Shown here: piece by piece, positions 1 through 37,030 of the stretch
How positions within the stretch are numbered: the first letter of the stretch is position 1
Layout of the letters: every line of letters starts with the position of its first letter
IMG/VR virus record: IMGVR_UViG_2861069343_000007
Coordinates: 1-37,030 of that record
DNA: 37,030 nucleotides
From: a virus
Lineage: Duplodnaviria; Heunggongvirae; Uroviricota; Caudoviricetes
Reading direction: 5' to 3' (one strand)
Position numbers and translations under genes: made by a program
Notes under the pieces: generated by a model
Told to the model about the DNA's origin: nothing
Seen by the model: the letters and a program-made list of their open reading frames with translations, nothing else
Database searches by the model: none

Positions 1-258
1 ATGCAAACCGTTATTTTTGGTCGTTCGGGTTGCCCTTACTGTGTGCGTGCAAAAGATCTGGCTGAGAAATTGAGCAATGAACGCGATGATTTTCAGTATC
101 AGTATGTAGATATTCGTGCGGAAGGGATCACTAAAGAAGATCTACAACAAAAGGCAGGTAAACCCGTAGAAACCGTGCCGCAGATTTTTGTCGATCAGCA
201 ACATATCGGCGGCTATACCGATTTTGCTGCATGGGTGAAAGAAAATCTGGACGCCTGA
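1..258 (+). CDS. grxA: Glutaredoxin 1
   Basis: 85 aa; CPYC redox active site (GCPYCVRAKDLA); translation recognised as E. coli glutaredoxin 1. Confidence 0.93.
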   Translation: MQTVIFGRSGCPYCVRAKDLAEKLSNERDDFQYQYVDIRAEGITKEDLQQKAGKPVETVPQIFVDQQHIGGYTDFAAWVKENLDA

Positions 259-287
259 TCGTCTGACAAGCCCTCGCGTTGAGGGCT

Positions 288-665
288 TTACTGATTTTTT
301 CTGTGCTGTGGTTTAAACAAACTACTGATAAATAAGAAACACAGTGCCCCCAGCGCACACCAGAACACCGCGCTTAGTAACCATGCCAGCTCTTGCCAGA
401 ATGAGCGCGTCGGTGAAAAAAACAGCCGCATAATGAGCATCGAACAGGGTGCCGCCAGCATTGCGCCAAACAGAGGTTTCAGGACTTCTCTACGCTGTGA
501 AAAGAAGCTGGCGACTGCTCCAGGAAGAATGAAAAATAGCAAGCCGATTTCAGGATGCCCGGCAGCCCGAAAAGCGCCTTTCATGTGCGTCGCCAGAAAA
601 AGGCACACCACAATGAAGAGGACAAAACAGCAGATTGCCCCCGCCCAACGTTGTTTATGTTTCAC
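288..665 (-). CDS. ybjM: Inner membrane protein YbjM
   Basis: 125 aa, strongly hydrophobic with several predicted TM segments; position between grxA and ybjL matches the E. coli K-12 gene order. Confidence 0.8.
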   Translation of the reverse strand: MKHKQRWAGAICCFVLFIVVCLFLATHMKGAFRAAGHPEIGLLFFILPGAVASFFSQRREVLKPLFGAMLAAPCSMLIMRLFFSPTRSFWQELAWLLSAVFWCALGALCFLFISSLFKPQHRKNQ

Positions 666-934
666 TCGTTCCTCCTGACACTGCGTCTATCGAACACATT
701 TTTCGCCAGTGTGGCGTTCAGTAAGATAAAGCCGCTTCGCATTCCATGCTAATATAGGCCAACGCAATTCATATAGCCGTTGATACCTAATGTGATTACA
801 CTAGTAAAATATATTGTTACTTTACTATCGTTTAGGTGCGCTGAATGAATCTGCGCCCTGAATTCTGGTAAAAAACATTATCGTAAATTACCATTTCTTT
901 CAACAGCTTACTAGTAAACAAGAAGTTAGCCTCC

Positions 935-2620
935 GTGAATATAAACGTCGCCGAATTGTTAAATGGGAATTACATTCTGTTATTATTTGTGGTCCTCGCG
1001 CTTGGGCTATGTCTCGGAAAGTTACGACTTGGTTCGATCCAACTGGGTAATTCCATTGGCGTTTTAGTCGTATCGCTGTTATTAGGCCAACAACATTTCA
1101 GCATTAACACCGATGCGCTTAATCTTGGCTTTATGCTGTTTATTTTCTGCGTCGGGGTCGAAGCCGGACCGAACTTTTTTTCCATTTTTTTTCGCGATGG
1201 GAAAAATTACCTAATGTTAGCACTGGTGATGGTTGGCAGTGCGCTGGTGATCGCCTTAGGGTTAGGTAAGCTGTTTGGCTGGGATATTGGCCTGACGGCC
1301 GGTATGTTAGCAGGCTCTATGACGTCGACACCGGTTCTGGTCGGTGCTGGCGATACACTGCGTCATTCCGGCATGGAAAGCAGGCAGCTCTCACTGGCAC
1401 TGGATAATCTGAGCCTCGGGTATGCCTTAACCTATTTAATCGGTCTGGTGAGTTTGATTGTTGGTGCGCGTTACTTGCCGAAATTGCAGCATCAGGACTT
1501 ACAGACCAGCGCCCAGCAAATCGCCCGCGAACGTGGCCTGGACACTGATGCCAACCGTAAGGTTTATTTACCGGTGATCCGCGCCTATCGCGTCGGCCCG
1601 GAACTGGTGGCCTGGACCGACGGCAAAAATCTGCGTGAACTGGGTATTTATCGACAAACCGGCTGCTACATTGAACGTATTCGACGTAACGGGATTCTGG
1701 CAAATCCAGACGGTGATGCCGTGCTACAAATGGGCGATGAAATAGCGTTGGTAGGCTATCCCGACGCCCATGCCCGACTCGATCCCAGCTTCCGTAACGG
1801 TAAAGAAGTTTTCGATCGTGACCTTCTCGACATGCGTATCGTCACTGAAGAAGTGGTCGTTAAAAACCATAACGCTGTAGGTAAACGTCTCGCACAACTG
1901 AAGTTGACCGATCACGGTTGCTTCCTTAACCGCGTCATTCGTAGCCAGATTGAGATGCCGATAGATGACAACGTCGTGCTTAACAAAGGTGACGTTTTAC
2001 AAGTCAGCGGCGATGCCCGCCGCGTAAAAACCATCGCCGATCGCATCGGCTTTATCTCGATTCACAGCCAGGTCACTGACCTGCTGGCATTCTGCGCCTT
2101 CTTTGTTATTGGGCTGATGATCGGGATGATCACCTTCCAGTTCAGCACATTCAGTTTCGGCATGGGGAACGCTGCCGGGTTGTTATTCGCCGGAATTATG
2201 CTGGGCTTTATGCGTGCTAACCACCCGACCTTCGGTTACATTCCGCAAGGTGCATTAAGCATGGTGAAAGAGTTCGGCTTGATGGTGTTTATGGCAGGCG
2301 TTGGTCTGAGCGCCGGTAGCGGTATTAATAACGGCCTGGGCGCGATTGGCGGTCAGATGTTGATTGCCGGATTAATTGTCAGTCTTGTGCCCGTGGTTAT
2401 CTGTTTCTTGTTCGGTGCTTATGTATTGCGAATGAACCGCGCACTGTTGTTCGGCGCAATGATGGGCGCACGCACCTGCGCGCCGGCAATGGAGATCATC
2501 AGTGATACAGCTCGCAGTAACATCCCTGCGCTGGGCTATGCGGGCACCTACGCAATCGCCAACGTCCTGCTGACGCTGGCAGGGACAATCATCGTCATGG
2601 TATGGCCAGGATTAGGATAA
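935..2620 (+). CDS. ybjL: Putative transporter YbjL (AAE family, duplicated membrane domains with central TrkA-C-like region)
   Basis: 561 aa; hydrophobic N- and C-terminal halves around a soluble middle; recognised as E. coli YbjL. Confidence 0.9.
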
Positions 2621-2732
2621 AACTGAAGTTGCCCTGAAAATGAAATTTTTTTGCACAACCGCAGAACTTTTCCGCAGGGCATCAGTCTTAATTAGTGCCA
2701 CTGCTTTTCTTTGATGTCCCCATTTTGTGGAG

Positions 2733-2776
2733 CCCATCAACCCCGCCATTTCGGTTCAAGGTTGATGGGTTTTTTG
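2733..2776 (+). terminator. Rho-independent terminator-like hairpin downstream of ybjL
   Basis: 10-bp stem cccatcaacc / ggttgatggg (2733..2742, 2760..2769) followed by tttttt (2770..2775). Confidence 0.5.
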
Positions 2777-2855
2777 TTGCCTGAAATTTAAGCTATTTAA
2801 AATCATGATGTTAGAAACACTGTTTTTTAACGATGGCGACAAAATGGCGGCAGCG

Positions 2856-3074
2856 TCAAAGAGAGAGCGCCACCTGTCCTGATTTCATTGGATGCGGCTG
2901 AACCGGATTTGACTCTTTTGGCGTTGCAATCGAACGAACAAAAGTTTCATGGGTAACAAAAGTATGGCTGCAGTTAATGTTCTGGCACTGGTTGTAACGC
3001 TCTTTGGTCAATGAAGATACCTGAAAACTGCTGCGAGTATGGGCGGCACTTCCACACAGTGGGCAAATCATCAT
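2856..3074 (-). CDS. ogr: Ogr/Delta-family zinc-finger late-gene activator (P2 Ogr / 186 B)
   Basis: CPLCGSAAH...CQNINCSHTF zinc-finger pattern typical of Ogr; start likely at the internal MM (3074 or 3071) rather than ORF-track 3107. Confidence 0.85.
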   Translation of the reverse strand: MMICPLCGSAAHTRSSFQVSSLTKERYNQCQNINCSHTFVTHETFVRSIATPKESNPVQPHPMKSGQVALSL

Positions 3075-3164
3075 TTTTCGAGCTCTCCCCATTTTTGCTA
3101 AATTCACAATAATGATACCGCATTATTCTATTTTTCAAACTTAAAAGTTCTCCATTGCGAAGAA

Positions 3165-4265
3165 TCATTCCATTTCGAAATCATCAATCCTCACTTCAAG
3201 CTCCAGACTGGTCGTAAAACCGTTATCCGGGCTGACGGTATGCGTCAGAGTCGTAATGGTCCATTCCGCATCATCTATCGGCTGTTTAAAGCCACTGACT
3301 TTCACTGGCATTTCCGTGTAGAGATCTGCCCGCCCTTCCGCCAGTTGTAGCGAGAATGACGCAACGCCGCGTTGCAGGCGTTCCCACTGCATTTTCGCTG
3401 CCCGTTCGGCGTTACTCCGATTAGCATAGGTGCGATTAAGTACCAGCACGTTTTCATCCGTACCCACCAGGTAATCGCCCTGCTTCGCTTCCGGCTCTTT
3501 CTTCTGCTTCTTAGTCCTGCGCTTACGCTTCACCGTGGTGCTTTCTTTCTTCGCGGGTTCGCGGGTATGCAACCAGCTGGCAATTATGCCCGTATAGGCT
3601 CCGCGATCTGCCAGGGTAAAGCGGTGACTGTCGCCGTCCTTACGTGTGATAGTGATCACCGGCAGTGGTTTACCGCTGGCACTTTTGCCCTGTCCCTGCC
3701 GGATGAATAACAGATTGCCATTTTTCACCGACGCAATAGCACCGTACTGGCGCGCCAGCCGCATCAGAAAACTACCGTCACTCTCATTAGTCTGGTCTAT
3801 ATGCTCCACGAGCTTATCCGACAGGTCTTTACCCAGTACCATCTTCAGCTTGTGCCGCGCGGCTATCTCCTTCACCACTTCCCCAATGGTGGTCTTGTGC
3901 CACGATTTTTCACGGCGGGTATTCAGCGTTTCCCGAAAATCAGCACTTCGCGCCCGGATAGTCAGGCGGTCCGGTGCGCCAGTGTGTTCAATCTCGTCCA
4001 CTGTGAATGCCCCTTTCGGGAAAAGCGGCTGCCCCTTCCAGCCCAGCGCCAGCGTAATGACCGCACCACGGCGCGGCAGCACGATTTTTCCGTCAGCGTC
4101 ATCCAACTCCAGATCAAGCTGGTCCGCTTCAAAGCCCCGGTTATCCGTCAGCGTCAAACTCATCAGGCGGTTATCCAGCACAGTGGTGATATCCCTGCCC
4201 TCAATACTGATGCTGAATGCGGGAGTTTTGTTGCCTTTGTTAAGCAGTTCTGAGCTGAAATTCAC
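3165..4265 (-). CDS. D: Tail protein gpD (late control D)
   Basis: 366 aa; position and similarity to P2 gpD; 4-nt overlap with gpU. Confidence 0.85.
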   Translation of the reverse strand: MNFSSELLNKGNKTPAFSISIEGRDITTVLDNRLMSLTLTDNRGFEADQLDLELDDADGKIVLPRRGAVITLALGWKGQPLFPKGAFTVDEIEHTGAPDRLTIRARSADFRETLNTRREKSWHKTTIGEVVKEIAARHKLKMVLGKDLSDKLVEHIDQTNESDGSFLMRLARQYGAIASVKNGNLLFIRQGQGKSASGKPLPVITITRKDGDSHRFTLADRGAYTGIIASWLHTREPAKKESTTVKRKRRTKKQKKEPEAKQGDYLVGTDENVLVLNRTYANRSNAERAAKMQWERLQRGVASFSLQLAEGRADLYTEMPVKVSGFKQPIDDAEWTITTLTHTVSPDNGFTTSLELEVRIDDFEME

Positions 4266-4747
4266 GACAGCAGCCCTCCCACCGTTTTACTGATATCGCT
4301 TAAGGCAGATGTTGCCGTTTCCTGCAGATTATTCAGTTGCGCACTGAGATCACCGAACATATCGGACAGGGATTCATCCACCCGTTTGAGCGACAGGGTG
4401 AACTCAATCCGGCGCGGCATACCGTCGCGGAAAAACTCCGTTTTAGTCTGATTCAGTCCCTCAATCACATACATGCCATAAATCGTGCCGCTGCCTTCAA
4501 TCAGGGGCCATGCTTTCCCCTGTTCTGCCATCTGCTCCAGTGCCAGCAACGACAGCCTGCCACCTGTTATCTCCGGCATAAGAACACCAGAAAGCGTCAG
4601 CATGTCGTTGTCCGGTCCCAGAAACTGCGTGGACGGACGTCGGTTTACCCGGCTGTTTGCCGCATGTCGCCAGCTGCGTTGATACTGCAGCTCCTGATAC
4701 GGCACGGTGCGCAGCATAAACACGTACAATCCCAGCACCATCATCAT
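4262..4747 (-). CDS. U: Tail protein gpU
   Basis: 161 aa; P2 gpU-like; overlapping stop/start with T and D. Confidence 0.85.
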   Translation of the reverse strand: MMMVLGLYVFMLRTVPYQELQYQRSWRHAANSRVNRRPSTQFLGPDNDMLTLSGVLMPEITGGRLSLLALEQMAEQGKAWPLIEGSGTIYGMYVIEGLNQTKTEFFRDGMPRRIEFTLSLKRVDESLSDMFGDLSAQLNNLQETATSALSDISKTVGGLLS

Positions 4748-7700
4748 GCGTCGTATCCCCCCTGATCGCTGTAGTTACTCCTGGCTTTTGCCTTCAGCCT
4801 GCGTTCACGTTCATCAAGCTGGCGGGCCACCTCCCGCGCAATATCCTGCGCACTTTGTCCTGGCTGCGTCTGGATGATGATCTGCGTCGGTGCCTCAATC
4901 CGGTGAACGGGCGGTACAGTGGCTGCACGACTCACCATCGCTTCGCCGCCTTTCGCGGGAAGTGCCAAAGGATGCAACGGTGGAAGCTCTGCAGGCGCGG
5001 CAGCAACGCCCATCATTCCGGCAACAACGGCAGCCAGTGCAGCTGTATTTCTCCGGCTGGTCACATTTGCCGGGCCGTTAACAATTTCCGGCCCGTTTTC
5101 ACCGACGATGCCAAACTGCCCGCGCGGGATATAGCCGCCGCTGTCATACATCCCCGCAAAGCCATATCCCCATGACGGAAAACCACCCGATGGCATCATC
5201 ACTTTACCGTCTGCATTCACCGTCGCAGGTTGCTGACGCGTCACTCTTTCCGGCAGTTTCGCCTTTGCAGCCTCTTTACTGACAATGCCGAGTTTCTCCA
5301 GCAACCAGGAAACGCCGGATTTCAGGGAGTCCAGCGGATGCATGACCATATTCAGCCCTTCCGCCAGTGCCTCCCCGAATCGTCGCCCCATTGCCGCTGC
5401 GCTCTGCAGTTCGGCAGAGGTCGACTTAACGGGCGTCAGCAGATCAGTAAACCAGCCCCACAACGCCTGCACTTTGTCGCCAATCCACTGAAACACAGGC
5501 TTAAGTGGTTCGAATGCTGCACTGATGGGACCTGCCGCCGCTTTGAATCCTTCCACCACACCAGCGAGAAATGCGGTGATGGGTTGCCAGTATTTCCAGA
5601 CAACCAGCGCCACGCCCGCCAGTGCAGTAACCACAAGACCTATCGGACTGAGCAGAGCACCTAACAGACCAGATATGGCATACAGGGCAACGCGCAGCAT
5701 CGCCAGCGGACCGGATGCCAGTACTCGCAGCACCGCGCCTGCGGCAGCCAGTCCACCGCGTAGTGCTGCCAGTGGATTCATAAACATCACAGCAACAGCA
5801 CGTAAACCGGATAATCCAGACCGCAAAAGTGCAACCGGCGCACCTGCTACAGTTTTCAGGACATTTCCCGTCAGTGATGCCGTGCGGCGCAAAGACGACA
5901 ACGGCGCAGTAAGTAAACCTGCGGCGTTGCCCGATGAAGCAAGCCCGCGTCGCAGCAGTGCCAGTGGTGCGCCAGCCATCCAGAACAACGCGTTGCTGGT
6001 TCGGGTTACTGCTGCCGTAACGGAAGGTAACGTTTTGATACCCAGCACAGAGAATCCCAGACGGATGACTGCCAGCGGCCCCAGCACTGCAGCCAACGCC
6101 ACCGCTAAGGTGCCGAGGCCTACGGTAACCGCAGCCACAACAGCGGCTACTTTCATCAATGTGCCCGTCAGTTCCGGGTTAGCTTCCACCCAGCGACGCA
6201 ACGCTCCCGTAACGCTTTTCACCGTGTACAGAATATCCATCAGCGGCTGGCGCAGCGTTTCGCCCAGGCTGCTGAAGGTGTTCTGCGCTCCGGTTTTGAC
6301 CAGCAACCACTGAGCAGAAAGTGAGTCTTTGTTGATGTCGGATTCTTTCTGCATGGAACCGAGCGCATCATTGCCCGCTGTCAGTTTTAGCTGGCGCTGC
6401 AGTTCCGGAAGGTTGTTTGCCAGTTTCGCCGCGTCATCGCCAAACTCTTTACCAAACAACATGGTCATGGCAGACAGACGCTTATCCTGCGGCAGTGCGT
6501 TTACCTTCTCCAGCACACGCTGGATAGTTCCCATCGCATCCTTCGTCATCTGCTTTTCAATCACTTCAGGATTGAGTTTCAGCAGATTCATCCCTTCAAA
6601 GAAACTCTTGCTCTGCATGGTGGCAATAGACAATTCTCGCACCATCGCGTTTGCTGCACTGGCTGCAACCTCCGGCGCAGCGCCCAGTGTCAGGAAGGTG
6701 GAACCCAGCGCCGCCGCTTTACGATAATCCAGACGGTCAGCCACCCCGCCCAGACGTTGCATCACATCAATGATGTCCGCCCCTTTCGACATGGCGTTAT
6801 CATCCAGATAGTTCAGCGCATCGCCGAGCTGTTCAATATTGCGGGTAGGTATTTTGTAGAGCTGGGCGATTTTCCCCAGACTTTCTGACAGTTCATCCGC
6901 TGGCAGCTCAAAGGCTGTTGCCGCCTTTGCTGCCGTACTGGCGAAGGCCAGCAGGTCACGCTTCTGGTCTTCCCAGCTGTCGTCAGGGTTTGCGACGTTC
7001 ATGCGCGCCCCACCTTCAACCAGTGCGGCGAAGTCCACAGCACCGTTTTCCATCGGCAACTGTTCGCTGGCAGCCTTGATGGCACCCTGCATTTCGTAAA
7101 AACGCGCGGTGCGGTTGCCATTATCGTCACGCAGACCACTGACCTGCTTTGCCACACCTTTCATGGCATCTTCCATGCTGGTATAGCTTTTTACTGCCGC
7201 CATCACTGGCGCGCCCATTGCCAGCCCTGCCGCCGTGGTGGTGGCTCCGGCACCTGCAATACGATCACGTACCTCCAGCGAACGGGCATAACTGGCACGC
7301 GCCGCATTCATCCTGCGCTGAGCTTCCCCCAGTCGCTTCAGCCGCGCCTCCTGTTTCGACAATTCCTGGTTATAACGGGATGTTTCACGGGCTAAACGGG
7401 CAGTTGCTCCCGCATCATCTTTCGCAGAAATTCCCGCCCGGTACAGTTCTGCACGCACAAGCGCCGTTTGCTTCTGCAAATATTTTTGTTGTTCTTCCAG
7501 GCGTTGGACTGCCAGCGTTTGCCGACCTAAAGCCACAAGGTGCCGTTGTGATGGTTGTTCCATCGCCTCCAGCTCAGAGCTAAGCAATTTAGCCTTCTGT
7601 CTGGCATAGTTCAGCCTGTCGCCTAACTTCTTGTTATCGGCCTGCAGCTTGCGAAATTTTTCCAGGCTGTTACCCGCCTGATTGAGTTGCTTTAATGCGT

Positions 7701-7821
7701 CACGGGAGTTTCTGATTGCGCCAGCCAGCTCTTTCGAACTGGCCTGTGCAGCACGGAATGGGCGGGTGAGTTTGTCAACCGCATTAAGAATGACCTGCAG
7801 GCGCAGGTTATTATCACTCAT
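4744..7821 (-). CDS. T: Tail tape measure protein gpT
   Basis: 1025 aa; coiled-coil N-terminal part, Ala/Gly-rich hydrophobic middle, typical tape measure. Confidence 0.9.
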   Translation of the reverse strand: MSDNNLRLQVILNAVDKLTRPFRAAQASSKELAGAIRNSRDALKQLNQAGNSLEKFRKLQADNKKLGDRLNYARQKAKLLSSELEAMEQPSQRHLVALGRQTLAVQRLEEQQKYLQKQTALVRAELYRAGISAKDDAGATARLARETSRYNQELSKQEARLKRLGEAQRRMNAARASYARSLEVRDRIAGAGATTTAAGLAMGAPVMAAVKSYTSMEDAMKGVAKQVSGLRDDNGNRTARFYEMQGAIKAASEQLPMENGAVDFAALVEGGARMNVANPDDSWEDQKRDLLAFASTAAKAATAFELPADELSESLGKIAQLYKIPTRNIEQLGDALNYLDDNAMSKGADIIDVMQRLGGVADRLDYRKAAALGSTFLTLGAAPEVAASAANAMVRELSIATMQSKSFFEGMNLLKLNPEVIEKQMTKDAMGTIQRVLEKVNALPQDKRLSAMTMLFGKEFGDDAAKLANNLPELQRQLKLTAGNDALGSMQKESDINKDSLSAQWLLVKTGAQNTFSSLGETLRQPLMDILYTVKSVTGALRRWVEANPELTGTLMKVAAVVAAVTVGLGTLAVALAAVLGPLAVIRLGFSVLGIKTLPSVTAAVTRTSNALFWMAGAPLALLRRGLASSGNAAGLLTAPLSSLRRTASLTGNVLKTVAGAPVALLRSGLSGLRAVAVMFMNPLAALRGGLAAAGAVLRVLASGPLAMLRVALYAISGLLGALLSPIGLVVTALAGVALVVWKYWQPITAFLAGVVEGFKAAAGPISAAFEPLKPVFQWIGDKVQALWGWFTDLLTPVKSTSAELQSAAAMGRRFGEALAEGLNMVMHPLDSLKSGVSWLLEKLGIVSKEAAKAKLPERVTRQQPATVNADGKVMMPSGGFPSWGYGFAGMYDSGGYIPRGQFGIVGENGPEIVNGPANVTSRRNTAALAAVVAGMMGVAAAPAELPPLHPLALPAKGGEAMVSRAATVPPVHRIEAPTQIIIQTQPGQSAQDIAREVARQLDERERRLKAKARSNYSDQGGYDA

Positions 7822-8250
7822 CGTTGGCCCCGCTTCTCTGAATCGCTTTATACCGCCATTCCAGCACTTCGGTCAGCGGCATAACGTCAGTAACGGATGG
7901 CGGCCAGTGAAAGATGGTGGCGATATCAGCCACCAGATCGTCAACCGTCAGGCTGTCGGTAAACCGGCAAGCACCGACTTCTTCAACAAAAAAGTGACAA
8001 CCTCAACCGACATGGCAGTGAGATCTGCCGGGTCCATCTCTGCAATTTCCTGTGCAGTCAGTGCCGGACTGGAGATGCGGGGGATCACGGTCATCATCGC
8101 GTTCACATCCATATCCATAATGGCCTGCAGGCGTGTACCGCGCAGCGCACCGGACTGCGGTTTACGCAGCACAATTTCGGTAATTTCTGTTTTACCGCGC
8201 TTGATAGGGGTATCCAGTTGAATGGTCTTTTCAGTCTGCTTATCGCTCAT
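7814..8250 (-). CDS. E': gpE+E' fusion made by programmed -1 frameshift
   Basis: Hand translation of the -1 frame after TTTTTTG (plus-strand 7987..7993) gives an open extension VEEVGACRFTDSLTVDDLVADIATIFHWPPSVTDVMPLTEVLEWRYKAIQRSGANDE ending at TGA overlapping the T start (ATGAGTGA). Confidence 0.7.
7948..8250 (-). CDS. E: Tail assembly chaperone gpE
   Basis: 100 aa; ends ...VTFLLKKSVLAGLPTA; contains slippery heptamer TTTTTTG near the 3' end. Confidence 0.85.
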   Translation of the reverse strand: MSDKQTEKTIQLDTPIKRGKTEITEIVLRKPQSGALRGTRLQAIMDMDVNAMMTVIPRISSPALTAQEIAEMDPADLTAMSVEVVTFLLKKSVLAGLPTA

Positions 8251-8304
8251 TTTGTTGTCCTGTAAATTGGGTTCTGGCGCGGAATCCCGCGCCGTTCAGA
8301 TACA

Positions 8305-8820
8305 TCAGAGGCCGAGGGCGTTGCGGTGCGCTTCCATCAGGTCCACACCGTCCACAATTTCCACCATGTTGATAAGGTCCACTTCATAGAGCACCTCACC
8401 ATTGATGGTCAGCTTCGCGTAGCTGTTGGTACTGGTCACTTTGGTGGTGTTGCTTTCGCCCGTCTTCCACTCACCGGAATCCACTTCTTTGTGACGTCCA
8501 CGCACCACAAGCTCCACGGCCTGCACTTCCCCGGTATCGTCACGCTGGATAGAGCCGGTAAAGCGCAACTGGATGCCATCCACCGTGGATTTGCCCATCT
8601 GCTTAAACAGCAGCAGTTCGGTACCACCAATGGAAAATTCTGTGTCCAGCGCACTATCATCCAGCCCCAGATCCACATCCACTGCACCCGGCATTCCGCC
8701 ACCGCGATACTTCTCATATTTGCGGGTGAATTTCGGCAGCGTCAGCGACTCAACGATCCCCTGCCAGTTGTTCCCGTCGTTAAACAGGTTCAGGTGTTTT
8801 AATTTGCGTGGTAAAGCCAT
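8305..8820 (-). CDS. FII: Tail tube protein gpFII
   Basis: 171 aa; P2 FII-like; follows the sheath gene. Confidence 0.85.
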   Translation of the reverse strand: MALPRKLKHLNLFNDGNNWQGIVESLTLPKFTRKYEKYRGGGMPGAVDVDLGLDDSALDTEFSIGGTELLLFKQMGKSTVDGIQLRFTGSIQRDDTGEVQAVELVVRGRHKEVDSGEWKTGESNTTKVTSTNSYAKLTINGEVLYEVDLINMVEIVDGVDLMEAHRNALGL

Positions 8821-8829
8821 GTTGTCCCC

Positions 8830-10002
8830 TTACGCGCTGACCTGGCTGGAGAAATTCACCAGGTACTGATCGGTGATGCGCTGACGCAGCATCAGGTTTT
8901 CAAGTGGCGGCACTGGTGTGTAGTCGTAGTCGATGGTGAGTTTTCCAGCTTTCAGAGTGTCTTTATCGTTCACCGACTCATCCAGCCAGCAATCGCCACC
9001 AATGAGATAGCCCTGACTGATCAGGCTGCGCATTTTGGCGCGGATACCTTCGATAATGTCGCGGGCCAGCGACGGATTCAGCGGTTTGTCGACCGCCCAC
9101 ATTGGCGCTTCTGCCATCGTGTCCATCAGCACCTGCGCCGTGCGGGTGTAGTTTTCGAAGGCAAAGAGTGGGTCATCACTCAGGCAGCGGGAACCCCAGA
9201 AGCGGAAACCGTCTTTGCGGATAAGCGTGGTAACGTCGTTCTGGTTAAGCAGACCTGCATCGGTTGCCGGGTCCTGCAGATCCCAGAACACATCTGCAGA
9301 AATTCCGGTGACACCGTTCACGCCCACGTTGGACAGGCTTTTGTGCCACCCGGTTTGCTCATCAATTTTGGCACGCAGACCAAGCGCACGGGCGGTGGCA
9401 TATGCCGTTGCGTCGGCATTCAGCACCGTGTCCCAGCCAGTAAAGTCGGGCCAGATCAGCATCCCTTCACGCTGGCTGAAGTTTTTACGGTAAGTGATTG
9501 CTTCCTGCACCGTCTTGCAACCATACGCTGACAGGTAAGCAAACCCACGCAGGCTTTGCGCCACGCCCAGCAACTCAGTAGCAACGGCTTTGTTATCGTG
9601 CCCCGGCACGCCGAGAATGCGCGGTTTAACACCGAGCTGTGACTGGGCAGATAACAGGGCTTTCATACCAGTTTTTTTACCTTCAGCAGTCACTGCGCCG
9701 ATGATATTGGTCGTGGTTTCTTCTTCCGTTTCACCCTGCGGCACACGCACAACAACGGTCACGGGTTTTGCCTGGTCAGCGATGGCATCCAGCGAACGGG
9801 CCAGCGTACCTGACTCACCCGCTTTACCGCTGGCAGTAAGCACATCAGTGATCAGCACGGGTTTATTAAGAGGGAACATTTTTGCATCGGCATCATCGCC
9901 CGTGCAGACCATGCCCACGATGGCGGTGCTCACCGTAGTAATGGATCGAGTGCCTTCGTTGACTTCAACAACGCGCACTCCGTGGTGGTAATCCTGAGCC
10001 AT
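8830..10002 (-). CDS. FI: Contractile tail sheath protein gpFI
   Basis: 390 aa; P2 FI-like. Confidence 0.9.
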
Positions 10003-10078
10003 AGTGGCGAACCTCCTGATTGGATTAGGCTTCGCCCTATGTTGAAGTGATTGTGTCTGACAAGCAGCTAAGCGCAGT

Positions 10079-10096
10079 TGTACCGTTATTCACACA
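10079..10096 (-). promoter_or_regulatory. Ogr-type late promoter activator site (TGT-N12-ACA) upstream of FI
   Basis: tgtaccgttattcacaca, in the G/FI intergenic region about 80 bp upstream of the FI start. Confidence 0.55.
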
Positions 10097-10108
10097 AAAT
10101 GACGGTAT

Positions 10109-10522
10109 TTATCTGCTTGCAGGGAAAACAGGCCAAATGATATCAGGTGCGGTGCTGGTATCTGTTGCCGTCACAGCCTCGATATAATCCAGCACAACGT
10201 TAAGTCGGGTAGTTTCTTCTTGCGTCAGTTTGCGCCCGGCCTGCAGCTTTAACTGAATCACGCTGATATTGGCCATTGCTGCGTCTATCAGCGACTGTTT
10301 TTTCTGTTCAGCGTCAGCTACCAGTTCATTATGAGAACGTTCCGGAGGGAGCGGCGCAGTAAATACCCCGTCTGAATACCCCCAGCCAATTCCGGGATGC
10401 TCACTGATATCAGAAATATCAATGAGCTGCTGATTATCCGGCACTGTGAATTCAGCCTCGCCATCCCAGACAATGACATTCACAACCATCCCATTTTCAA
10501 TAACTGCATATGACGCATTCAT
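10109..10522 (-). CDS. G: Tail fiber assembly protein (gpG/Tfa family)
   Basis: Directly downstream of H; start at MNASYAVIENG where its ATG overlaps the H stop (TAATG). Confidence 0.8.
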   Translation of the reverse strand: MNASYAVIENGMVVNVIVWDGEAEFTVPDNQQLIDISDISEHPGIGWGYSDGVFTAPLPPERSHNELVADAEQKKQSLIDAAMANISVIQLKLQAGRKLTQEETTRLNVVLDYIEAVTATDTSTAPDIIWPVFPASR

Positions 10523-12837
10523 TATGCAAACTCCTCGATAATACAAATCCCTGCAGCGCCTTTCCCGCCCGTCATACTGGTTCCGCTATAACCGGCATCG
10601 TATGCACCACCTCCGCCTGAACCATATGCCTTACCACTAACACCACCGCCAGCGCCTGCGCGTCCACCGCCGCCCCAGTGCGATGTTCCGCCTTCACCGC
10701 TGACGCTGATATTTCCGGACTGACCGTCGCCTCCATCTCCACCAGTGATGCGGATATCGCCAGTACTCGGCACACCTCCGTTACCGCCGTTTGTGTTTGT
10801 AACACCCACTTTCCCGCCGCCTGCGCCACCAGGAGCAATTAACGATGCGAATACGCTATTCCCGCCCCTGGTGCCGTTCGTCGCACTAACACCACCGGCC
10901 CCACCTGCGCCGATAGTGACTGGATAACTATTCTGTGTCGGGGTCATTATTGAAATTATTGTTCCACCGGCCCCACCGCCAGCACCGAAAAACGTTTCAT
11001 TATTGGATGTAGCCTTGCAGCCGCCCCCTCCGCCACCGCCGCCCGTTATTGTGACCCTGAGCCGTTTTGTTCCTGGCGTCGGGATGTACGTACCTGATGA
11101 CGTGAAAACCCTAGTGCTTATCAGGCGCCCAACGTATCCACTTTCATCGCTCAAGCCAAGGTCAGTAGTAGTAGGTTTATTTTTAGTGTTATACGCTCTG
11201 CGCCATCCAGGTGAATAACTTGTGCTGCCAGACACGTTAAACACATAGATAAACTCCGCATTAGTGAGTGCACCAGAGACACTTGTCGTCGTGGCTGTTG
11301 TTATTCGAATAGTGTAATTGTCGGTATTATTGCTGAATACTTCTATCACAGCACCCGTCAGTGGAATAATGCCACAACCAGTTTCACTGTCTGGTATGGA
11401 TGCACTAGTTGCATACGACCATGCACAACGAGCGAACCATGCTTTCGTATTGAATGCCCCATTATTTTGCAACAAAGTAACTAACTGAGCTGTCGTTATT
11501 GACTCACCGTTATTACCTGTTTTTAACCAACCAGTAGGAGATGCCGGGCAACCAATATACTGAATAACCTCCTGTGTGCTTGTTTTAGCCAGAATATCCC
11601 GTCCAACATTAGTCAGTGTTGTCAAGCTGGCTGTATCATTCCCCGTAAAATACGGTAGTTTGTCTGCCGCAGTGGCAAGGCCTGCCAGTGCGGTCAGTGT
11701 GGCGTCGGCAGGTTGTTTTCCATTGGCAAGGTCATATACAGCCTTCACGGCTTTTGGTGTGGCAGCCTGCGTTTCTGACGTGCTGTTAGTGGCGCTGCTG
11801 AGTTGCACGGTGCCTTTTACCGTCAGTGAAGCTGCAGGCACATCCGTTATCTGGCTCCACGGGTGCGTGTGACTGACAGGTGCCTTACCTGCTGCAAGGT
11901 CATATGCCGCCTTCACTGCCTTTGGTGTGGCAGCCTGCGTTTCTGACGTGCTGTTAGTGGCACTGCTGAGTTGCACGGTGCCTTTTACCGTCAGTGAAGC
12001 TACAGGCACATCCGTTATCTGATTCCACGGGTGTGTGTGACTGACAGGTGCCTTACCTGCTGCAAGGTCATATGCCGCCTTCACTGCCTTTGGAGTGGCG
12101 GCCTGCGTTTCTGATGTGCTGTTAGTGGCGCTGCTGAGTTGCACAGTGCCTTTTACCGTCAGCGAGGCTGCAGGTACACCTGTTATCTGATTCCACGGGT
12201 GTGTGTGACTGGCGGATGCTTTACCTGCTGCAAGATCATATGCAGCCTTCACAGCCTTCGGTGTTGCGGCCAGTATTTCGGATTCACTGTTGGTCGCACT
12301 GCTTAACTGAGTAAAACCTTTTGCGGTCAGCGAGGCGTCCGGGTGACGTCGTGACTGTTCGTGCTCTGATATTTTGTCATCCACATACTTGCGAGTTGCC
12401 AGTACTACAGCAGGGTCGATTTTCAGGGTGATATTGTCCGTACTGCTGGTAATCAGCACCATGCGCACGGTCTGGGTGCGCCCGCTGCCTTCAGCCAGTT
12501 GCGGTTTATAGCTTTCCGGGCAGTTCCCCACGGCAATCAATGCCCCTGACTCATCAAACAGGCCCACTTCACGTATCCACCAACCGCCCTCGTTTTCAGG
12601 GATCACCTGTTCAGCAATAATCTGGCTGCTGTTCTGCGGGTCGATATAGAGCATATTCAGTGCAGCCCGGCGTTTCTCATTTACCAGTGCAGTCTGCTTT
12701 GCGTCCGGCGTCGGCAATGCTCCGCCGCCATCGCCCACCGCCATATGGGTAATTTTTAGCGGCACACCAAGCGCGGCGGCGCTGGCAAGTTTCGCCGCGC
12801 CAATATCCGTCAGCAGGGTATAAAATTTTGTGCTCAT
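10522..12837 (-). CDS. H: Tail fiber protein gpH with four tandem fiber repeats and glycine-rich C-terminal domain
   Basis: 771 aa; P2 H-like N-terminus; four ~57-aa repeats (SLTVKGTVQLSSATNSTSETQAATPKAVKAAYDLAAGKAPVSHTHPW); C-terminal ~200 aa rich in GGxGG. Confidence 0.9.
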   Translation of the reverse strand: MSTKFYTLLTDIGAAKLASAAALGVPLKITHMAVGDGGGALPTPDAKQTALVNEKRRAALNMLYIDPQNSSQIIAEQVIPENEGGWWIREVGLFDESGALIAVGNCPESYKPQLAEGSGRTQTVRMVLITSSTDNITLKIDPAVVLATRKYVDDKISEHEQSRRHPDASLTAKGFTQLSSATNSESEILAATPKAVKAAYDLAAGKASASHTHPWNQITGVPAASLTVKGTVQLSSATNSTSETQAATPKAVKAAYDLAAGKAPVSHTHPWNQITDVPVASLTVKGTVQLSSATNSTSETQAATPKAVKAAYDLAAGKAPVSHTHPWSQITDVPAASLTVKGTVQLSSATNSTSETQAATPKAVKAVYDLANGKQPADATLTALAGLATAADKLPYFTGNDTASLTTLTNVGRDILAKTSTQEVIQYIGCPASPTGWLKTGNNGESITTAQLVTLLQNNGAFNTKAWFARCAWSYATSASIPDSETGCGIIPLTGAVIEVFSNNTDNYTIRITTATTTSVSGALTNAEFIYVFNVSGSTSYSPGWRRAYNTKNKPTTTDLGLSDESGYVGRLISTRVFTSSGTYIPTPGTKRLRVTITGGGGGGGGCKATSNNETFFGAGGGAGGTIISIMTPTQNSYPVTIGAGGAGGVSATNGTRGGNSVFASLIAPGGAGGGKVGVTNTNGGNGGVPSTGDIRITGGDGGDGQSGNISVSGEGGTSHWGGGGRAGAGGGVSGKAYGSGGGGAYDAGYSGTSMTGGKGAAGICIIEEFA
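11700..12350 (-). repeat. About four tandem ~171-bp coding repeats inside the tail fiber gene
   Basis: Near-identical DNA units beginning gcaaggtcatat... recur at ~11726, ~11897, ~12068 and (diverged) ~12232. Confidence 0.8.
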
Positions 12838-13439
12838 GGATTCACTCTCATTGTGTCAATAACATGGACCGCCCCGCCTTCATGCGCGGTGCCGCCGGAA
12901 ATAATTGTTTCGTTGATATACGGATAGATCGTGATTTCTTCGCCAAGATAGCTGGCGGCTCCCACCCAATGCGGGCCGCTGGTCTGCAGGTTGATGGACA
13001 TGCCGCTCATGTGACGGCTACATGGTTTGGCATCGCTTATCAGTCGCTCAAGTTCCAGATAGGTATCTTCAGTGATGCCCTGGTCCTGCACGCCGATATC
13101 CAGACGAAACGTGCCCGGTGCCTCTCCGGTCTGCCACCACTCAATAATGCGGATCAGAAAGCCGAACGGCTCCACCACCCGCCGCACGGCACTGGTGGTC
13201 CCTTTATGCTGATGAATATAAAAAGCATCCTTCACCACCTGGCGCTTGACGCTTTCTGTCCAGCCCTCGTCCCAGCGATCCACAGAGAACGCCCAGGCGA
13301 GATAAGGCAGGAAACTGACCGGACAGGTAGCCGGATTCCACAAGTCACGCAGCGGCACCTGCAAATCAGAAATCCCGCTACAGGTTTGCGCCAGTCGGCG
13401 CTCCAGTGAAGTTGAACCCGGTGGCAGCAGACTATTCAT
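12834..13439 (-). CDS. I: Baseplate assembly protein gpI
   Basis: 201 aa; position between J and H; overlapping stop/start. Confidence 0.8.
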   Translation of the reverse strand: MNSLLPPGSTSLERRLAQTCSGISDLQVPLRDLWNPATCPVSFLPYLAWAFSVDRWDEGWTESVKRQVVKDAFYIHQHKGTTSAVRRVVEPFGFLIRIIEWWQTGEAPGTFRLDIGVQDQGITEDTYLELERLISDAKPCSRHMSGMSINLQTSGPHWVGAASYLGEEITIYPYINETIISGGTAHEGGAVHVIDTMRVNP

Positions 13440-14340
13440 CCGTTCCTCCGTTGGTTACGCTCCACTGCGTACATGATGCCGCCTGTGTTTTGTTCAGGAC
13501 CACATCCGCCAGCGGAGAAGCCAGTTCCACACGTTGAACACCCTCAACATGCAGAGCAGCAAAGATGGCGCTACGGCGAATATCCCGACCAAGCCTCGTC
13601 TGGCTGGCAATGTACTTCTGCAGACTGGCTTTTGCCGCTGCCATTACCGGCTCTGCTTCCGGTCCCGGATAGAGAAAAATGGTGGCTTCCACGCGATACG
13701 GAATGATTTCTGCGCTGCGAACCGTAAGACGGTCAGCCACCGGGCGGACGTTCTCACTGTTCAGGGCTTTCTCCACCACATCCAGCAAGTCTTTTTCTGC
13801 TGTTCCGTCGCCTTCACGACTCAGGACAGTCAGTACCACCTCTGCAGGTGCCGGACTGGTTGCACTGGCATCCGCCACCCGACCGTCGGCGCTTCGGGCA
13901 TGAAATTCATAAGCGGCAGTTGGCCCCGCAACAGAAAGCCCTTCAAAGGCTGCGGGCACACGCAGGCGTAACGCTTCATCGCTTTCCATCACAGCCGCAA
14001 CGGGTGGCACAGCGTCATTATCAGCAGGCGTCACCGTCAGGCGTTTCACGTTGTAGTTGGCAGCGAGCTGGTCAAGATCGCCGCCCATCGCGTAAGCCAC
14101 CATCACAGCCTGCGCGGCTTCGTTAATGCGCTGGCGCAGAAGCAACTCACGGTAAGCGTTCTCCTGCAGCAATTTGGTGACGGGTTCAGATTCCAGTTCC
14201 AGCGTGCGGATCACGGCTTCCTGCTCATCTTTCGGATGAAGCGCAACAAATTCGGCCTTGCGTTCGGCAAGCAGCGTCTCAAAGTCCGGCACATCGACAA
14301 TCTGCGGCGCAGGCAACTGCGAAAGGTCAATCACTGCCAT
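13432..14340 (-). CDS. J: Baseplate protein gpJ
   Basis: Start placed at MAVIDLSQLPAP (aligns with the P2 J N-terminus), not ORF-track 14379. Confidence 0.85.
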   Translation of the reverse strand: MAVIDLSQLPAPQIVDVPDFETLLAERKAEFVALHPKDEQEAVIRTLELESEPVTKLLQENAYRELLLRQRINEAAQAVMVAYAMGGDLDQLAANYNVKRLTVTPADNDAVPPVAAVMESDEALRLRVPAAFEGLSVAGPTAAYEFHARSADGRVADASATSPAPAEVVLTVLSREGDGTAEKDLLDVVEKALNSENVRPVADRLTVRSAEIIPYRVEATIFLYPGPEAEPVMAAAKASLQKYIASQTRLGRDIRRSAIFAALHVEGVQRVELASPLADVVLNKTQAASCTQWSVTNGGTDE

Positions 14341-14686
14341 TCTCTGCTCCTGTTGATACGGAAAGGGAAACAGGCACACCGTTATTACGCCGCCCGGTCA
14401 GCCCCACCACCATTGAACCGTCAAAATTGCTTTTAATGGTGATGGAATCCAGCGTCAGCCGTGGCTCCCAGCGACTCAGCGCCACATACACTGCCGACAT
14501 GACCTGCAGGCGTAATGCCGGATTTTGTGGCTGGTCTATCAGTGTCGACAGCAGGGAACCATATTCACGACGGGCAATGCGGCTACCCTGCGGTGTCAGT
14601 AGAATGTCCCGCACCGACTGACGCAGATGGTCAATATCAGTAATGGCTTTACCGCTGGTATTGTTCATCCCGATATAAAGCGTCAT
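14327..14686 (-). CDS. W: Baseplate wedge protein gpW
   Basis: 119 aa; position between V and J. Confidence 0.8.
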   Translation of the reverse strand: MTLYIGMNNTSGKAITDIDHLRQSVRDILLTPQGSRIARREYGSLLSTLIDQPQNPALRLQVMSAVYVALSRWEPRLTLDSITIKSNFDGSMVVGLTGRRNNGVPVSLSVSTGAENGSD

Positions 14687-15261
14687 ACCGGACCTCCGGT
14701 TGTATCGCCGCCTTTCAGGACGCCAGTATGCTGATGCGCATCAACCACGATCCCGTTAGAACTCATCGCTCCGCCGCCCTGGGTAACGCCACCATTGATC
14801 ACCACTTCGCTGTTAATGCGCGTGCGGTCAGCCTCCAGTACAAACTCACTGGTTTTCATGGTGATGTTGTCAGCGGCCTCAATGACCATTGATTTGATGC
14901 CCCTGACATACCAGCGCCCGGTGGCGGGTTCGTATTCAAACCAGCCGCCGTCCGGGTATTCCGTCACGTTGCCGTCCTCAGAGCCTGAAGGTGGCGGAAA
15001 CTGGTTTGAGTAGACCGCAGGCAGGGCAAACGAGGTTTCCAGATTGCCGCCAAGGCTGAACAGCACAACCTGCTCACCCACAGACGGTTTCCACCAGGTG
15101 CGCGATTTGCCCGCGCGCAGTGTCAGCCAGTTAATCCAGTTGGTTTCGAGGTCGCCAGTTTTCACCCGACACAGCCAGTTTGCCCTGTCCACTTCGGTGA
15201 CTACACCTGTGCGGATCAGGTTGGTGATAAGGCGCATGATTTCGGTTAATTGTGCGTTCAT
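14683..15261 (-). CDS. V: Baseplate hub/spike protein gpV
   Basis: 192 aa; P2 V-like (…RAGKSRTWWKPSVGEQV…). Confidence 0.85.
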   Translation of the reverse strand: MNAQLTEIMRLITNLIRTGVVTEVDRANWLCRVKTGDLETNWINWLTLRAGKSRTWWKPSVGEQVVLFSLGGNLETSFALPAVYSNQFPPPSGSEDGNVTEYPDGGWFEYEPATGRWYVRGIKSMVIEAADNITMKTSEFVLEADRTRINSEVVINGGVTQGGGAMSSNGIVVDAHQHTGVLKGGDTTGGPV

Positions 15262-15307
15262 AGGGAAAGGTTGCCATCAGGGGAAGAAAGGCGGCAGTGC
15301 TGCAACT

Positions 15308-15325
15308 TGTATCAGTGCTGATACA
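15308..15325 (-). promoter_or_regulatory. Ogr-type late promoter activator site (TGT-N12-ACA) upstream of V
   Basis: tgtatcagtgctgataca in the S/V intergenic region. Confidence 0.5.
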
Positions 15326-15329
15326 AAGA

Positions 15330-15776
15330 TCACCCCGCCAGCCATTGCAGAATCATGTCGCGGGTCATTGCCTCAACATCATCATTTACACCCAGAAGGC
15401 GGCGTTCTGCGTAACGGACCTCAGGTCCTTTGCTACTGACGCGATCGCGCAAGCCGTAATGGTGAACACGGGCAATGCGCTGCACCTTACCTTCAAACTG
15501 CACGCTGGCAGAGTCGGCGCTGGCGGCAGTTTTCAGGTATTTTGTGGTGCGAAGTTTTGTAAACATCTGCCGTTTGATGCGGCCTTTTTTACTGCGTGCT
15601 GTTACCCGTCGCGGTTCATAGCTGCTGCCGTCAGGGTTGCGCTGCATCTTGATGTTCTGCTGCTGTGTCCGGCGCAGTTCCTGCGCCAGCTGGCGCATCA
15701 TGCGGCTTCTGGCGGCTGGCTCCAGATTCGCCAGCAAGGCACTCAGCCAGTCGTCCACTTTCTGCAGTTCAGCCAC
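15330..15776 (-). CDS. S: Tail completion protein gpS
   Basis: 148 aa; position. Confidence 0.8.
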   Translation of the reverse strand: MAELQKVDDWLSALLANLEPAARSRMMRQLAQELRRTQQQNIKMQRNPDGSSYEPRRVTARSKKGRIKRQMFTKLRTTKYLKTAASADSASVQFEGKVQRIARVHHYGLRDRVSSKGPEVRYAERRLLGVNDDVEAMTRDMILQWLAG

Positions 15777-16221
15777 GTTTCACCGTCCACATTTCTTCAG
15801 GTTCATCAGGTTCCGCTACAGCTTCAACACTCGACACACTGCCGTCAGTGCTGACCAGCACACGCTCCGTCAGTTGCAGGTTCAGGCTGATATCACAGAC
15901 ATCGTTGCGCAGAATATCCACCTCAAAGGTGAATAGTTTTTCCCGTAACGCCGGGTTATTGATGGCATCGGGCTGGTTATCCCTCAGCCACAGCAAAACC
16001 GGGGCCATCAGCAGATTCTGGTCGCCGCTGAAATCCTCAATCACCGCGTTCAGGGTGTAACGGTACTCCCACGACATGGAGCTGGCCCCCGTGGCAACCA
16101 GCGAACCGTTATCCACAAACAGATGCAGTTTGTCCGGGTTATTGCGGACATAAGGCACCGCTTTATTGAGGGCGTGGCGCAGGGATTGTGGTTTGTTCAC
16201 TGTTTCGCTCCTGACACGCAA
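15769..16221 (-). CDS. R: Tail completion protein gpR
   Basis: 150 aa; position. Confidence 0.8.
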   Translation of the reverse strand: MRVRSETVNKPQSLRHALNKAVPYVRNNPDKLHLFVDNGSLVATGASSMSWEYRYTLNAVIEDFSGDQNLLMAPVLLWLRDNQPDAINNPALREKLFTFEVDILRNDVCDISLNLQLTERVLVSTDGSVSSVEAVAEPDEPEEMWTVKRG

Positions 16222-16453
16222 TAATCATGTCCACTTTGTCTGCACAGACCGCCCAGGCAGTCTCCGTTTCATCCAGCAACGCGTTCAGATCACCATTAGT
16301 GCGCGGCGTTGCCTGATCCAGCCGACACGGCGTCACTCGCGGACAACCACTGACGGTAAGCCGTACCTCCGGTGAGTGCCGGACGTTCCCGCAGCCGGAT
16401 AATGTCAGCAGGCAAAGGAGTATCAGCCCAGCGGCGTAAATCCTCGTTCTCAC
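16163..16453 (-). CDS. lysC: LysC (Rz1-like outer-membrane lipoprotein spanin), embedded out of frame in lysB
   Basis: Signal peptide with lipobox LLTLSGC; overlaps the 3' end of lysB in another frame. Confidence 0.7.
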   Translation of the reverse strand: MRTRIYAAGLILLCLLTLSGCGNVRHSPEVRLTVSGCPRVTPCRLDQATPRTNGDLNALLDETETAWAVCADKVDMIIACQERNSEQTTIPAPRPQ

Positions 16454-16724
16454 GTTTCAGTTCCTCGATCCGGTGTTGTCGTTGTCTCAGCAGCGCGCTG
16501 GTCTGTTCTGCTTCGGCATAGAGCCGCGCCTGCTCCCGGTTATTGGTTTCAGTCAGAATGGACAGGCTGATAAGCTGGCTGTTGCTCTTTGCCAGTGCCT
16601 GGCTTTTGCTCTGCAGCTCGTCTGCCTGCGTGCTGATGGTCTGGCTGGCATCAGCCAGCCGCCACGTCTGCCAGCCCAGCGCCGCCAGTAATAACGCCAG
16701 CACAACCAGCAGCAACCGGTTCAT
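16296..16724 (-). CDS. lysB: LysB (Rz-like inner-membrane spanin)
   Basis: 142 aa; N-terminal TM segment then coiled-coil; position after lysA. Confidence 0.8.
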   Translation of the reverse strand: MNRLLLVVLALLLAALGWQTWRLADASQTISTQADELQSKSQALAKSNSQLISLSILTETNNREQARLYAEAEQTSALLRQRQHRIEELKRENEDLRRWADTPLPADIIRLRERPALTGGTAYRQWLSASDAVSAGSGNAAH

Positions 16725-17098
16725 GCTGATACCTGTTGCGCCATCTGATTACGGGTCATCCAGAAGGCAATAACGGTCAGCAGATAAAAGACCAGGGTAA
16801 TAACCCACCCCGTCCAGGCGAGACTTACGACAATCAGCAATCGCATCACCCAGCTGATAAATACGTTTTCTTTTCGGGTAATTGTCTTCAGCAAAGATGC
16901 CCTCAACTCCTGCCAGAGCGGGCCATTCTTAATTAACGCAGCCAGTGCTACCGGAATTACCGCCCATGTCAGCAAACAGGCTACCCAAACGCCGGACGCT
17001 GACAGTACCGGAAAAATCCCCTGCGGATACACCATTGCTTCGATTAACAGCGCCATCCATAACATCAGAAACAGCCCGCTGATTAATTTCTTTTTCAT
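16721..17098 (-). CDS. lysA: LysA (membrane protein, lysis timing)
   Basis: Start at MKKKLISG (ATG overlaps endolysin stop); several TM segments. Confidence 0.7.
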   Translation of the reverse strand: MKKKLISGLFLMLWMALLIEAMVYPQGIFPVLSASGVWVACLLTWAVIPVALAALIKNGPLWQELRASLLKTITRKENVFISWVMRLLIVVSLAWTGWVITLVFYLLTVIAFWMTRNQMAQQVSA

Positions 17099-17099
17099 T

Positions 17100-17612
17100 T
17101 CAGTTTGCTCCCTGTAAGCACCAGGCCATCTCCCGCGCACGGCGGTTATCCAGCCCCTGATTAAACACACCTTTTACATAAACCCAGCGCGGCAACTGTC
17201 GGCATGCATCCTCCCAGCGCCGCTGATTAAGTAATTTCACCAGTGTGGAACTGCAGGCACTGCCCGTTCCCACGTTGAAGGCAAACGACACCGTAGCGTC
17301 ATATACCTTCTGCGGCGGCTGTTGCTTCACACACCTTTCCAGCGCCCGCTCCACACGTAGCACGTTGGAGATCAGCCCTTCCGCTGCCTGTCGTTCCGTA
17401 ATGGTTTTGCCCGGGATGACGCCCGATGTATTACCAATGCCGTCGGTCCAGACACCCGCACTGCACTGATACGGCTGCAGACGACAGCCTTCGTAATCAG
17501 CAATCAGTTTCAGCCCCTCCACGGAGGTGTGAAGCTGCTGAAAACCCGGCAGCGTGGCAGCAATAGCCAGCACGGTCCCGACAAGGCAGCGTTTAACGAT
17601 TGATGGATTCAT
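17100..17612 (-). CDS. K: SAR endolysin (phage lysozyme, gpK position)
   Basis: 170 aa; N-terminal weakly hydrophobic signal-anchor-release segment then lysozyme-like body. Confidence 0.8.
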   Translation of the reverse strand: MNPSIVKRCLVGTVLAIAATLPGFQQLHTSVEGLKLIADYEGCRLQPYQCSAGVWTDGIGNTSGVIPGKTITERQAAEGLISNVLRVERALERCVKQQPPQKVYDATVSFAFNVGTGSACSSTLVKLLNQRRWEDACRQLPRWVYVKGVFNQGLDNRRAREMAWCLQGAN

Positions 17613-17808
17613 AGTCCTCCCGCGAGATCTGCCCGTCGCGCAGAAGCTGGTAGGCTTTGTGTTTGTAGTACCAGTTGATAGCCAGCATCAGCACACCAAT
17701 CATCAGGCCGCCCAGCGTTGAGGCATCCTTGATGGACAAATCGCCCAGCCAGGCCAGCACAACGGCGATGCAGTACGTGATAAAGGCGCTGATTCGCTCA
17801 AGCGTCAT
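17593..17808 (-). CDS. Y: Holin (pinholin-like, two TM segments)
   Basis: 71 aa; two hydrophobic helices and charged C-terminus; immediately upstream of the endolysin. Confidence 0.75.
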   Translation of the reverse strand: MTLERISAFITYCIAVVLAWLGDLSIKDASTLGGLMIGVLMLAINWYYKHKAYQLLRDGQISREDYESINR

Positions 17809-17811
17809 AAT

Positions 17812-18015
17812 TCAGTCCCATAGCTGGACGGTCTGCACGGTGGTGGTGGTCGGAATGTCCGGCAACTCCACCTGCAGCCCGTGAGGTAAAAAGGGGCCGT
17901 ATTCGGCAAGCCCCGGATTTGCCTTCAGTACCTGCTCCGTGACACCCTGCGTGCGCCCGTAATGACGCCAGCAAAGCGCGTCCACCGTGTCATACTGATG
18001 CGCACGCACTTTCAT
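17812..18015 (-). CDS. X: Tail protein gpX
   Basis: 67 aa; P2 X-like (…YGRTQGVTEQVLKANPGLAE…). Confidence 0.85.
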   Translation of the reverse strand: MKVRAHQYDTVDALCWRHYGRTQGVTEQVLKANPGLAEYGPFLPHGLQVELPDIPTTTTVQTVQLWD

Positions 18016-18362
18016 CAGATAAGCTCCACTGTGCAGTGCGGCGCATCCTGCACCCGGCTGATGGCCCAGCGGGCGTCACGCCACAAATCACCGCTTGCTT
18101 CCGCCAGTTCCTCGCCCCGCTTCACACCGGACGCCGTGGCGTCATAGTCCTGGTAACGTTCGTTGAGCATGGCGCGTGCCCAGCAGTAAACCGCGTTGAA
18201 ATAGTGCTGAATGCGCTCACTTTTGCCGTCCAGCTGTTCCGCCGGAACCTCTGCCAGCGACGCATACCCCAGCATCTGCTGGCGTCTGCGAAACTCATAC
18301 AGCTCTGCGTTGACCTCCGAAATTGCCGACAGCGCAACCTGCTTTAAACGCGGCTGCGTCAC
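18015..18362 (-). pseudogene. L: Head completion protein gpL, N-terminally truncated (C-terminal ~2/3 only)
   Basis: 115 aa aligning with the C-terminal part of P2 gpL (…NAELYEF…DLWRDARWAISRVQ…); GTG start abuts the stop of the N fragment. Confidence 0.65.
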
Positions 18363-18715
18363 AGGTCCAGCTTCGCGTAGGTCAGCACCGTGTCAAAGTT
18401 GGTCTGCTCGCATTTATATTCCACATCGACCATCAGCGTCGGATCGACAGGTTCACGCTCTTTCGCGGTGGTGTCAGTGGTTCCGGCAATGGTGCTGCCA
18501 ACTCCCAGCCCCAGCAGCTGACCGGACTGCTCAGTCACTGGCGTGACGTTAATCAGCGTCAGGAAAGCGGCGGACTGCTGGATCTGGTCTTCCAGCGTCT
18601 GCTGCACAGACGGCTCCACGGTGAACTTGCTGGACAGTTCTTCAACTGCCACACCGTTCAGACGCGCCAGCTGCTGCAGGTAAGCGTTAAAAGCAAAGCG
18701 GGTATTCTTCTTCAT
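18359..18715 (-). pseudogene. N: Major capsid protein gpN, N-terminal fragment (118 aa of an expected ~350 aa)
   Basis: MKKNTRFAFNAYLQQLARLNG…FTVEPSV… matches the P2 gpN N-terminus; stop at the position where gpN normally continues. Confidence 0.65.
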
Positions 18716-18731
18716 CGGGTTTTGTGCTCCA

Positions 18732-19565
18732 TCAGCAATTGGTCAGAGTGTCAGCGGGGGCGTTACCGCCTGTTGCACGCTGGCGGTAGTCCTGGCGACT
18801 GTCTTCATGACTCAGCTTGTCCACCAGTTCGTTAAAGGCGGTTTGCTGTGCCTGCAGGGCAGTCTCCAGCTCAGACAGGCGTTCTTCCTGCTCAGACAGG
18901 GATTTTTCGGTGCGTGCGCTCAGGTTCTGCTGCTCAGTGGCGACCAGCTCCACGGCCTTATGCACATCAGAGAACCGGGCGTCATCGGACTGCTCTTTTT
19001 TGGTAAACAGCGCCGTGACGCGGGCAAACAGGGACGGTTTGTCGTCCTGGATTTCTTCCAGTTCGATCACCGTTTCCTCTGCAGCGGTAAAGAGATTGGC
19101 AGGATTCTGCTTGCGGTTTGCCAGCGGGTTATGGGCTGCACTGGCGCTGAATGTCAGCATTTCCGTACCCAGACTGGCAGGGTCATCAGTGGCAGCCAGG
19201 CCGACCAGATAGGCTTTGCCCGTATCAGCGAACTTCGGGCTGACTTCCATAGAGGTGAATAATTTCTGGCCTTTTTTCACCAGTTCCACCAGGGACTCCG
19301 TTGGCTCAACGTCGGCATACAGCGCCATCTTGCCTGCCAGCGGACCTTCCGTGATTTCTTCAGCAAACAGCGCCGTCACCTTGCCGTAGCGGTTAAAGGT
19401 GCTGTCCGGCAGATAAGACTTGATGTGCTCAAGGTTAATCAGCGCGGTATACACCGCCGGGTTGTAGCTGGCTGCCATCTGTTCCAGCCATTCACGCTGG
19501 ATTTCGCGTCCGTCGGTGGTGGCACCTTCCACCCCGATGCGAAAACGCTTTGCTTTCACTGTCAT
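18732..19565 (-). CDS. O: Capsid scaffolding protein gpO
   Basis: 277 aa; P2 gpO-like (…FRIGVEGATTDGREI…LVGLAATDDPASLGTE…). Confidence 0.85.
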   Translation of the reverse strand: MTVKAKRFRIGVEGATTDGREIQREWLEQMAASYNPAVYTALINLEHIKSYLPDSTFNRYGKVTALFAEEITEGPLAGKMALYADVEPTESLVELVKKGQKLFTSMEVSPKFADTGKAYLVGLAATDDPASLGTEMLTFSASAAHNPLANRKQNPANLFTAAEETVIELEEIQDDKPSLFARVTALFTKKEQSDDARFSDVHKAVELVATEQQNLSARTEKSLSEQEERLSELETALQAQQTAFNELVDKLSHEDSRQDYRQRATGGNAPADTLTNC

Positions 19566-19643
19566 GAGCCGTGCTCCGTTAGAAATAACTTACTGGAGCC
19601 TTATGGTTGCGGTGATGGGGGCAGTGAAACAATGCGCGGTATT

Positions 19644-19661
19644 TGTACCGACAACCACACA
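19644..19661. promoter_or_regulatory. Ogr-type activator site (TGT-N12-ACA) in the divergent O/P late promoter region
   Basis: tgtaccgacaaccacaca; near-identical half-sites to the FI site (TGTACCG…CACACA). Confidence 0.55.
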
Positions 19662-19707
19662 AACCGCAGGCGGGGAAAGCCTTCATTCAAGGCTGTAGGT
19701 TTGTGCC

Positions 19708-21474
19708 ATGAACACCACACTGACACCCGCAGATCTCGATCCCCGTCGGCAGGCCATGCTGCTGTACTTTCAGGGATACCGCGTAGCCCGCATTGCTGAA
19801 ATGCTGGGCGAGAAAGTTGCAACCGTTCACAGCTGGAAAAAACGCGACAAGTGGGGTGACTATGGGCCGCTGGATCAGATGCAGCTCACCACCGCCGCCC
19901 GCTACTGCCAGCTCATTATGAAGGAGCACAAAGAAGGGAAAGATTTCAAAGAAATTGACCTGCTGGCGCGCCAGTCGGAGCGCCACGCGCGGATCGGCAA
20001 GTTTAACAATGGCGGCAACGAAGCCGACTTAAACCCTAACGTCGCCAACCGCAACAAAGGGCCGCGCCGTCAGCCGGAAAAGAATGTTTTCACCGATGAA
20101 CAGATTGAGAAGCTGGAAGAAATCTTCCATTCCTCCATGTTCAACTACCAGCGCCACTGGTGGGAAGCAGGAAAAACCAACCGCATCCGTAATCTGCTGA
20201 AGTCACGCCAGATCGGCGCGACCTTTTACTTTGCCCGTGAAGCCCTGATTGACGCCCTGCTTACCGGACGTAACCAGATTTTCCTTTCTGCCAGTAAGGC
20301 ACAGGCTCACGTCTTTAAGCAGTACATCATCGACTTCGCCAAAGAAGTCGAGGTGGAGCTGAAAGGCGATCCGATGGTGCTTCCTAACGGGGCCACACTT
20401 TACTTCCTCGGCACCAATGCCCGCACGGCTCAGAGTTACCACGGCAACCTGTATCTGGATGAATATTTCTGGATACCGAAATTCCAGGAGCTGCGCAAAG
20501 TGGCTTCCGGTATGGCTATTCACAAAAAATGGCGACAAACCTATTTTTCTACGCCATCCAGCCTGACACACAGTGCTTATCCGTTCTGGTCCGGTGCGCT
20601 GTTCAACCGTGGGCGCAACAAAGCCGACAAGGTGGACATCGACCTGTCCCACAGCAATCTGGCCCCCGGCCTGCTGTGCGCAGACGGGCAATACCGCCAG
20701 ATAGTCACCGTGGAAGATGCAGTGCGCGGCGGCTGTAACCTGTTCGACCTTGACCAGTTGCGCATGGAGTACAGCCCGGACGAATACCAGAACCTGCTGA
20801 TGTGCGAGTTTGTGGACGATCTCGCGTCCGTGTTCCCGCTCAGCGAGCTGCAGGCGTGCATGGTGGACAGCTGGGAAGTCTGGACCGACTTTCATGCACT
20901 GGCGCTGCGCCCATTTGGCTGGCGCGAAGTGTGGATCGGTTATGACCCGGCAAAAGGTACGCAGAACGGCGACAGTGCCGGATGCGTGGTGCTGGCACCG
21001 CCAGCCGTGCCGGGCGGTAAGTTTCGCATTCTTGAGCGTCACCAGTGGCGCGGGATGGACTTTCGCGCCCAGGCTGACGCCATCAAAAAACTGACCGAAC
21101 AGTACAACGTGACCTATATCGGCATCGACTCAACCGGCGTTGGTCACGGGGTTTACGAGAACGTGAAAGCGTTTTTTCCTGCCGTCCGGGAGTTTGTCTA
21201 CAACCCCAACGTTAAAAACGCCCTGGTACTCAAGGCTTACGACATTATCAGCCACCGCCGTCTTGAGTTTGACGCCGGACACACCGACATTGCGCAGTCA
21301 TTTATGGCAATCCGTCGCGCCACCACCGCCAGCGGCAACCGCCCGACCTATGAAGCCAGCCGCAGCGAAGAAGCCAGCCACGCCGATCTGGCGTGGGCAA
21401 CCATGCACGCACTGTTTAACGAACCGCTGCAGGGCGAGTCCGCCAATACCAGCAATATTGTGGAGATTTTTTGA
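19708..21474 (+). CDS. P: Terminase large (ATPase) subunit gpP
   Basis: 588 aa; P2 gpP-like; divergent from O. Confidence 0.9.
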   Translation: MNTTLTPADLDPRRQAMLLYFQGYRVARIAEMLGEKVATVHSWKKRDKWGDYGPLDQMQLTTAARYCQLIMKEHKEGKDFKEIDLLARQSERHARIGKFNNGGNEADLNPNVANRNKGPRRQPEKNVFTDEQIEKLEEIFHSSMFNYQRHWWEAGKTNRIRNLLKSRQIGATFYFAREALIDALLTGRNQIFLSASKAQAHVFKQYIIDFAKEVEVELKGDPMVLPNGATLYFLGTNARTAQSYHGNLYLDEYFWIPKFQELRKVASGMAIHKKWRQTYFSTPSSLTHSAYPFWSGALFNRGRNKADKVDIDLSHSNLAPGLLCADGQYRQIVTVEDAVRGGCNLFDLDQLRMEYSPDEYQNLLMCEFVDDLASVFPLSELQACMVDSWEVWTDFHALALRPFGWREVWIGYDPAKGTQNGDSAGCVVLAPPAVPGGKFRILERHQWRGMDFRAQADAIKKLTEQYNVTYIGIDSTGVGHGVYENVKAFFPAVREFVYNPNVKNALVLKAYDIISHRRLEFDAGHTDIAQSFMAIRRATTASGNRPTYEASRSEEASHADLAWATMHALFNEPLQGESANTSNIVEIF

Positions 21475-22499
21475 TGGGAAAGAGTAAGAAAAACCGCGCT
21501 GCGGCGACGAATCAGATCCAGCATAAAAACCAAACTTCAGTCGAAGCATTCAGCTTCGGTGATCCCGTTCCTGTTCTGGACCGCCGCGAACTGCTGGACT
21601 ATGTGGAATGCGTACAGACAGATCGTTGGTATGAGCCGCCAGTGAGTTTCGACGGGCTGGCGCGCACCTTTCGCGCCGCCGTGCATCACAGCTCACCGAT
21701 TGCAGTAAAGTGCAACATTCTGACCAGCACCTACATCCCTCACCCGCTGCTCAGCCAGCAGGCTTTTTCACGTTTTGTGCAGGACTATCTGGTATTTGGT
21801 AACGCCTACCTGGAGAAACGCACGAACCGCTTCGGTGAAGTTATCGCCCTTGAGCCTGCTCTGGCAAAATACACCCGACGCGGGTTAGACCTGGATACCT
21901 ACTGGTTTGTGCAATACGGTATGACAACCCAGCCGTATCAGTTCACGAAAGGCAGCATTTTTCACCTGATGGAACCGGATATCAACCAGGAGATCTACGG
22001 CCTGCCCGGTTATCTTTCTGCCATTCCGTCAGCCCTGCTCAACGAGTCCGCCACGCTGTTCCGCCGCAAGTATTACATTAACGGCAGTCATGCAGGCTTC
22101 ATCATGTACATGACCGATGCCGCGCAAAACCAGGAGGATGTGAACAACCTCCGCAACGCAATGAAAAGCGCCAAAGGACCGGGTAACTTCCGCAACCTGT
22201 TTATGTACTCGCCTAACGGCAAAAAGGATGGGCTTCAGATCATTCCTCTGTCAGAAGTCGCGGCGAAGGATGAGTTTCTGAATATCAAGAACGTGAGCCG
22301 GGACGACATGATGGCGGCGCACCGCGTACCGCCGCAAATGATGGGGATTATGCCTAGCAATGTCGGGGGGTTTGGGGATGTGGAGAAGGCTAGTAAGGTA
22401 TTCGTAAGAAACGAATTGATGCCCCTGCAGAAACGATTGCAGGAACTAAATAACTGGTTGGACGAAGAAGTGCTCAATTTTTCAACCTATGAGCTTTAG
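21471..22499 (+). CDS. Q: Portal protein gpQ
   Basis: 342 aa; P2 gpQ-like; start overlaps P stop. Confidence 0.9.
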   Translation: MMGKSKKNRAAATNQIQHKNQTSVEAFSFGDPVPVLDRRELLDYVECVQTDRWYEPPVSFDGLARTFRAAVHHSSPIAVKCNILTSTYIPHPLLSQQAFSRFVQDYLVFGNAYLEKRTNRFGEVIALEPALAKYTRRGLDLDTYWFVQYGMTTQPYQFTKGSIFHLMEPDINQEIYGLPGYLSAIPSALLNESATLFRRKYYINGSHAGFIMYMTDAAQNQEDVNNLRNAMKSAKGPGNFRNLFMYSPNGKKDGLQIIPLSEVAAKDEFLNIKNVSRDDMMAAHRVPPQMMGIMPSNVGGFGDVEKASKVFVRNELMPLQKRLQELNNWLDEEVLNFSTYEL

Positions 22500-22535
22500 T
22501 TTTAAAACGAAGACCATTAGGTCTTCGCTTTATTT
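22500..22535. terminator. Bidirectional terminator between convergent Q and retron RT
   Basis: 8-bp stem cgaagacc / ggtcttcg (loop atta), flanked by ttttaaaa upstream and ctttattt downstream; RT stop codon lies in the loop. Confidence 0.55.
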
Positions 22536-23479
22536 AAAGGGTTCTTTCCATATTTTTTTTCTAATTTGCTAATATAAGCTATTAATCTTCTATGGCTTTT
22601 TGAATCCACACTTAAAATAAATGACAACCATCCCCTAACGTGTTCTATCTCAGAAGATTTACCGCAAAATATATGATGTATCTTTGCTCTAATTTCTTTA
22701 TATTTTTCTCTACCTATCCCAACTTTCTCTTGTGAAATAACTAAACCTGTAACTTTCCTCTGACTACGAGGCCCACTAATACAAGTTTTTTTTGAGTTAA
22801 TAACCAATCCTTCACTTGGGATTATAGAAAATAAAAAATCACGTGCTTTAACAACCTTTTTCATAGACTGTGCAGATAAGGTGAGATCATCGGCATATCT
22901 CGTATATATCAAGCCCCGACTACCTGCATAGCCCTGAATACGATAATCAAGTTTTGAACATATTAGATTAGCTAATTTAGGTGATGATGGAGCACCTTGT
23001 GGTAGCAGATTTTTATAACAACATATTTTTGTCAAAACTGAAGATATTAGTCGATTATAACCAAGAGAATGGAACACTCCAAAAACTTTGTTAGCAGTTA
23101 AACTTGGGAAAAAATCCTCCAAATCAATATTCAGTATAAAGTTTGCCCCAATATGCGGGGTAGCATTATTCAAAATAGATTGGTGCTTTTCAAATCCAAT
23201 AGAAAAAGGAGATGACGACAGTTTATCTAAAATGTTACGTAGAACCCATCCTTGTAAGGCTTTAAGTTCTCGAGAAGGTTGGTAAATGGTTCTCATTCTC
23301 TTCTCTGGGCCTTTCTTTTCTACAGTGTAGATCCTATAGCGAAAATCAGCTGTATAGATTAACAACCGAAGTGTTTCAACAGATATGCGAGTCGCCTTAG
23401 ACATGTCATGCAAATTGTTCATGACAGGTAGGCCGAGATTTCTCAATCTAAAAGTGTTCAAATATTCAGCGGATTTCAT
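22517..23479 (-). CDS. ret: Retron reverse transcriptase (Retron-Eco1 / Ec86 RT)
   Basis: 320 aa; RT motifs including YADD (YTRYADDLTL); start codon 7 nt downstream of the a2 repeat of msr-msd. Confidence 0.93.
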   Translation of the reverse strand: MKSAEYLNTFRLRNLGLPVMNNLHDMSKATRISVETLRLLIYTADFRYRIYTVEKKGPEKRMRTIYQPSRELKALQGWVLRNILDKLSSSPFSIGFEKHQSILNNATPHIGANFILNIDLEDFFPSLTANKVFGVFHSLGYNRLISSVLTKICCYKNLLPQGAPSSPKLANLICSKLDYRIQGYAGSRGLIYTRYADDLTLSAQSMKKVVKARDFLFSIIPSEGLVINSKKTCISGPRSQRKVTGLVISQEKVGIGREKYKEIRAKIHHIFCGKSSEIEHVRGWLSFILSVDSKSHRRLIAYISKLEKKYGKNPLNKAKT

Positions 23480-23485
23480 GAAAGT

Positions 23486-23654
23486 TGCGCACCCTTACGT
23501 CAGAAAAAACGGGTTTCCTGGTTGGCTCGGAGAGCATCAGGCGATGCTCTCCGTTCCAACAAGGAAAACAGACAGTAACTCAGATTCAATGCAGGATGCC
23601 GAAACAACATCCAGAGGTTGACCTTAATGATAAACCTCTCGCTAAGGGTGCGCA
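23486..23654 (-). ncRNA. msr-msd: Retron msr-msd non-coding RNA (Ec86 msDNA template)
   Basis: Plus strand 23499..23585 reads gtcagaaaaaacgggtttcctggttggctcggagagcatcaggcgatgctctccgttccaacaaggaaaacagacagtaactcaga, recognised as Ec86 msd; flanking inverted repeats a1/a2 TGCGCACCCTTA at 23643..23654 and 23486..23497. Confidence 0.9.
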
Positions 23655-24565
23655 TACGGAATCTTATCATAGTTAAATGTTGATTTTCTACGGTTTTCAA
23701 AATTCATAATCTCAAGCCGCAATCGGTCAAGTGTCTTTCTATCAAAGACGCTCCTAACATAGCTAGCCCCCAAAGCAGTGACCTGATAACCATCAGTCAT
23801 TTGAAGTATTTTTCGTTCATTTATTAGACGAGAAACAACGGATCTAACAATAATTTTAGATAAAACATCATCTTGCTTTATCGCTTTAAAAGCTAGTTCA
23901 CACAGTGTGCGGTAGTTGACACTATCCAGTAAATAGATACAAGGCAATAGAAACCGCTCTGCGTATAATATATTTCCAATATCTTTTGATACTTTATTTT
24001 CTTTCCTAACCTGCTTAATAGATGCCATTAATTTTTTATATAATCGTAATTTTCTGGCAACATCAATAGATGAATCACACATTTCTTTTAGTTCATTTGA
24101 ACTACAACGCAAAACAGATTTTGAATTAAACTTACGCAACAGGCGAACAGGACCATAGTTAATAAAGCTACGTTTTGATTTAAATTTTGCATCTTGAATG
24201 CAAATCAACTTTCTCCTTAAGTTTTCATTATTAGAGAACGCACCAAGCTCTGTGAAAGACCCCGGACTTTCAGGAAATAAAATTATTACATCGACAGCTT
24301 CAGCCAGAATATTTTCTAAACTTAAAAGGCTATGCTGCCCTTGACCAGCCAAAAGATCATCAAATAGATCTTCTGGATAAAATATATCAACATCACTGAA
24401 CTTTGCTAAAAATTGTGATAATTGATGACGCCAAGATTGATGATTAGCAACGTCACCACCACATAGAAAAATGGTTATTTTAATATTAGCTCCTCGATAG
24501 AAGCCTTTCTTTGTGAGATGTCCTATAAGCTGTTGTTGCTGCTCATCGGTAAATTTTTTATTCAT
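23642..24565 (-). CDS. Retron-Eco1 accessory effector (nucleoside deoxyribosyltransferase-like domain protein)
   Basis: Immediately upstream of msr; start assigned to MNKKFTDEQ (ATG 24565..24563, GGAG 4 nt upstream) though in-frame ATGs exist upstream (24595, 24754); stop overlaps a1. Confidence 0.75.
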   Translation of the reverse strand: MNKKFTDEQQQQLIGHLTKKGFYRGANIKITIFLCGGDVANHQSWRHQLSQFLAKFSDVDIFYPEDLFDDLLAGQGQHSLLSLENILAEAVDVIILFPESPGSFTELGAFSNNENLRRKLICIQDAKFKSKRSFINYGPVRLLRKFNSKSVLRCSSNELKEMCDSSIDVARKLRLYKKLMASIKQVRKENKVSKDIGNILYAERFLLPCIYLLDSVNYRTLCELAFKAIKQDDVLSKIIVRSVVSRLINERKILQMTDGYQVTALGASYVRSVFDRKTLDRLRLEIMNFENRRKSTFNYDKIPYAHP

Positions 24566-24637
24566 AATCTCCCCGCTTTTTTCTACTTTATACATCAAGT
24601 TATGAATAGATCCAATCTCCATACCCCATGGCGCGCG

Positions 24638-24656
24638 CTCGTATCCCCGCCACGCC
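24638..24656. other. Candidate cos site (cohesive end)
   Basis: Minus strand reads GGCGTGGCGGGGATACGAG, resembling the P2 cohesive end GGCGAGGCGGGGAAAGCAC as recalled; inside a short GC-rich patch between two AT-rich islands. Confidence 0.4.
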
Positions 24657-24697
24657 TGCCCGCTTTGTGTAGTGGTTTTCATGCACCTGCATGACAT

Positions 24698-24722
24698 AAG
24701 TAAAAGCCCGCCAGAACTGGCG
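24698..24722 (-). terminator. Hairpin with U-tract on the minus strand in the cos-proximal region
   Basis: cccgccag..ctggcggg stem (24706..24722) followed on the minus strand by a T-run. Confidence 0.35.
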
Positions 24723-24874
24723 GGACTGAGCAAAAACGATCCTTTTGCGATCATTCATTTTCATGCGCTATAGTCATGCAACAAACGCATACGAACCATA
24801 TGGTTAGATTACTCATCAAGTCAGATGGATTTTCAGGCAGATTGCCACAGCAATTGTAAAGGAGCGAGATTGAA

Positions 24875-25876
24875 ATGGGTGGAGAGACTTCGGCTATACA
24901 ACGAGTCGCGGGTAAGATTTCTGATGATATTTTCTCAGTGTTCAAATGGGATCGTGCCGCTAGAGCGGACATGAATTGGGATTGTTGCCAAGAGGCTCAT
25001 TCCAAGAAAACACATCCAAGCGATGTTGTATTTTTCTACATAGATCCATATGAGGAGGAAATGGTCTATCTCAACACAGACCTCAAAAGCTATGCAGAAG
25101 GTACTATTGGGAAAAAAATAGTCGAGGGAGCTTTAACATCGCTTGCTTTAGCTACCGAATGTGCAAATGTCAGTGAAGAATGGCGATTGAAATATGTTCA
25201 TGATGATTCTTTAGGTTATAACGTAAGAGGGTTATTATTCTTATATAACCATGATAATTTATATGATAAAGACTTCTATGAGAATATTACAAAAAAATTA
25301 GATCACTCATCTATAAATTGCCCTCCAAACATCAAACTACATTTGCTTGACCCTTATAAAATATCAGATTTGATAAACATATCTTCTGACATAACTAAGT
25401 TAATTGGTTCAGGCAAACTTCCTCAACCTGATAAGTTCACATATTATTATCCAGATCTTTCCCTAACAAGAATAAAGCACCCTATTAATCAGACAACACC
25501 TGCAACAATTGAATTATTAACATCACCATACATTATAATAAAGCATGAGGCTTTCAGTTGGCTCAGGGATAAAAACCCTGAGGGATATGTTGTTTATTAC
25601 AATCAACCGGGGGATTCAGTAGACGAATTCGTTTACTTCTTTGATATGTTATCAACTTATCAGATATTAACCGAAGGTAAACCAATCGTATTACGCCATT
25701 GTCACATTCACCCAAATGAAAATGCCATTCATCATTTTGAAAGAGCGAAAAAGAAATACAGCACAGACTGGCTCTTAGGCGAGGATGAAAGACTTTTTCT
25801 TAAAATTGACTTCGACAAGACAGACAAAATTGTTGTTGAATATAATCTTGAACAAATCGGCATGGAGCAACGATAA
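24875..25876 (+). CDS. Hypothetical protein, first gene of three-gene cargo operon
   Basis: 333 aa; AGGAG upstream; AT-rich codon usage unlike the phage backbone; no family recognised by eye; possible PD-(D/E)xK-like pattern VVFFYID…NTDLK (speculative). Confidence 0.7.
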   Translation: MGGETSAIQRVAGKISDDIFSVFKWDRAARADMNWDCCQEAHSKKTHPSDVVFFYIDPYEEEMVYLNTDLKSYAEGTIGKKIVEGALTSLALATECANVSEEWRLKYVHDDSLGYNVRGLLFLYNHDNLYDKDFYENITKKLDHSSINCPPNIKLHLLDPYKISDLINISSDITKLIGSGKLPQPDKFTYYYPDLSLTRIKHPINQTTPATIELLTSPYIIIKHEAFSWLRDKNPEGYVVYYNQPGDSVDEFVYFFDMLSTYQILTEGKPIVLRHCHIHPNENAIHHFERAKKKYSTDWLLGEDERLFLKIDFDKTDKIVVEYNLEQIGMEQR

Positions 25877-26955
25877 TGGCTAAAAAACTATATTTCGCAA
25901 CTGATAAAAATATTTATGATGCATTACATCATAAAAGGATAACCGCTGCAAAGTTGCATGAATTATTGTTGAATCGAGGTGTGTTTTTATCACCAGAACT
26001 CGACAAGGAAATACTAATCGAGGAAATATCCAAACTTCCTCACGGATTTAATGAATTAGAACACATAAAAAAACTGGTCAAAACATATGACCCAAGGGAA
26101 AGCACTACTAGTGTGAGCTTCCAAACCTCAACAAATCAGGCCGAATTAAAAAGTGCTGCTGAAGCACTAAAAAAAACATGCTCCCCTAGTAAAGGTCAAA
26201 GCCTGAATATTGTAGCTAAAAAAGATGGCTCGCTTACAGTAGAATACAAATATGAAGAAATAGACCTGTCTAAAACTGCATTACGTCAGATCGACAAGCG
26301 GAATGTTATAATAGAACTTCGCCCTGGAGCTGACAAAGTTGAAGTACGTATGCCTCAAAACCCCGAGGCAAAAAAAGTTATTGAGAGCTTGCAAAACGAG
26401 CTATCTAAAATCAAGTCCGAACCTATCGAGCGCTTCGAAATATCATTACTAGCAATAACTGATCCTACATTGCGAAGTCAGTTTTTTCAGGAATTAATGA
26501 ATGGTCTACGCGGTTATGAGACTGATGACGTAACAAAAGTCGAATTAAATCGCAGTACTGATGCTAGTGAGGATGAAGACAAGGAAGAAACTATTGATAC
26601 CGGATTTGTTAAGAAAGCTGTCCTTAATGGTGAAGGGGTAAATAGTTCAGCTATATTTTCTCAACTACATGAGAAAGGTTATTATATCGGGCGTATTGCA
26701 TGGTCTTCAAAGCCGACAAGTGGAATTGGAGACAGAATCAACGTCGAAGCATTTTTCAAAGACTCAGAAAAATGCTGTGACTTTGCCTATCAAATTAAAG
26801 GTATAAACAATCAAAAAGAAGACGGTTTCAATGTAACCATTCGCGCGGCAACAGCACAAGAGAAAAAACATATTAGTGAATTAATTGAGTCCGCCGCTGA
26901 AAATGCCTATAATATAATAATAGGATCAGAGGTGAACGAAGATGAAAAAGGTTAA
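25876..26955 (+). CDS. Hypothetical protein, second gene of three-gene cargo operon
   Basis: 359 aa; start overlaps upstream stop (TAATG); charged and Lys/Glu-rich; no recognisable motif. Confidence 0.7.
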   Translation: MAKKLYFATDKNIYDALHHKRITAAKLHELLLNRGVFLSPELDKEILIEEISKLPHGFNELEHIKKLVKTYDPRESTTSVSFQTSTNQAELKSAAEALKKTCSPSKGQSLNIVAKKDGSLTVEYKYEEIDLSKTALRQIDKRNVIIELRPGADKVEVRMPQNPEAKKVIESLQNELSKIKSEPIERFEISLLAITDPTLRSQFFQELMNGLRGYETDDVTKVELNRSTDASEDEDKEETIDTGFVKKAVLNGEGVNSSAIFSQLHEKGYYIGRIAWSSKPTSGIGDRINVEAFFKDSEKCCDFAYQIKGINNQKEDGFNVTIRAATAQEKKHISELIESAAENAYNIIIGSEVNEDEKG

Positions 26956-27625
26956 ATGGCTTAAGTTAAACATACGGCTTGAGTTTGAAACAGCCGTTAG
27001 ACGTCTTTCTCTTGATTCTTTTACAGAGGATAAAGGGAAAGGGTTCATTTTTGATAAAATACGCCATGATTTTGCAAATGGTCGCTTTGTCGAGCGTATT
27101 GTTTATCATGATAAAATATTAAGCTTTGACGGAAGCGAAACTACCGTTGAAAGAATCGAATATCGCACCACAAATTTTAGCGTGGCTTTAGACTCTCTTC
27201 CTGTAATGCAGATTACTAACCCACCCAGAACTTTAAAGCCTTTTTCGCAGGCTTTGGTAAAAAATCTTGGCTTAGGTGTTAGTTTGGAAGAAATTGACAT
27301 AAACCCTATAGACTGGCTTAATGAAATATCTTCAAGTGTAAATATCAATTTAACACAACTTGATATTTCAAGGGTTAGAGTTTCTGATTACGCCACAGCT
27401 AAAATGCAAATAATTGGCAGCAATGATCTTAGGAAGTATTATAAAGAAGAATTAGAGGGTAAAAAAATAAGAATTGACAGGCTTGTTTGCTCTGTTAATT
27501 CATTAGAATATTCCGGTAAGCTCAAGATCACCAATAGCGGCCTTGCTTATATTGATGTTAGAAATGAGAATGAGTTTACGAAAATCGTTTTTGATACGTT
27601 AAAAAAAGTCACCCTTCAATCATAG
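26942..27625 (+). CDS. Hypothetical protein, third gene of three-gene cargo operon
   Basis: 227 aa; 14-nt overlap with upstream gene; no recognisable motif. Confidence 0.7.
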   Translation: MKKVKWLKLNIRLEFETAVRRLSLDSFTEDKGKGFIFDKIRHDFANGRFVERIVYHDKILSFDGSETTVERIEYRTTNFSVALDSLPVMQITNPPRTLKPFSQALVKNLGLGVSLEEIDINPIDWLNEISSSVNINLTQLDISRVRVSDYATAKMQIIGSNDLRKYYKEELEGKKIRIDRLVCSVNSLEYSGKLKITNSGLAYIDVRNENEFTKIVFDTLKKVTLQS

Positions 27626-27681
27626 ATGGCTTATAAGGAGTTACTTCACCTAACGCCTCGCCTTACTCGTTGTTCAACCTC

Positions 27682-27712
27682 GTAGGCGTCAGAATCAAGT
27701 TCTGACGCCTAC
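27682..27712 (+). terminator. Strong stem-loop between convergent cargo operon and dinI-like gene
   Basis: Perfect 13-bp stem gtaggcgtcagaa / ttctgacgcctac with 5-nt loop. Confidence 0.5.
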
Positions 27713-27720
27713 AATGTTTC

Positions 27721-27954
27721 TTAATGCAGCCAGCTATCGTCCTCCCACACCTTCTGCATAATTTTCATCACTTGTTTTCTTTCTTCGTCCAGTTGCAGTC
27801 CGGTCAGTTCCACACCGTTAGAGCTACCTTTGCGGATACGAATTACCGTTTTGGGATACAGGGGGCGCAGATTGCGGTAAAGCTCGGATTCAAGGGCGTC
27901 CAGGGTAGACTGGCTAATTTTCTGCTCTTTATCGATCATTATTTCAATGCGCAT
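27721..27954 (-). CDS. DinI-family protein (Tum C-terminal-domain-like)
   Basis: 77 aa from MRIEIMIDK; resembles DinI (MRIE…, conserved acidic C-terminus …WEDDSWLH); GAGGTGA Shine-Dalgarno. Confidence 0.75.
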   Translation of the reverse strand: MRIEIMIDKEQKISQSTLDALESELYRNLRPLYPKTVIRIRKGSSNGVELTGLQLDEERKQVMKIMQKVWEDDSWLH

Positions 27955-27964
27955 AAAAGTCACC

Positions 27965-28153
27965 TCAGCTGATGACATCCATTGAGCGGTTGTATTCGTG
28001 GCTTCTGATTTTTGCCATGAGTTCATCAGTCAATTCAGAAACCCACTGCAGAGCCAGCCCCTTCTCTTCATCACTACACTCACTAGCCGCTACAAGCTTA
28101 AGAAAAAAATCAATGCGCTGGAGCTTCAAAGACTCCAAAAAATAGTCCTGCAT
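27965..28153 (-). CDS. Small hypothetical protein co-transcribed with the dinI-like gene (possible Tum N-terminal part)
   Basis: 62 aa from MQDYFLESL; strong AGGAGG Shine-Dalgarno; sits 44 bp downstream of a LexA box. Confidence 0.55.
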   Translation of the reverse strand: MQDYFLESLKLQRIDFFLKLVAASECSDEEKGLALQWVSELTDELMAKIRSHEYNRSMDVIS

Positions 28154-28196
28154 TTTTCCTCCTATGATACCACAAGCAATACTGTACACATAACCA

Positions 28197-28212
28197 CTGT
28201 TTATATTTACAG
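28197..28212. promoter_or_regulatory. LexA (SOS) box
   Basis: CTGTTTATATTTACAG fits CTGT-N8-ACAG; upstream of the tum/dinI-like operon. Confidence 0.7.
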
Positions 28213-28306
28213 TATATAATAATCTTACTGATGTAAAACGTTTTTTTACGTTCATCAGCCTGATATGCCTGGTATTATTAAGAGCACGAATTGTTAACCC
28301 GCGTAA

Positions 28307-30721
28307 TTAATACAGATCCCGCCACTTATCATCTTCCTGCAAACGCTGGTTCCGATAGAAGATACGCAGGCCTGCTCCTGACGGAATACTGCCGCCGCGA
28401 AGGAGTAAATCGACCTCTTTCTCGCTGCCATCAAATCCTCTGGACTTCAGTTCATAGACGAGCTGCTGTCGTTGATGGTCTGTAATTCGCTGTTTGTAGT
28501 CTCTACGCCGTTTCGGTTTCACCAGGCGTAACCTTGCAGCCAGTTCCCGGCGTTCTTTTTTGTTCATACTGTGCAGGTAATCGTGCAACTCCTTGTCATC
28601 CATACGGGTGATATCCGTTCTGGTATCCCCATCAGCTGATTTGTCTTTCCCTTGTTGGTACAAATTTTCAGCAAGGGGACAGTTATTGCCACGAGTCCAA
28701 GGGGCGCAAGCGCCCTGGTCGGCTACCGCCTCCTGAACGTCAACGGCCTTACGAACCATTTTCCACTTCACTGCATGAGTGCAGATCTTGCCCTCTGAAA
28801 TGGGTGACCAGATGCCATAAATACGAATACCGTGATCGCCATAGGCGGTCGGCTCTTCGTTAATTTCATAAGCGGTTCTGATAAGGTGATATTTGCGGGG
28901 AACCAGTACGCCGCCCTGCTTCATGATGTAGGTGGCAAAACAACCAGCATCAGCAGCAGCCAGGATGGCATCAAGACGCGGGTCATCCAGTACCGGCGCA
29001 CCTGCTTTTTTGTCACCCGGTTGCCTTGCCGCCTGACCAGCCAGCAAGCGAAGTTCACGGTAAGCCTGACGCCCCGGAATGCCAAAGAAGCGGAATTGCT
29101 GAACACGATGCAGAGACGCCCAGGCATTAACGTATTCAGCGTTATCACGCAGGGATTTACCCGTTTCCTTGCTGATCTCGCCAGCCAGACCACGCCCGTC
29201 AATGTTCTTACTGATGTATTTCGCGATGTAGCTTGTTGGCGTACCTTTGCGCGGGTTTATCAGCTCAGACTTAAAGCGTGGTCCCGTGTTATTACCCAGC
29301 TCCTCGCGGTCTTCACGAATGGCAAACTTACGCAACAAAGCAGTAATGGTGCGGCGATCTTTTTTGCGCATAAAACACAACAGGTGCCAGTGAACTGTAC
29401 CGTCATGATGCGGCTCAGCCACCCGCACGCCATACCAGCGCAATCCGGCTTTGTGCATCGCCTTACGAAATGCAGCAAACATGCCGACCAGATAATCACT
29501 GCTTTGTCTTACCGTCGTATTTGTCCAGGTCGGGTTGGGCCTGCCGTTATTTAGCGTGGAATGGAAACGTGACGGACAGGTGATGGTGTAGAAAACGGCG
29601 CAGTCACCGCGCATTTCCGCGATAAGCTCCAGACCTTTAACACAGGCCATCATCTCATTGCGGCGATGCGCAGGGTTGCTGCTGCTGGCGTTTACCACAT
29701 CCTCCATGTCCAGCGTGTCGCCGTCTTCGTTCACCAGTTCATGAGAACGGAAAAACTCCAGCGACTTACGGCGCTGCTCACGTTTATGCATCACGGCTTC
29801 ATAGCTGACATAGGGAGATGCTTTTTTGCTGACCAGGCAAACAGCACGCAACTGCTCTTCCCGCCATTCGCAACGCATCTTCCATAATTTCCGGTACCAC
29901 CAGTCGGCGCACAACATACGCGCCAGCGAACCCGGAATGAGTTCATAGGGCACGGGTTTACGGCGGTTTCTTTTCCGGCGGAGTTGCTCAAACGCAGGCG
30001 GTATGACATCCAGTCGCAGGGTTTCCGCAGCCACCTTTTCCCATGTCTTGCGGATTTCTTCTGGCTTAACATCATCGGTGGCGTACAAATCACCACAAGC
30101 GGCATCAAGACACATGCTCATATGCGCAGCGACAAGAGTAGACAGGCGTTTCACCTGATCCTGACTCATTTCAGGCAAGTTCAGCAGGCCGTCCAGCCCT
30201 TCATGGCTTGCCATAAAGCGAAAAGAAGTGGATAGCTGACTCTCGCGTACATGCTCCAGTCGTTCCAGACATGGCTTAATCGTCTCACGCAAATAGCGGG
30301 AATAAGCCTTTGGCCTGCCCAGGCTGCTGAAGTATTCAATACGTTGCATCAGCGGCTTGCTGATATGGGAAGGCTGGGCGTTAACGTCCGCCAGTATGAC
30401 CATGTCCGGATTAAAACGCTGCTGCTCATGCGCCAGCTTTGCCCGGCTAATGAGCTTATCCTGCTCCATTTCGCGTTGGACAGGATCACGGGATTCATTA
30501 AAGAAATAACGCTCCCAGACCTGATCACTCAGTACCTCGAGGCGCAGTTGTTCCTGCTCGTTATCGGCAGCGTACAGAGTGATCAGGTTTGAAAGCGCAG
30601 AAACCGGCGCAACTTCCGCCGGGTCCAGATAAGGGTTAATAGCCTTTTTCGGGCTGTTCCATGAGAATGCTGCGGCGGCCTCGTTAAAGCCGCTGCAGTT
30701 GTTCATATCAGCATGGCTCAT
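28307..30721 (-). CDS. A: Replication initiation protein gpA (rolling-circle nickase)
   Basis: 804 aa; P2/186 A-like. Confidence 0.9.
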
Positions 30722-31575
30722 GCACGCACTCCGTACACGGCAGAACTATCCACGCCACGCGAAGGATCAAATCCCACCCAGCAGCGCACCCCAGAAACAG
30801 CGATGATTTCTGCTGCAAATTTACTCTCACCAGCTGCTACGCCGATGCTGCGTTTTGCCTTGATGTAGTGGTGAGTAAAATTGCGATACAGCGAACGGAT
30901 CAGGGATGTGTCACTGTTAGAAACAATGACCGGATGTCCTTCTGATGACCGATGTTCAAGAACGGATGCCAGGTGATACTGGTCATCTTCAGTGAAGCCG
31001 TCAGTGTGATAACCGGAAAACGTGCCGTCATACGGCGGATCGCAATACACCACATCCCCCGCCTTCAACATCGCCAGCGTTTCATCAAAGCTGGCGCAGA
31101 TAAACGTTGCCCGCTGAGCTTTTTCTGCAAATGCGCGAATTTCTTTTTCAGGGAAATACGGATTTTTATAATTACCGTAGGGAATGTTGAAATGCCCGCT
31201 CTTGTTATAGCGACATAAACCACGGTAACCGTGACGATTGAGATACAGGAAATATACCGCTTTCATGAAATCAGTAATTTCAGTGGAGTAATTAAACTCC
31301 TGCCTTATGTTGTAATAAGCCACCTCCCTGTTTGCTTCCTCAAACAAAATTCTGGCGCTAGATATAAACGCCTCACAATCAGCAGCAACCTTTTTATAGA
31401 GGTTGATTAAATCAGGATTAATATCCGCAACCAGATAGCTGGGATAATCCGTCTCCATCATCACTGCACAGGAACCCGCGAAAGGTTCAACCAGTCGCGG
31501 GCCAGCAGGAAGATGTTTTTTCAGTTCGGACATAATGGCGGTTTTATTTCCCGCCCATTTCAGGATGGTGCTCAT
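30718..31575 (-). CDS. dam: DNA adenine methyltransferase (orphan Dam-like MTase)
   Basis: 285 aa; DPPY catalytic motif ([12 protein letters not shown]) and N-terminal SAM-binding region; overlaps A start. Confidence 0.85.
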
Positions 31576-31799
31576 ACAGCACCTCCGTTGTAATGTTTAC
31601 CTTTCAGCTCTGCGATTTCCTGACAGGTAATGCAAAGCTGCACACCCGGAATGGCGCGGCGGCGTGCTGGCGGAATTGGCGCTTCACACTCAATGCAAAG
31701 CACGCGGGACACGCCCGGTGTTTTAGCACGGGCAGCACAGATATGGCGCTGGCGTTCTTCTTCAACGCGCTGCTGTACGAGATCCATTGCATCAGCCAT
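31572..31799 (-). CDS. TraR/DksA-family C4 zinc-finger protein
   Basis: 75 aa; CIECEAPIP…CITCQ four-cysteine motif. Confidence 0.75.
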   Translation of the reverse strand: MADAMDLVQQRVEEERQRHICAARAKTPGVSRVLCIECEAPIPPARRRAIPGVQLCITCQEIAELKGKHYNGGAV

Positions 31800-32038
31800 T
31801 AGTGGATCTCCTGCGCTTCGTTCTGGATTGCTTCAGCAGTCACACGCAGCAGTTCTGCCGCTTCGACGTGGTTTAGCTGGCGGGATGTGATATGACACGC
31901 CAGGCTATCAAGGCGAGCTGCCATTGCTTCAGCCCTTGCCCGGCGTTCTTCCAGACGAGCCTCTGTCAGTAAAATATTAAGCCCTGCGTCATCCGGTCCG
32001 GTTTTAGTCGTGAGGGTTTCAATATTACGCATAATCAA
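31799..32038 (-). CDS. Hypothetical phage early protein
   Basis: 79 aa; in the early operon upstream of the TraR-like gene. Confidence 0.5.
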   Translation of the reverse strand: MIMRNIETLTTKTGPDDAGLNILLTEARLEERRARAEAMAARLDSLACHITSRQLNHVEAAELLRVTAEAIQNEAQEIH

Positions 32039-32099
32039 TTCTCCTGAATTTAGATAAAGGGATGCCCGGCGGGTTTACGCCATTAATTTCATTAGTTGG

Positions 32100-32441
32100 T
32101 TAATTCGGCATGGTTAGCCGTCTGGGAAATAAGCTCACCACTGCACGAAAATGATTCATTGCTTTAATCAGCTCCCGCTTTTCGTCAGTAGTCAGCTCAT
32201 TAATGCTGATGCTATGACGTTCAGCTGGAATTTTTGCCATAAAGAATATAGCAGCCAGTGCCCGTTTATTTTGTTCATTATTGATATCCCGTGGGTCACG
32301 CATATCTTTAATAAACCGCTCAAGCTCTGACTCAATATTCAGGCCAAAAACTTTCGCCCTTAATTCCGCTATGTGATTAAGTCCATTCAGGCGTTCGCCG
32401 GGGCTTAATGGAACAGTCGCCGCAGCGCCATTAATTGCCAT
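32100..32441 (-). CDS. Hypothetical phage early protein
   Basis: 113 aa; early operon between cII and A. Confidence 0.5.
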   Translation of the reverse strand: MAINGAAATVPLSPGERLNGLNHIAELRAKVFGLNIESELERFIKDMRDPRDINNEQNKRALAAIFFMAKIPAERHSISINELTTDEKRELIKAMNHFRAVVSLFPRRLTMPN

Positions 32442-32463
32442 AATTCATATCCCCAAAACGCAA

Positions 32464-32688
32464 CTATCGTTCTTTGTTCTTACGGTAACGCTCAAGGGGA
32501 GATACATTTTTTCGTACCGTCTCTTTAACCTGCTCTCCCCGTAAAAACGTCCCATCCTTTAACGTGAAAAAGTAACTGCCATCGCCCGACAACGACGGAT
32601 AACAACAGAGCAAATCATCTTCAGGTACTGAATAACTATCCCCTCTGTAACGAAACTGATAAACCACTTCACTTTCTGCCGCATACAT
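32464..32688 (-). CDS. Hypothetical small protein (frame ambiguous with the overlapping ORF)
   Basis: 74 aa; overlaps 32559..32852 in another frame. Confidence 0.3.
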   Translation of the reverse strand: MYAAESEVVYQFRYRGDSYSVPEDDLLCCYPSLSGDGSYFFTLKDGTFLRGEQVKETVRKNVSPLERYRKNKER

Positions 32689-32852
32689 TTGGACTTTCTC
32701 CGTTTCCTCGTGGTCACTTCAGACAGCAATTCATCTTGTGAATAACATGGATGCCAGCGTTTACCATCCTCACCCATGATCCAGCCGTGACCGTAGTGCA
32801 TTGCCGGGCTTTGTTTTACCAGCAGCGATGCAAATGATGGTTCTTTCGTAAG
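32559..32852 (-). CDS. Hypothetical small protein directly downstream of cII (frame ambiguous)
   Basis: Start taken at MLTKEPSF, just after the cII stop; position of 186 fil/dhr-type early genes. Confidence 0.3.
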   Translation of the reverse strand, partial: LTKEPSFASLLVKQSPAMHYGHGWIMGEDGKRWHPCYSQDELLSEVTTRKRRKSKCMRQKVKWFISFVTEGIVIQYLKMICSVVIRRCRAMAVTFSR

Positions 32853-32862
32853 CATAAGCACC

Positions 32863-33381
32863 TCACAGCAAACCGAATGAAGCACCGAGGCCAGTCACGG
32901 TATCAACTGCACTCGCCATCGCAGGATTAGCCTGTAAACGGGCCTGCAATGAAACAGCAGCCAACGCCATCAGTCGTGTTACAGAGTTAATGCTGCTGAT
33001 CGCATCACGACGACCTGTGCTGGTTTTCACATCACCAGATACCGCACCAGCAGCAACACGCCCAATCTCTGCGGTTGCACTCATGACGTAATGCGGCAGT
33101 TTCTCTTTTGCTACCTCATTAATCGGTACGCATGGCAGGCAGTGAATCTGAGCCAGAAAACCATCTACCAGCGTTGAATCTTCAGTCAGATCGGTAAGCA
33201 GCCAGATTTCTGGTGCGGTTAATAAATGAGGTTGAGCAGGGTTCAACTTGTTTCGCAGAATCTGCACATTCATTCCTGCACGTCCTGCCAGCTGCACCAG
33301 GTTGTGGCGCAGTGCGAATGCACGACAGGCTTCATCAAAATGTGGATGTTTGGAAACTTGGTAATCAAACATGGTTTTCAA
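32863..33381 (-). CDS. cII: CII-like lysogeny establishment activator (186 type)
   Basis: 172 aa; strong resemblance to 186 CII (…[19 protein letters not shown]…[29 protein letters not shown]…). Confidence 0.85.
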
Positions 33382-33436
33382 TTCCGAACTTATCGCAAAA
33401 TCGAACTCAGCGTCTTATTGCGAAAATAGACGTCTA

Positions 33437-33640
33437 TTAAGCAGACAAAGCATCAACAGTCAGAGCAGCCAGGTTAATCATTACCTTTTCACGTTTTTTG
33501 TCTTTACGAAGACGATGACGAGGTAGTCGGCCATCAGCCAACATATCGTTAATCGTATCAATAGAAAGGCCAGTCAGTTCGCTATAACGTTCGATTGTGA
33601 CATGTGGTGTATTCAGAGTAATTGAAATGTTAGGTGTCAT
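33437..33640 (-). CDS. apl: Apl/Cox-like excisionase-repressor (HTH)
   Basis: 67 aa; HTH-like segment; first gene of the lytic transcript, opposing cI. Confidence 0.65.
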
Positions 33641-33785
33641 AAGGCAACATTCCTTCTAGATATGGCTTGTGGCGAGCCGTTGTTTGTCGTGATTAGTAGT
33701 GAAGACTCCAAAAGAAGACTTCTGGTTCAACTTTAAGATCGCTTTTGGAATCTGTCAACGAATTTTGGATTTCTTTGGAGGATTT
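33641..33785. promoter_or_regulatory. Genetic switch region with expected face-to-face pR/pL promoters
   Basis: Intergenic region between divergently placed apl and cI; arrangement inferred from phage 186, elements not mapped. Confidence 0.4.
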
Positions 33786-34355
33786 GTGGATTTCAATAGC
33801 GGCGGTAAGAAAACCATAGAACGTTTGGTTGAAGCATACGGGTTCGGTACCCGTCAGGCTCTCTGTGATCATTTAGGTGTTTCTAAGAGCACCATGGCAA
33901 CGCGTTATATGCGTGATATTTTTCCGGCAGATTGGGTAATCCAGTGCGCCCTTGAAACGGGTACCTCGCTTAATTGGCTAACAACAGGGCATGGTTCAAA
34001 GCAAGCATCAGCAAATACAAATACTATAGAAGTAGTAAAATATTTATTGTCTGATGGAGCATTGCAGGAAGACGGTTTTTATATTTTTGATAAGGGATTT
34101 CTACCCTCTACGTTTAAAAAACCTTTTGTCATCACAGATAACAATTCTGAATTTATTTGTGATAAAGAATTTGATGATATACGTGATGGTAAATGGGTAA
34201 TAAGTATTGATGGCGAAATAACAATCCGCGACATCACTCGTTTACCCGGTGGAAGAATTTTCGTTGAAGGTGGAAACAGAGCCTTCGAGTGCAAGATAGA
34301 AGATGTTGAAATAATTGGAAAAATTATAAGCTTAACAGTTAAGTATGTTAGATAA
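33786..34355 (+). CDS. cI: CI immunity repressor (186 type)
   Basis: Resembles 186 CI (…EAYGF…CALETG…NWLTTGHG…); start placed at GTG 33786 with GGAGG 6 nt upstream (ORF-track ATG 33699 would add 29 aa). Confidence 0.8.
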   Translation: MDFNSGGKKTIERLVEAYGFGTRQALCDHLGVSKSTMATRYMRDIFPADWVIQCALETGTSLNWLTTGHGSKQASANTNTIEVVKYLLSDGALQEDGFYIFDKGFLPSTFKKPFVITDNNSEFICDKEFDDIRDGKWVISIDGEITIRDITRLPGGRIFVEGGNRAFECKIEDVEIIGKIISLTVKYVR

Positions 34356-34370
34356 TACCTGGAGGAAACT

Positions 34371-34553
34371 ATGCTTGGTAAGTTTTTTTTTGTGGTTTTA
34401 TCATGCTCTTTGCTATTAAACCCACTAACTACCTATGCTAAAAATTATCCTTGTTCTGGGAAAAAGGGAGGTGTCTCTCACTGTACCTCTGATGGAAAAT
34501 TTGTTTGCAATGATGGAACCATCAGTAAATCCAAAAAAACATGCATCAAATAA
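34371..34553 (+). CDS. Small secreted cysteine-containing protein
   Basis: 60 aa; N-terminal signal peptide, four Cys in mature part; GGAGG Shine-Dalgarno; AT-rich. Confidence 0.55.
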
Positions 34554-34566
34554 TAAGGAAATATGA

Positions 34567-35898
34567 ATGAGCACAGATATAACTTTCGATATACGTGATG
34601 AATATAAAAGAAAAGCCATTGCAGAAAAAATAATAAGTTTGCTAGAGTCTAATATTCCTGTTTCACCTATGGTCATAGATGGGGACTGGGGGACTGGAAA
34701 AACAGAGTTTTCAAAAAAGTTAGCATCCTTAATTGAAATAAACTCGACCAATCATAAAGTAATTTATATAGATGCTTTTACTGAAGATCACAACGATGCT
34801 CCCATACTTACAATAATGGCCGCAATTGCAGCTCTATATAATAGCGATGAAAAAAAGGAATTAATATCTAAGGCATTGCCAGCCCTCAGATTCGGACTTA
34901 AGACTGTACTCAAAGCTGGTGCTGGTTGGGTATTAAAACAAAATGCGGATGAAATTAATAAGGAATTTGAAGAGGTTATCAAAGACGCTGCAAATTCAGC
35001 TATCGATGGAACCATCGAGGCTCTGTTAGAAGATCATATCGAGGCACAAAAGAACGTTCTTGCTCTAAAAGAAGTACTAACCAAATTAGCTGGAGAAAGT
35101 AAACTAACAATAATTATAGATGAGTTAGACAGATGTAAGCCTAGTTTTGCCATTTCTATTATTGAAAATATAAAACATGTTTTTGATATAAAAAACATTA
35201 ACTTTTTATTAATTGCAAACACAACTCAACTAAAAGCATCCATAAATCATATCTATGGCTCTTCTGTAGACTCCAACCGTTATCTTGACAAATTTATAAA
35301 ATTTACATACAGCCTTCCTGTTACCTTTAAGGAAGATAATTATAATGATACTTTAACTTCCAAAAATCATTGGATGATGCTATGTGAGCAATCTGAAAGG
35401 CTGACCGCTGCAGTAGAAGCCAGCGAAGATATTTTCTTACAGTTCATTGAAAGTAGAAAATTATCATTACGTGAGGTTGAAACACTTGCTAGATATGTTG
35501 AAATATACCAACTACTATCAGGCGACAAAATTAGCAACAAATATATTTATGGATATTGTTATTACAGGACTCTAGCGATAATAATCTACACTTTTAACCG
35601 AGAGTTAGCTCTCAACTTTCTTGAAGATAAAGTTGATGCTCAATCAATCATGAAATTGTTTGGTTTATCTAAATTTTCATATCAAACAAGTGAATATAAT
35701 GTAGATAATTATGAATATGCTATATTTGGAATAGTTTACAAATACTTATCTGAAAACTCATCTCTTTTACCTGCTGAGGAAAATATAAAAAGACAATGGG
35801 CAGAAATGAGTGAATACCATTTTTTAAAAGGTGGTGGCGGTATTGGTGAACCAACAAATATTGTGAAAGATGCTTTAAAAGTTTTTTTACTTCAGTGA
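34567..35898 (+). CDS. KAP-family P-loop NTPase
   Basis: 443 aa; Walker A GDWGTGKTEF and Walker B IIIDELDRCKP in KAP NTPase arrangement; AT-rich; between cI and int. Confidence 0.8.
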   Translation: MSTDITFDIRDEYKRKAIAEKIISLLESNIPVSPMVIDGDWGTGKTEFSKKLASLIEINSTNHKVIYIDAFTEDHNDAPILTIMAAIAALYNSDEKKELISKALPALRFGLKTVLKAGAGWVLKQNADEINKEFEEVIKDAANSAIDGTIEALLEDHIEAQKNVLALKEVLTKLAGESKLTIIIDELDRCKPSFAISIIENIKHVFDIKNINFLLIANTTQLKASINHIYGSSVDSNRYLDKFIKFTYSLPVTFKEDNYNDTLTSKNHWMMLCEQSERLTAAVEASEDIFLQFIESRKLSLREVETLARYVEIYQLLSGDKISNKYIYGYCYYRTLAIIIYTFNRELALNFLEDKVDAQSIMKLFGLSKFSYQTSEYNVDNYEYAIFGIVYKYLSENSSLLPAEENIKRQWAEMSEYHFLKGGGGIGEPTNIVKDALKVFLLQ

Positions 35899-35977
35899 TA
35901 TGTATGGCTATACAAATTCATACATTGACACTGGTTATACATACAGTAAAAATGCTCTCCACTGGAGGGCATTTTTT

Positions 35978-37030
35978 ATGGCAGTACGAAAACTCACCAC
36001 AGGAAAATGGCTTTGCGAATGTTACCCCGCCGGACGTAGTGGACGTCGTGTGCGTAAACAATTCGCCACCAAAGGCGAAGCTCTGGCTTTTGAGCGTCAC
36101 ACGATGGAAGAAACCGAAGCAAAGCCCTGGCTGGGTGAATCAGTGGATCGTCGAACACTGAAAGACGTGGTTGAACTATGGTTCAAACTACATGGTAAAT
36201 CTCTGACTGCTGGGCAGCATGTCTATGACAAATTGCTGCTGATGGCTGACGCTCTGGGCAATCCCCTTGCAACCGATCTCACATCTAAAATGTTTGCCCA
36301 TTATCGAGATAAACGACTGACAGGTGAGATCTACTTCAGCGAGAAATGGAAGAAAGGAGCCAGCCCGGTCACCATTAACCTGGAGCAAAGCTATCTAAGT
36401 AGTGTTTTTAGCGAACTATCCCGTCTGGGCGAATGGTCGTATCCGAACCCACTGGAGAACATGCGAAAATTCACCATCGCAGAAAAAGAGATGGCATGGC
36501 TTACCCATGAGCAGATTGTTGAATTACTGGCTGATTGCAAACGTCAGGACCCAATTCTGGCACTGGTAGTTAAGATATGCTTAAGCACAGGCGCACGCTG
36601 GCGAGAAGCCGTAAATCTTACTCGTTCACAGGTGACCAAATACCGAATTACCTTTGTCAGAACGAAGGGGAAGAAAAACAGAAGCATCCCTATCAGTAAA
36701 GAGCTTTACGAAGAGATCATGGCGCTTGATGGGTTCAATTTCTTCACAGACTGCTATTTTCAATTTTTATCCGTGATGGAAAAAACGTCTATCGTGCTCC
36801 CTCGCGGTCAACTGACACACGTTCTGCGCCATACGTTTGCGGCGCACTTCATGATGTCGGGTGGAAACATCCTGGCCTTACAAAAAATTCTCGGACACCA
36901 CGATATAAAAATGACTATGCGTTACGCACATCTGGCACCGGATCATCTGGAAACGGCGCTCCGTTTCAATCCTCTGGCAACATTGCCAAGTGGCGACAAA
37001 GTGGCGGCAGCGGTTGGCATTACCCCGTAA
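35978..37030 (+). CDS. int: Tyrosine integrase (P2/186 family)
   Basis: Start at MAVRKLTTGKWLCECYP (GGAGGG upstream); C-terminal catalytic region …HVLRHTFA…MTMRYAHLAPDHL…; stop at window end. Confidence 0.9.
   Translation: MAVRKLTTGKWLCECYPAGRSGRRVRKQFATKGEALAFERHTMEETEAKPWLGESVDRRTLKDVVELWFKLHGKSLTAGQHVYDKLLLMADALGNPLATDLTSKMFAHYRDKRLTGEIYFSEKWKKGASPVTINLEQSYLSSVFSELSRLGEWSYPNPLENMRKFTIAEKEMAWLTHEQIVELLADCKRQDPILALVVKICLSTGARWREAVNLTRSQVTKYRITFVRTKGKKNRSIPISKELYEEIMALDGFNFFTDCYFQFLSVMEKTSIVLPRGQLTHVLRHTFAAHFMMSGGNILALQKILGHHDIKMTMRYAHLAPDHLETALRFNPLATLPSGDKVAAAVGITP

What the first reader, a model, noticed from the sequence alone, without database searches (positions are those of the whole stretch)
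2621..2855. Prophage-host junction (attR) downstream of ybjL
Host synteny grxA-ybjM-ybjL ends at 2620 and the phage late activator gene begins at 2856, so the right attachment-site core must lie in this 235-bp interval. No tRNA gene is evident, implying integration into a non-tRNA site. The other junction is outside the window, so the core repeat cannot be identified here.
Basis: inference. Interest (0 to 1): 0.4.

Follow-up and report, generated by a model that had tools for sequence, protein, structure and literature searches.

The report
Prophage junction at rybB small-RNA gene
The interval does hold the right-hand junction of a P2/186-like prophage, but the phage sits in the terminator of the host small-RNA gene rybB, a documented and very common integration site, so the finding is correct and ordinary.

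Summary
Confirmed, refined, and already known. Host DNA does not stop at 2620. It runs on, identical to E. coli K-12, through an intact rybB small-RNA gene (about 2697-2778, +; Rfam RybB 105 bits). The attachment core is ATGGGTTTTTTGTT (2765-2778), the last 7 nt of the RybB terminator stem plus its U-tract. Compared with O157:H7-type empty sites it extends to 26 bp (2765-2790). From 2791 to 2855 is the phage P' arm, ending in two 186-type integrase arm sites (TGGCGACA/TGGCGGCA, 2834-2852) that abut the ogr stop codon. An almost identical pair lies in the last codons of int (36991-37012). This was checked four ways: an empty K-12 site, the int-side junction of related lysogens (core 74 nt past the int stop, so 75 nt beyond the window end), a contiguous attP in Klebsiella phage KP12, and the att sites annotated in Klebsiella phage 4LV2017. 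About 1,114 of 5,426 complete E. coli genomes carry this junction and 4,197 have the empty site. The literature already lists 'rybB ncRNA' as a P2-like prophage insertion site. The phage carries a copy of the rybB 3' end, so integration rebuilds the gene, as with tRNA-targeting phages. Interest is low. The retron Ec86, Rst_3HP and KAP-NTPase cargo was noted in passing.

The parts
935..2620 (+). ybjL (aspartate:alanine antiporter), the last host protein gene before the junction
   Evidence: ORF list. RefSeq annotation of a near-identical region.
2621..2696 (+). Host ybjL-rybB spacer carrying a sigma-E-type promoter for rybB (GAACTT 2664-2669, 16-nt spacer, TCTTA 2686-2690, start G at 2697)
   Evidence: Identical to K-12. 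The promoter assignment comes from reading the sequence against the sigma-E consensus known from the literature; it was not tested here. The stretch also folds into a stable hairpin (z = -3.1).
2697..2778 (+). rybB small-RNA gene, intact
   Evidence: Rfam RF00110 RybB, 105.3 bits (gathering score 40), E = 7e-21, model positions 1-79 of 79 at 2700-2778. The sequence is identical to K-12. The terminator hairpin spans 2731-2771 and is followed by a U-tract (-25.2 kcal/mol, z = -3.3).
2765..2778 (.). Minimal att core ATGGGTTTTTTGTT. It is invariant in attB, attP, attL and attR. It comprises the last 7 nt of the 3' strand of the RybB terminator stem plus the U-tract.
   Evidence: Four-way comparison: K-12 and 1919D3 empty sites, this window, attL of three E. 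coli lysogens, attP of Klebsiella phage KP12, and attL/attR of phage 4LV2017. It occurs once in the window; 0.03 occurrences are expected by chance.
2765..2790 (.). Extended common core ATGGGTTTTTTGTTGCCTGAAATTTA (26 bp). It is identical between attP and the empty site of O157:H7-type E. coli. K-12-type hosts differ at 4 of the last 12 positions (atCTaAAAcTTA).
   Evidence: A 71-nt synthetic empty-site query containing these 26 bp matches O157:H7 genomes at 100% and K-12 at 94.4%. attL host flanks in other genera also read gcctgaaatt. The 19-nt attR annotated in NC_047818 corresponds to window 2765-2783.
2791..2855 (.). Phage-specific P' arm of the att site, lying between the core and the ogr stop codon
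   Evidence: Absent from empty sites. Present next to the core in the contiguous attP of phage KP12 and in 33 P2-like phage records.
2834..2855 (+). P' arm-type integrase binding sites: two direct repeats, TGGCGACA (2834-2841) and TGGCGGCA (2845-2852), 11 bp apart
   Evidence: A 22-nt direct repeat with 36991-37012, 21 of 22 identical (family D18). The pattern TGGCGRCANNNTGGCGRCA matches twice in the window; 0.01 matches are expected. The repeat is conserved in KP12 and 4LV2017. Its reverse complement, TGCCGCCAttt/TGTCGCCAtcg, fits the 186-type arm consensus tgccGCCActt of PMC3448106.
2856..3074 (-). ogr (late-gene activator), the last phage gene at this end of the prophage
   Evidence: Pfam Ogr_Delta PF04606, E = 5e-22. 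RefSeq annotation.
33437..33640 (-). Cox/Apl-like excisionase and repressor, the probable recombination directionality factor acting at attR/attL
   Evidence: PHROG 575 'Cox-like excisionase and repressor', E = 1e-29.
35978..37030 (+). int, a tyrosine integrase (350 aa). The window ends at its stop codon.
   Evidence: Pfam Int_N PF24624 (E = 2e-32) and Phage_integrase PF00589 (E = 7e-22). It is 99% identical to the integrases of Klebsiella and E. coli P2-like phages and 36.6% identical to P2 Int. The N-terminus reads W11/E14/Y16, the 186-type arm-binding discriminators of PMC3448106.
36991..37012 (+). P arm-type integrase binding sites (TGGCGACA / TGGCGGCA), lying inside the last codons of int
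   Evidence: In the contiguous attP of KP12 they start 114 nt upstream of the core.

Best explanation
Window 2621-2855 is the attR junction of a roughly 34.3-kb P2/186-like (Peduoviridae) prophage integrated into the 3' end of the host sRNA gene rybB. The phage attP sits between the convergent int and ogr genes. It carries a copy of the last 14 nt of rybB (terminator stem 3' end plus U-tract, ATGGGTTTTTTGTT), and up to 26 nt when the sequence just downstream of rybB is included. The phage tyrosine integrase binds this core with its central and C-terminal domains. Its N-terminal domain binds two pairs of 186-type arm sites (TGGCGRCA x2), one pair on each attP arm. Strand exchange then occurs inside the shared core. 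Because core and target are identical, integration rebuilds an intact rybB with its terminator at attR, which is this window. At attL the phage's own hairpin plus T-tract stays behind int. Excision would need Int plus the Cox/Apl-like protein encoded at 33437-33640, and probably IHF. Shown here: the position and sequence of core and arms, their conservation, the intact rybB, and the integrase and RDF homologies. Inferred: the binding assignments, the exact cleavage positions, and the need for IHF and Cox.
For: (1) Window 2621-2778 is identical to prophage-free K-12. After ATGGGTTTTTTGTT, K-12 continues into the rcdA stop codon while the window continues into phage DNA.
(2) In related lysogens the int-side junction reads phage P arm + ATGGGTTTTTTGTT + the K-12-type rcdA flank.
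(3) Klebsiella phage KP12 has int stop, 74 nt, the same core, P' arm and ogr stop contiguously. This equals the attL phage arm joined to window 2779-2855.
(4) The NC_047818 record annotates attL and attR with the same core next to Klebsiella rybB.
(5) Rfam RybB scores 105 bits at 2700-2778, and the fold shows that the core is the terminator's 3' half plus the U-tract.
(6) The arm repeat occurs twice in the window against 0.01 expected, is conserved in the phages, and fits the published 186-type consensus. Int also carries the matching W/E/Y N-terminal residues.
(7) Int, Cox-like, CI and Ogr family matches.
(8) 1,114 of 5,426 complete E. coli genomes have the same ybjL-rybB-ogr junction, 1,113 have this int, and 4,197 have an uninterrupted empty site.
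(9) The same P arm + core + gcctgaaatt junction follows int orthologues in at least eight other enterobacterial genera.
(10) Archer et al. 2011 (PMC3032704) list 'rybB ncRNA' as the insertion site of P2-like prophages in E. coli W, B and Crooks. Nilsson et al. 2011 (PMC3448106) group PhiECO1/2/3 at one shared site, and the CFT073 coordinates of that site abut rcdA.
Against: The window's own attL is not available, because the window ends 75 nt short of it and its genome is not in the complete-genome set (best int match 98.9%). The direct repeat for this particular prophage is therefore inferred from relatives. The exact crossover positions cannot be read from sequence: anywhere in 2765-2778 for a K-12-type host, or 2765-2790 for an O157-type host. 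No inverted-repeat core half-sites are obvious beyond TAAAT...ATTTA. Nothing here shows that this prophage can still excise.
Confidence: 0.95

Rival explanations
1. The 22-nt repeat TGGCGACAAARTGGCGGCAGCG (2834-2855 and 36991-37012) is itself the duplicated att core. On this view the prophage ends at 2834 and 37012, and the last codons of int are host-derived.
For: It is the only long terminal direct repeat visible inside the window. Its copies sit at the two extremities, one abutting ogr and one inside the 3' end of int.
Against: Prophage-free genomes contain neither copy nor anything from 2791-2855; K-12 runs straight from the rybB terminator into rcdA. In the contiguous attP of phage KP12 both copies are present, 183 nt apart and flanking the real core. 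In lysogens another 74 nt of phage DNA follow the int stop before host DNA resumes. The repeat also matches the published arm-site consensus.
Confidence: 0.01
2. The junction is a fossil. The element is a fixed, defective prophage remnant, vertically inherited, and the att sequences are no longer substrates for recombination.
For: No experiment here shows excision. E. coli B's prophage at this site is reported as defective; this is from my own knowledge and was not checked here. The site is occupied in a fifth of genomes.
Against: The window shows a full-length P2-type gene set from ogr to int, with an intact int, a Cox-like gene and CI. The core and both arm-site pairs are intact and nearly identical to those of phage records. 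The same int/att module occurs in many genera with differing host flanks, and the cargo next to int differs between lysogens. Both points indicate ongoing mobility.
Confidence: 0.1
3. The insertion arose by homologous or illegitimate recombination at a T-rich terminator rather than by integrase-mediated site-specific recombination at a dedicated site.
For: The invariant identity is short (14 bp) and low in complexity (a T-tract) in K-12-type hosts.
Against: The breakpoint is identical to the nucleotide in every lysogen examined and across genera. The half-site just outside the identity is conserved at 8 of 12 positions in K-12 and 12 of 12 in O157-type hosts. A dedicated integrase with arm sites flanks the core in attP.
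Confidence: 0.01

Closest known systems
P2-like prophages at the 'rybB ncRNA' site of E. coli W, B and Crooks (Rybb*W, Rybb*B, Rybb*Cr; Archer et al. 2011, PMC3032704), and PhiECO1/2/3 of E. coli HS, ATCC 8739 and CFT073 (Nilsson et al. 2011, PMC3448106)
   Same: Same chromosomal site between ybjL-rybB and rcdA. Same type of phage, with a 186-type CI, Cox/Apl and Int. A BL21-derived strain shares the ogr junction at 98.6% identity (H5). Rybb*B also carries retron Ec86, as this window does.
   Different: Not identical to any of them: the best genome match for the int 3' region is 98.9%. The cargo between cI and int differs between lysogens: a KAP NTPase here, a DUF4041 protein or other genes elsewhere.
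Klebsiella phages 4LV2017 (NC_047818, Elveevirus) and KP12 (OM835953)
   Same: Integrase about 99% identical. P' arm and ogr 98% identical. Same core, annotated as attL and attR beside Klebsiella rybB. KP12 shows the contiguous attP.
   Different: Different host genus. In Klebsiella the attL/attR identity runs 19-20 nt (ATGGGTTTTTTGTTGCCTG), against 14 or 26 nt in E. coli depending on lineage.
Coliphage 186 Int/attP/Apl system
   Same: Arm-type direct repeats matching the 186 consensus tgccGCCActt. W/E/Y discriminator residues in the Int N-terminus. CI-type repressor and Cox/Apl-type RDF. The core duplicates the 3' end of a structured-RNA gene so that the gene survives integration.
   Different: Per PMC3448106, 186 targets a tRNA-Ile gene with a long core. 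This phage targets an sRNA gene with a short core. Identity to 186 Int was not measured here.
P2 and relatives at the cyaR (ryeE) sRNA locus, and Fels-2/SopEPhi at ssrA
   Same: These are other P2-like phages whose attB is listed at a non-tRNA RNA gene ('cyaR RNA' and 'ssrA tmRNA' rows of Table 2 in PMC3032704; ssrA in PMC3448106). The principle is the same.
   Different: Different integrases and cores. P2 Int is only 36.6% identical, and P2 uses the tgTGGaCa arm consensus.

Membership tests
Heterobivalent tyrosine-integrase attachment site (lambda/P2/186 type) | A tyrosine recombinase gene adjacent to attP, with a catalytic domain and an N-terminal/core-binding domain | tested here: met
   PF00589 (E = 7e-22) and PF24624 Int_N (E = 2e-32). 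The motifs ARWRE, HVLRHT, LGHHD and RYAH are readable in the translation. int ends 74 nt before the core in relatives.
Heterobivalent tyrosine-integrase attachment site (lambda/P2/186 type) | A core sequence shared by attP, attB, attL and attR | tested here: met
   ATGGGTTTTTTGTT is present in all four kinds of site. It extends to 26 bp against O157-type attB. The window's own attL was not available.
Heterobivalent tyrosine-integrase attachment site (lambda/P2/186 type) | At least two direct arm-type repeats on each side of the core in attP | tested here: met
   TGGCGACA-N3-TGGCGGCA at 2834-2852 (P') and 36991-37009 (P). Two matches were found against 0.01 expected. Both flank the core in KP12 attP. 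They fit the 186-type consensus.
Heterobivalent tyrosine-integrase attachment site (lambda/P2/186 type) | A recombination directionality factor (Cox/Apl/Xis) encoded by the phage | tested here: met
   The 67-aa protein at 33437-33640 matches PHROG 575 'Cox-like excisionase and repressor', E = 1e-29. Its binding sites at att were not identified.
Heterobivalent tyrosine-integrase attachment site (lambda/P2/186 type) | Demonstrated Int/IHF-dependent recombination and mapped cleavage sites | not testable with these tools
   Only near-consensus IHF-like motifs were seen by eye: AATCATGATGTTA at about 2812-2824, and the repeated AACTTATTGTTTT in the P arm of relatives. Their significance was not assessed.
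RybB sRNA gene (Rfam RF00110) | A match to the covariance model above the gathering score, with the terminator hairpin and U-tract | tested here: met
   105.3 bits against a gathering score of 40, full length 1-79. The fold gives -25.2 kcal/mol, z = -3.3. The sequence is 100% identical to K-12.
RybB sRNA gene (Rfam RF00110) | A sigma-E-dependent promoter upstream | tested here: inconclusive
   GAACTT-N16-TCTTA-N6-G at 2664-2697 fits the sigma-E consensus as I recall it and is identical to K-12. No tool here scores sigma-E promoters (one search covers sigma-70 only).
tRNA/tmRNA-gene integration site | The core overlaps the 3' end of a tRNA or tmRNA gene | tested here: not met
   ARAGORN finds 0 tRNA or tmRNA genes in the window. 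The overlapped gene is an Hfq-type sRNA gene, not a tRNA-like one. It works like a tRNA site (the gene's 3' end is duplicated in attP) but is not one.
P2-like (Peduoviridae) prophage | ogr and late genes at one end, int with cI and cox/apl at the other, P2-type gene order | tested here: met
   Ogr_Delta, CI, Cox-like and CII-like family matches. The D and tail genes are annotated in the near-identical lysogen. The closest phage records are classified as Peduoviridae.

The most novel reading that the evidence does not exclude
The evidence does not exclude that targeting the RybB terminator has a regulatory consequence beyond preserving the gene. Integration replaces everything downstream of the U-tract and places ogr convergent only 78 nt away. 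Read-through from the strongly sigma-E-induced rybB promoter would then be antisense to the phage late activator, and the changed 3' context could alter RybB termination or the Hfq-binding tail. This would link envelope stress to prophage late-gene control, or prophage carriage to RybB dosage. No data here support this, and the RybB sequence itself is unchanged.
Probability: 0.04. Interest if true: 0.45.

Novelty: already known. Interest (0 to 1): 0.12.

Why it matters
It matters mainly for annotation. The 235-bp 'gap' between ybjL and ogr should be annotated as the rybB gene, a 14-26-bp att core and the phage P' arm with its integrase arm sites. The prophage boundary should be set at 2779-2791, not 2621 or 2856. 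It is a clean textbook case of a temperate phage using the 3' end of an Hfq-dependent sRNA gene the way others use tRNA genes. The same int/att module is spread over many enterobacterial genera and occupies about a fifth of complete E. coli genomes. None of this is new: the rybB site is listed in published genome comparisons, and the att sites are annotated in a public phage record.

Tried and rejected
1. I treated the 22-nt terminal direct repeat (D18) as a candidate att core. It was rejected because empty sites lack it and the contiguous attP contains both copies flanking the real core. It is reinterpreted as arm-type Int sites.

2. I looked for the window's own genome to read its attL. The best int match among 5,426 complete genomes is 98.9%, so attL had to be taken from relatives.

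3. I followed up a tandem triplication of [ybjL 3' end-rybB-core] in the Nissle 1917 record CP007799. A first junction search was uninformative because BLAST pieces were joined. A shorter junction query showed that only that one record has the joint as a single piece, so it is probably an assembly artefact and not a property of the site.

4. I asked whether the K-12-type attB variant (4 mismatches in the right half-site) protects against integration. It does not: lysogens with K-12-type attL flanks are common, including BL21.

5. An Rfam search for a retron msr family at 24300-25000 found nothing. The Ec86 msr-msd was instead located at 23486-23654 by its terminal inverted repeats.

6. The sigma-70 promoter and terminator scan of 2500-3200 found nothing relevant. 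Its terminator rule misses the RybB hairpin because the loop is too long.

7. Literature searches for a dedicated study of this Int/att system found only genome-comparison papers. One search failed on a term that was too short.

Full report
**What is at the coordinates**

The window starts with host genes grxA (1-258, +), ybjM (288-665, -) and ybjL (935-2620, +). On the minus strand, ogr occupies 2856-3074 (Pfam Ogr_Delta; RefSeq annotation of a 99.9% identical region). P2-type late genes follow it. The far end of the window holds a 186-type cI (33786-34355), a Cox/Apl-like gene (33437-33640, -) and a tyrosine integrase (35978-37030, +). The integrase stop codon is the last base of the window. 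ARAGORN finds no tRNA or tmRNA gene.

**The interval is not empty**

Rfam places a full-length RybB sRNA at 2700-2778 on the plus strand (105.3 bits, gathering score 40, E = 7e-21). The 5' end known from the literature (GCCACUGC) would put the gene at 2697-2778.
- The RNA fold gives the expected terminator hairpin at 2731-2771, followed by UUUUUUGUU.
- Upstream, GAACTT-N16-TCTTA (2664-2690) looks like the sigma-E promoter known for rybB. This comes from reading the sequence against remembered consensus and was not tested.
- The whole of 2621-2778 is identical to prophage-free E. coli K-12.
- Host DNA therefore does not end at 2620.

**Locating the junction**

A search with window 2300-3100 hit 5,418 of 5,426 complete E. 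coli genomes. In 1,114 of them the match runs through into ogr. In the rest it stops at query position 479-491, which is window 2778-2790.
- In K-12 (XL1-Blue) the sequence reads ...GGTTGATGGGTTTTTTGTT|atctaaaacttatCTA, where CTA is the rcdA stop codon on the other strand.
- The window reads ...GGTTGATGGGTTTTTTGTT|gcctgaaatttaagctattt....
- In the lysogen NZ_AP021890 the int-side junction reads int stop, 74 nt...cgtttacataaATGGGTTTTTTGTT|atctaaaacttatcta-rcdA. Two further E. coli lysogens show the same.
- ATGGGTTTTTTGTT (window 2765-2778) is thus the sequence common to attB, attL and attR.
- It occurs once in the window, against 0.03 occurrences expected by chance.
- If this prophage is like its relatives, its attL core starts 75 nt beyond the window end.

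**Confirmation from phage records**

Window 2779-3110 matches 33 P2-like Klebsiella phage records at 95-99% identity or better.
- In Klebsiella phage KP12 the int and ogr genes are convergent and 165 bp apart. The spacer reads P arm (as at attL) + ATGGGTTTTTTGTT + gtctgaaattta... (as in window 2779-2855). This is a contiguous attP equal to the one reconstructed from the two junctions.
- The record for Klebsiella phage 4LV2017 includes host flanks. It annotates attR as atgggttttttgttgcctg immediately after Klebsiella rybB, and attL with the same sequence after int. That annotated attR corresponds to window 2765-2783.

**Extent of the core**

The 12 nt after the invariant 14-mer are gcCTgAAAtTTA in the phage and atCTaAAAcTTA in K-12-type hosts, a match at 8 of 12 positions.
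- A synthetic empty-site query carrying the phage-type 12-mer matches O157:H7 genomes at 100% and K-12 at 94.4%.
- It covers at least 80% of the query in 4,197 genomes, which I take as empty sites.
- Downstream of int orthologues (75-93% identical) in Silvania, Enterobacter, Raoultella, Citrobacter, Kluyvera, Dryocola and Buttiauxella, the host side of attL again begins gcctgaaatt. Serratia and Yersinia show slight variants.
- The full common core is therefore about 26 bp (2765-2790). The K-12-type site is a diverged but still used target, because lysogens with that flank, including BL21, are common.
- The strand-exchange region must lie within 2765-2778 for K-12-type hosts. It cannot be placed more precisely from sequence alone.

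**The arms**

The only terminal direct repeat visible within the window is TGGCGACAAAATGGCGGCAGCG (2834-2855, abutting the ogr stop) and TGGCGACAAAGTGGCGGCAGCG (36991-37012, inside the last codons of int).
- Each copy is itself two direct repeats, TGGCGRCA, spaced 11 bp apart. The combined pattern occurs twice in the window against 0.01 expected.
- Both copies are phage DNA, and both flank the core in KP12 attP: 114 nt upstream and 69 nt downstream, start to start.
- Nilsson et al. 2011 (PMC3448106) report that P2-like phages have at least two direct arm repeats on each side of the core. The consensus is tgTGGaCa for the P2 type or tgccGCCActt for the 186 type.
- The reverse complement here, TGCCGCCAttt/TGTCGCCAtcg, fits the 186 type.
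- The same paper names N-terminal discriminator residues: Y/D/R for the P2 type and W/E/Y for the 186 type. This Int has W11, E14 and Y16 with the right spacing.
- The repeat is therefore best read as the Int arm-type binding sites, not the core.

**Mechanism**

Shown here:
- the anatomy of attR and of the reconstructed attP;
- identity of the core with the RybB terminator's 3' half plus the U-tract;
- an unchanged rybB in the lysogen;
- a heterobivalent-type integrase and a Cox-like RDF in the same prophage.

Inferred from the established behaviour of P2/186/lambda-type systems:
- Int bridges arm and core sites, probably with IHF bending the arms.
- Int exchanges strands within the shared core.
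- Integration regenerates rybB at attR, because the phage supplies an identical 3' end.
- The phage hairpin ACCCGTTTA-CAT-AAATGGGT plus T-tract remains behind int at attL, plausibly as its terminator.
- Excision requires the Cox/Apl-like protein.

This is the tRNA-gene strategy applied to an sRNA gene.

**Comparison with what is known**
- Archer et al. 2011 (PMC3032704, Table 2) list 'rybB ncRNA' as the insertion site of P2-type prophages in E. coli W, B and Crooks, and note that the E. coli B element carries retron Ec86.
- Nilsson et al. 2011 assign PhiECO1/2/3 (E. coli HS, ATCC 8739 and CFT073) and PhiSEN1 to one shared integration site.
- The CFT073 coordinates start 17 bp after rcdA, with a phage integrase next to it. 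This ties that site to the rybB-rcdA spacer.
- The Int is 99% identical to those of several deposited phages and 36.6% identical to P2 Int.
- The finding is therefore a correct identification of a known, common att site. Its novelty is nil apart from the exact coordinates.

**Rivals**
- The 22-mer as core is refuted (see 'The arms').
- Illegitimate recombination at a T-tract is contradicted by nucleotide-identical breakpoints across lysogens and genera.
- Whether this particular prophage is still excision-competent cannot be decided here. All att and recombination components are intact.

**Side observations**
- The prophage carries a complete retron Ec86 (Retron-Eco1). Its RT lies at 22517-23479 (-), scoring 710 bits over all 320 residues of the PDB 7v9u chain.
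- The retron msr-msd lies at 23486-23654 (-), between TGCGCACCCTTA inverted repeats. An NDT_II-A effector lies at 23642-24754 (-).
- An Rst_3HP system (Hp1-3) lies at 24875-27625.
- A KAP-family NTPase matching PADLOC candidate PDC-S20 lies at 34567-35898, between cI and int. Relatives carry other genes at this position.
- A tandem triplication of ybjL'-rybB-core appears in one Nissle 1917 assembly. It is unique to that record and probably an artefact.

Noticed in passing
window 22517-24754 (- strand): Complete retron Ec86 (Retron-Eco1, type II-A) inside the prophage. The RT at 22517-23479 scores 710 bits full-length against the PDB Ec86 RT. The msr-msd ncRNA lies at 23486-23654, between TGCGCACCCTTA inverted repeats. 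The NDT_II-A effector ORF lies at 23642-24754. Rfam reported no retron family here.
   Followed up: yes
window 24875-27625 (+ strand): Three consecutive genes match PADLOC Hp1, Hp2 and Hp3 end to end (E = 1e-239, 3e-248, 2e-157). I take these to be the three-gene Rst_3HP anti-phage system of P2-like hotspots. They have no Pfam domains. They sit back to back with the retron, so this region is a two-system defence island.
   Followed up: partly
window 34371-35898 (+ strand): Between cI and int lie a 60-aa cysteine-rich small protein with a signal-like N-terminus (PHROG 6000, unknown function) and a 443-aa KAP-family P-loop NTPase (Pfam PF07693; PADLOC candidate PDC-S20, E = 7e-171). Relatives carry a DUF4041 protein or other genes at this position, so cI-int is a variable cargo slot.
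   Followed up: partly
window 36991-37012: The P-arm integrase arm-type sites lie inside the integrase's own coding sequence (codons for GDKVAAA). Int would therefore bind the 3' end of its own gene.
   Followed up: partly
L001 2966-2991 vs window 2765-2790; one search hits H146 and H165: The empty rybB-rcdA site is polymorphic in E. coli. The O157:H7 type is identical to attP over 26 bp. The K-12 type differs at 4 of the last 12 positions, yet is still occupied in many lysogens. Occupancy by variant or phylogroup was not tabulated. About 100 genomes fit neither the 'empty' nor the 'this prophage' class.
   Followed up: partly
L008 (NZ_CP007799.1, E. coli Nissle 1917) 2983-4033: Two extra tandem copies (about 508 bp each) of the ybjL 3' end + rybB + 26-bp core, plus a 30-bp mini-duplication of the core preceded by 'ttaa'. 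The joint is present as a single piece in only this one record out of 5,426 genomes, so it is probably an assembly artefact.
   Followed up: yes
window 11709-12303: Three tandem copies of a 168-nt unit (92% and 83% identity to the first copy) inside the 771-aa minus-strand ORF at 10522-12837, presumably a tail-fibre gene with repeated domains.
   Followed up: no
window 2622-2686: The ybjL-rybB spacer folds into a long, stable hairpin (-22.9 kcal/mol, z = -3.1) that spans the putative sigma-E -35 element. It may be the ybjL terminator or a regulatory structure.
   Followed up: no
L003/L004/L009/L010, P arm about 20-60 nt upstream of the core (outside the window): A direct repeat AACTTATTGTTTT(T/C)A occurs twice, 20 nt apart, in the P arm of attP, between the Int arm sites and the core. 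Each copy is a near match to the IHF consensus, but they could instead be Cox/Apl boxes.
   Followed up: no

Follow-up and report, generated by a model that had tools for sequence, protein, structure and literature searches.

A P2-type gpE/gpE+E' frameshift site predicted in a P2-family prophage of Escherichia coli

INTRODUCTION

Does the gpE gene of a P2-family Escherichia coli prophage specify a single tail assembly chaperone, or would some ribosomes change frame near its end and produce a longer gpE+E' protein? The question was raised by a 37,030-nucleotide stretch of viral DNA (referred to here as the window), in which a tail gene lies just upstream of a tape-measure gene. The original prediction was that a programmed -1 frameshift at a TTTTTTG heptamer joins the gpE reading frame to an E' extension, giving a product that is overlooked in a plain track of open reading frames (ORFs).

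In phage P2, according to PMC3091744 and PMC3931495 (both with reference to Christie et al. 2002 and Xu et al. 2004), a -1 shift at TTTTTTG leads to two products, E with 91 aa and E+E' with 142 aa, and P2-like phages have conserved this arrangement. No statement on the P2 site was found in PMC10307801 or PMC3711429. The P2 GenBank record marks the position homologous to the one studied here as 'site of -1 translational frameshift' and labels both products 'essential tail protein', and joined E+E' coding sequences (CDSs) are present in the records of PSP3 and KL3. A comparable mechanism is described for the lambda G/GT proteins, which act as chaperones and are not part of the virion, in PMC5009743 (see also Levin et al. 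1993; Xu et al. 2004, 2013, 2014). To answer the question, we examined the anatomy of the locus, the homology of its two halves, its conservation in other phages, and the sequences flanking the heptamer.

RESULTS

The gpE locus has the layout of an E/E' frameshift site

The features of the locus are listed in Table 1. The locus is on the minus strand, a point left unstated in the original prediction, which had given the region as 7814 to 8250; all of the features named for that region were present. The heptamer TTTTTTG was found near the end of gpE (a gene product that RefSeq labels 'phage tail assembly protein'), as predicted. The zero-frame codons across the heptamer were ACT, TTT, and TTG, and 13 codons remained between the heptamer and the gpE stop codon.

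The -1 frame downstream of the heptamer was indeed open. Re-translation yielded zero stops between the heptamer and the TGA that ends E', and it counted 57 sense codons, where about 55 had been estimated. The -1-frame peptide starting at G7987 was VEEVGACRF...RSGANDE, and the predicted junction in the gpE+E' fusion was ...VVTFL from the zero frame followed directly by VEEVGAC... from the -1 frame. On the 5' side, the -1 frame was closed by a TGA located four codons upstream of the codons on which re-pairing would take place, so a productive shift was confined to about 17 codons. The T_TTT_TTG heptamer was the sole X_XXY_YYZ motif inside this interval. The fusion had also been said to escape a plain ORF track, and this was the case: the only stand-alone ORF in the -1 frame was 39 aa in length (from GTG 7933), which put it below the 40-aa list.

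The junction between E' and the tape-measure gene T was examined in the same way. The TGA of E' fell in codons 2 to 3 of T (ATGAGTGA), which gave an ORF overlap of 8 nt. Thus, the predicted overlap with the start of T was real as an overlap of the two ORFs, but the ATG triplet itself was untouched by the TGA. The overlap of E' with T is arranged alike in P2 (ATGAGTAA). The SD-like sequence of T, GAGAAGCGGGG, was located inside E' and had an anti-SD pairing energy of -7.0 kcal/mol.

Table 1. Features of the gpE/E' locus and neighboring genes (positions in the window)
Feature	Position	Strand	Details
gpE, zero-frame tail assembly chaperone	7948..8250	minus	100 aa; ATG at 8250, TGA at 7950..7948; from the ORF list
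Slippery heptamer T_TTT_TTG	7987..7993	minus	Phe-Leu codons at 7992..7987; X_XXY_YYZ phase
E' segment	7814..7987	minus	-1 frame; 57 sense codons, then TGA at 7816..7814; G7987 would be read twice
Composite gpE+E' coding region	7814..8250	minus	predicted 145-aa fusion
TGA closing the -1 frame on the 5' side	8003..8005	minus	5' limit of the productive shift interval; from the -1-frame translation
Putative E' helix, DDLVADIATIFHWPP...WR	within E'
SD-like GAGG, candidate upstream stimulator	8001..8004	minus	-6.3 kcal/mol; no other anti-SD pairing in E/E' is stronger
Candidate hairpin	7955..7980	minus	6 to 8 nt 3' of the heptamer; unproven
Internal GTG	7931..7933	minus	RefSeq/PGAP start of a 39-aa 'GpE family phage tail protein'; this call is probably artefactual
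Tail tube gene FII, upstream neighbor	8305..8820	minus	PF04985, E=1.2e-59
Tape-measure gene T	4744..7821	minus	1025 aa; ATG at 7821..7819; PF10145; same start in RefSeq

The order of genes on the minus strand was FI (8830..10002), FII, E, T, U, and D, and the Pfam matches agreed with these assignments. This FI-FII-E/E'-T-U-D order is the same as that of P2, and it places E/E' between the tube gene FII and the tape-measure gene T, inside a late operon for a contractile tail.

A heptamer followed by an open frame is common in the window

A T-rich Phe-Leu codon pair might be followed by an open -1 frame simply by chance, so we determined how often such a pattern occurs in the window. TTTTTTG was found 20 times, compared to an expected 13.2 +/- 3.6, and hence was not enriched. 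Frames that were open for 100 codons or more contained 74 in-phase X_XXY_YYZ motifs, and at 12% of the in-phase positions the -1 frame was open for at least 57 codons, which is as long as the frame found here. The heptamer and the open frame on their own were within chance expectation. Because the raw pattern was this common in the window, the two elements were insufficient as evidence for frameshifting, and the case rested on homology and conservation.

Both halves of the fusion are homologous to P2 proteins

The gpE part matched Pfam family PF10109 (Phage_TAC_7) with E=1e-18 and 67.5 bits (cutoff 25) over profile positions 1 to 78 of 79. The E' extension matched PF06528 (Phage_P2_GpE) with E=2.9e-18 and 65.5 bits (cutoff 23) over the full profile, positions 1 to 37; this match spanned residues 107 to 143 of the fusion. 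In the PHROG collection, the extension matched families 1756 and 6416, both of which are annotated as 'tail protein'. NCBIfam gave no match for gpE or the fusion, and a sequence search of the PDB found no solved homologue.

In a direct comparison with P2, the E' segments were identical at 32 of 57 positions (56%) in an ungapped alignment (E=8e-24), and gpE up to the slip site was 44% identical to P2 gpE. The Phe-Leu slip codons of the two phages shared one alignment column. The original prediction had named two findings that would count against it, an extension unlike E' proteins and a stop codon in the re-translated -1 frame, and neither of them was made. The resemblance to the E/E' arrangement was borne out by the homology of both halves to P2, the shared gene order, and the conserved heptamer described below.

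The heptamer and the -1 frame are conserved

The initial scan of viral contigs gave only loci with an identical gpE. Diversity was obtained by querying again with the gpE sequences of ST11-VIM1phi8.4 and ENT90, and further diverse loci were taken from tblastn matches in the phage collection. When the fusion was used as a tblastn query, 388 of 425 phage records contained the two halves, which lay in two frames. Of 256 related loci, 255 had the E' motif in the -1 frame and 249 had TTTTTTG in phase; the heptamer was also in phase in 11 of the 15 diverse phage loci taken for comparison. Where TTTTTTG was lost, other slippery motifs were found in its place: G_GGA_AAG in a Mannheimia phage, TTTTTTC in a Vibrio phage, and TTTTTTT in a Zymomonas phage. 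In all of the lineages compared, the open -1 frame reached as far back as the heptamer.

The heptamer was also retained in phages with a GC content of 64 to 68% (phiCTX, KL3, and Ralstonia phages), and the set with the heptamer included phages of Pseudomonas, Burkholderia, and Ralstonia. Based on local codon usage, TTT TTG would be expected to encode Phe-Leu in only about 1 to 14% of cases, and it is a rare choice in high-GC phages.

Codon-position analysis showed that the -1 frame is under purifying selection. Upstream, 42 of the 60 variable columns were at zero-frame third positions. Past the gpE stop codon, 26 of the 45 variable columns were at -1-frame third positions, compared to 10 and 9 at the other two positions. 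Moreover, the -1 frame contained no stops across 93 unique clade sequences, and the other frames contained 1 to 6. Chance co-occurrence of the Phe-Leu pair and an accidental open frame was refuted by the homology of E', the conservation across genera, and the codon-position selection in the -1 frame, and we consider its probability to be negligible.

E' is very unlikely to be a separate gene

Purifying selection on the -1 frame would fit equally well if E' were an independent 39-aa gene that is translated from GTG 7933 with no frameshift. It is annotated in this way in RefSeq, in SEN8 (as 'tail protein E''), and in ST11-VIM1phi8.4; the PF06528 model spans just that 37-aa part, and 12 of 16 diverse relatives have Met or Val at the corresponding codon. 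However, GTG 7933 had no SD sequence, and the anti-SD pairing upstream of it, -2.5 kcal/mol, was equal to the regional background mean, as opposed to the -4 to -11 kcal/mol found at nearby real starts. Furthermore, the equivalent codons in Ralstonia, Mannheimia, Acidovorax, and Vibrio phages were Ala, Ile, Ile, and Trp, respectively, and a slippery motif was nonetheless present in these phages. In addition to the -1 frame being open up to the heptamer, the in-phase heptamer was kept against codon bias, for which a separate gene would have no need. According to PMC3931495, there is no ribosome-binding site for E' in P2, where E' is expressed by extending E. Hence, we regard translation of E' as a separate gene as very unlikely.

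Ribosomal slippage is the preferred explanation

A gpE+E' fusion could also be generated mainly during transcription, if RNA polymerase were to add an extra U in the T6 run; the predicted junction would then be TFF followed by VEE. The site is a homopolymer, with T6 in this prophage and T7 in the ST11-VIM1phi8.4-like relatives and in Smp131. A run of six T nucleotides is short for efficient slippage by E. coli RNA polymerase, which counts against the transcriptional route. In addition, the family has preserved both the 3' G and the precise X_XXY_YYZ phase, the G_GGA_AAG of the Mannheimia phage is non-homopolymeric and workable only on the ribosome, and the published interpretation for P2 is translational. 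Runs of U7 and A7 can yield indels in mRNA (PMC4066793), and the protein products of the two routes would be nearly identical, so the present sequence data cannot tell transcriptional from ribosomal slippage; still, we consider the transcriptional route very unlikely.

Ribosomal slippage at an orthologue of the P2 E/E+E' recoding site, located in a P2-family (Fels-2/SEN8-like) E. coli prophage, is in our judgment highly probable. We infer from the DNA and its comparison with relatives that slippage occurs in this prophage, and the same holds for how often it occurs, for the precise residue at the junction, and for the partners that the products would bind. Translation would start at the gpE ATG, and most ribosomes would finish in frame 0 and release the 100-aa gpE. 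A minority would slip by -1 with tRNA-Phe and tRNA-Leu on UUU-UUG, re-pair on UUU-UUU, and go on from G7987 for 57 codons, producing the 145-aa gpE+E' that ends at the TGA inside T. By analogy with P2 and with lambda G/GT, the common N-terminal domain would coat the tape-measure protein T, and the E' domain would recruit the tail-tube protein FII. The slip rate would fix the low ratio required in tail assembly, and both proteins would be expected to be absent from the virion. Overall, the frameshift interpretation of the original prediction was supported by the sequence comparisons.

Elements flanking the heptamer are candidate stimulators

U_UUU_UUG is outside the motifs that were efficient in E. 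coli in a systematic survey (PMC4066793). The flanking sequences were examined for elements that might stimulate a shift. [quoted passage not shown] Of 67 unique contexts, 63 had an upstream SD-like element, as did 12 of the 16 diverse lineages, compared to a background of 12.8%. When the same peptides were recoded synonymously, 8.0 of 16 lineages were expected to have such an element (p ~0.01 for the observed 12, with lineages that are non-independent). This expectation indicated that the SD-like signal is mostly a matter of amino-acid composition (Gly-Gly, Glu-Val, and Lys-Val). We consider it possible, although doubtful, that an SD-like element 6 to 17 nt upstream is a general, unrecognised part of the P2-family signal, given its presence in 12 of 16 lineages.

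Two stems are possible for the candidate hairpin downstream of the heptamer: GUCGGU (7978..7973) paired with ACCGAC (7960..7955), or AAGUCGG (7980..7974) paired with CCGGUUU (7967..7961). The hairpin predicted for the clade has 6 to 7 bp, and one of its pairs covaries (U-A, C-G, and U-G), but this region codes in two frames. Folds of the 60 nt and 107 nt located 3' of the heptamer were no better than those of shuffled sequences (z = -0.36 and -1.46, respectively). The hairpin was absent from P2-type and ENT90-type sequences, and a search of Rfam for a stimulatory structure returned nothing at E<=1. Thus, GAGG and the downstream hairpin are only candidates for stimulators.

With no significant stimulatory structure, the frameshift rate may be very low; even then, it would be compatible with a chaperone ratio similar to the 30:1 of lambda. 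It is possible, although we think it doubtful, that in the Fels-2/SEN8-like clade the weak T6G motif is tuned by GAGG and the hairpin, which would set a clade-specific ratio of gpE to gpE+E'; such a ratio would perhaps be matched to the longer tape measure of 1025 aa.

DISCUSSION

The locus and its P2 counterpart share the TTTTTTG heptamer and its phase, the aligned Phe-Leu codons, a 57-codon E', an ATGAGT(G/A)A overlap, a position between FII and T, and an E' that has no ribosome-binding site. In this prophage, gpE is 100 aa, compared to 91 aa in P2, because the zero frame extends 13 codons past the heptamer rather than 7 (39 versus 21 nt). The predicted fusion is 145 aa rather than 142 aa, and T is 1025 aa rather than 815 aa. 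Overall protein identity to P2 was only about 49%. The SD-like element 5' of the heptamer reads GAGG in this prophage and AGGTG in P2, and a small downstream hairpin is predicted only in this clade. P2 itself is reported to have no such flanking stimulatory elements.

Closer relatives showed no biological difference. Klebsiella Kp48xx and 4LV2017 and the E. coli 'plasmid' p13P477T-2 have essentially the same locus, with a DNA identity of 97.5 to 98.3%, and the fusion protein was 86% identical to that of SEN8 (Fels-2/SEN8-type, Felsduovirus). The heptamer and the length of the extension were identical in these relatives. Their records differ in annotation: E' is either a separate 39-aa CDS or absent, and it is never joined to E.

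As for more distant systems, the lambda gpG/gpGT pair shares an N-terminus, arises from an infrequent -1 shift shortly before the gene ends, and is encoded between the major tail and tape-measure genes; the arrangement predicted here is parallel to it. The locus has the traits of the lambda G/GT-like class of Xu et al. 2004, namely two overlapping ORFs between the major tail and tape-measure genes and a conserved frameshift site that would give the products a shared N-terminus (PMC3091744, PMC5009743). There is no detectable sequence similarity to lambda G/GT (PMC3931495); in addition, the lambda motif is G_GGA_AAG, and the lambda tail is non-contractile, whereas the tail here is contractile. 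E. coli dnaX and IS911/IS3 possibly share a three-part layout with this locus (an SD-like GAGG, a heptamer, and a hairpin 6 to 8 nt downstream). In contrast to those systems, however, the flanking elements here are weak and statistically unconvincing, and the heptamer is of a low-efficiency type in E. coli.

For P2, the E/E+E' frameshift is textbook knowledge, and the locus is biologically nothing new. A search of 5426 complete E. coli genomes returned DNA at least 95% identical to it in 997 (about 18%); the prophage is a common one, and the frameshift call, while correct, is ordinary. Its practical value lies in annotation. RefSeq lists E' as a free 39-aa protein and has no joined CDS, so the predicted 145-aa gpE+E' is missing from about 1000 E. 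coli proteomes. In other words, the RefSeq mis-annotation puts a probably artefactual mini-protein in the place of a protein that, by analogy with P2, would be essential. Because the heptamer is of a low-efficiency type and yet is under strong selection at the nucleotide level, the locus is a useful positive control for frameshift-prediction tools.

Organization of the E/E' locus

The ORF list and a reading of the reverse complement placed the E/E' locus on the minus strand of a P2-family prophage, with gpU and gpD coming after T in the late operon (gene names follow P2). The Pfam family matched by gpE, Phage_TAC_7, is described as "tail assembly chaperone proteins E, or 41 or 14." As stated in the original prediction, which proposed a programmed -1 frameshift that generates a gpE+E' tail chaperone at 7814-8250, the slippery heptamer TTTTTTG was located near the end of gpE. 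Because the zero frame read ACT/TTT/TTG, T_TTT_TTG was in the canonical X_XXY_YYZ phase. The -1 frame, predicted to be open for about 55 codons, yielded 57 sense codons from G7987 (VEEVGACRFTDSLTVDDLVADIATIFHWPPSVTDVMPLTEVLEWRYKAIQRSGANDE) when retranslated and ended at a TGA (7816..7814). Since the ATG of the tape-measure gene T was at 7821..7819, the E' and T ORFs overlapped by 8 nt (ATGAGTGA). Thus, the predicted overlap with T was found, but the TGA overlapped T codons 2-3 rather than the start codon itself. Upstream of the heptamer, a TGA at 8005..8003 closed the -1 frame, which limited productive shifts to about 17 codons, and the heptamer was the sole X_XXY_YYZ motif in that stretch.

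Features of the window
Feature	Coordinates	Strand	Match or remark
ybjM-like inner-membrane protein	288..665	-	host chromosome
Asp-Al_Ex/TrkA_C permease	935..2620	+	host chromosome
Tape measure T (1025-aa ORF)	7821..4744	-	Pfam tape-measure protein
Heptamer TTTTTTG	7993..7987	-	13 codons before gpE stop
gpE (100-aa ORF)	8250..7948	-	Pfam Phage_TAC_7, E=1e-18
Tail tube FII	8820..8305	-	Pfam Phage_tube FII
Tail sheath FI	10002..8830	-	Pfam Phage_sheath
Tail fibre H	10522..12837	-	four tandem Phage_fiber_2 repeats
Reverse transcriptase	22517..23479	-	Pfam RVT_1; PADLOC RT_II-A, E=8e-128
Nucleoside deoxyribosyltransferase-like effector	23642..24754	-	PADLOC NDT_II-A, E=5.5e-94
Three co-directional genes (333, 359, 227 aa)	24875..27625	+	PADLOC Hp1, Hp2, Hp3
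gpA replication gene	28307..30721		adjoins Dam-like methyltransferase
Orphan Dam-like DNA methyltransferase	30718..31575	-	PADLOC oMTase, E=4e-111
KAP-family P-loop NTPase	34567..35898	+	PF07693, E=5e-53; PADLOC candidate PDC-S20, E=7e-171
Integrase	35900..37030		directly downstream of KAP-family NTPase; runs off window end

The 54-nt FII-E spacer contained a GC-rich hairpin (GGCGCGG-GAUU-CCGCGCC, 8276..8293, minus strand; spacer fold -16.4 kcal/mol, z = -2.67) that was not followed by a U-tract. It may act as a partial terminator or mRNA-stabilising element, lowering E/T expression relative to that of the sheath and tube. A rho-independent terminator is annotated at the same place in a Mannheimia phage record.

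Comparative evidence for a predicted gpE+E' fusion

The pattern of a heptamer and an open frame was, by itself, not more than chance, and the comparative evidence was decisive. The window contained 20 copies of TTTTTTG (13.2 +/- 3.6 expected) and 74 in-phase slippery heptamers within long open frames, and the -1 frame was open for at least 57 codons at 12% of in-phase positions.

The E' extension matched the full 37-position profile of Pfam PF06528 (Phage_P2_GpE; E=2.9e-18) and two PHROG tail families, and it aligned without gaps to the E' segment of P2 (32/57 identical, E=8e-24). The gpE proteins of P2 and the window aligned end to end (44%), with the Phe-Leu slip codons in the same column. 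When the fusion was used as a tblastn query, 425 phage records were matched, and at least 80% of the fusion was covered at one place in 388 of them; nearly every one of the matches listed had two pieces in different frames at that place.

The E' motif was in the -1 frame in 255 of 256 fetched loci and TTTTTTG was in phase in 249 of those 255, although many loci were near-identical and the counts were therefore not independent. The remaining six carried TTTTTTA (two), TTTTTTC, TTTTTTT, AAAGGGC, or CCCTTTC. TTTTTTG was kept in P2, PSP3, phiCTX, KL3, ENT90, SEN4, one Ralstonia phage, and one Acidovorax phage, even though protein identity among these phages was only about 40-50%, GC content reached 64-68% in some, and, by local codon usage, TTT TTG should encode only about 1-14% of Phe-Leu pairs.

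Two related loci (L035, from IMG/VR, and L186) had TTTTTTA, a change that was synonymous in frame 0 (Leu) and converted Val to Ile in frame -1, and the run was lengthened to T7G in relatives resembling ST11-VIM1phi8.4. With such natural variants, the influence of the seventh base and of run length on slippage could be examined.

Variable columns were analyzed in 93 unique sequences from the close clade. Before the heptamer, 42 of 60 were at zero-frame third positions; no phase preference was detected in the 36-nt two-frame overlap; and past the gpE stop, 26 of 45 were at -1-frame third positions. Past that stop, the -1 frame contained no stops and the other two frames contained one to six.

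In RefSeq and several phage records, the final 39 codons of E' appear as a gene in its own right, a "GpE family phage tail protein" that begins at GTG 7933. However, anti-Shine-Dalgarno pairing before this GTG (-2.5 kcal/mol) equaled the regional background mean, whereas values of -4.0 to -11.0 kcal/mol were obtained at the genuine start codons of E, T, U, FI, and FII. Among 16 diverse relatives, 4 had a non-start codon at the equivalent position but retained a slippery motif, and a separate gene does not explain why the -1 frame is kept open back to an in-phase heptamer. In P2, according to PMC3931495, no ribosome-binding site precedes E', which arises when a -1 shift at T6G extends E; the frameshift site is marked in the P2 GenBank record, and the PSP3 and KL3 records have joined CDSs. 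We concluded that the separate gene is probably artefactual and that the RefSeq annotation of a very common prophage includes this 39-aa CDS in place of the fusion protein.

The features that define the P2 E/E+E' system at the sequence level were all examined, and each was present in the window. The differences were only quantitative: 13 zero-frame codons past the heptamer versus 7 in P2, a longer tape measure, and gpE and predicted gpE+E' products of 100 and 145 aa versus 91 and 142 aa (P2 sizes from PMC3091744). The original prediction was correct in its observation, its interpretation was supported, and the feature is already known biology.

Probable slippage mechanism and candidate stimulators

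Tandem -1 ribosomal slippage at the heptamer was the best-supported mechanism. At a low rate, tRNA-Phe and tRNA-Leu paired with UUU-UUG would slip onto UUU-UUU, and gpE would be the majority product and gpE+E' the minority. U_UUU_UUG is absent from the efficient E. coli motifs in a systematic survey (PMC4066793), and an inefficient heptamer fits a low gpE+E' ratio. Transcriptional slippage on the T6 run could also yield a fusion, but it was disfavoured because the run is short, the heptamer phase and 3' G are conserved, and the non-homopolymeric G_GGA_AAG, which adjoins AAAGGGC, takes the heptamer's place in the Mannheimia phage. By analogy with lambda G/GT (PMC5009743), we infer that gpE and gpE+E' would use their shared domain to bind the tape measure, that the E' domain would bring in the tube protein, and that both chaperones would be missing from the virion.

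Two candidate stimulators, a downstream hairpin and an upstream GAGG, were unproven. Folds downstream of the heptamer were no better than those of shuffled sequences, and an Rfam search gave no match at the E/E' site. Throughout the close clade, a hairpin of 6-7 bp was predicted to begin 6-8 nt past the heptamer, with one covarying pair (U-A/C-G/U-G). It was not found in P2-like and ENT90-like sequences, and no hairpin is reported for P2 and Burkholderia phages (PMC3091744). The GAGG, 8 nt before the second motif base, was the strongest anti-Shine-Dalgarno site of the region and fell within the criteria of PMC4066793. Such elements were present in 12 of 16 lineages (background, 12.8%), but synonymous recoding of the same peptides already gave 8.0 of 16 (p about 0.01, with non-independent lineages), so the signal mostly reflected amino-acid composition.

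Prophage context and putative cargo

The nearest DNA records, E. coli p13P477T-2 and the Klebsiella Kp48xx phages, were about 98% identical to the window, and the fusion protein was 86% identical to that of Salmonella SEN8 (Felsduovirus). Of 5426 complete E. coli genomes, 997 contained the E/E' DNA at >=95% identity. The left end of the prophage adjoined the host ybjM-like and permease genes, and the integrase was at the right end; because 288..2620 is host chromosome, the left end lies between about 2620 and 3165. No tRNA genes were found in the window.

A predicted type II-A retron defence module (22517..24754, minus strand), made up of the reverse transcriptase and the nucleoside deoxyribosyltransferase-like effector, was located just past the portal gene. 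Beside it, the Hp1, Hp2, and Hp3 genes appear to form another cargo or defence cassette: their PADLOC matches were full length and near-identical (E=1e-239, 3e-248, and 2e-157), they also matched PHROGs of unknown function, and Pfam gave no match for any of the three.

The H translation contained near-identical repeat units ("SLTVKGTVQLSSATNS...SHTHPW") and a glycine-rich C-terminal domain (PF21722). In the closest E. coli record, CP019275, an invertase-associated tail-fibre segment takes the place of this H gene.

Follow-up and report, generated by a model that had tools for sequence, protein, structure and literature searches.

TGT-N12-ACA dyads of a defective P2-like prophage in Escherichia coli are very likely activator sites for four Ogr-dependent late promoters

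Late transcription of the P2 type needs an activator together with the C-terminal domain of the RNA polymerase alpha subunit, and is blocked by rpoA109. The delta proteins, in which the Ogr fold is tandemly duplicated, act on Psid/PLL and on helper late promoters, and in phage 186 the p32 promoter is a further B-dependent promoter. In the RefSeq record of P2, one activator region (3057-3087) is annotated for both pO and pP, with transcript starts at 3127 and 3016 that each lie ~55 bp from its centre. The same record places the pV site at 10239-10266 and the corresponding start at 10308, where the V coding sequence begins, and the pF site at 17555-17583, with starts at 17626-17628 (56-58 bp from the site) and the FI ATG at 17652. 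The record of phage 186 gives a single B-protein site (3798-3817), labelled as serving 'activation of pV and p12 promoters'. For pJ it places the site 58.5 bp away from where initiation was mapped, and before orf32 it has no B-dependent promoter annotated. According to PMC3931495, the four late promoters of P2 carry TGT-N12-ACA and depend on Ogr, and delta of P4 and phiR73 and Pag of PSP3 are members of the Ogr_Delta family associated with a TGT-N12-ACA dyad near -55. In phage Smp131, PP' and PO' were assigned to the same coordinates, with one dyad (PMC3931495), and the late regions of phiRSY1 were reported to contain a related dyad and no sigma-70 promoter (PMC5694545).

The window, meaning the whole stretch of DNA analysed here (37,030 nucleotides; IMG/VR virus record IMGVR_UViG_2861069343_000007), holds a P2-like (Peduoviridae) prophage in E. 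coli, inserted beside ybjL/rybB. The flanking host DNA comprises E. coli ybjL and the gene for the host sRNA RybB (2700-2778, plus strand; Rfam, 105 bits), which adjoins both ybjL and the ogr end of the prophage, placing the prophage at or next to rybB. The DNA shares ~96% identity with Escherichia phage 500465-1 and with several Klebsiella phages. On the minus strand, late genes follow in the order ogr, D, U, T, E, FII, FI, G, H, I, J, W and V, and beyond V come S, R, the lysis genes, X, remnants of L and N, and O; P and then Q lie on the plus strand, divergent from O. Among these genes are FII (8305-8820, minus strand) and, each with a Pfam match, the sheath gene FI (8830-10002, minus strand), V (14683-15261, minus strand), the scaffold gene O (18732-19565, minus strand) and the terminase gene P (19708-21474, plus strand). 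At the far end of the window are a gene for a 186-type CI repressor (33699-34355; Pfam Phage_CI_repr and CI_C) and the integrase gene (35900-37030), and between these two lies a gene for a KAP-family P-loop NTPase (34567-35898, plus strand; PADLOC PDC-S20, E 7e-171).

The cargo region beside Q holds a retron-type defence pair (22517-24754, minus strand), whose first gene encodes a reverse transcriptase (PADLOC RT_II-A, E 8e-128; Pfam RVT_1) and whose second encodes an NDT_II-A effector (E 5e-94); the equivalent place in phage 4LV2017 is taken by a retron St85-family pair. Three adjacent genes on the plus strand at 24875-27625 gave full-length matches to PADLOC Hp1, Hp2 and Hp3 (E 1e-239, 3e-248 and 2e-157, respectively), and no Pfam domains were found in them. 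The trio looks like a candidate three-gene defence system in the same hotspot as the retron pair.

Relative to phage 500465-1, the window is missing 1569 bp (11686-13254 of that phage), the junction lying at ~18360, within 18015-18715. Lost with it are the whole of M (the gene for the terminase small subunit), the C-terminal two-thirds of N (the capsid gene) and the start of L; N persists as its first 118 aa and L as its last 115 aa. The head module had been described as damaged in an earlier, sequence-only reading of this DNA, and this deletion through N-M-L is that damage. A search of 5,426 complete E. coli genomes, 985 of which carry the flanking halves, did not find the junction; the deletion is therefore private and probably recent, and intact late promoters are expected with or without selection. 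The same reading had taken the late-gene activation circuit to be functional despite the lost head genes, which is plausible for this prophage. The prophage's own Ogr homologue, or the delta protein of a P4-like satellite, can probably still induce the tail and lysis operons, although heads can no longer be built.

The candidate activator gene, an ogr homologue of 72 aa (2856-3074, minus strand), matches Pfam Ogr_Delta (PF04606, E 5.2e-22) and has the cysteine arrangement C-X2-C-X22-C-X4-C, and the earlier statement that an intact Ogr/B gene is present therefore stands. Over its full length the protein is 51% identical to P2 Ogr, with the four Cys in register; it is 54% identical to 186 B and to PSP3 Pag, and Klebsiella phages 4LV2017 and ST512-KPC3phi13.2 have the very same protein (100% identity). 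The gene follows D directly, an arrangement shared with P2 and 186, and, again as annotated in those two phages, sigma-70-like promoter candidates are found between D and ogr (3154-3109). Phage 4LV2017 has an intact head module, a PV region identical to that of the window and an identical PO/PP dyad; hence, the same activator/site pairs are also found in a phage whose genome was deposited as complete.

Perfect TGT-N12-ACA dyads are present at 10079-10096 (TGTACCGTTATTCACACA), 15308-15325 (TGTATCAGTGCTGATACA) and 19644-19661 (TGTACCGACAACCACACA), located in the G-FI, S-V and O-P intergenic regions, respectively. We consider it very likely that they are sites for an Ogr-family C4 zinc-finger activator and serve four late operons, each dyad lying ~55 bp 5' of a predicted weak sigma-70 promoter. 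All three had been picked out from the letters alone and were recovered at the same positions, as were the TGTACCG...CACACA ends said to be common to the FI and O/P sites. Every one of the three extends to TTGT-N12-ACAA, a pattern with no match elsewhere in the window. A weight matrix scan had been proposed as a check on these sites. Using a symmetrised matrix built from 49 relatives' sites, from which sites with four or fewer mismatches to the window's own were left out, the dyads at 10079, 19644 and 15308 ranked 1, 2 and 3 among ~37,000 window positions, with scores of 24.8, 23.7 and 17.7 against a background of -37.7 +/- 11.1. A near-dyad in the 3' part of D (3346-3363, TTGTAGCGAGAATGACGCAA; TGT-N12-GCA, matrix score 14.0) was considered as an ogr-proximal or late-promoter site and rejected, its centre lying ~280 nt 5' of the ogr ATG (3074), which is the wrong geometry.

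The PF dyad (10079..10096, minus strand), the top match to the matrix, reads TGTGTGAATAACGGTACA on the late strand and is centred at 10087.5, 85.5 nt 5' of the FI ATG. Relatives of FI provided 55 distinct upstream sequences in six clusters, and in all of them the dyad lies at -92 to -94. Matches in the IMG/VR scans with FI and O were mostly near-identical relatives. As most FI and O relatives are close kin, their conservation weighs less than that of the V set, and given this near-identity a scan of GTDB genomes, one per species, was used for O/P diversity. On its other side, the PF dyad is separated from G by 13 nt. G and the C-terminal (3') part of H (10126-12373) gave no megablast match to phage 500465-1; the tail-fibre region of that phage holds a DNA invertase and alternative fibre genes, and the window is without an invertase.

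The PV dyad (15308..15325, minus strand) is a perfect 8+8 palindrome, TGTATCAG-NN-CTGATACA, centred at 15316.5 and thus 55.5 nt from the A of the V ATG (15261). V relatives in IMG/VR yielded 35 distinct upstream sequences, which form 15 clusters without ungapped similarity to each other; all 35 contain exactly one TGT-N12-ACA within 160 nt, and it starts at -63 to -66 of the ATG. The sequence-only reading had found this site closer to the V start than expected. The short distance is real, but it is not unexpected, as the centre of the P2 pV site also lies 55.5 nt from the V ATG. Judged by the P2 and 186 annotations and by the P2 V start, both a near V site and a single O/P site are the family norm.

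The O/P dyad (19644..19661), common to the divergent promoters PO (leftward) and PP (rightward), is centred at 19652.5, 87.5 nt from the O ATG (19565) and 55.5 nt from the P ATG (19708). Across 39 enterobacterial prophages of different species (GTDB, one genome per species), whose O proteins are 58-99% identical to that of the window, each O/P region has one conserved dyad. Its gap to the P ATG is invariably 46 nt, while its distance to the O ATG ranges over 81.5-100.5 nt. Blocks conserved across species also stand between the shared dyad and the core promoters, CGCGTTGTnTC(AC) on the PO side and GGGGAAAG on the PP side, at 19624-19636 and 19672-19681, respectively (~-47 to -35 of each promoter).

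A fourth perfect TGT-N12-ACA (TGTGCCATGAACACCACA, 19702-19719; matrix score 14.3) overlaps the P start codon, with its centre 58 bp from that of the shared dyad, and is without the flanking A of TTGT-N12-ACAA. A motif over the P ATG was also present in 11 of the 39 prophages, where it is not conserved, and in 13 of 41 O/P regions of GTDB species-representative genomes (three of them near-identical Escherichia copies). As a true second O/P site the motif was rejected, being missing from the remaining 28 regions and composed of the P start codon and codon 4; it is probably fortuitous and outside the system. The earlier statement that the O/P region has only one site is literally wrong on account of this motif, yet right for the conserved site, of which there is one, as P2 and 186 annotate.

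With six specified bases the motif is low in information, and the three dyads could be chance matches in intergenic DNA. Counts in the window agree with chance: bare TGT-N12-ACA matches 10 times, where shuffles give 9.85, and the seven matches other than the three dyads fall in coding or host DNA; the 8-base TTGT-N12-ACAA matches three times against 0.89 expected, with at least three reached in 8 of 100 shuffles. As neither count is significant, both were set aside and the evidence was taken from placement and conservation. All three dyads fall 45-105 nt 5' of the FI, V, O or P start codon, a space of ~200 nt in a window of 37 kb, whereas ~0.05 would be expected there by chance given 10 matches (Poisson estimate, P ~3e-5). 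Furthermore, the offset recurs in 15 non-homologous V contexts and in 39 species-level relatives, and the dyads head the matrix ranking. Chance is thus a highly improbable source of the dyads, effectively refuted by the comparative data. Nor do we give much credence to the proposal that they belong to a host dimeric regulator such as CRP (TGTGA-N6-TCACA). The TGTG.../...CACA half-sites do resemble those of CRP, but CRP needs TGT-N10-ACA, the spacing is N12 in the window and in every relative, and the inner bases misfit GA/TC. The dyads also co-occur with an Ogr_Delta gene and mark exactly four late operons, and P2 and 186 assign the site to Ogr/B.

For the V dyad there is a further alternative, that it serves instead, or also, as the upper stem of an intrinsic terminator ending the O-to-S operon. 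The dyad, a perfect 8-bp palindrome, follows the stop codon of S at a distance of 5 nt, and the RNA of 15262-15345 (minus strand) folds at -25.9 kcal/mol with the dyad nested in a GC-rich stem (GGCUGGCGGG.../...CUGCCGCC) followed by UUUCUU; P2 has a putative terminator after S, and the window's lineage leaves no other space for one. However, the fold does not stand out from shuffled sequences (z -1.16; 25 of 200 shuffles as stable or more), and the V dyad hairpin was not called in a terminator scan. Fourteen other lineages share the V offset, but their dyads are imperfect as palindromes and the sequence 5' of them has no relationship to the S-V junction of the window, which makes TGT/ACA spacing, rather than a hairpin, the conserved property. 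We regard a terminator role for the V dyad as unlikely, though the hairpin may be a weak O-operon terminator that overlaps PV.

The Ogr-type late-promoter reading, in contrast, is supported by position, geometry, conservation and the intact Ogr_Delta gene, and the sites are very probably ordinary Ogr/B-dependent late promoters, in an arrangement long known for P2-like phages. In this mechanism, the activator encoded at 2856-3074 would bind the three dyads, each ~55 bp 5' of a predicted weak sigma-70 promoter with a -10-like hexamer and no usable -35, and once bound it would, on the model of P2 Ogr, 186 B and P4 delta, recruit RNA polymerase via the C-terminal domain of its alpha subunit. The dyad at 10079-10096 would drive FI-FII-E-T-U-D and that at 15308-15325 would drive V-W-J-I-H-G. 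The dyad at 19644-19661, midway between back-to-back promoters, would drive O-(N-M-L)-lysis-R-S leftward and P-Q rightward. The FI and O mRNAs would be leadered and carry a Shine-Dalgarno sequence, and the V and P mRNAs would start at the A of the ATG. For annotation, the value lies in a regulatory map of a defective prophage, comprising three sites, four late promoters and one activator gene, although a P2 specialist would find little surprising in it.

A scan of 9900-10200, 15150-15450 and 19500-19800 for consensus sigma-70 promoters returned no promoter-like sites, as expected if the promoters are activator-dependent. Anchoring relatives on the dyad revealed a conserved -10-like hexamer 35-41 nt past every dyad, on each side, from which transcription is predicted to begin 55.5-58.5 nt away from the dyad centres. 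The predicted PF -10 is CAACAT (10039..10044, minus strand), and the block AACATAGG occurs 35-43 nt past the dyad in all FI-upstream clusters; transcription from PF is predicted to start near 10032, which would give a ~30-nt leader containing the Shine-Dalgarno sequence AGGAGG. For PO, the predicted -10 is AACCAT (19603..19608, minus strand), with GCAA(A/C)CATA(A/G)GGC found 34-46 nt past the dyad in 34 distinct relatives, a predicted start at ~19594-19597 and a predicted leader carrying the Shine-Dalgarno sequence GGAG. At the other two promoters the predicted -10 lies at -12 to -7 of the A of the start codon itself, as CAACCT (15268..15273, minus strand) for PV and TAGGTT (19696..19701, plus strand) for PP. 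At the PV position, xAxxxT was found in 10 of 14 hexamer types and 18 of 22 distinct sequences, and at the PP position TAnnnT was found in all 38 distinct relative sequences listed.

The messenger of P2 gene V is a classic leaderless mRNA. In the window, the positions of the PV and PP hexamers imply leaderless V and P mRNAs, starting at 15261 (minus strand) and 19708 (plus strand), and Shine-Dalgarno sequences are absent 5' of both start codons. For P, a leaderless mRNA in this clade is a reasonable prediction. Taking these features jointly, we lean towards the view that in this lineage, defined here as the relatives of Escherichia phage 500465-1, Klebsiella phage 4LV2017 and ~40 enterobacterial prophages, V and P mRNAs are both leaderless, with the A of the start codon as first base and the Ogr dyad centred 55.5 bp before it. 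Of the two messages driven by the shared O/P dyad, that of O would then have a leader and that of P none, and in the V position the dyad-to-ATG module would travel between phages with differing upstream cargo. What is mildly new, and a modest addition, is the prediction that both V and P are leaderless with their start codons fixed 55.5 bp from the dyad; a literature search on 'leaderless' together with 'P2 gene V' gave no match.

Records of related phages differ in where P begins, with the CDS at 14603-16369 in 500465-1 and at 13949-15667 in 4LV2017, the latter starting 48 nt downstream. Residues 11-16 of the window P protein (DPRRQA) align with residues 12-17 of P2 gpP, identifying the first ATG (19708) as the conserved P start, and indels of relatives just past the P ATG are in frame. 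The comparison favours this upstream ATG over the 4LV2017 start, and P should be annotated from it. In this clade, TTGT-N12-ACAA followed by an ATG 46 nt on is a useful guide to V and P starts.

The closest likeness is to P2, which has the same four late operons in the same order, one site for each tail operon and one common to O and P. Distances from the dyad centre to the FI ATG (in 186, from the pJ site to the ATG) are comparable, at 85.5 nt in the window and 82.5 nt for both P2 pF and 186 pJ. Unlike the P mRNA of P2, which has a 23-nt leader (start 3016, ATG 2993), the P mRNA of the window would have none, the P ATG occupying the expected start position. In P2 the P ATG lies 78.5 nt from the centre of the site, and the P homologue of 186 starts at the same distance and likewise has a 23-nt leader. 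P2 also has cargo genes (orf30 and fun(Z)) 5' of PV and PF, and none are found there in the window. Phage 186 resembles the window in that one site activates both divergent promoters of its O and P homologues, and in that its activator B is a C4 zinc-finger homologue. Its CI represses pB at annotated operators, and the window repressor is of the 186 CI type.

The sites themselves set the window apart from both phages. Those of P2 are imperfect, TGT-N12-CCA at pF and pO/pP and TTGT-N11-ACAA at pV, and those of 186 are TGT-N12-CCA at pJ and at the shared O/P site, whereas the window's are perfect. When the clade matrix was run on the P2 genome, the experimentally defined P2 sites ranked only 8, 11 and 120. 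The matrix fails there because P2 and 186 sites are half-degenerate, and it therefore describes the clade rather than the whole family. The window's sites fit the textbook consensus better than P2's own, and the specificity of the activator may differ, the proteins being 51-54% identical. Among other P2-like phages, the predicted late promoters of Smp131 and phiRSY1/phiRSA1 have dyads 5' of the same operons, together with an Ogr-like CX2CX22CX4C protein; operon membership is rearranged in Smp131, and the phiRSY1 motif differs, being TGTTGT-N13-ACAACA. No satellite is present in the window. Unlike the tandem delta, the window activator is the single 72-aa form, and a P4-like satellite would be expected to find the perfect dyads well suited to trans-activation.

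What the first reader, a model, noticed from the sequence alone, without database searches (positions are those of the whole stretch)
10522..12350. Tail fiber with four tandem repeats and an unusual glycine-rich C-terminal domain
gpH here is about 100 aa longer than P2 H, with four near-identical ~57-aa repeats (171-bp DNA units) and a C-terminal ~200 aa dominated by GGxGG blocks, a composition reminiscent of glycine-rich adhesin tips. Such repeats are recombination-prone and the C-terminus is the likely receptor-binding determinant; this may indicate a swapped host-range module.
Basis: seen in the sequence. Interest (0 to 1): 0.4.

Follow-up and report, generated by a model that had tools for sequence, protein, structure and literature searches.

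The report
Mosaic P2-type tail fibre, glycine-rich tip
This is the tail-fibre gene of a P2-like E. coli prophage whose host-recognition end, with its chaperone gene, matches a cassette also found in P1-like and Mu-tailed phages; it is a clear but ordinary example of how phages shuffle host-range modules.

Summary
The feature is real. Window 10522..12837 (minus strand) encodes a 771-aa gpH-type tail fibre, 102 aa longer than P2 H.

- The repeat period is 168 bp / 56 aa, not 171 / 57.
- There are three full units plus one partial unit. Only units 2 and 3 are near-identical (94% DNA identity).
- A 130-140-aa domain homologous to the variable part of Mu S'/P1 S lies between the repeats and the glycine-rich end.

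P2 H aligns only to aa 1-430. Residues 428-771 are 99% identical to the fibre end of a P1-like plasmid. The glycine-rich tip and the 137-aa assembly chaperone also occur in Mu-tailed prophages and in jumbo phage Goslar.

Related E. coli prophages carry 2, 3 or 4 repeats, with or without the middle domain. The swapped host-range-module reading is therefore supported.

Every component belongs to a known family. This is a new member of a known kind and of low interest. The receptor is unknown.

The parts
10522..12837 (-). Tail fibre gene (gpH position), 771 aa plus stop codon
   Evidence: ORF. Pfam PF12571 + 4x PF03406 + PF21722. 99.9% identical to a RefSeq-annotated 'tail fiber protein' WP_106104877.1.
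12388..12837 (-). aa 1-150: N-terminal tail-collar / baseplate-attachment domain shared with P2 H
   Evidence: PF12571, E 6e-65, full length 1-150/150. Aligns with P2 H from residue 1. 95-97% DNA identity to many Escherichia/Klebsiella peduoviruses over window ~12374-12837 only.
11662..12333 (-). aa 169-392: array of 56-aa (168-bp) fibre-shaft repeats. Units: 12166-12333, 11998-12165, 11830-11997, and a partial fourth unit at 11662-11829
   Evidence: TRF period 168, 3.2 copies, 92% matches, score 896. Per-unit identities. Four PF03406 stretches.
12199..12207 (-). His-x-His box (HTH, aa 211-213) in unit 1. Equivalent boxes at 12031-12039 (aa 267-269) and 11863-11871 (aa 323-325)
   Evidence: Motif SHTHPW found at aa 211, 267 and 323. 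It is absent from the 44-aa repeat variant and from P2 H. Metal binding is inferred only, by analogy with the HxH sites of the T4 gp37 needle (own knowledge).
11557..11661 (-). aa 393-427: conserved linker (ATLTALAGLATAADKLPYFTGND...VIQYIG) shared with P2 H. It ends at the recombination breakpoint
   Evidence: Alignment with P2 H ends here. The DNA block shared with the P1-like plasmid starts at 11558.
11143..11556 (-). aa 428-565: middle domain homologous to the variable (host-range) part of Mu S' / P1-P7 S fibres. It is present in some alleles and absent in others
   Evidence: PDB 8ju3_A residues 200-331, E 2e-24. 78-82% identity to P1-like phage fibres and 38-40% to the Mu/P7/D108 Sv' segments. 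Absent from alleles L004, L011 and L012; the indel is window ~11161-11550.
10525..11124 (-). aa 572-771: C-terminal TNF-like + glycine-rich ('TG') domain, the presumed receptor-binding tip
10109..10522 (-). Tail fibre assembly chaperone, 137 aa. Its ATG overlaps the fibre stop codon (TAATG). It is co-inherited with the tip
   Evidence: PF02413, E 4e-20. Sequence. 25% identity to P2 G, 95% to the chaperone of Mu-tailed prophages, 66% to the Goslar chaperone.

Best explanation
The gene encodes the side tail fibre of a P2-like (peduovirus) prophage, built from four exchangeable modules.

1. The P2 H-type N-terminal domain docks the trimer to the baseplate next to gpI.
2. A shaft follows, made of PF03406 repeats. 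Its copy number changes by in-register homologous recombination between the 168-bp units, which alters fibre length.
3. Next is a knob domain of the kind found in the variable part of Mu S' and P1 S.
4. The distal tip is a TNF-like/glycine-rich domain. Stacked extended glycine motifs form a rigid lattice and hold variable non-glycine segments that contact the host receptor. The receptor is most likely LPS or an outer-membrane protein.

The downstream 137-aa chaperone, translationally coupled through TAATG, folds and trimerises the tip. Its sequence tracks that of the tip, consistent with specificity for it.

Modules 3 and 4 plus the chaperone form a cassette (window ~10122-11558) shared almost unchanged with the S fibre of P1-like plasmids. 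This points to horizontal exchange; the direction was not determined. Module 4 plus the chaperone circulates independently among Mu-tailed prophages and jumbo phage Goslar.

Shown here: the architecture, the fold, the breakpoints, the allele series and the co-inheritance of tip and chaperone.
Inferred: trimerisation, receptor binding by the tip, the nature of the receptor, and the effect of shaft length.
For: - Domain calls.
- Position between gpI and the chaperone and sheath genes.
- P2 H aligns to aa 1-430 only.
- Pam3 gp24 itself passes the PF21722 threshold.
- The Pam3 paper (PMC9608196) describes the TNF-like plus glycine-rich domains as the distal receptor-recognising part, folded with a chaperone.
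- A Klebsiella phage fibre of this fold has host-range mutations inside the glycine-rich domain, and LPS triggers its DNA ejection (PMC12671077).
- The domain ends at the C-terminus of the protein in most of the 150 best representative clusters (7,323 clusters at E<=1e-3).
- 276 viral structure models share the fold, including named tail fibres.
- Among 31 close alleles the glycine motifs are invariant, while substitutions cluster in the segments between them.
- Cassette identity and breakpoints.
- Tip and chaperone diverge in parallel: 95%/85-95% in Mu-tailed prophages and 66%/64% in Goslar.
- Repeat alleles of 2, 3 and 4 copies with hybrid junction units.
Against: - No experiment or trimer model links this tip to a receptor.
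- The sequence-only link to Pam3 is weak (phmmer E 0.004). A profile built from close alleles found nothing in the PDB. The assignment therefore rests on Pfam and on the predicted structure.
- In Mu, P1 and P7 the middle domain lies in the host-range-variable segment, so it could also contribute to specificity.
- In this window the prophage lacks most of the capsid gene, the small terminase gene and part of gene L. This copy of the fibre may therefore never be assembled on an infectious particle.
- PGAP labels the chaperone a pseudogene in several genomes, although the ORF is intact.
Confidence: 0.8

Rival explanations
1. The fibre has two receptor-binding modules in tandem. The Mu S'/P1 S-like middle domain binds one surface structure, such as LPS core, and the glycine-rich tip binds another. 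This would give dual or sequential specificity.
For: - In Mu, P7 and D108 the homologous segment lies inside the invertible, host-range-determining variable part of S/S' (annotations).
- Alleles differ by presence or absence of this domain, as if it were an optional specificity add-on.
- It travels with the tip in the P1-like cassette.
Against: - Wherever the following sequence was examined (Mu S' 8ju3 residues 200-331 of 488; Vibrio phage VPT02), the domain is followed by another distal domain and is never terminal.
- Intact alleles without it are at least as common: 27 versus 20 among the full-span matches listed. The tip alone therefore makes a complete fibre.
- No binding site is known for this domain.
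Confidence: 0.15
2. The glycine-rich C-terminal domain is an intramolecular chaperone or a disposable cap that is cleaved off or plays no part in binding. The true binding surface would lie upstream.
For: Some fibres and spikes, such as the K1F endosialidase and the T5 L-shaped fibre, carry C-terminal chaperone domains that are removed (own knowledge). Chaperone caps on fibre tips are also discussed in PMC10579305, listed.
Against: - A separate, co-inherited chaperone gene is present.
- In Pam3 the homologous domain was solved as part of the fibre (PDB 7yfw/7ypx, 'Cyanophage Pam3 fiber'; PMC9608196).
- Host-range mutations map inside the domain in a Klebsiella phage.
- No recognisable protease or autocleavage family was detected.
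Confidence: 0.04
3. The gene is a decaying remnant in a defective prophage, and the repeats and glycine-rich stretch have no current function.
For: The window's prophage has a 1,569-bp deletion across genes N, M and L. The deletion junction is found in none of 5,426 complete E. coli genomes.
Against: - The fibre and chaperone ORFs are intact and 99.9-100% identical in DNA to those of the strain 3502 prophage, whose head genes are intact.
- All alleles examined are open.
- The deletion appears private, so decay has not reached the tail genes.
Confidence: 0.1

Closest known systems
Bacteriophage P2 tail fibre gpH (NP_046775.1) with chaperone gpG
   Same: Same genomic position (V-W-J-I-H-G operon). 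Same PF12571 N-terminal domain. PF03406 repeats beginning with the identical RHPDASLTAKGFTQLSSATNS segment. Same linker ending ...YLG/YIG.
   Different: P2 H has two 44-aa repeats without the HTHPW box. Its last ~290 aa are unrelated. The chaperones share only 25% identity (E 0.012).
Cyanophage Pam3 tail fibre gp24 (PDB 7YPX/7YFW) with chaperone gp25
   Different: Pam3 gp24 is a minimal 280-aa fibre with an alpha-helical N-terminus. It has no PF12571 domain, no PF03406 repeats and no Mu S'-like domain. The chaperones show no detectable sequence similarity.
S fibre of P1-like phage-plasmids (e.g. NZ_CP029103.1) and P1/P7/Mu S' variable segments (PDB 8JU3)
   Same: Residues 428-771 are 99.1% identical to the end of the plasmid's S fibre. 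The middle domain is homologous to Mu S' 200-331 and 78-82% identical to P1-like phage fibres.
   Different: The N-terminal ~1,000+ aa and the repeat types differ. P1 and Mu switch tips with a Cin/Gin invertase. No invertase or alternative tip lies next to the fibre in this window.
308-aa fibre of prophages with a Mu-type baseplate (often mis-named 'carbohydrate kinase') and the jumbo phage Goslar fibre QBO63883.1
   Same: Same glycine-rich tip (85-95% and 64% identity) followed by the same 137-138-aa chaperone (95% and 66% identity).
   Different: Entirely different N-terminal attachment and shaft regions, and no Mu S'-like middle domain.
T-even / S16 gp38 adhesin (PDB 6F45)
   Same: Glycine-rich motifs in extended conformation form a stacked lattice that displays variable receptor-binding loops (PMC9608196).
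ALK/LTK receptor tyrosine kinase TNF-like/glycine-rich ectodomain (PDB 7LIR, 7LS0, 7NX1)
   Different: Eukaryotic cytokine-binding ectodomain with 15-22% identity and no functional connection.

Membership tests
P2 gpH-type tail fibre | N-terminal tail-collar domain (PF12571) at full length | tested here: met
   E 6.1e-65, 218 bits against a cut-off of 23; residues 1-150 match profile positions 1-150/150.
P2 gpH-type tail fibre | Gene lies between the baseplate gene I and a tail fibre assembly gene, upstream of the sheath gene | tested here: met
   gpI (PF09684) at 12834..13439, chaperone (PF02413) at 10109..10522, sheath at 8830..10002.
P2 gpH-type tail fibre | C-terminal receptor-binding region homologous to P2 H | tested here: not met
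   BLASTP alignment ends at aa 430 of 771, and no significant similarity follows. The protein is a gpH-type fibre by its N-terminus only.
Phage tail fibre repeat (PF03406) | Repeated ~40-aa unit matching the profile | tested here: met
   Four stretches, E 2e-72. Tandem period of 168 bp.
Glycine-rich domain PF21722 / TNF-like + glycine-rich fibre tip (Pam3 gp24 type) | Sequence score above the Pfam gathering threshold | tested here: met
   48.2 bits against 24.3; residues 580-768 match profile positions 2-224/226. Pam3 gp24 scores 26 bits against the same model.
Glycine-rich domain PF21722 / TNF-like + glycine-rich fibre tip (Pam3 gp24 type) | Beta-sandwich interleaved with a lattice of extended glycine-rich motifs | tested here: met
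Glycine-rich domain PF21722 / TNF-like + glycine-rich fibre tip (Pam3 gp24 type) | Trimeric assembly and receptor binding by the distal loops | not testable with these tools
   Only monomer prediction was available and no binding data exist. The role is inferred from PMC9608196 and PMC12671077.
Glycine-rich domain PF21722 / TNF-like + glycine-rich fibre tip (Pam3 gp24 type) | Dedicated chaperone encoded immediately downstream | tested here: met
   137-aa PF02413 protein with a start codon overlapping the fibre stop, co-inherited with the tip.
T-even gp38 adhesin | Separate small protein that caps the gp37 fibre tip, with the gp38 fold | tested here: not met
Invertible (Gin/Cin/Pin) host-range switch | Serine invertase and an oppositely oriented alternative fibre end plus chaperone next to the fibre | tested here: not met
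   Only ~106 bp separate the chaperone from the sheath gene, and no such ORFs are present.
Diversity-generating retroelement target | Template repeat elsewhere that matches a variable repeat in the fibre's 3' end | tested here: not met
   BLASTN of 10100-12850 against the rest of the window gave no match longer than 26 bp, despite a reverse transcriptase ORF at 22517..23479.

The most novel reading that the evidence does not exclude
The 56-aa repeat variant, each unit carrying an HTHPW His-x-His box, would form a metal-stapled shaft of adjustable length. Together with the tandem Mu S'-like knob and glycine-rich tip, it would give a two-receptor fibre whose reach through O-antigen or capsule is tuned by repeat copy number (2-4). 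The combinatorial allele series in E. coli would then reflect selection on both reach and dual specificity, not neutral shuffling.
Probability: 0.12. Interest if true: 0.45.

Novelty: new member of a known kind. Interest (0 to 1): 0.2.

Why it matters
- **Natural splice points.** The locus gives nucleotide-precise breakpoints for fibre engineering: '...IG|CPASP...' at window ~11557 and '...LGL(S/G)D...' at ~11161. At these points P2-type, P1-type and Mu-type phages have exchanged host-range cassettes together with the matching chaperone. This is useful for designing chimeric P2 or P1 fibres and tailocins.
- **A common tip with no known receptor.** The TNF-like/glycine-rich tip is present in about 5% of complete E. 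coli genomes (262 of 5,426), and I found no report of its E. coli receptor.
- **Annotation errors.** The same tip is labelled 'carbohydrate kinase' in many records. Its intact chaperone is labelled a pseudogene.
- **No new biology.** Horizontal exchange of tail-fibre ends among P2, P1, Mu and lambda has been known since the early 1990s (own knowledge).

Tried and rejected
- **Shallow alignment for structure prediction.** The tip modelled from 31 near-identical E. coli sequences failed (pLDDT 35.9). A 125-sequence alignment of 50%-identity representatives gave pLDDT 94.8.
- **Profile search of the PDB** with the shallow alignment found nothing.
- **Searching the protein collection with the Pam3 fragment** returned only four proteins. 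Glycine-rich words probably swamp the word index.
- **PDB sequence search with the chaperone** gave only chance-level hits such as RAD52 (E > 0.1).
- **NCBIfam** gave no meaningful hit for the fibre or the chaperone.
- **DGR targeting of the fibre** was considered and rejected, because no template/variable repeat pair exists.
- **An invertible-segment switch** was considered and rejected, because there are no invertase or alternative-tip ORFs.
- **A low-complexity or disordered tail** was considered and rejected, given the confident fold.
- **The Mu(-) fibre paper** (Mori et al. 2024, PMID 38382161) is not held. The role of the middle domain could therefore not be taken from it.
- **The promoter/terminator scan** of the chaperone-sheath gap found nothing.
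- **Literature search** for PF21722 / Gly_rich_2 found no paper.
Full report
**What is at the locus**

The finding's coordinates (10522-12350) lie inside one intact ORF, window 10522..12837 on the minus strand, encoding 771 aa.
- Upstream is a gpI homologue (12834..13439, PF09684).
- Downstream are a tail fibre assembly gene (PF02413) and the sheath gene (8830..10002).
- This is the V-W-J-I-H-G / FI order of phage P2.
- The DNA is 99.9% identical to a RefSeq 'tail fiber protein' gene in two E. coli chromosomes. RybB sRNA at 2700-2778 also places the window in an enterobacterial chromosome.

**Checking the observation**

- Pfam finds PF12571 (aa 1-150, E 6e-65), four PF03406 'phage tail fibre repeat' stretches (E 2e-72) and PF21722 'Gly_rich_2' (aa 580-768, E 1.8e-12, 48 bits against a cut-off of 24.3).
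- Tandem Repeats Finder reports a period of 168 bp, 3.2 copies, 92% matches and score 896 at 11726-12271.
- In register, the units are aa 169-224, 225-280, 281-336 and 337-392. Units 2 and 3 share 158/168 nt and 54/56 aa. Unit 1 is 76-79% identical to them in DNA. Unit 4 diverges after about 37 aa.
- The period is therefore 56 aa / 168 bp, not 57 / 171, and 'four near-identical' overstates the case.
- The protein is 102 aa longer than P2 H (669 aa).
- Residues 580-771 are 33% glycine and contain 11 motifs with at least three glycines, such as GGGGGGGG, GAGGGAGG, GGNGG and GGDGGDG.

A ~138-aa segment (aa 428-565) lies between the repeats and the glycine-rich part.
- It matches the solved Mu G(-) fibre S' (8ju3_A residues 200-331, E 2e-24).
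- By tblastn it matches P1-like phage fibres (78-82% identity) and the variable, invertible-segment parts of the Mu, D108 and P7 fibres (38-40%).
- In Mu S' and in a Vibrio phage fibre this domain is followed by a further distal domain, so it is not terminal there.

**The glycine-rich end is a folded domain of known type**

- phmmer links aa 573-771 weakly (E 0.004) to cyanophage Pam3 fibre gp24 (7yfw/7ypx). Pam3 gp24 itself passes the PF21722 threshold.
- A first AlphaFold2 model from 31 near-identical sequences failed (pLDDT 36).
- An exhaustive search of 1.84 billion cluster representatives found 7,323 clusters at E<=1e-3 and 1,071 at E<=1e-10. In most of the 150 best, the domain ends at the protein's C-terminus, behind N-terminal regions of very different lengths.
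- A 125-sequence alignment of these representatives gave a confident model: pLDDT 94.8, pTM 0.90, nine short strands and no helices.
- Against predicted viral structures, 276 models match at E<=1e-3. They include jumbo phage Goslar (TM 0.96), fibres of Xanthomonas, Achromobacter and Edwardsiella phages, cyanophages and mycobacteriophages.
- The Pam3 paper describes this TNF-like plus glycine-rich unit as the distal, receptor-recognising part of the fibre. It has 12 extended glycine motifs in a four-layer lattice and needs a chaperone to fold (PMC9608196).
- A Klebsiella phage fibre of the same fold has host-adaptation mutations inside the glycine-rich domain, and LPS triggers that phage's DNA ejection (PMC12671077).
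- Among 31 close E. coli alleles the glycine motifs are invariant, and substitutions cluster in the segments between them (aa 626-637, 651-667, 691-700).

**Evidence for module swapping**

- P2 H aligns with aa 1-430 only. The alignment ends after the shared linker, 'VIQYIG' here and 'VIEYLG' in P2.
- The 137-aa chaperone starts at an ATG overlapping the fibre stop codon (TAATG, preceded by GAGGAG). It is only 25% identical to P2 G.
- An 89.6-kb P1-like plasmid (NZ_CP029103.1) has holin and lysis genes and an invertase remnant beside its S fibre. Its S fibre ends with a sequence 99.1% identical to aa 428-771. The junction reads '...PANIG|CPASPTGW' there and '...VIQYIG|CPASPTGW' here.
- At the DNA level one block, window 10122-11558, is 96.0% identical to that plasmid.
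- The tip alone, plus the chaperone, occurs in prophages with a Mu-type baseplate (Mu gp44-48 homologues). There it forms a 308-aa fibre that many records call 'carbohydrate kinase'. The tip is 85-95% identical, the chaperone 95%, and the DNA block is window 10140-11162 at 91.7%.
- It also occurs in Goslar, where the tip is 64% identical and the chaperone 66%. Tip and chaperone therefore diverge in parallel, as expected for a co-inherited pair.
- The tip-plus-chaperone DNA is present at >=80% coverage in 262 of 5,426 complete E. coli genomes. Of all matching places, whatever their coverage, 79 lie on plasmids.

**Repeat copy number and allele series**

Among the full-span matches listed for complete E. 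coli genomes, allele lengths fall into discrete classes. One representative of each class was translated, and all are intact ORFs.

| Allele length | Repeats | Middle domain | Genomes |
|---|---|---|---|
| 2,316 bp | 4 x 56 aa | present | 7 |
| 1,980 bp | 2 x 56 aa | present | 8 |
| 2,076 bp | 3 x 44 aa | present | 5 |
| 1,920 bp | 4 x 56 aa | absent | 22 |
| 1,752 bp | 3 x 56 aa | absent | 3 (includes E. coli HS) |
| 1,584 bp | 2 x 56 aa | absent | 2 |

- A further set has the 3 x 44 aa repeats and the middle domain behind a different N-terminal type.
- In the 2- and 3-copy alleles the first unit is a hybrid. It starts like unit 1 and ends like unit 2 or 3. This is the signature of in-register unequal recombination.
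- The middle domain is a clean indel of window ~11161-11550, flanked by LG-containing junctions.
- The 56-aa unit differs from the 44-aa P2-type unit mainly by an extra segment containing SHTHPW. By analogy with the His-x-His iron sites of the T4 gp37 needle and the 'His boxes' of T-even fibres (own knowledge), these may be metal-binding sites in the trimer. This is inference only.

**Mechanism proposed**

The fibre trimer docks through its P2-type N-terminus. The repeat shaft sets its length. The P1/Mu-type knob and the TNF-like/glycine-rich tip form the distal end, and the tip's variable inter-glycine segments contact the receptor. The co-inherited chaperone folds the tip.

The architecture, fold, breakpoints and allele series are shown here. 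Trimerisation, receptor binding, receptor identity (LPS or an outer-membrane protein by analogy) and any length effect are inferred.

**Alternatives considered**

- Dual-receptor fibre. This is possible, because the knob lies in the variable segment of Mu, P1 and P7. However, knob-less alleles are complete fibres and are at least as common.
- Disposable C-terminal cap. This is unlikely, given the separate chaperone and the Pam3 fibre structure.
- Decaying gene. The ORFs are intact.
- DGR target. No template repeat exists.
- Invertible switch. No invertase or second tip is present.
- Low-complexity artefact. The domain folds confidently.

**Novelty and score**

All four modules belong to curated families. 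The tip's fold has a solved representative. RefSeq already annotates the protein as a tail fibre. Exchange of fibre ends among P2, P1, Mu and lambda is textbook knowledge (own knowledge). I found no paper that mentions PF21722 by name.

The locus is a well-resolved new member of a known kind. Interest is about 0.2.

Noticed in passing
window ~18015-18715 (junction at ~18360-18362): The prophage has a 1,569-bp deletion relative to the closely related prophage of E. coli strain 3502. It removes the 3' two-thirds of capsid gene N, all of small terminase gene M and the 5' part of head-completion gene L. What remains is a 118-aa N fragment and a 115-aa L fragment. The junction shows a ~6-bp overlap and is found in none of 5,426 complete E. 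coli genomes. It is therefore a private, recent event or an assembly error. The prophage is head-defective, while its tail and lysis genes look intact.
   Followed up: yes
window 22517-27625: Cargo lies between portal gene Q (21471..22499) and the replication genes. It includes a 320-aa reverse transcriptase ORF (PF00078, E 3e-25) at 22517..23479, a 370-aa ORF with no Pfam hit at 23642..24754, and three + strand ORFs at 24875..27625. Retron or defence-type cargo at the P2 hotspot is one possible reading. The content differs from the strain 3502 prophage, which carries DprA and hypothetical genes there. No DGR-type repeat links it to the fibre.
   Followed up: partly
window 10109-10522, and L001, L003, L004, L011: In several RefSeq genomes PGAP annotates the 137-aa tail fibre assembly gene as a pseudogene ('missing N-terminus and C-terminus'). 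The ORF is intact, translationally coupled to the fibre, and 95% identical to chaperones annotated as functional elsewhere.
   Followed up: yes
L005-L007 (6001-6927) and proteins P0005-P0120: Hundreds of E. coli records name the 308-aa glycine-rich tail fibre of prophages with a Mu-type baseplate 'carbohydrate kinase'. It sits directly after the Mu gp48-type baseplate gene and before a tail fibre chaperone. This is a propagated misannotation.
   Followed up: partly
L002 (NZ_CP081706.1, locus 3001-4980): PGAP splits the intact 659-aa two-repeat fibre allele into a 'glycine-rich domain-containing protein' and a pseudogene 'phage tail protein'. Translation shows one uninterrupted ORF.
   Followed up: yes
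window 2700-2778 (+): RybB sRNA (Rfam RF00110, 105 bits) lies just outside the tail end of the prophage (gpD at 3165..4265). It marks the chromosomal flank and probable integration region.
   Followed up: no
window 15738-18362 versus 18360-22417: Identity to the strain 3502 prophage is 99.9% on the tail/lysis side of the deletion but 95.9% on the head-gene side (N', O, P, Q). The prophage may therefore be mosaic across that junction.
   Followed up: no

Follow-up and report, generated by a model that had tools for sequence, protein, structure and literature searches.

The window, by which we mean the whole 37,030-nucleotide stretch of DNA analysed here, holds a prophage that lacks exactly 1,572 bp of its head-gene block. 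The missing segment takes in most of the capsid gene N, all of the small-terminase gene M and the start of the head-completion gene L, bearing out the first-pass annotation, which had put the loss at about 1.6 kb. Very probably, the segment was lost by spontaneous, microhomology-mediated deletion from a prophage that is otherwise functional, an event private to one strain. The lesion is an ordinary prophage-inactivating deletion; at the same time it may not be the outcome of purely random slippage, with its breakpoint coinciding with one that recurs in other prophages.

The prophage, its site and its cargo

As judged from its sequence, the element is a 186/P2-like (Wadgaonvirus-like) prophage of E. 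coli, inserted beside rybB/ybjL. The genes grxA, ybjM and ybjL of the left flank are 100% identical to E. coli chromosomes, and the prophage spans ogr (2856-3074) to the integrase gene (35900-37030) in the standard P2/186-like gene order. On the minus strand this order is ogr-D-U-T-E-FII-FI-G-H-I-J-W-V-S-R-lysCBA-K-Y-X-[L'-N']-O, where the primes denote remnants; on the plus strand P and Q come after O, followed by defence cargo, the replication gene A, Dam, cII, cI, a KAP NTPase and int. The attachment site of the prophage appears to be the rybB 3' region, and the rybB/ybjL-rcdA interval is occupied by decayed relatives in ZH177, BL21 and ETEC 504239 too. The features that set the scene for the deletion are:

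2700-2778, plus strand: RybB sRNA, full-length (Rfam scan, 105 bits), adjoining the ogr end of the prophage
4744-7821: ORF of the tape measure T, 1,025 aa, equal in length to the annotated tape measure of NC_049342
17812-18015, minus strand: tail gene X, intact (Pfam Phage_tail_X 1-59/60), the first late-operon gene downstream of the deletion
18732-19565, minus strand: O, capsid scaffold/protease, 277 aa, full length (Pfam Phage_GPO 2-268/268, E 4e-113) and of the same length in intact relatives
19708-21474, plus strand: P, large terminase, 588 aa, intact (Pfam Terminase_5/6N/6C), now without its small-subunit partner M
21471-22499, plus strand: Q, portal, full length at 341-342 aa as in intact relatives (Pfam Phage_portal)

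All P2-like viruses share seven hallmark proteins, and N, M and L belong to these (PMC13100340). Of the other hallmark genes of a P2-like (Peduoviridae) prophage, Q, P and O are present (Pfam) and so, judged by ORF length, is T; N is reduced to 118 of 352 aa, M is gone and L retains 115 of 154 aa; because these three are incomplete, the element is a defective P2-like member and not a functional phage. The lengths found in intact relatives are otherwise kept by the holin, the endolysin, LysA/B, R, S, V, W, J, I, FI, FII, E, T (1,025 aa), U, D, ogr and X, and the prophage also has replication protein A (804 aa), Dam, cII, cI and int.

The first-pass annotation had described the defence cargo as intact, and all three loci recovered with PADLOC are indeed full length. 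Two of these lie around a cos-like site:

22517-24697, minus strand: retron of type II-A (Ec86/Eco1-like), consisting of the RT (22517-23479) and the NDT effector (23642-24697)
24638-24656, minus strand: cos-like site, GGCGTGGCGGGGATACGAG then CGCGCGCC, with 23/28 identity to the 186 cohesive end and flank
24875-27625, plus strand: 3HP system (Hp1, Hp2, Hp3), full length, with end-to-end PADLOC matches (E 1e-239 to 2e-157)
34567-35898, plus strand: KAP-family P-loop NTPase (PADLOC candidate PDC-S20, E 7e-171; Pfam KAP_NTPase, E 5e-53)

Both the RT (RT_II-A, E 8e-128) and the effector (NDT_II-A, E 5e-94) of the retron are recognized, and the locus is 97.2% identical at the DNA level to the Ec86 locus of E. 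coli B/BL21 over 3.4 kb. The Rfam scan returned RybB only, with no match to a retron msr/msd RNA at the gathering threshold. The putative cos, with a 19-nt cohesive end of the form GGCG(A/T)GGCGGGG... towards the portal side, lies beyond the retron RT and effector; the retron is therefore inserted between the portal gene and cos, whereas in P2 and 186 only ~190 bp separate the two. Since the longest effector ORF (370 aa) runs across cos, the true start of the NDT effector is probably internal to the called ORF. The 3HP system sits on the other side of cos from the retron, and the KAP NTPase, between cI and int, would make a third position for cargo in addition to the two around cos.

Farther along lies a candidate regulatory module:

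27721-28255, minus strand: a pair of small ORFs, one member of which is a DinI-like protein
28197-28214, minus strand: LexA-box of perfect consensus, TACTGTAAATATAAACAG, at the 5' end of this ORF pair

The tum operon of 186 is SOS-controlled, and by the likeness of the LexA-box/DinI-like module to it the prophage may still be SOS-inducible.

The deletion, its junction and the remnants

The deletion was delimited against NC_049342, the closest annotated relative with an intact head block, by pairwise BLAST and a base-by-base check of both flanks. Positions 16001-18362 of the window match positions 70-2431 of this intact relative (numbered as in our locus L001) and 18360-21476 match 4001-7117: the two sides of the junction are 96.4-96.7% identical to the reference, their offsets lie 1,572 bp apart and they overlap by three bases. 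The RefSeq record NC_049342.1 ('Escherichia phage 500465-1'; L029), although entered as a 'complete phage genome', is actually a prophage prediction, in which the annotation of portal and terminase is split and which takes in IS100 fragments as well as host genes (smpB, recN, grpE, ffh) over ~10 kb; while not a bona fide phage genome, it serves as a reference for N-M-L. Intact Wadgaonvirus/186-like prophages more generally are collinear with the window and 96-98% identical to it on both junction sides, but have a full N, M and L of 352, 216 and 154 aa. These lengths of the window's own lineage differ from those of P2 (357, 247 and 169 aa), with which the approximate sizes given for P2 in the first-pass annotation agree.

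The lost segment, 11554-13125 in NC_049342 coordinates, comprises the third base of N codon 119 and everything after it as far as the N stop, the whole of M (12260-12910), the spacers and codons 1-40 of L. What is left in the window is the following:

18359-18715, minus strand: N', major capsid gene cut down to residues 1-118 of 352, with a TGA made by the junction as its stop
18360-18362: deletion junction, a 3-bp microhomology reading CAC on the plus strand and GTG on the gene strand
18015-18362, minus strand: L', remnant of the head-completion gene, 115 aa, codons 40/41-154 of 154

The reference has a GTG at each of the two sites and the window has one; beyond it the flanks bear no relation to each other, and no repeats longer than 3 bp were found flanking the junction. 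The junction thus has the marks of a microhomology-mediated (illegitimate) deletion: a short direct repeat of which one copy is left, with neither a mobile element nor a long repeat. Its likeliest origin would be one spontaneous illegitimate-recombination event between two GTG trinucleotides, one at codon 118/119 of N and the other at codon 40 of L, which would have removed the 1,572 bp and fused codon 118 of N to out-of-frame L with a TGA directly after. Although 1,572 is divisible by three, the frames of N and L differ, and because of this N' runs into out-of-frame L and stops at once. The TGA of N' (18359-18361) overlaps the GTG of L' (18360-18362), so that the 118-aa N-terminal and 115-aa C-terminal fragments abut near 18360 much as they had been described. 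The GTG start of L' is fortuitous, merely the retained copy of the microhomology.

The protein remnants are readily recognized. N' matches profile positions 1-110/327 of Pfam Phage_cap_P2 (E 6e-39) and positions 1-117/345 of the PHROG major head protein, and has 100% identity to the first 118 residues of the full-length NC_049342 N; of the capsid protein, no more than the N-terminal third would remain in it. It also matches positions 1-119 of phrog_8979, a family of length 180 listed as of 'unknown function', with an E-value better than that of the major-head PHROG, which hints that truncated N-terminal capsid ORFs recur in phage records often enough to form a family of their own. L' matches positions 26-139/139 of Pfam Phage_GPL (E 7e-38) and, by tblastn, residues 34-154 of the reference L at 96.7%; L has thus lost its first 39-40 codons, and M is wholly gone. 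Full-length capsid or small-terminase homologs elsewhere in the window would have overturned the proposed loss, but tblastn with N, M and L of the window lineage, P2 and 186 found in the window only N 1-118 and the C-terminal part of L, and no homolog of M (E>0.5).

In P2, gpN forms the capsid shell, gpM and gpP package the DNA and gpL completes the head (PMC7552001). By analogy with P2 genetics, the prophage alone would be unable to assemble capsids or to cut and package cos DNA, while it may still be able to replicate, make tails and lyse the cell. The predicted inability to build heads or package DNA holds in that the window has no second copy of N or M, making autonomous virions very unlikely. 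The lost functions (shell, small terminase and head completion) are the same as in the classical N, M and L amber mutants of P2; those are laboratory point mutants, whereas the window carries a natural three-gene deletion.

Distribution and competing explanations

The 8.5-kb region around the deletion is covered in two pieces by 955 complete E. coli genomes, and every complete genome among the matches listed exceeds the window by the same 1,572 bp. Among these listed complete genomes the nearest intact relative is, at only 98% identity, too distant for dating the deletion from sequence. The junction of the window itself occurs in 0 of 5,426 complete E. coli genomes. The only other dataset in which we found it is the run SRR5884782, whose independent Logan k-mer assembly has a 55-kb contig identical to the window at 16,177/16,177 positions, junction included. 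The exact 115-aa L' product is present on three contigs, two of which are intact prophages where the gene caller chose an internal GTG. Among species-representative genomes an exact-pattern scan gave no match to a 40-base junction pattern, and an 18-base pattern gave chance matches only, in unrelated taxa; exact-pattern scans of IMG/VR likewise gave chance matches only. Because it was found nowhere else, the deletion would be private to one strain.

The alternative that fares best, though we hold it unlikely, is that of a helper-dependent, satellite-like element, which would obtain capsids along with N, M and L from a co-resident or superinfecting P2-like phage. The cos-like site is retained, all the other morphogenetic and replication genes are intact, and E. 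coli genomes frequently carry two or more P2-like prophages (up to 5-6 matching places in one genome); with cos, the portal, the scaffold and the large terminase remaining, rescue by a helper is conceivable. The occurrence of the deletion in one strain only nonetheless speaks against successful spread by such means.

The first-pass annotation had taken the element to be consistent with a domesticated, defence-carrying cryptic prophage; on such a view the host keeps the cargo, and the loss of head genes is part of a selected immobilisation. We regard this as quite improbable. The full-length retron, 3HP and KAP-NTPase loci agree with it, and so does the attB shared with decayed relatives in E. 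coli B/BL21, ZH177 and ETEC strains. Against it, there is a single lesion, with no further decay in the functions checked. Since lysis, replication, integrase and the putative SOS module are intact, the element is still potentially lethal to its host; the host-killing functions have not been lost (the lysis, replication, cI/cII and LexA-box/DinI-like ORFs are full length). Nor was the same defective state found across diverged host lineages: the junction, seen in none of the 5,426 genomes and in one identical dataset, gives no sign of vertical persistence or selection.

The relatives at the same site help place the spontaneous-deletion reading in context. The cryptic retron-Ec86 (Retron-Eco1) prophage of E. 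coli B/BL21 shares the site (ybjL/rybB-rcdA) and the Q-retron RT-effector arrangement with the window prophage, and its head genes are likewise missing. It has, however, suffered at least three larger deletions, as opposed to the one 1,572-bp lesion of the window: one fuses the scaffold to an endolysin fragment, another takes out the tail sheath-to-D module and a third joins gene A to cII. Neither 3HP nor the KAP locus, both present in the window, occurs in it. The BL21 sister that we compared is from BL21-Gold(DE3) (L034; NC_012947 2881331-2924713). The ZH177 sister (L002) has a fusion of the tape measure to a portal fragment, and an IS1. Together these sister prophages form a graded decay series at one locus. 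Defective P2-like prophages with pseudogenised core functions beside intact defence systems have been described in a survey where the core gene lost varied without a consistent pattern, the primase being the most often affected (PMC13586616). The window differs from those prophages in having its lesion in the head/packaging block of an element that is complete in other respects. A crippled prophage with intact defence is nothing new among P2-like elements, and E. coli B has long been known to carry one.

It is very improbable, in our estimate, that we are looking at an incipient tailocin whose induction releases contractile tails only, like the R-type bacteriocins derived from P2-like tails. 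Such tailocins have tail and lysis genes without functional head genes, and in the window too the tail module is complete, the lysis cassette and ogr are kept and the heads are disabled; yet refined tailocin loci consist of tail and lysis genes only and have shed the portal, terminase, scaffold, replication and integration genes, whereas the window has all of these (portal, large terminase, scaffold, gpA and integrase) and occurs in a single strain. Least credible of all is an assembly or sequencing artefact, with N-M-L present in the strain and dropped from the assembly, which would fit the absence of the junction from complete genomes but is contradicted by the lack of any collapse-prone repeat at the junction (3 bp only) and by the same junction in the 55-kb contig of the independent SRR5884782 assembly.

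A recurrent breakpoint at codon 119 of N

At least six different events in diverged P2-like prophages, that of the window among them, fall within the same few bases, ..GACCTGTG^GGCG.., where ^ marks the break. The site corresponds to window positions 18357-18365 (N codon 118-119) and was encountered in loci L003, L004, L005, L006, L008-L012, L028 and L039. The 12 bases around the break, GACCTGTGGGCG, are identical in P2, 186 and the window lineage. In the public collection the exact 118-aa N' product occurs on 143 contigs, as against 1, 1, 0, 20 and 3 contigs for same-allele N prefixes of 113-117 aa and 0, 2, 0, 9 and 0 contigs for those of 119-123 aa. The variants at the site are:

CCTGTG^ACGCAGCC: N' joined to L, in the window
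CCTGTG^ACGCCGTG: N' joined to lysC (L006)
CCTGTG^ACGTTGCT: N' joined to U (L003, L005; 4 contigs)
CCTGTG^GACGGGGTGGGCTCT: N' joined to a filler and then to the 3' end of D, in six complete ETEC genomes
CCTGTG^AGCGAAG: a TGG to TGA point change in an otherwise intact N (L004)
CCTGTG^ at a contig end: contigs that end exactly after CCTGTG and differ in their cargo genes, at least five (L008-L012)
CCTGTG^ joined, inverted, to early-region sequence corresponding to window position 31774 (L039)

The product of the ETEC junction (N'-filler-D) is found on 108 contigs. Its 15-nt filler matches lysA at 13/15 positions on the correct strand, where by our estimate about 0.01 such matches would be expected by chance within the N-D interval; from the sequence alone, the succession of N', lysA-like filler and D looks like serial template switching. 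The inverted junction of L039 came from a scan made after the idea of a hotspot had formed: metagenome contigs were searched for the 20 pre-break bases followed by a non-G, and L039 was the one match. All the junctions have microhomology of 2-4 bp only. The left flanks of the breakpoint variants are 2-4% apart, as far as they are from intact prophages, and this argues for independent events, with the proviso that recombination after the event could have shuffled flanks from a single ancestral event.

Several features of the sampling bear on how this recurrence is to be read. Three of the junction types were found by searching with the 118-aa product and are hence conditioned on the codon-119 site, and the contig-end cases could be technical. 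The head deletions of BL21 and ZH177 do not use the codon-119 site.

With these provisos we tentatively suggest, as a possibility that we would not call probable, that codon 119 of N is fragile in a site-specific way, through a nick or a barrier to replication, and repeatedly seeds rearrangements of the head module by microhomology-mediated template switching. A site-specific nick or replication stall might leave a fixed 3' end, ..CCTGTG, that re-primes at microhomologies, a step in which we have low confidence. If so, the site would be a preferred inactivation route of P2-like prophages. A bolder variant is that N(1-118) is itself selected, for instance as a capsid decoy with dominant-negative action, expressed upon trans-activation of the late promoter by a related phage.

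Several more specific accounts of the site were considered and set aside. Pseudo-cos cleavage came to mind because GGCGA resembles the start of the P2 cohesive end, but in-register identity to the P2, 186 and window cos is 32-40/120, where shuffles give 30 +/- 4.7, and the N site is not singled out by local alignments. A single clonal lineage with successive deletions is unsupported: between junction types the left flanks are 56-136 substitutions per 3.1 kb apart, as far as they are from intact prophages, a comparison that later recombination could have blurred, and the variant with N' joined to lysC is the nearest to an intact reference, at 12 differences. No second copy of the breakpoint motif was found elsewhere in the phage (e.g. 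one that is ori-like) within 2-3 mismatches. In place of a strong hairpin at the break there is only a weak interrupted stem, with non-significant z-scores of -1.8 to +0.5. A common TGG to TGA allele, which might lie behind the contig forks, is present in 0/5,426 complete genomes.

In itself the deletion is of little weight, being one more case of a prophage crippled with its defence cargo intact. As a counterpart to the E. coli B retron-Ec86 prophage, on the other hand, the window prophage is clean and only minimally decayed, and with its one lesion it could help to weigh the cost or benefit to the host of the first step in prophage decay. Of the whole locus, only the possible fragile site in the capsid gene might come as a surprise to specialists: were it real, prophage decay would not be purely random, and the nick or stall responsible could be mapped.

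Follow-up and report, generated by a model that had tools for sequence, protein, structure and literature searches.

A Retron-Eco1 (Ec86) cassette between the portal gene and cos of a 186/P2-like prophage in Escherichia coli FDAARGOS_433

Retron-Eco1 (Ec86), discovered in Escherichia coli BL21 (PMC11624263), is among the best-characterised of retrons: its structure, mechanism, trigger and use in genome editing are known, and the system, the way in which it works and its genomic location have all been described previously. It is the named example of the type II-A3 architecture, in which the components lie in the order NDT–ncRNA–reverse transcriptase (RT); the effector architecture of this type, termed ‘Nuc_deoxy+Retron’, consists of an NDT-like protein with a C-terminal DNA-binding domain that is encoded just upstream of the ncRNA (PMC7736814). 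According to a recent account, which summarizes Wang 2022, Carabias 2024 and Wang 2024, Ec86 assembles into filaments, hydrolyses NAD(P)+ and is triggered by a phage Dcm (PMC12673091). As to location, PMC6868368 credits Dodd & Egan (Virology, 1996) with placing Ec86 between the packaging-gene terminator and cos of a 186-related prophage, and the gpA-to-gpQ interval around cos has been described as a P2 defence hotspot in which 169 systems, retrons included, were recorded (Rousset et al., 2022; PMC9122126).

The sequence analysed here, referred to as the window, is a stretch of 37,030 nt for which a first-pass annotation, made from the letters alone, had proposed a complete effector–msr–msd–RT cassette of Retron-Eco1 at 22517–24595. 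Its general statements, that retrons of this type act in defence and that Ec86 is used for genome editing, are present in the literature. With regard to the locus itself, we conclude that the type II-A3 retron at 22517–24565 on the minus strand is almost certainly Retron-Eco1 (Ec86) in a natural and intact form. Its carrier is a 186/P2-like prophage that is integrated at the 3′ end of rybB in E. coli FDAARGOS_433 and that bears the retron between portal gene and cos as accessory cargo. The identification is founded on the near-identity of both proteins to those in the Ec86 structures, the 100% identity of the ncRNA to that of BL21(DE3), the II-A3 gene order and the PADLOC and NCBIfam assignments; no evidence against it was found in the sequence analyses. 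The sequence identity, anatomy, predicted fold and genomic position of this copy are matters of direct observation and are described below.

Identity and components of the cassette

On the minus strand the cassette reads NDT effector–ncRNA–RT (Table 1), and DNA alignment with BL21(DE3) gave eight nucleotide differences over its whole length, none of them in the ncRNA. Its GC content of 35.5%, compared with 54.9% in the adjacent terminase and portal genes and 49.5% in the whole window, bears out the AT-richness remarked upon initially. A different retron of the St85 family was considered and is excluded by the near-identity to Ec86.

Table 1. Features of the retron cassette and of the slot that holds it (positions in the window)
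Feature	Position	Strand	Basis
Terminase gpP, ATPase	19708-21474	+	Pfam Terminase_6N/6C/5
Portal gene (P2 gpQ / 186 W homologue), 342 aa; left slot boundary	21471-22499	+	Pfam Phage_portal 8.3e-18; RefSeq ‘phage portal protein’
GC-rich hairpin where the portal and RT genes converge, overlapping the RT stop codon	22508-22527		Terminator-like CGAAGACCATTAGGTCTTCG, then T-run
Retron reverse transcriptase RT-Eco1 (Ec86), 320 aa	22517-23479	-	PDB, Pfam, PADLOC and NCBIfam matches
msr-msd ncRNA	23655->23486	-	100% identical to BL21(DE3); a1/a2 repeats; fold
a2 inverted repeat, 3′ end of ncRNA	23486-23497	-	12 nt, 100% complementary to a1
msd, msDNA template	23499-23584	-	86 nt; 100% identical to BL21(DE3); DNA hairpin fold
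msr: a1, priming G and two msr hairpins	23585-23655	-	RNA fold; 3′ boundary with msd approximate
NDT-like N-glycosidase effector with C-terminal DNA-binding domain, 307 aa	23642-24565	-	PDB, PADLOC and NCBIfam matches
a1 inverted repeat	23643-23654	-	12 nt, perfect match to a2
cos, predicted 19-nt cohesive end; right slot boundary	24638-24656		Aligns with 186 and Cartapus cos

For both proteins, the comparison with PDB chains of Ec86 gave the identity that the first-pass annotation had proposed. Over its full length the RT is identical at 319 of 320 residues to PDB 7v9u_A, ‘RNA-directed DNA polymerase from retron EC86’ (E 2e-213), the sole difference being A302 here for T302 there, and its nucleotide differences from BL21 are mostly silent. 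It matches Pfam RVT_1, PADLOC RT_II-A (8e-128) and NCBIfam retron_St85_RT (287.8 bits, cut-off 235). As well as the YADD motif already recognised, located at residue 195, it has NATPH at 105 and VTG at 243, regions X (NAxxH) and Y (VTG) of retron RTs having been defined in PMC6868368. Between a2 and the ATG of the 320-aa frame lies ACTTTC, so that the ATG begins 7 nt past the end of the repeat, and the spacing initially reported is therefore correct. RefSeq starts the RT 25 codons later than 23479. We favour 23479, since the N-terminal helix is encoded only with the 320-aa start; this helix is stated to be needed for the dimer contacts of the filament (PMC12673091).

The effector is identical at 306 of 307 residues to PDB 7v9x_C / 8qbk, ‘Retron Ec86 putative ribosyltransferase/DNA-binding protein’ (E 5e-203), with Q186 here in place of K186, and was assigned to PADLOC NDT_II-A (3e-94) and to NCBIfam STM3845_fam, ‘retron St85 family effector’ (176 bits, cut-off 100). 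Its last codons, ...TAT GCG CAC CCT TAG, overlap a1 as had been proposed, the G of the TAG stop being 23642 and adjoining the repeat. At the other end, the ATG at 24565 is preceded by GGGGAG, and it is here that the effector begins in every solved structure as well as in the annotation of BL21. The right edge of the cassette was therefore moved inwards from the position first given, 24595, which is an upstream in-frame ATG; the claim that the effector–msr–msd–RT cassette is complete stands. A further ATG in frame with the effector is found at 24622, and these upstream ATGs are in frame only because 2 nt of a T-run present in BL21 are missing here, an indel that falls 12–13 nt before the effector ATG. 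The start chosen by RefSeq is neither 24565 nor 24595 and gives a protein of 326 aa. A promoter scan returned eight promoter-like sites, against 8.1 expected from shuffled sequence. Reading by eye, a candidate promoter, TTGGAT-N17-TATAAA, can be picked out upstream of the effector at 24611->24583.

Between the two genes lies the component that ORF-based annotation misses, and RefSeq indeed annotates just the two proteins. The a1 and a2 repeats said to flank the msd form a perfect 12-nt pair (TGCGCACCCTTA / TAAGGGTGCGCA) with arms 145 nt apart, and over the 281 nt that make up the msr–msd and its flanks there is no mismatch to the Ec86 locus of BL21(DE3). When the 170 nt of 23655->23486 were folded as RNA, the minimum free energy was −80.6 kcal/mol against a shuffle mean of −45.7 (z −8.7; none of 200 shuffles as good), and the predicted structure contains the a1/a2 stem, two msr hairpins and a long msd hairpin; the sequences compared being identical, this fold is a prediction that carries no covariation test. 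In one of the msr hairpins an 8-bp stem is capped by a UUU loop, a form that has been described as the RT-binding element (PMC6868368).

The plus strand of 23499–23584 equals the msDNA, GTCAGAAAAAAC...CTCAGA, and as DNA the msd is predicted to form a long hairpin (−23.6 kcal/mol, z −7.3) with arms at 23514–23538 and 23543–23567. It holds a single, conserved CCTGG (Dcm) site, at 23517 in the stem, and no GATC site. The ends of the 86-nt msd, 23499 and 23584, were placed at what we take to be the published msDNA boundaries. Recent structures count 85 nt (PMC12673091). Directly 3′ of a1, the G at 23642 stands in a UUAGC context, which follows the retron rule for the priming G (PMC6868368); judging by the identity with Ec86, this would be the guanosine from whose 2′-OH synthesis is primed, i.e. 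the expected branch point.

Neither of two Rfam searches returned a retron family: over the whole window at the gathering threshold only RybB was matched, elsewhere in the window, and over 23380–23760, with the threshold relaxed to E≤10, the sole matches were to miRNA models, from hairpins that resemble them by chance. This reflects the content of the library and not the RNA. With no Rfam family that recognises the Ec86 ncRNA, the RNA is assigned from its fold and from its identity to the BL21 sequence. Likewise, a full-text literature search with the msr and msd sequence strings matched no papers, and identity to the published Ec86 is accordingly demonstrated by way of the BL21(DE3) genome and the PDB protein chains.

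The portal-to-cos slot and the host prophage

Homology to phage 186 and to the P2-like phage Cartapus, neither of which carries the retron at this position, ends right after the stop codon of the portal gene and resumes at about 24631, and these two breaks delimit a foreign segment of 2.13 kb, from about 22500 to 24630. In phage 186 the corresponding interval measures 176 nt, the portal gene W ending at 196, the terminator tW occupying 164–187 and the 19-nt cohesive end 1–19. The GC-rich hairpin at 22508–22527 is identical in BL21(DE3) and is missing at this position in 186 and Cartapus; it belongs to the insert and is a candidate bidirectional terminator, which may serve both of the genes that converge on it. 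On the right-hand side of the slot, alignment pairs CTCGTATCCCCGCCACGCC (24638–24656) with ATGCTTTCCCCGCCACGCC, the 19 nt annotated as the cos end in phage 186, and the block around it is identical to the cos annotated in Cartapus, with a conserved cos core that extends from ~24630 to ~24690; the cleavage positions are those predicted by homology. These alignments uphold the portal-to-cos placement that was proposed at the outset, which also agrees with Dodd & Egan (1996).

The slot is variously occupied. Related phages carry DUF4145, TIR/SEFIR-domain and Hypoth_Ymh genes in it, and the Ec86 cassette itself recurs there in two unrelated isolates, JNE082640 and 20A24, with differing genes across cos. 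At least 80% of the query is held by 48 of 5,426 complete E. coli genomes and, among the matches listed, many are B/BL21 derivatives.

The window matches NZ_CP023899.1, the chromosome of the human rectal isolate E. coli FDAARGOS_433, with 100% identity and comprises almost the whole of a 186/P2-like prophage between ybjL/rybB and rcdA. A 14-nt att repeat, ATGGGTTTTTTGTT, is present at the 3′ end of rybB (2765–2778) and again just past the integrase gene, which puts the cassette inside the prophage. The major capsid gene is without its C-terminus, the head-completion gene is without its N-terminus and other genes too are pseudogenes; with only ~700 bp separating gene X from the scaffold gene, there is no small terminase gene. 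Strains JNE082640 and 20A24 have intact capsid genes, from which we conclude that the retron travels with the phage lineage. The earlier description of the cassette as packaged cargo is thus true of the lineage but probably not of the copy described here, where the capsid/small-terminase/head-completion region is largely deleted; Ec86 is probably no longer mobilised by the FDAARGOS_433 prophage copy on its own. The prophage carries three known or candidate defence loci, namely the retron, 3HP and a KAP NTPase.

Proposed mechanism and alternative readings

The mechanism outlined here follows, step by step, what has been published for the near-identical system of BL21 and is extended by inference to FDAARGOS_433, where the Ec86 copy would be expressed, synthesize msDNA and act in defence. 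Transcription of the minus strand would run through the effector gene, msr–msd and ret, and the ncRNA would fold by way of the a1/a2 stem. The RT would then bind the msr hairpin and prime from the 2′-OH of the G beside a1 (23642), copying the msd into a hairpin ssDNA of ~85–86 nt that would still be joined to the msr, i.e. the msDNA. The resulting RT–msDNA would bind the NDT-like N-glycosidase effector, which would be restrained in filaments, so that RT–msDNA would have the role of an antitoxin. Should a phage-encoded cytosine methylase (Dcm) modify the msDNA, the effector would be released and, once free, would hydrolyse NAD(P)+, whereupon the infection would abort. Self-triggering by the prophage's own Dam methylase was also considered and was dropped, the msd being devoid of GATC.

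When an intact cassette is found in a damaged prophage, it is important to consider that it may be a silent or decaying relic, one that is sequence-intact and, in FDAARGOS_433, not expressed or not functional. The loss of most of the major capsid gene, of the small terminase gene and of part of the head-completion gene, together with the other pseudogenes, would fit such a reading, as would the substitution in each protein, the 2-nt indel 12–13 nt upstream of the effector ATG and the promoter scan, which assigned no promoter (8 sites against 8.1 expected). However, the prophage of BL21 is even more degraded, and BL21 is nonetheless the source of functional Ec86. Within the cassette, the RT and effector ORFs are both full length, the ncRNA is unchanged with respect to BL21(DE3) and the nucleotide differences in the RT gene, most of them silent, follow the pattern expected under purifying selection. 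We therefore consider a relic of this kind, whether silent or pseudogenised, very unlikely.

It is about as likely as not that the cassette mainly serves the prophage and not the host, as a phage-versus-phage weapon beside cos that travels with the packaging signal and is exchangeable among P2-like phages and P4-like satellites. The cos region of these phages and satellites is a defence hotspot, from which some systems act against other P2-like phages (PMC9122126), TIR/SEFIR-domain and DUF4145 genes fill the same slot in related phages and the cargo across cos varies independently among strains with the same retron. Yet the FDAARGOS_433 prophage has probably lost the ability to package its own copy, and the proposal concerns who gains and offers no different mechanism, which makes it compatible with the identification of the cassette as an intact Retron-Eco1. 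We regard it as extremely unlikely that the allele differences (RT T302A, effector K186Q and the T-run with its in-frame ATGs) alter regulation or trigger specificity, or that the retron and 3HP, which flank cos, form a cooperating pair.

Comparison with known systems

The occurrence of Ec86 in the portal-to-cos slot has little value as a discovery, being a textbook system in a textbook place. Its value is rather that of a positive control, in that a defence system containing an ncRNA was called correctly from sequence where ORF annotation captures half of it. In addition, a natural Ec86 allele is now documented in a clinical isolate, along with a prophage that has three known or candidate defence loci.

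The closest relative is Retron-Eco1 of E. coli B / BL21(DE3) (PDB 7v9u, 7v9x, 7xjg, 8qbk-m, 9jm0), which has the same three components in identical order and occupies the same portal-to-cos prophage slot at the same chromosomal site, rybB/ybjL to rcdA. The present copy differs from that of BL21 in RT T302A, in effector K186Q and in the T-run upstream of the effector start, which is 2 nt shorter. The surroundings differ also: across cos there is a 3HP system here and a 336-nt hypothetical gene in BL21, and the host prophage is less degraded here than in BL21.

Two other retrons invite comparison. Retron-Sen2 (St85), of type II-A1, shares with Ec86 the effector family, NDT-like with a DNA-binding part, and NCBIfam names both Ec86 proteins after the ‘St85 family’; however, the two retrons belong to different RT clades (clade 1 for Retron-Sen2, clade 9 for Ec86) and differ in ncRNA type (PMC7736814), and the NCBIfam St85-family models match the Ec86 proteins with only moderate scores. 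Retron-Eco2 (Ec67), of type I-C, also resides in a 186-related prophage, where it is reported to stand in place of the same ~180 bp, from the packaging-gene terminator to cos (PMC6868368). Its RT domain is related to that of the present cassette (E 4e-34 to PDB 9i2f_C), but Ec67 is a single RT–Toprim fusion with a different ncRNA and without an NDT effector, and in these respects is unlike Ec86. With regard to the P2 cos-proximal hotspot of Rousset et al. (2022), the locus described here is one instance of it and holds two systems, cos separating the retron, towards Q, from 3HP, towards A.

Integration site and prophage defects

The prophage appears to be integrated in the 3' end (terminator) of rybB, regenerating that gene, because the last 14 nt of the RybB sRNA gene (ATGGGTTTTTTGTT, window 2765-2778) are repeated just beyond the integrase gene (34589-34602 in the separate numbering of locus L001). 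The FDAARGOS_433 prophage is defective. In the RefSeq annotation the major capsid gene is truncated, with its C-terminus missing, and directly adjoins a head-completion gene that is itself truncated. No gene for the small terminase lies between the two, and the tail-fibre-assembly and Fil genes are likewise annotated as partial.

Prophage features outside the retron (window coordinates)
Feature	Position	Strand	Basis
RybB sRNA gene	2700-2778	+	Rfam, 105 bits
Truncated capsid/head-completion genes	about 18015-18715	-	RefSeq annotation
Hp1/Hp2/Hp3 operon (3HP)	24875-27625	+	three ORFs: 333, 359 and 227 aa
DNA adenine methylase, prophage-encoded	about 30718-31575	-	RefSeq annotation
KAP-family P-loop NTPase	34567-35898	+	443 aa; Pfam KAP_NTPase, 5e-53

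Annotation of the retron and msDNA methylation

RefSeq begins the retron RT at Met26, giving 295 aa (ORF 22517-23479), and starts the effector from an upstream Met, giving 326 aa (23642-24622), whereas the solved structures have a 320-aa RT and a 307-aa effector. Furthermore, the RefSeq annotation of the locus carries no feature for the msr-msd. Public annotation of the well-known Ec86 locus is therefore inconsistent across strains. Methylation of the msDNA by the prophage's own DNA adenine methylase is not expected, since the Ec86 msd contains no GATC site.

Additional defence-type cargo

The AT-rich 3HP operon adjoins cos, the predicted cohesive end, on the side opposite the retron. Its ORFs are full-length matches to the PADLOC models Hp1, Hp2 and Hp3 (E = 1e-239, 3e-248 and 2e-157, respectively). 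A Pfam search of the three proteins returned no domains, and the sole NCBIfam match was a weak, sub-threshold one of GapS4b to the second protein. The KAP NTPase gene, flanked by the CI repressor region on one side and the integrase gene on the other, is a third defence-type cargo gene of the prophage. Its product scores 7e-171 against PDC-S20, a candidate defence family of PADLOC, and resembles PifA and QatA more weakly. Among strains with the same retron in the same slot, BL21, 20A24 and JNE082640 have other genes at the position of the Hp1-Hp3 operon, and the KAP NTPase gene is absent from the BL21 prophage.

Follow-up and report, generated by a model that had tools for sequence, protein, structure and literature searches.

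The stretch of DNA analysed here (37,030 nucleotides, IMG/VR virus record IMGVR_UViG_2861069343_000007; hereafter the window) starts with ybjM/ybjL-like host genes and continues with ogr, tail, lysis and head genes, P, Q, cos, A, cI and an integrase gene that is cut by the window end. The host genes at the ogr end are a ybjM-like gene at 288-665 (minus strand) and a ybjL-like gene for an Asp-Al_Ex/TrkA_C permease at 935-2620 (plus strand). The terminase large subunit gpP is encoded at 19708-21474 (plus strand; Pfam Terminase_5/6N/6C) and the portal protein gpQ at 21471-22499 (plus strand; Pfam Phage_portal). A Dam-type (D12 class) orphan adenine methyltransferase gene is located in the early operon beside A (30718-31575, minus strand). 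Past the end of Q, a short GC-rich patch separates two AT-rich islands, as the initial annotation had pointed out: the GC content is 60 % over 24631-24730 and 77 % over 24631-24665, against about 36 % on either side (35.6 % for the Q-side cargo at 22517-24630, 36.4 % for the cargo at 24781-27625) and 55 % for the phage backbone. A retron cassette had been named as the neighbour on the Q side and a three-gene plus-strand operon as the neighbour on the other, and both were recovered by PADLOC at these coordinates.

Cargo genes beside the GC-rich patch

The Q-side island is a type II-A retron on the minus strand. Its reverse transcriptase is encoded at 22517-23479 (PADLOC RT_II-A, 8.4e-128; Pfam RVT_1) and its NDT-like effector at 23642-24568 (PADLOC NDT_II-A, 3e-94), with the start codon at 24568, 70 nt from the 19-nt sequence that we assign below to the cohesive end (the 19-mer). 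An open reading frame of 370 amino acids at 23642-24754 spans cos; it was rejected as a gene, being an upstream in-frame extension of the effector, and its recognition as an artefact is a gain for annotation. The msr-msd non-coding region of Ec86 (Eco1) was placed at 23490-23660 (minus strand, bounds approximate) by exact matches to Ec86 segments, for the msd at 23524-23553 and for the msr at 23611-23648. That these exact matches fall inside a locus (22400-24780) with 98.8 % DNA identity to E. coli B strains (the BL21 locus) supports the query strings as Ec86. PGAP names the reverse transcriptase and effector of the E. coli B locus "retron St85 family". An Rfam scan of 22300-25000 at E <= 1 returned a chance miRNA match only, with no retron or cos-related family, and a search for records of exactly the same protein as the retron effector had no result. 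The Ec86 msr-msd, the reverse transcriptase and the upstream open reading frame together take the place of the DNA that separates cos from the end of the portal/W gene. Dodd & Egan (1996, Virology 219:115), as cited in PMC6868368, reported that Ec86 and Ec67 replace some 180 bp between cos and the packaging-gene terminator, and excerpts of PMC5694545 describe the cos-to-Q slot. Loci that differ in Q-side cargo also differ in the final codons of Q and in the terminator that follows (22508-22527; region 22470-22530). The segment that can be replaced therefore begins at cos+7 and reaches into the 3' end of Q, each cassette bringing its own Q tail and terminator.

In the place of P2 old/tin, the other island holds the three-gene defence operon Hp1-Hp2-Hp3 ("3HP"; 24875-27625, plus strand), which starts at 24875, 219 nt from the 19-mer. 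All three genes gave full-length PADLOC matches (Hp1 1e-239, Hp2 3e-248, Hp3 2e-157), and an identical Hp1 is found at the same position in many E. coli P2-like prophages. According to excerpts of Rousset 2022 (PMC9122126), a three-gene system from the P2 hotspot protects against P1. Precomputed Pfam labels for 24875-26955 are PDDEXK_GAPS4 for Hp1 and, weakly, GAPS4b_N for Hp2; in the Pfam scan of this analysis Hp1 had no match. The 3HP system appears to overlap the family named GAPS4. A third AT-rich cargo, a KAP-family P-loop NTPase gene at 34567-35898 (plus strand), sits between cI (33699-34355) and int (35900 to window end) and matches the PADLOC candidate defence family PDC-S20 (6.9e-171).

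Identification of the cos site

On the minus strand of the GC-rich patch the 19-mer GGCGTGGCGGGGATACGAG occupies positions 24638-24656, its sole match in the 37-kb window even when up to three mismatches are allowed. A longer core pattern of 36 positions, AAAACC-N8-AAGNGGGCNGGCGNGGCGGGGA, had one match in the window, with 0 mismatches and an expectation of 0 from shuffled sequences, and the pattern search revealed no second cos-like sequence elsewhere in the window. For comparison with mapped phages, the right and left ends of their records were joined and aligned to the window's minus strand. In GenBank, the records of 186, PSP3, P2 and P4 begin at the cohesive end, which is GGCGTGGCGGGGAAAGCAT in 186 and PSP3 and GGCGAGGCGGGGAAAGCAC in P2 and P4; for 186 and PSP3 the annotation of this end reads "top strand cut at 5' end and bottom strand cut at 3' end". 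Of its 19 positions, the 19-mer shares 15 with the 186 cos, among them all of the first 13 nt, and 14 with the P2 cos; it has the form GGCG(A/T)GGCGGGGA... of P2-family cohesive ends. The resemblance to the P2 cohesive end proposed in the initial annotation holds as homology, although the P2 sequence given there was inexact. An alignment to the P2 and 186 cos regions had been set beforehand as the test of that proposal. In an eight-way alignment of the window with P2, P4, 186, PSP3, SEN8, Fels-2 and BL21, homology extended across a whole core of about 63 bp.

The closest counterparts of the 19-mer define its subtype. The nearest phages, SEN8 and Fels-2, are Salmonella phages (Felsduovirus). 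Positions 1-19 of SEN8, annotated "putative cos site", are identical to it (19/19), and the SEN8 record ends exactly at the base homologous to 24657. Fels-2, the cryptic prophage of E. coli B/BL21 and Escherichia phage vB_EcoM-813R9 are also identical at 19 of 19 positions, so that the sequence at 24638-24656 (minus strand) is the Fels-2/SEN8 variant of the P2-family cohesive end. A full-text literature search for the 19-mer retrieved the SEN8 genome announcement only, in which ggcgtggcggggatacgag is given as cos, found during annotation (PMC5427200). A literature search that included the Fels-2 cos found no experimental end-mapping of this ATACGAG variant.

The position of the patch conforms to that of a cos site. 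It lies between Q, which is transcribed toward it, and the right-end early/accessory region, and the gene order P and Q (plus strand), cos, then DinI/tum and A (minus strand) matches 186, P2 and PSP3. The same element encodes an intact gpP and lacks gpM, the second terminase subunit; this bears on whether the window's copy of cos works and not on its identity by descent. Judged from its sequence, the GC-rich patch is very probably (about 0.9) the cos of a P2-family (Peduoviridae) prophage of the Fels-2/SEN8 subtype, located next to ybjL/ybjM-like host genes. Staggered cuts would leave 19-nt 5' overhangs at the positions indicated by the alignment to 186 and P2. The overhang differs from the mapped 186/P2 ends at four of the last six positions, so that the exact position of the 3' nick rests on the alignment. 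Knowing where cos lies makes it possible to predict where the virion genome ends, and it delimits the slots of retron Ec86 and 3HP.

Conserved core and its boundaries

The conserved core, ATGCAGGTGCATGAAAACC..AAAGCGGGCA followed by the 19-mer and CGCGCGC, covers 24631-24693 on the minus strand (about -37 to +26), as defined by the eight-way alignment and a conservation profile of IMG/VR loci. It is common to the window, P2, P4, 186 and PSP3 and aligns as ATGCA..TGCAT(T/G)AAAACC-N8-AAG(C/T)GGGC(A/G), the 19-mer and (C/T)GCGCGC, without gaps against P2, P4, 186 and PSP3 from TGCAT..AAAACC through GCGCGC; beyond it the sequences diverge. It corresponds to the core of about 55 bp that P2 shares with its satellite P4, described by Ziermann & Calendar (1990) as cited in PMC5694545. 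The IMG/VR sample was retrieved with a degenerate core pattern and comprised 120 loci, 114 of them full-length, from which 113 unique cos regions were profiled. Between -37 and +26 the window differs from the consensus of its 19-mer class at one position, which varies within the class.

Four lines of evidence (the starts of BLAST matches, divergence between loci, the conservation profile and the comparison of P4 with P2) place the junction between the conserved core and the variable Q-side cargo at 24630/24631, 7 bp past the 19-mer. Among the 113 unique cos regions the information content falls from maximal to near zero at +26. Eight loci agree with the window at 196-200 of 200 A-side bases and yet carry five unrelated Q-side sequences, splitting after GCGCG(C/G). 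P4 and P2 have only cos in common, and the divergence between them begins at the base where Q-side conservation stops. In a BLAST search of the patch against 50,697 phage records, 82-91 P2-like records matched at 84-95 % identity. They belong to phages of Klebsiella, Yersinia, Salmonella and Escherichia, Fels-2 and SopEPhi among them, and in each case the conserved block started at 24631-24632 and reached about 24780. The homology to Fels-2-type phages spans about 150 bp (E = 1e-37 to 1e-69). A weak run of G on the Q side at about +30 to +36, which recurs in several loci, was treated as noise, with family-wide conservation near zero. The precise 7-bp boundary is a modest addition to known cos biology and illustrates how little sequence stays fixed on the Q side of a P2-family cos.

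Conservation around the 19-mer is lopsided: on the Q side it covers about 7 bp, on the A side 37 to about 125 bp. Within the 19-mer class, A-side conservation runs to at least -120, and a conserved right-end flank with TGCAT repeats was delimited by BLAST and the class profile at 24657-24800 (minus strand). Repeats of the TGCAT type occur at 24774-24780 and 24758-24768, together with a degenerate third. Counted from the cut, such repeats are found at about -124, -110, -99 (the degenerate copy), -36 and -29 (24745-24785 and 24674-24692, minus strand); they are kept across the P2, P4, 186 and Fels-2 types at a roughly helical spacing and may be binding sites of the small terminase subunit. A promoter scan detected, overlapping with these repeats, a promoter-like element that points toward the 3HP operon, TTGCGA-18-TATAGT at 24745-24774 (plus strand). 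The mapped starts of the P2 old transcript are at the equivalent place, and we regard the element as the putative 3HP promoter. A small plus-strand hairpin at 24660-24675 lies inside the core; it was set aside, as its structure is poorly conserved across P2, 186 and the 19-mer class.

A larger hairpin, CCCGCCAG-aa-CTGGCGGG at 24707-24724, is followed on the minus strand by CUUUUACUUA and extends with its CUUUUA tail over 24698-24724. The hairpin with a minus-strand U-tract beside cos, noticed in the initial annotation, is thus present, and a consensus scan lists the site as terminator-like. Its folding energy is -15.1 kcal/mol with a modest z of -2.25. Hairpins occur at an equal offset in the cos regions of 186, PSP3, P4 and Fels-2-type phages; the T-tract is present in the Fels-2 class and absent in 186. 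GCCAG..CTGGC is widespread, and in some lineages another stem is found in combination with a T-tract. The hairpin is probably an intrinsic terminator for minus-strand transcription heading into cos, an assignment held with moderate confidence since the U-tract is short, the z value modest and the 186 hairpin free of a T-tract. A protein-binding palindrome was considered as well, and a minor uncertainty remains on this point.

A terminator-like hairpin and promoter-like hexamers are also what a regulatory intergenic spacer, with a terminator and divergent promoters between two cassettes, would display, in which case the resemblance to cos would be incidental; in favour of this, the first 13 nt of the 19-mer are of low complexity and GC-rich. 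This explanation is hardly credible in view of the 36-position core pattern, present with 0 mismatches where none is expected, the homology over about 63 bp to mapped cos sites and over about 150 bp to Fels-2-type phages, and the canonical position from P/Q to A. We retain the assignment as cos. In an intact relative, the gpM/gpP terminase would recognise the core mainly on the A-gene side (TGCAT...AAAACC...AAGCGGGCA) and nick both strands in a staggered manner, the products being 19-nt 5' overhangs of GGCGTGGCGGGGATACGAG; the binding and nicking steps follow the established biology of P2 and 186. The left virion end would then consist of GGCGTGGCGGGGATACGAG-CGCGCGC and continue into the retron, with the cassette beginning 7 bp off and the ATG of the effector gene 70 nt away. 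The right virion end would lie about 220 bp after the 3HP operon start and carry the hairpin, the putative 3HP promoter and the operon reading inward. Some 50 nt from the cut, the hairpin would stop minus-strand transcription from the early region (tum/A side) before it reaches cos.

Distribution of the cos subtype

The 19-mer of the window is the second commonest variant among the full-length IMG/VR loci (32 of 114), and all classifiable loci with this variant are P2-like. The sample holds at least 11 variants of the 19-nt cohesive end. The P4-like satellites in it have AAAGCAC, AGAGCAT or ATAGCAT ends and none has ATACGAG. An insert of more than 500 nt between cos and Q was present in 19 of 23 loci of the window's 19-mer class and in 4 of 30 loci with the P2-type 19-mer; the 2139 nt of the window are typical for this class. 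Within the sample, loci of the ATACGAG and ATAGCAT classes often carry Q-side cargo, whereas those with the P2-type end rarely do. The frequency of large inserts indicates that this lineage normally carries cargo on either side of cos, and the proposal that both termini of the packaged genome would carry accessory genes follows from the anatomy of the locus.

The subtype of cos is paralleled by the terminase. The gpP of the window shares 99.8 % identity with its vB_EcoM-813R9 counterpart and about 63 % with P2 gpP; 42 phage records encode a gpP with at least 99 % identity, and those that were checked share the cos type of the window. Since the gpP type matches phages with the same 19-mer, cos subtype and terminase type go together.

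Two cargo slots around the cos core

Excerpts of Rousset 2022 (PMC9122126) place the gpA-gpQ defence hotspot directly adjoining cos and count retrons among its contents, a description repeated in excerpts of a 2026 NAR survey (PMC13586616). With the type II-A retron and 3HP, the window has variable defence genes flanking cos on either side within the gpA-gpQ interval, and its relatives carry different cargo at the same junctions. Genomes of the retron type match 22400-24780 and those of the 3HP type match 24631-27700; the overlap is the cos block 24631-24780. Among ten places with an identical Hp1, the Q-side cargo is of at least five kinds. A search of 5,426 complete E. coli genomes found no place that covers 80 % or more of 22400-27700, the stretch in which Ec86 is paired with 3HP; each half is common separately. 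By these sequence comparisons the Q-side and A-side modules assort independently around the cos core, and the Ec86/3HP pairing looks like an ordinary recombinant. As only about 7 bp past the 19-mer would be needed on the Q side, the stretch up to the 3' end of Q would be freely replaceable and form a slot apart from the old/tin-type slot.

The sharp and recurrent Q-side junction, 5-7 bp from the 19-mer and shared by many unrelated cargo types, and the independent assortment of the two sides could also be the signature of a block that serves chiefly in the capture or recombination of cassettes, with a dedicated site-specific mechanism recognising GCGCGC by cos and packaging not as the main role. 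Rousset et al. speculate, in excerpts of PMC9122126, that cohesive ends promote recombination. Yet the cassettes come with no associated recombinase, their Q-distal boundary falls within the conserved Q coding sequence, with cassette-specific Q 3' ends, and selection for a minimal functional cos alone would yield a sharp boundary. A boundary inside Q is better explained by homologous exchange between the cos core and Q than by site-specific insertion, and we consider a dedicated capture site very improbable. The packaging site remains the preferred reading of the block, and the view of the gpA-gpQ hotspot as two slots is a modest refinement and not a new kind of element. A further-reaching scenario, which we think unlikely, would make the cos core of about 63 bp a fixed crossover point splitting the hotspot into two slots, the window a fresh recombinant, and the element, with cos, gpP and gpQ intact and gpM and gpN lost, a helper-dependent, satellite-like element of 34 kb whose three defence cassettes could be mobilised by a co-infecting Fels-2-type phage.

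Defective state of the prophage

Partial PHROGs matches and tblastn with PSP3 N, M and L revealed a deletion scar at 18015-18715 (minus strand), in which residues 1-118 of N are fused to residues 54-165 of L at 18362/18363. Lost in the deletion are two thirds of the capsid gene N, the whole of M and the first part of L, and neither tblastn nor PHROGs gave a match to gpM, the small terminase subunit, anywhere in the window. In about 1000 E. coli genomes the two halves match at separate places, which is what an intact N-M-L order would produce; in intact relatives about 1.9 kb lies between the N and L halves. As a single contiguous match, the N'-'L junction was found in none of the 5,426 complete E. 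coli genomes, the match in NCTC9038 being joined from two pieces spanning 1.8 kb.

The presence of the cos core, of gpP, gpQ and gpO and of the tail, lysis, replication and immunity genes would suit an intact and inducible prophage that uses cos in cis for its own packaging. The tblastn and PHROGs results, with N 1-118 and L 54-165 only and no gpM, the 1.9 kb retained by intact relatives at this place, and the rank of gpL, gpM and gpN as hallmark genes of the family (PMC13100340) effectively refute this, unless the deletion is an assembly error, and we regard self-packaging as extremely unlikely. With gpM lost and gpN truncated, the element cannot package itself, and its cos could be cleaved only in trans by a helper phage. 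The cos of the window is intact in sequence but orphaned, and its function in cis is impossible; cutting and packaging of this copy would require a helper with a matching cos type, either resident in the same cell or arriving by infection. The prophage thus cannot be induced to yield virions, and an experimental follow-up needs a helper phage.

Comparison with known systems

The cos regions of SEN8, Fels-2, vB_EcoM-813R9 and BL21 are the nearest equivalents. The 19-mer and CGCGCGC are identical to those of the window, and the A flank is nearly so, including the CCCGCCAG/CTGGCGGG hairpin and GTGCATGAAAACCACTAC. The Q-side cargo is an HNH endonuclease and a hypothetical gene in SEN8, a hypothetical gene for 565 amino acids in Fels-2, Hypoth_Ymh in 813R9 and retron Ec86 in both BL21 and the window. 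The A-side cargo differs between the window and these four, and the window's copy stands in an element without gpM or an intact gpN. The internal deletions of the two Ec86 prophages are different, N'-'L in the window and O-'K in BL21. The retron prophage of BL21 is located at about 0.85 Mb, presumably the same chromosomal region as that of the window's prophage.

With 186/PSP3 and P2/P4 the window shares the 19-nt end GGCG(A/T)GGCGGGGA..., the upstream TGCAT-AAAACC-N8-AAG(C/T)GGGC, the downstream (C/T)GCGCGC and the adjacent portal gene. It departs from 186 and P2 at overhang positions 14, 16, 17 and 19 (ATACGAG against AAAGCA(T/C)), so that imperfect annealing is expected between its ends and those of 186 or P2, and gpP is only about 56-64 % identical. 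Between cos and the Q/W terminator, the 2.1-kb retron of the window stands in the place of the roughly 160-180 bp of non-coding DNA found in 186 and P2. The Ec86/Ec67 case of Dodd & Egan (1996), a 186-related prophage, presents the same retron, the same place beside cos and a ybjL/ybjM-like neighbourhood; the window in addition pairs the retron with 3HP across cos. As in the hotspot of Rousset 2022 and the NAR survey, defence systems are found between gpA and gpQ beside cos, and 3HP was validated in that work. The feature itself, its subtype, the position of the retron and the surrounding defence hotspot are all already described, and the additions made here are modest: the 7-bp boundary, a packaging-defective copy and the two-slot view. 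In their excerpted text both surveys treat gpA-gpQ as one hotspot, whereas the sequence of the window presents two slots, split by the core of about 63 bp.

Follow-up and report, generated by a model that had tools for sequence, protein, structure and literature searches.

In the 37,030 nucleotides of the Caudoviricetes record IMGVR_UViG_2861069343_000007 analysed here (the window), three open reading frames follow each other on the plus strand, with products of 333 (Hp1, 24875-25876), 359 (Hp2, 25876-26955) and 227 amino acids (Hp3, 26942-27625). The first two genes share a single nucleotide (TAATG), the last two overlap by 14 nt, and each of the three starts is preceded by a Shine-Dalgarno-like purine run. 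With a GC content of 0.363, against 0.553 at positions 3500-22500 and 0.504 at positions 28307-33000, the operon is AT-rich with respect to the backbone, and it is part of an AT-rich island (approximately 22500-28000) that is wider than the operon and also contains the retron adjoining it, which is of type II-A and located on the other side of cos. The cos-like GC-rich patch of this P2-like prophage is found at 24632-24700, where positions 24638-24656 of the minus strand are identical to the 19-nt cohesive end of P2 at 14 of 19 positions. A consensus scan gave one candidate sigma-70 promoter for the operon at 24745-24774 on the plus strand (TTGCGA-18-TATAGT, 9/12), a pattern match only, which precedes the start codon of Hp1 by approximately 100 nt. 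At the other end, a hairpin with a perfect 13-bp inverted repeat, GTAGGCGTCAGAA-TCAAG-TTCTGACGCCTAC (27682-27712), for which the terminator scan counted 14 pairs, is located between the operon and a convergent DinI-like gene (27721-27957, minus strand), and is probably a bidirectional terminator for both. An Rfam scan of the whole window matched only RybB, with no match in the operon or the retron. The earlier note on this DNA, made from the sequence alone, had described three tightly coupled genes in an AT-rich block next to a retron, bordered by a GC-rich cos patch upstream and a perfect 13-bp hairpin downstream, and all of this holds, the positions of the reading frames being exact.

It is nearly certain that the operon encodes the anti-phage system known as 3HP, which sits here as exchangeable cargo between cos and A, a hotspot of P2-like prophages. 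The three proteins match the PADLOC models Hp1 (PDLC03004, E = 1e-239), Hp2 (PDLC03005, E = 3e-248) and Hp3 (PDLC03006, E = 2e-157) from end to end, and these were the only PADLOC models matched; the genes stand in the order Hp1-Hp2-Hp3, adjacent and on one strand, as in the system that PADLOC lists as Hp1/Hp2/Hp3 and DefenseFinder as Rst_3HP. All three proteins are 100% identical to those encoded by pFR109, described as "hp + hp + hp" from E. coli E1114 (Table S2A of Rousset et al. 2022, Cell Host Microbe, PMC9122126). Taken from the P2 hotspot and cloned together with its own promoter, the pFR109 cassette gave protection against P1, the only one of the 8 phages tested for which this was found, and the authors noted 'no clear predicted domain' and did not offer a mechanism (Rousset et al. 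2022, PMC9122126). The window proteins (WP_000508501, WP_001085272 and WP_000756244) also appear in Table S5A of the same study.

The correspondence with the published insert extends beyond the coding sequences. Window and pFR109 insert are exactly the same over 24632-24848. The cos-like patch, present in both, marks the left edge of the insert that was published as functional, and the candidate promoter falls within this insert, for which Rousset et al. relied on the native promoter. The site of the reverse cloning primer of pFR109 is at 27713-27732, just past the hairpin. The first pFR109 primer has no match in the window, since the region upstream of cos differs here. The two loci have in common the proteins, the location in the cos-proximal P2 hotspot, the terminator and the sequence upstream of the operon from 24632 on; only their neighbourhood differs, a type II-A retron being located across cos in the window whereas the pFR109 insert begins with another sequence.

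This identity decides the fate of the claim that the three proteins are unrecognised and form an undescribed system. The homology search that the earlier note had named as the way to refute it was run, and assigned all three proteins to 3HP, with full-length PADLOC matches and identity to pFR109. The cloning and phage challenge that had been proposed as a check were already done on the exact sequence, as the proteins are identical to those of pFR109, which was expressed from its native promoter and is protective against P1. The 3HP system is already known. Work of 2022 cloned, tested and catalogued this very cassette, which DefenseFinder or PADLOC would recognise in any run; as a discovery the operon carries little weight. 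The value of the present analysis is in the mechanism, as three hypothetical proteins without a predicted domain are now tied to the break-activated DNase GAPS4.

The earlier note was right to see in the operon variable cargo against phages at the cos-proximal hotspot of a P2-like prophage, which lies between Q and A. The cassette is rare, being present in 18 of 5426 complete E. coli genomes, and 3HP was counted 116 times among 18,150 P2 hotspot loci (Rousset Table S5B, PMC9122126). Gene order and strand are kept in loci from Vibrio, Delftia and metagenomes, and the three-gene order is found in every IMG/VR locus with enough downstream DNA, down to 31% identity of Hp1. The cassette is also found outside prophages, adjoining integrases and recombinases.

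Judged from its sequence, Hp1 belongs to the PDDEXK_GAPS4 family of PD-(D/E)xK nucleases, with a fold that would follow from homology to GAPS4a, and it is predicted to act as the effector DNase of the system. The predicted catalytic core consists of H47-P-S-D50 and D69-L-K71, and none of H47, D50, D69 and K71 varies among 31 sequences (Hp1 and 30 aligned homologs), down to 34% identity. A possible pattern of this type had been suspected in the first protein beforehand, together with a HCHIH cluster near its C-terminus; the former proved correct, while the cluster (residues 310-314) is not conserved in the homologs and was rejected as a metal site. Among the Hp1 homologs listed, every one carries a precomputed match to PF26115 (PDDEXK_GAPS4), UniRef names P0065 'GAPS4 PD-(D/E)XK nuclease domain-containing', and a newer PGAP annotation reads 'PD-(D/E)XK nuclease domain-containing protein'. 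Profile comparisons identify Hp1 as a full-length homolog of the GAPS4a DNase: hhalign aligned it to the GAPS4a family at 97.4% (E = 1.5e-11), and with a broader profile at 97.9% (E = 6e-13) over 291 columns, and a broad Hp1 HMM scored GAPS4a-RiKo with an E of 2.8e-15. In the alignment H47-P-S-D50 of Hp1 stands opposite H46-G-I-D49 of GAPS4a, so that D50 corresponds to the catalytic D49; defence by GAPS4 is abolished by D49A in RiKo and by D59A in MAVP-R (Mahata et al., bioRxiv). A local Pfam scan gave no match above threshold for Hp1, and in the NCBIfam scan the GapS4a model does not match Hp1 and matches only some members of its family, with 27-36 bits against a cut-off of 270 bits.

The relation of Hp2 to GAPS4b is more distant, and at the sequence level weak. 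An N-terminal helical domain of Hp2 (GAPS4b_N, possibly SAP-like, approximately residues 1-70) precedes an alpha/beta body that resembles RdgC, and the predicted role of Hp2 is that of a ring-forming scaffold and DNA sensor which bears the nuclease. The NCBIfam model GapS4b is colinear with Hp2 over almost its full length (E = 2.2e-5), but at 23.5 bits against a cut-off of 300 bits, and it matches only 2 of 26 Hp2 homologs. Pfam GAPS4b_N is precomputed on some of these homologs; hhalign between Hp2 and GAPS4b gave an E of 3.4e-4 at only 38% probability, an HMM comparison gave 1.8e-6, and BLASTP of Hp2 against GAPS4b was not significant. Gene order is equal and the sizes are similar. The eukaryotic DUF4518 weakly matches all 26 Hp2 homologs at residues 10-90 (best E = 1.3e-7), below its cut-off, and I took this match as uninformative.

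Hp3 is a stand-alone protein of RdgC-like type in which the motif N93-PPRTLKPF-101 is invariant, and canonical GAPS4 has no such component. For Hp2 as well as Hp3 the top structural match is RdgC, a dsDNA-binding toroid, at approximately 10% sequence identity. The same fold also scores against Iml3 and CENP-L, two kinetochore proteins that serve as protein-protein modules; the modelled RdgC-like fold suggests, and does not by itself prove, ring formation or DNA binding by Hp2 and Hp3. In the local Pfam scan Hp3 had no match above threshold and Hp2 no match to RdgC, and Hp3 was likewise without a match in the NCBIfam scan. Profile comparison found no sequence similarity between Hp2 and Hp3, which is why I reject a recent duplication and regard their relationship as structural only, nor did it find any between Hp3 and GAPS4b. 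Searches of the PDB sequences with profiles of the three proteins gave matches at chance level only, and the PHROGs matches of the operon proteins are to families of unknown function.

GAPS4 consists of GAPS4a and GAPS4b (Mahata et al., bioRxiv 10.1101/2023.03.28.534373 and 10.1101/2025.09.07.674715). GAPS4b is a dimer that forms a ring and bears GAPS4a on its helical domains in a 2:2 complex, and the system, whose DNase is switched on by DNA breaks, acts by abortive infection; no mutants escaping it could be isolated (bioRxiv 10.1101/2025.09.07.674715). The likeness to 3HP concerns the full length of Hp1 and GAPS4a, probably the N-terminal domain of Hp2 and GAPS4b, the gene order, and the fact that both systems are cargo of mobile elements. 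By this analogy, 3HP and GAPS4 probably work alike, with a ring-borne DNase, activation by DNA breaks and abortive infection. However, the systems also differ. GAPS4 has two genes, or one fused gene, and canonical loci on Ewingella and Pantoea plasmids have only two, whereas 3HP and every relative in its clade have three; GAPS4a reads HGxD...SxK where Hp1 and all 30 aligned homologs read the canonical HPxD...DxK; and the broad phage range of GAPS4 stands against the narrow known range of 3HP. I consider 3HP a sister clade and not GAPS4 proper, because NCBIfam GapS4a leaves Hp1 unmatched and its relatives score far below the cut-off. No motif of the Hp1 type was found in the first 400,000 characters of the homolog FASTA of the GAPS4 authors, and the two GAPS4 papers do not mention 3HP. 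The most divergent three-gene loci (L059, L061 and L063) had no GapS4 match in an NCBIfam scan, and are thus not intermediates towards canonical GAPS4. A search of the available literature found neither a mechanism for 3HP nor a published link between 3HP and GAPS4, and the mechanistic link is modestly new.

I propose that 3HP is related to the two-gene GAPS4 but has three components, and that its DNase is of the GAPS4 type and responds to DNA ends or breaks; I consider this proposal as a whole fairly likely, though well short of secure. The effector would be Hp1, as a PD-(D/E)xK DNase with full-length homology to GAPS4a. Hp2 would be the counterpart of GAPS4b, its N-terminal helical domain docking the nuclease and its RdgC-like body forming a ring that encircles dsDNA, and Hp3, the second RdgC-like protein, could either complete this ring as a Hp2-Hp3 heterodimer or act as a separate clamp that gates activation. 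The complex would be inactive until free DNA ends or breaks arise during infection, candidate triggers being injected linear phage DNA, intermediates of replication or packaging, and damaged host DNA, upon which activated Hp1 would degrade phage and host DNA non-selectively and abort the infection. What was computed here comprises the homologies, the conservation of catalytic residues, the folds and the synteny of the three genes, and others showed by experiment that the identical cassette protects E. coli against P1; complex formation, the DNA-end trigger and the non-selective DNase activity would carry over from GAPS4 by homology. In a more specific form, 3HP would define a branch of the GAPS4 superfamily that is widespread and has three components, and two different RdgC-like proteins, Hp2 as nuclease carrier and Hp3, would together make up its DNA-sensing ring, an asymmetric Ku-like clamp that threads onto DNA ends and licenses the Hp1 DNase, with Hp3 setting threshold or specificity. 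This elaboration is offered tentatively, and the chances are somewhat against it.

The phage range speaks against the proposal, as 3HP is known to act on P1 only among 8 phages and GAPS4 on many, and a generic sensor of DNA ends is expected to act more broadly. If Hp3 were to set threshold or specificity, this would explain the narrow range against P1. Alternatively, Hp1 may be a nuclease effector that responds not to generic DNA ends but to a specific phage protein or process, with Hp3, Hp2 or both sensing a factor encoded by P1 (a protein of recombination or replication, for instance, or one directed against RecBCD) and the RdgC-like fold serving as a protein-binding module. I regard this as unlikely, as the homology is to a system that is triggered by DNA breaks and from which no escape mutants could be isolated, as the best structural counterpart of both proteins is a dsDNA-binding toroid, and as Hp3 contains the invariant basic motif PPRTLKPF.

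A different role for Hp3 is also conceivable. It could be an inhibitor that, in the manner of an antitoxin, brakes an Hp1-Hp2 DNase which is constitutively dangerous; it would keep the complex off the chromosome or occlude the ring until infection removes Hp3, so that 3HP would be the GAPS4 core with a safety subunit. The autoimmunity cost of GAPS4, which depends on expression (GAPS4 preprint, Mahata et al.), is consistent with this, as is the third gene itself, which is absent from canonical GAPS4 loci and always kept and translationally coupled in the 3HP clade; moreover, E. coli RdgC is described as an inhibitor of RecA function that acts via DNA binding. However, coupled 1:1 expression fits a structural subunit equally well, and I consider a brake slightly less probable still than a specific phage trigger. 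Outside defence, the cassette could serve the prophage in the packaging of DNA, in recombination or in a plasmid-like form of maintenance, the P1 phenotype being incidental. Such a role would fit the position of the cassette next to cos and the association of RdgC with recombination, but is highly improbable given that most P2-like prophages lack the cassette (the 18 carriers among 5426 E. coli genomes), that it also occurs near integrases and recombinases away from prophages, that it confers defence when cloned alone, and that it is homologous to a validated defence nuclease.

The proposal of a DNase activated by DNA ends predicts that D50 and K71 are required for defence, that 3HP sensitises cells to nalidixic acid, and that Hp2 and Hp3 form a ring. 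The two-gene and three-gene versions of what would be the same machine provide a natural comparison, which could reveal the role of the added clamp subunit. If the more specific form, with a ring of Hp2 and Hp3, is true, RdgC-like toroids would be a recurrent sensor module of phage defence, found in GAPS4b, Hp2, Hp3 and RexA.

Comparisons with other systems are looser. RdgC of E. coli and P. aeruginosa is a recombination-associated, toroidal, dsDNA-binding dimer (PDB 2owl, 2owy). It shows no detectable sequence similarity to Hp2 or Hp3 in the Pfam and PDB sequence searches, Hp3 is approximately 75 residues shorter, and Hp2 has the extra N-terminal helical domain. In the RexAB exclusion system of lambda, the component that binds DNA is the RdgC-like RexA (PDB 8twq, PMC11077077), but the match is weak and RexA is paired with RexB, which is a membrane protein rather than a nuclease. 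Shedu and Hachiman, a comparison drawn by the GAPS4 authors, resemble the proposed mechanism in concept, with an effector nuclease of the PD-(D/E)xK type switched on by DNA ends or damage, whereas their sensor modules are other than those of 3HP. The old and tin genes of P2 occupy the same genomic slot and also act in inter-phage exclusion, but nothing ties the window proteins to either of them. As a separate observation, cargo is stacked in this one P2-like prophage, with the retron and 3HP flanking cos and a KAP NTPase, a defence candidate, near the integrase.

The three-gene, AT-rich block proposed in the earlier note at 24875-27625 is real and was correctly located. Its open reading frames, called in the window on the plus strand, encode Hp1 (24875-25876, 333 aa), Hp2 (25876-26955, 359 aa) and Hp3 (26942-27625, 227 aa); the first junction overlaps by 1 nt (TAATG), the second by 14 nt, and a purine-rich, Shine-Dalgarno-like run lies 5' of all three starts. 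The GC content of the block is 0.363, versus about 0.55 in the structural-gene backbone and 0.50 in the replication region, and the AT-rich island is broader than the block, stretching from about 22500 to 28000 and taking in the adjoining retron. The brackets described before were found as well: a GC-rich, cos-like patch (24632-24700, 14 of 19 positions identical to the 19-nt cohesive end of P2) on the 5' side, and on the 3' side a perfect 13-bp hairpin (27682-27712) between the operon and the convergent DinI-like gene and gpA. A candidate promoter, TTGCGA-18-TATAGT at 24745-24774, is proposed from its consensus match only. Directly right of the cos-like patch lies a GC-rich hairpin, CCCGCCAGTTCTGGCGGG (24707-24724), which is followed on the minus strand by a T-rich tail and has a terminator-like score. 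The neighbouring genes, with terminase and portal gene Q to one side and DinI, gpA, Dam, CII and CI to the other, show that the block occupies a P2-like prophage's slot between cos and replication gene A.

The PADLOC models of the published anti-phage system 3HP (Rst_3HP in DefenseFinder) match the three proteins from end to end (Hp1 E 1e-239, Hp2 3e-248, Hp3 2e-157). In a survey of the Q-to-A hotspot in P2-like prophages, Rousset et al. 2022 (PMC9122126) cloned a further eight systems from it; their Table S2A gives the cloned DNA and protein sequences of plasmid pFR109, "hp + hp + hp", from E. coli E1114. By string comparison each of the three window proteins is identical to its pFR109 counterpart, the insert matches the window exactly from 24632 onward, and the site of its reverse cloning primer is at 27713-27732. 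The accessions on identical genomic copies, WP_000508501, WP_001085272 and WP_000756244, are present in Table S5A of the same study. The operon is, with near certainty, the 3HP system that has already been published and validated by experiment. The idea of an undescribed system is thus refuted, as the PADLOC matches and the identity to pFR109 assign the proteins to a known one, and the cloning experiment that had been suggested was already done by others on the same sequence.

That the operon is variable defence cargo was borne out. The cassette is present in 18 of 5426 complete E. coli genomes (13 at at least 99% identity, five at about 86%) and, at 96% identity, in four records of Klebsiella P2-like phages. 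The adjoining cargo differs: CH10508 has none, PEC399 has ParA, and FDAARGOS_433, which is 100% identical to the query segment (24700-27720), has a retron. In E. coli O6:H16 M9682-C1 (NZ_CP024275.1, 1002310-1006884) the 3HP match falls into three pieces and overlaps two IS1 transposase genes; the operon appears to be disrupted by IS1 there. A scan of IMG/VR with the Hp1 profile yielded 79 loci, with identities from 100% down to 31%; 56 of these loci lie, in one orientation or the other, no more than 4 kb from a P2-type portal, gpA or DinI. A variant with an Hp1 identity of 37 to 39% occupies the same slot, inverted, in some P2 prophages of the E. coli type (portal 94 to 95% identical). In the IMG/VR loci L049, L057 and L067, P2-like prophages that share 94 to 97% identity with the window in portal and gpA, a very divergent 3HP variant (Hp1 37 to 39% identical) sits in the Q-to-A slot in opposite orientation; one hotspot thus exchanges distant alleles of a single system family. 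Outside P2-like phages, 3HP-type operons directly follow a large serine recombinase in Vibrio fluvialis (locus L003, 3174-4724) and a tyrosine integrase in Delftia (locus L005, 2690-3820), indicating that the cassette also travels on other mobile elements.

A literature search found neither a mechanism for 3HP nor a published link with GAPS4, a two-gene defence system consisting of the nuclease GAPS4a and its partner GAPS4b; the link is so far implicit only in recent Pfam domain assignments. Homologies, conserved catalytic residues, folds and synteny of 3HP were derived computationally. Precomputed PF26115 (PDDEXK_GAPS4) is found on all Hp1 homologs among the matches listed (185 clusters in total), one related UniRef entry is titled "GAPS4 PD-(D/E)XK nuclease domain-containing", and recent PGAP annotation calls Hp1 a PD-(D/E)XK nuclease. 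GAPS4a homologs were taken from supplementary File S1 of bioRxiv 10.1101/2025.09.07.674715, and the sequences of GAPS4a and GAPS4b from strain RiKo and of GAPS4b from strain MAVP-R from AlphaFold3 CIF files in the same supplement. In profile-profile comparison the Hp1 family matches seven GAPS4a sequences at 97.4% probability (E 1.5e-11), and a broader profile does so at 97.9% (E 6e-13) over 291 columns, essentially full length. Among 31 aligned homologs, with identities down to 34%, the invariant residues include H42, H47-P48-x-D50, D69-x-K71-S72-Y73, C96-A97, G119, L121-F122, N125 and D127, while the HCHIH cluster pointed out earlier is not conserved. Hp1 H47-P-S-D50 aligns with GAPS4a H46-G-I-D49, and the substitutions D49A (RiKo) and D59A (MAVP-R) abolish GAPS4 defence. 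At the (D/E)xK position GAPS4a has the SxK variant S69-A-K71, whereas D69-L-K71 makes Hp1 canonical. Hp1 is very probably the catalytic DNase effector.

Hp2 is probably a homolog of GAPS4b, though a distant one. NCBIfam antiphage_GapS4b matches weakly (E 2.2e-5, 23.5 bits versus a 300-bit cut-off) but colinearly (Hp2 residues 14-314, model 8-329 of 355), and precomputed PF26110 (GAPS4b_N) is found on 11 of 43 Hp2 homolog clusters and on the Vibrio ortholog. BLASTP of Hp2 against GAPS4b-RiKo was not significant; a broad Hp2 profile aligned with four GAPS4b sequences over 219 colinear columns (hhalign E 3.4e-4), and the Hp2 HMM matched GAPS4b of MAVP-R at E 1.8e-6. In the AlphaFold2 model (pLDDT 84.7, pTM 0.74) about 70 residues form a helical domain at the N terminus, and an alpha/beta body comes after it. 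Hp3 shows no sequence similarity to Hp2, and the family libraries gave no match to it save PADLOC and one PHROG family of unknown function. Among 1.84 billion representative proteins a full HMMER scan picked up 705 relatives (E <= 1e-3), the best 150 of which are stand-alone proteins of mostly 200 to 236 aa. The Hp3 model is confident (pLDDT 92.3, pTM 0.83), and Foldseek ranks RdgC of E. coli and P. aeruginosa on top (E 6e-7, probability 1.00, TM 0.54); two papers describe RdgC as a toroidal, DNA-binding dimer (PMC1885664, PMC2965237).

Hp1, Hp2 and Hp3 follow one another in this order and on one strand also in V. fluvialis (identities of 42%, 32% and 24%, respectively), in Delftia, in one metagenome contig, and in every IMG/VR locus that extends far enough downstream. 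In most of these IMG/VR loci the HMMs detect all three genes; in three of them the third reading frame (225 to 253 aa) is too diverged for the Hp3 HMM. In contrast, canonical GAPS4 loci, checked on Ewingella and Pantoea plasmids (GAPS4a 96% and 84% identical to GAPS4a-RiKo), have just the two genes (308 and 385 aa), and the genes that come next are unrelated and on the opposite strand. Membership of 3HP in GAPS4 as curated was rejected: NCBIfam GapS4a matches part of the Hp1 family only, with scores far short of its cut-off. On this basis 3HP forms a sister clade of GAPS4 whose additional third subunit is conserved.

In GAPS4, phage and host DNA are both degraded and viability is lost at high multiplicity of infection; activation by nalidixic acid was taken to mean that the system senses DNA breaks or linear DNA (bioRxiv 10.1101/2025.09.07.674715). 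Most likely, then, Hp1 would be the DNase and Hp2 a ring-forming carrier, both by homology to GAPS4, Hp3 would be a second RdgC-like ring subunit or a clamp, and the complex would be switched on by DNA ends or breaks, aborting infection. For 3HP I infer complex formation, the trigger and a non-selective DNase activity, and I give the GAPS4-like DNA-end trigger an even or slightly better chance. The main tension with this trigger is the narrow known range of 3HP, P1 only, of eight phages; the defence phenotype is the experimental step and was shown by others (PMC9122126). This range leaves room for a phage-specific trigger, and likewise for a braking role of Hp3 that would raise the threshold of activation. 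The relationship to GAPS4, the pair of subunits resembling RdgC and the conservation of the third gene are new but modest insights, and they make the mechanism of 3HP testable.

The window also carries a type II-A retron on the minus strand (22517-24563), which lies across cos from 3HP, in the stretch between cos and portal gene Q. It consists of a reverse transcriptase (22517-23479, PADLOC RT_II-A, E 8e-128) and an NDT-like effector (23642 to about 24563, NDT_II-A, E 5e-94), with msr/msd probably encoded in the 162-nt gap between them (23480-23641); Rfam gave no match for the retron. PGAP labels identical genes "retron St85 family", and this retron was found within 4 kb of 3HP in none of the 79 IMG/VR loci. 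An AT-rich gene for a KAP-family P-loop NTPase of 443 aa (34567-35898, plus strand, GC about 0.31 to 0.35) matches the PADLOC defence candidate PDC-S20 (E 7e-171), and PifA and QatA more weakly; the CI repressor (33699-34355) lies on one side of it and the integrase (35900-37030) on the other, which gives the same prophage a third cargo slot. The RybB sRNA at 2700-2778 on the plus strand (Rfam RF00110, 105 bits) indicates that the left part of the window is bacterial chromosome beside the prophage.
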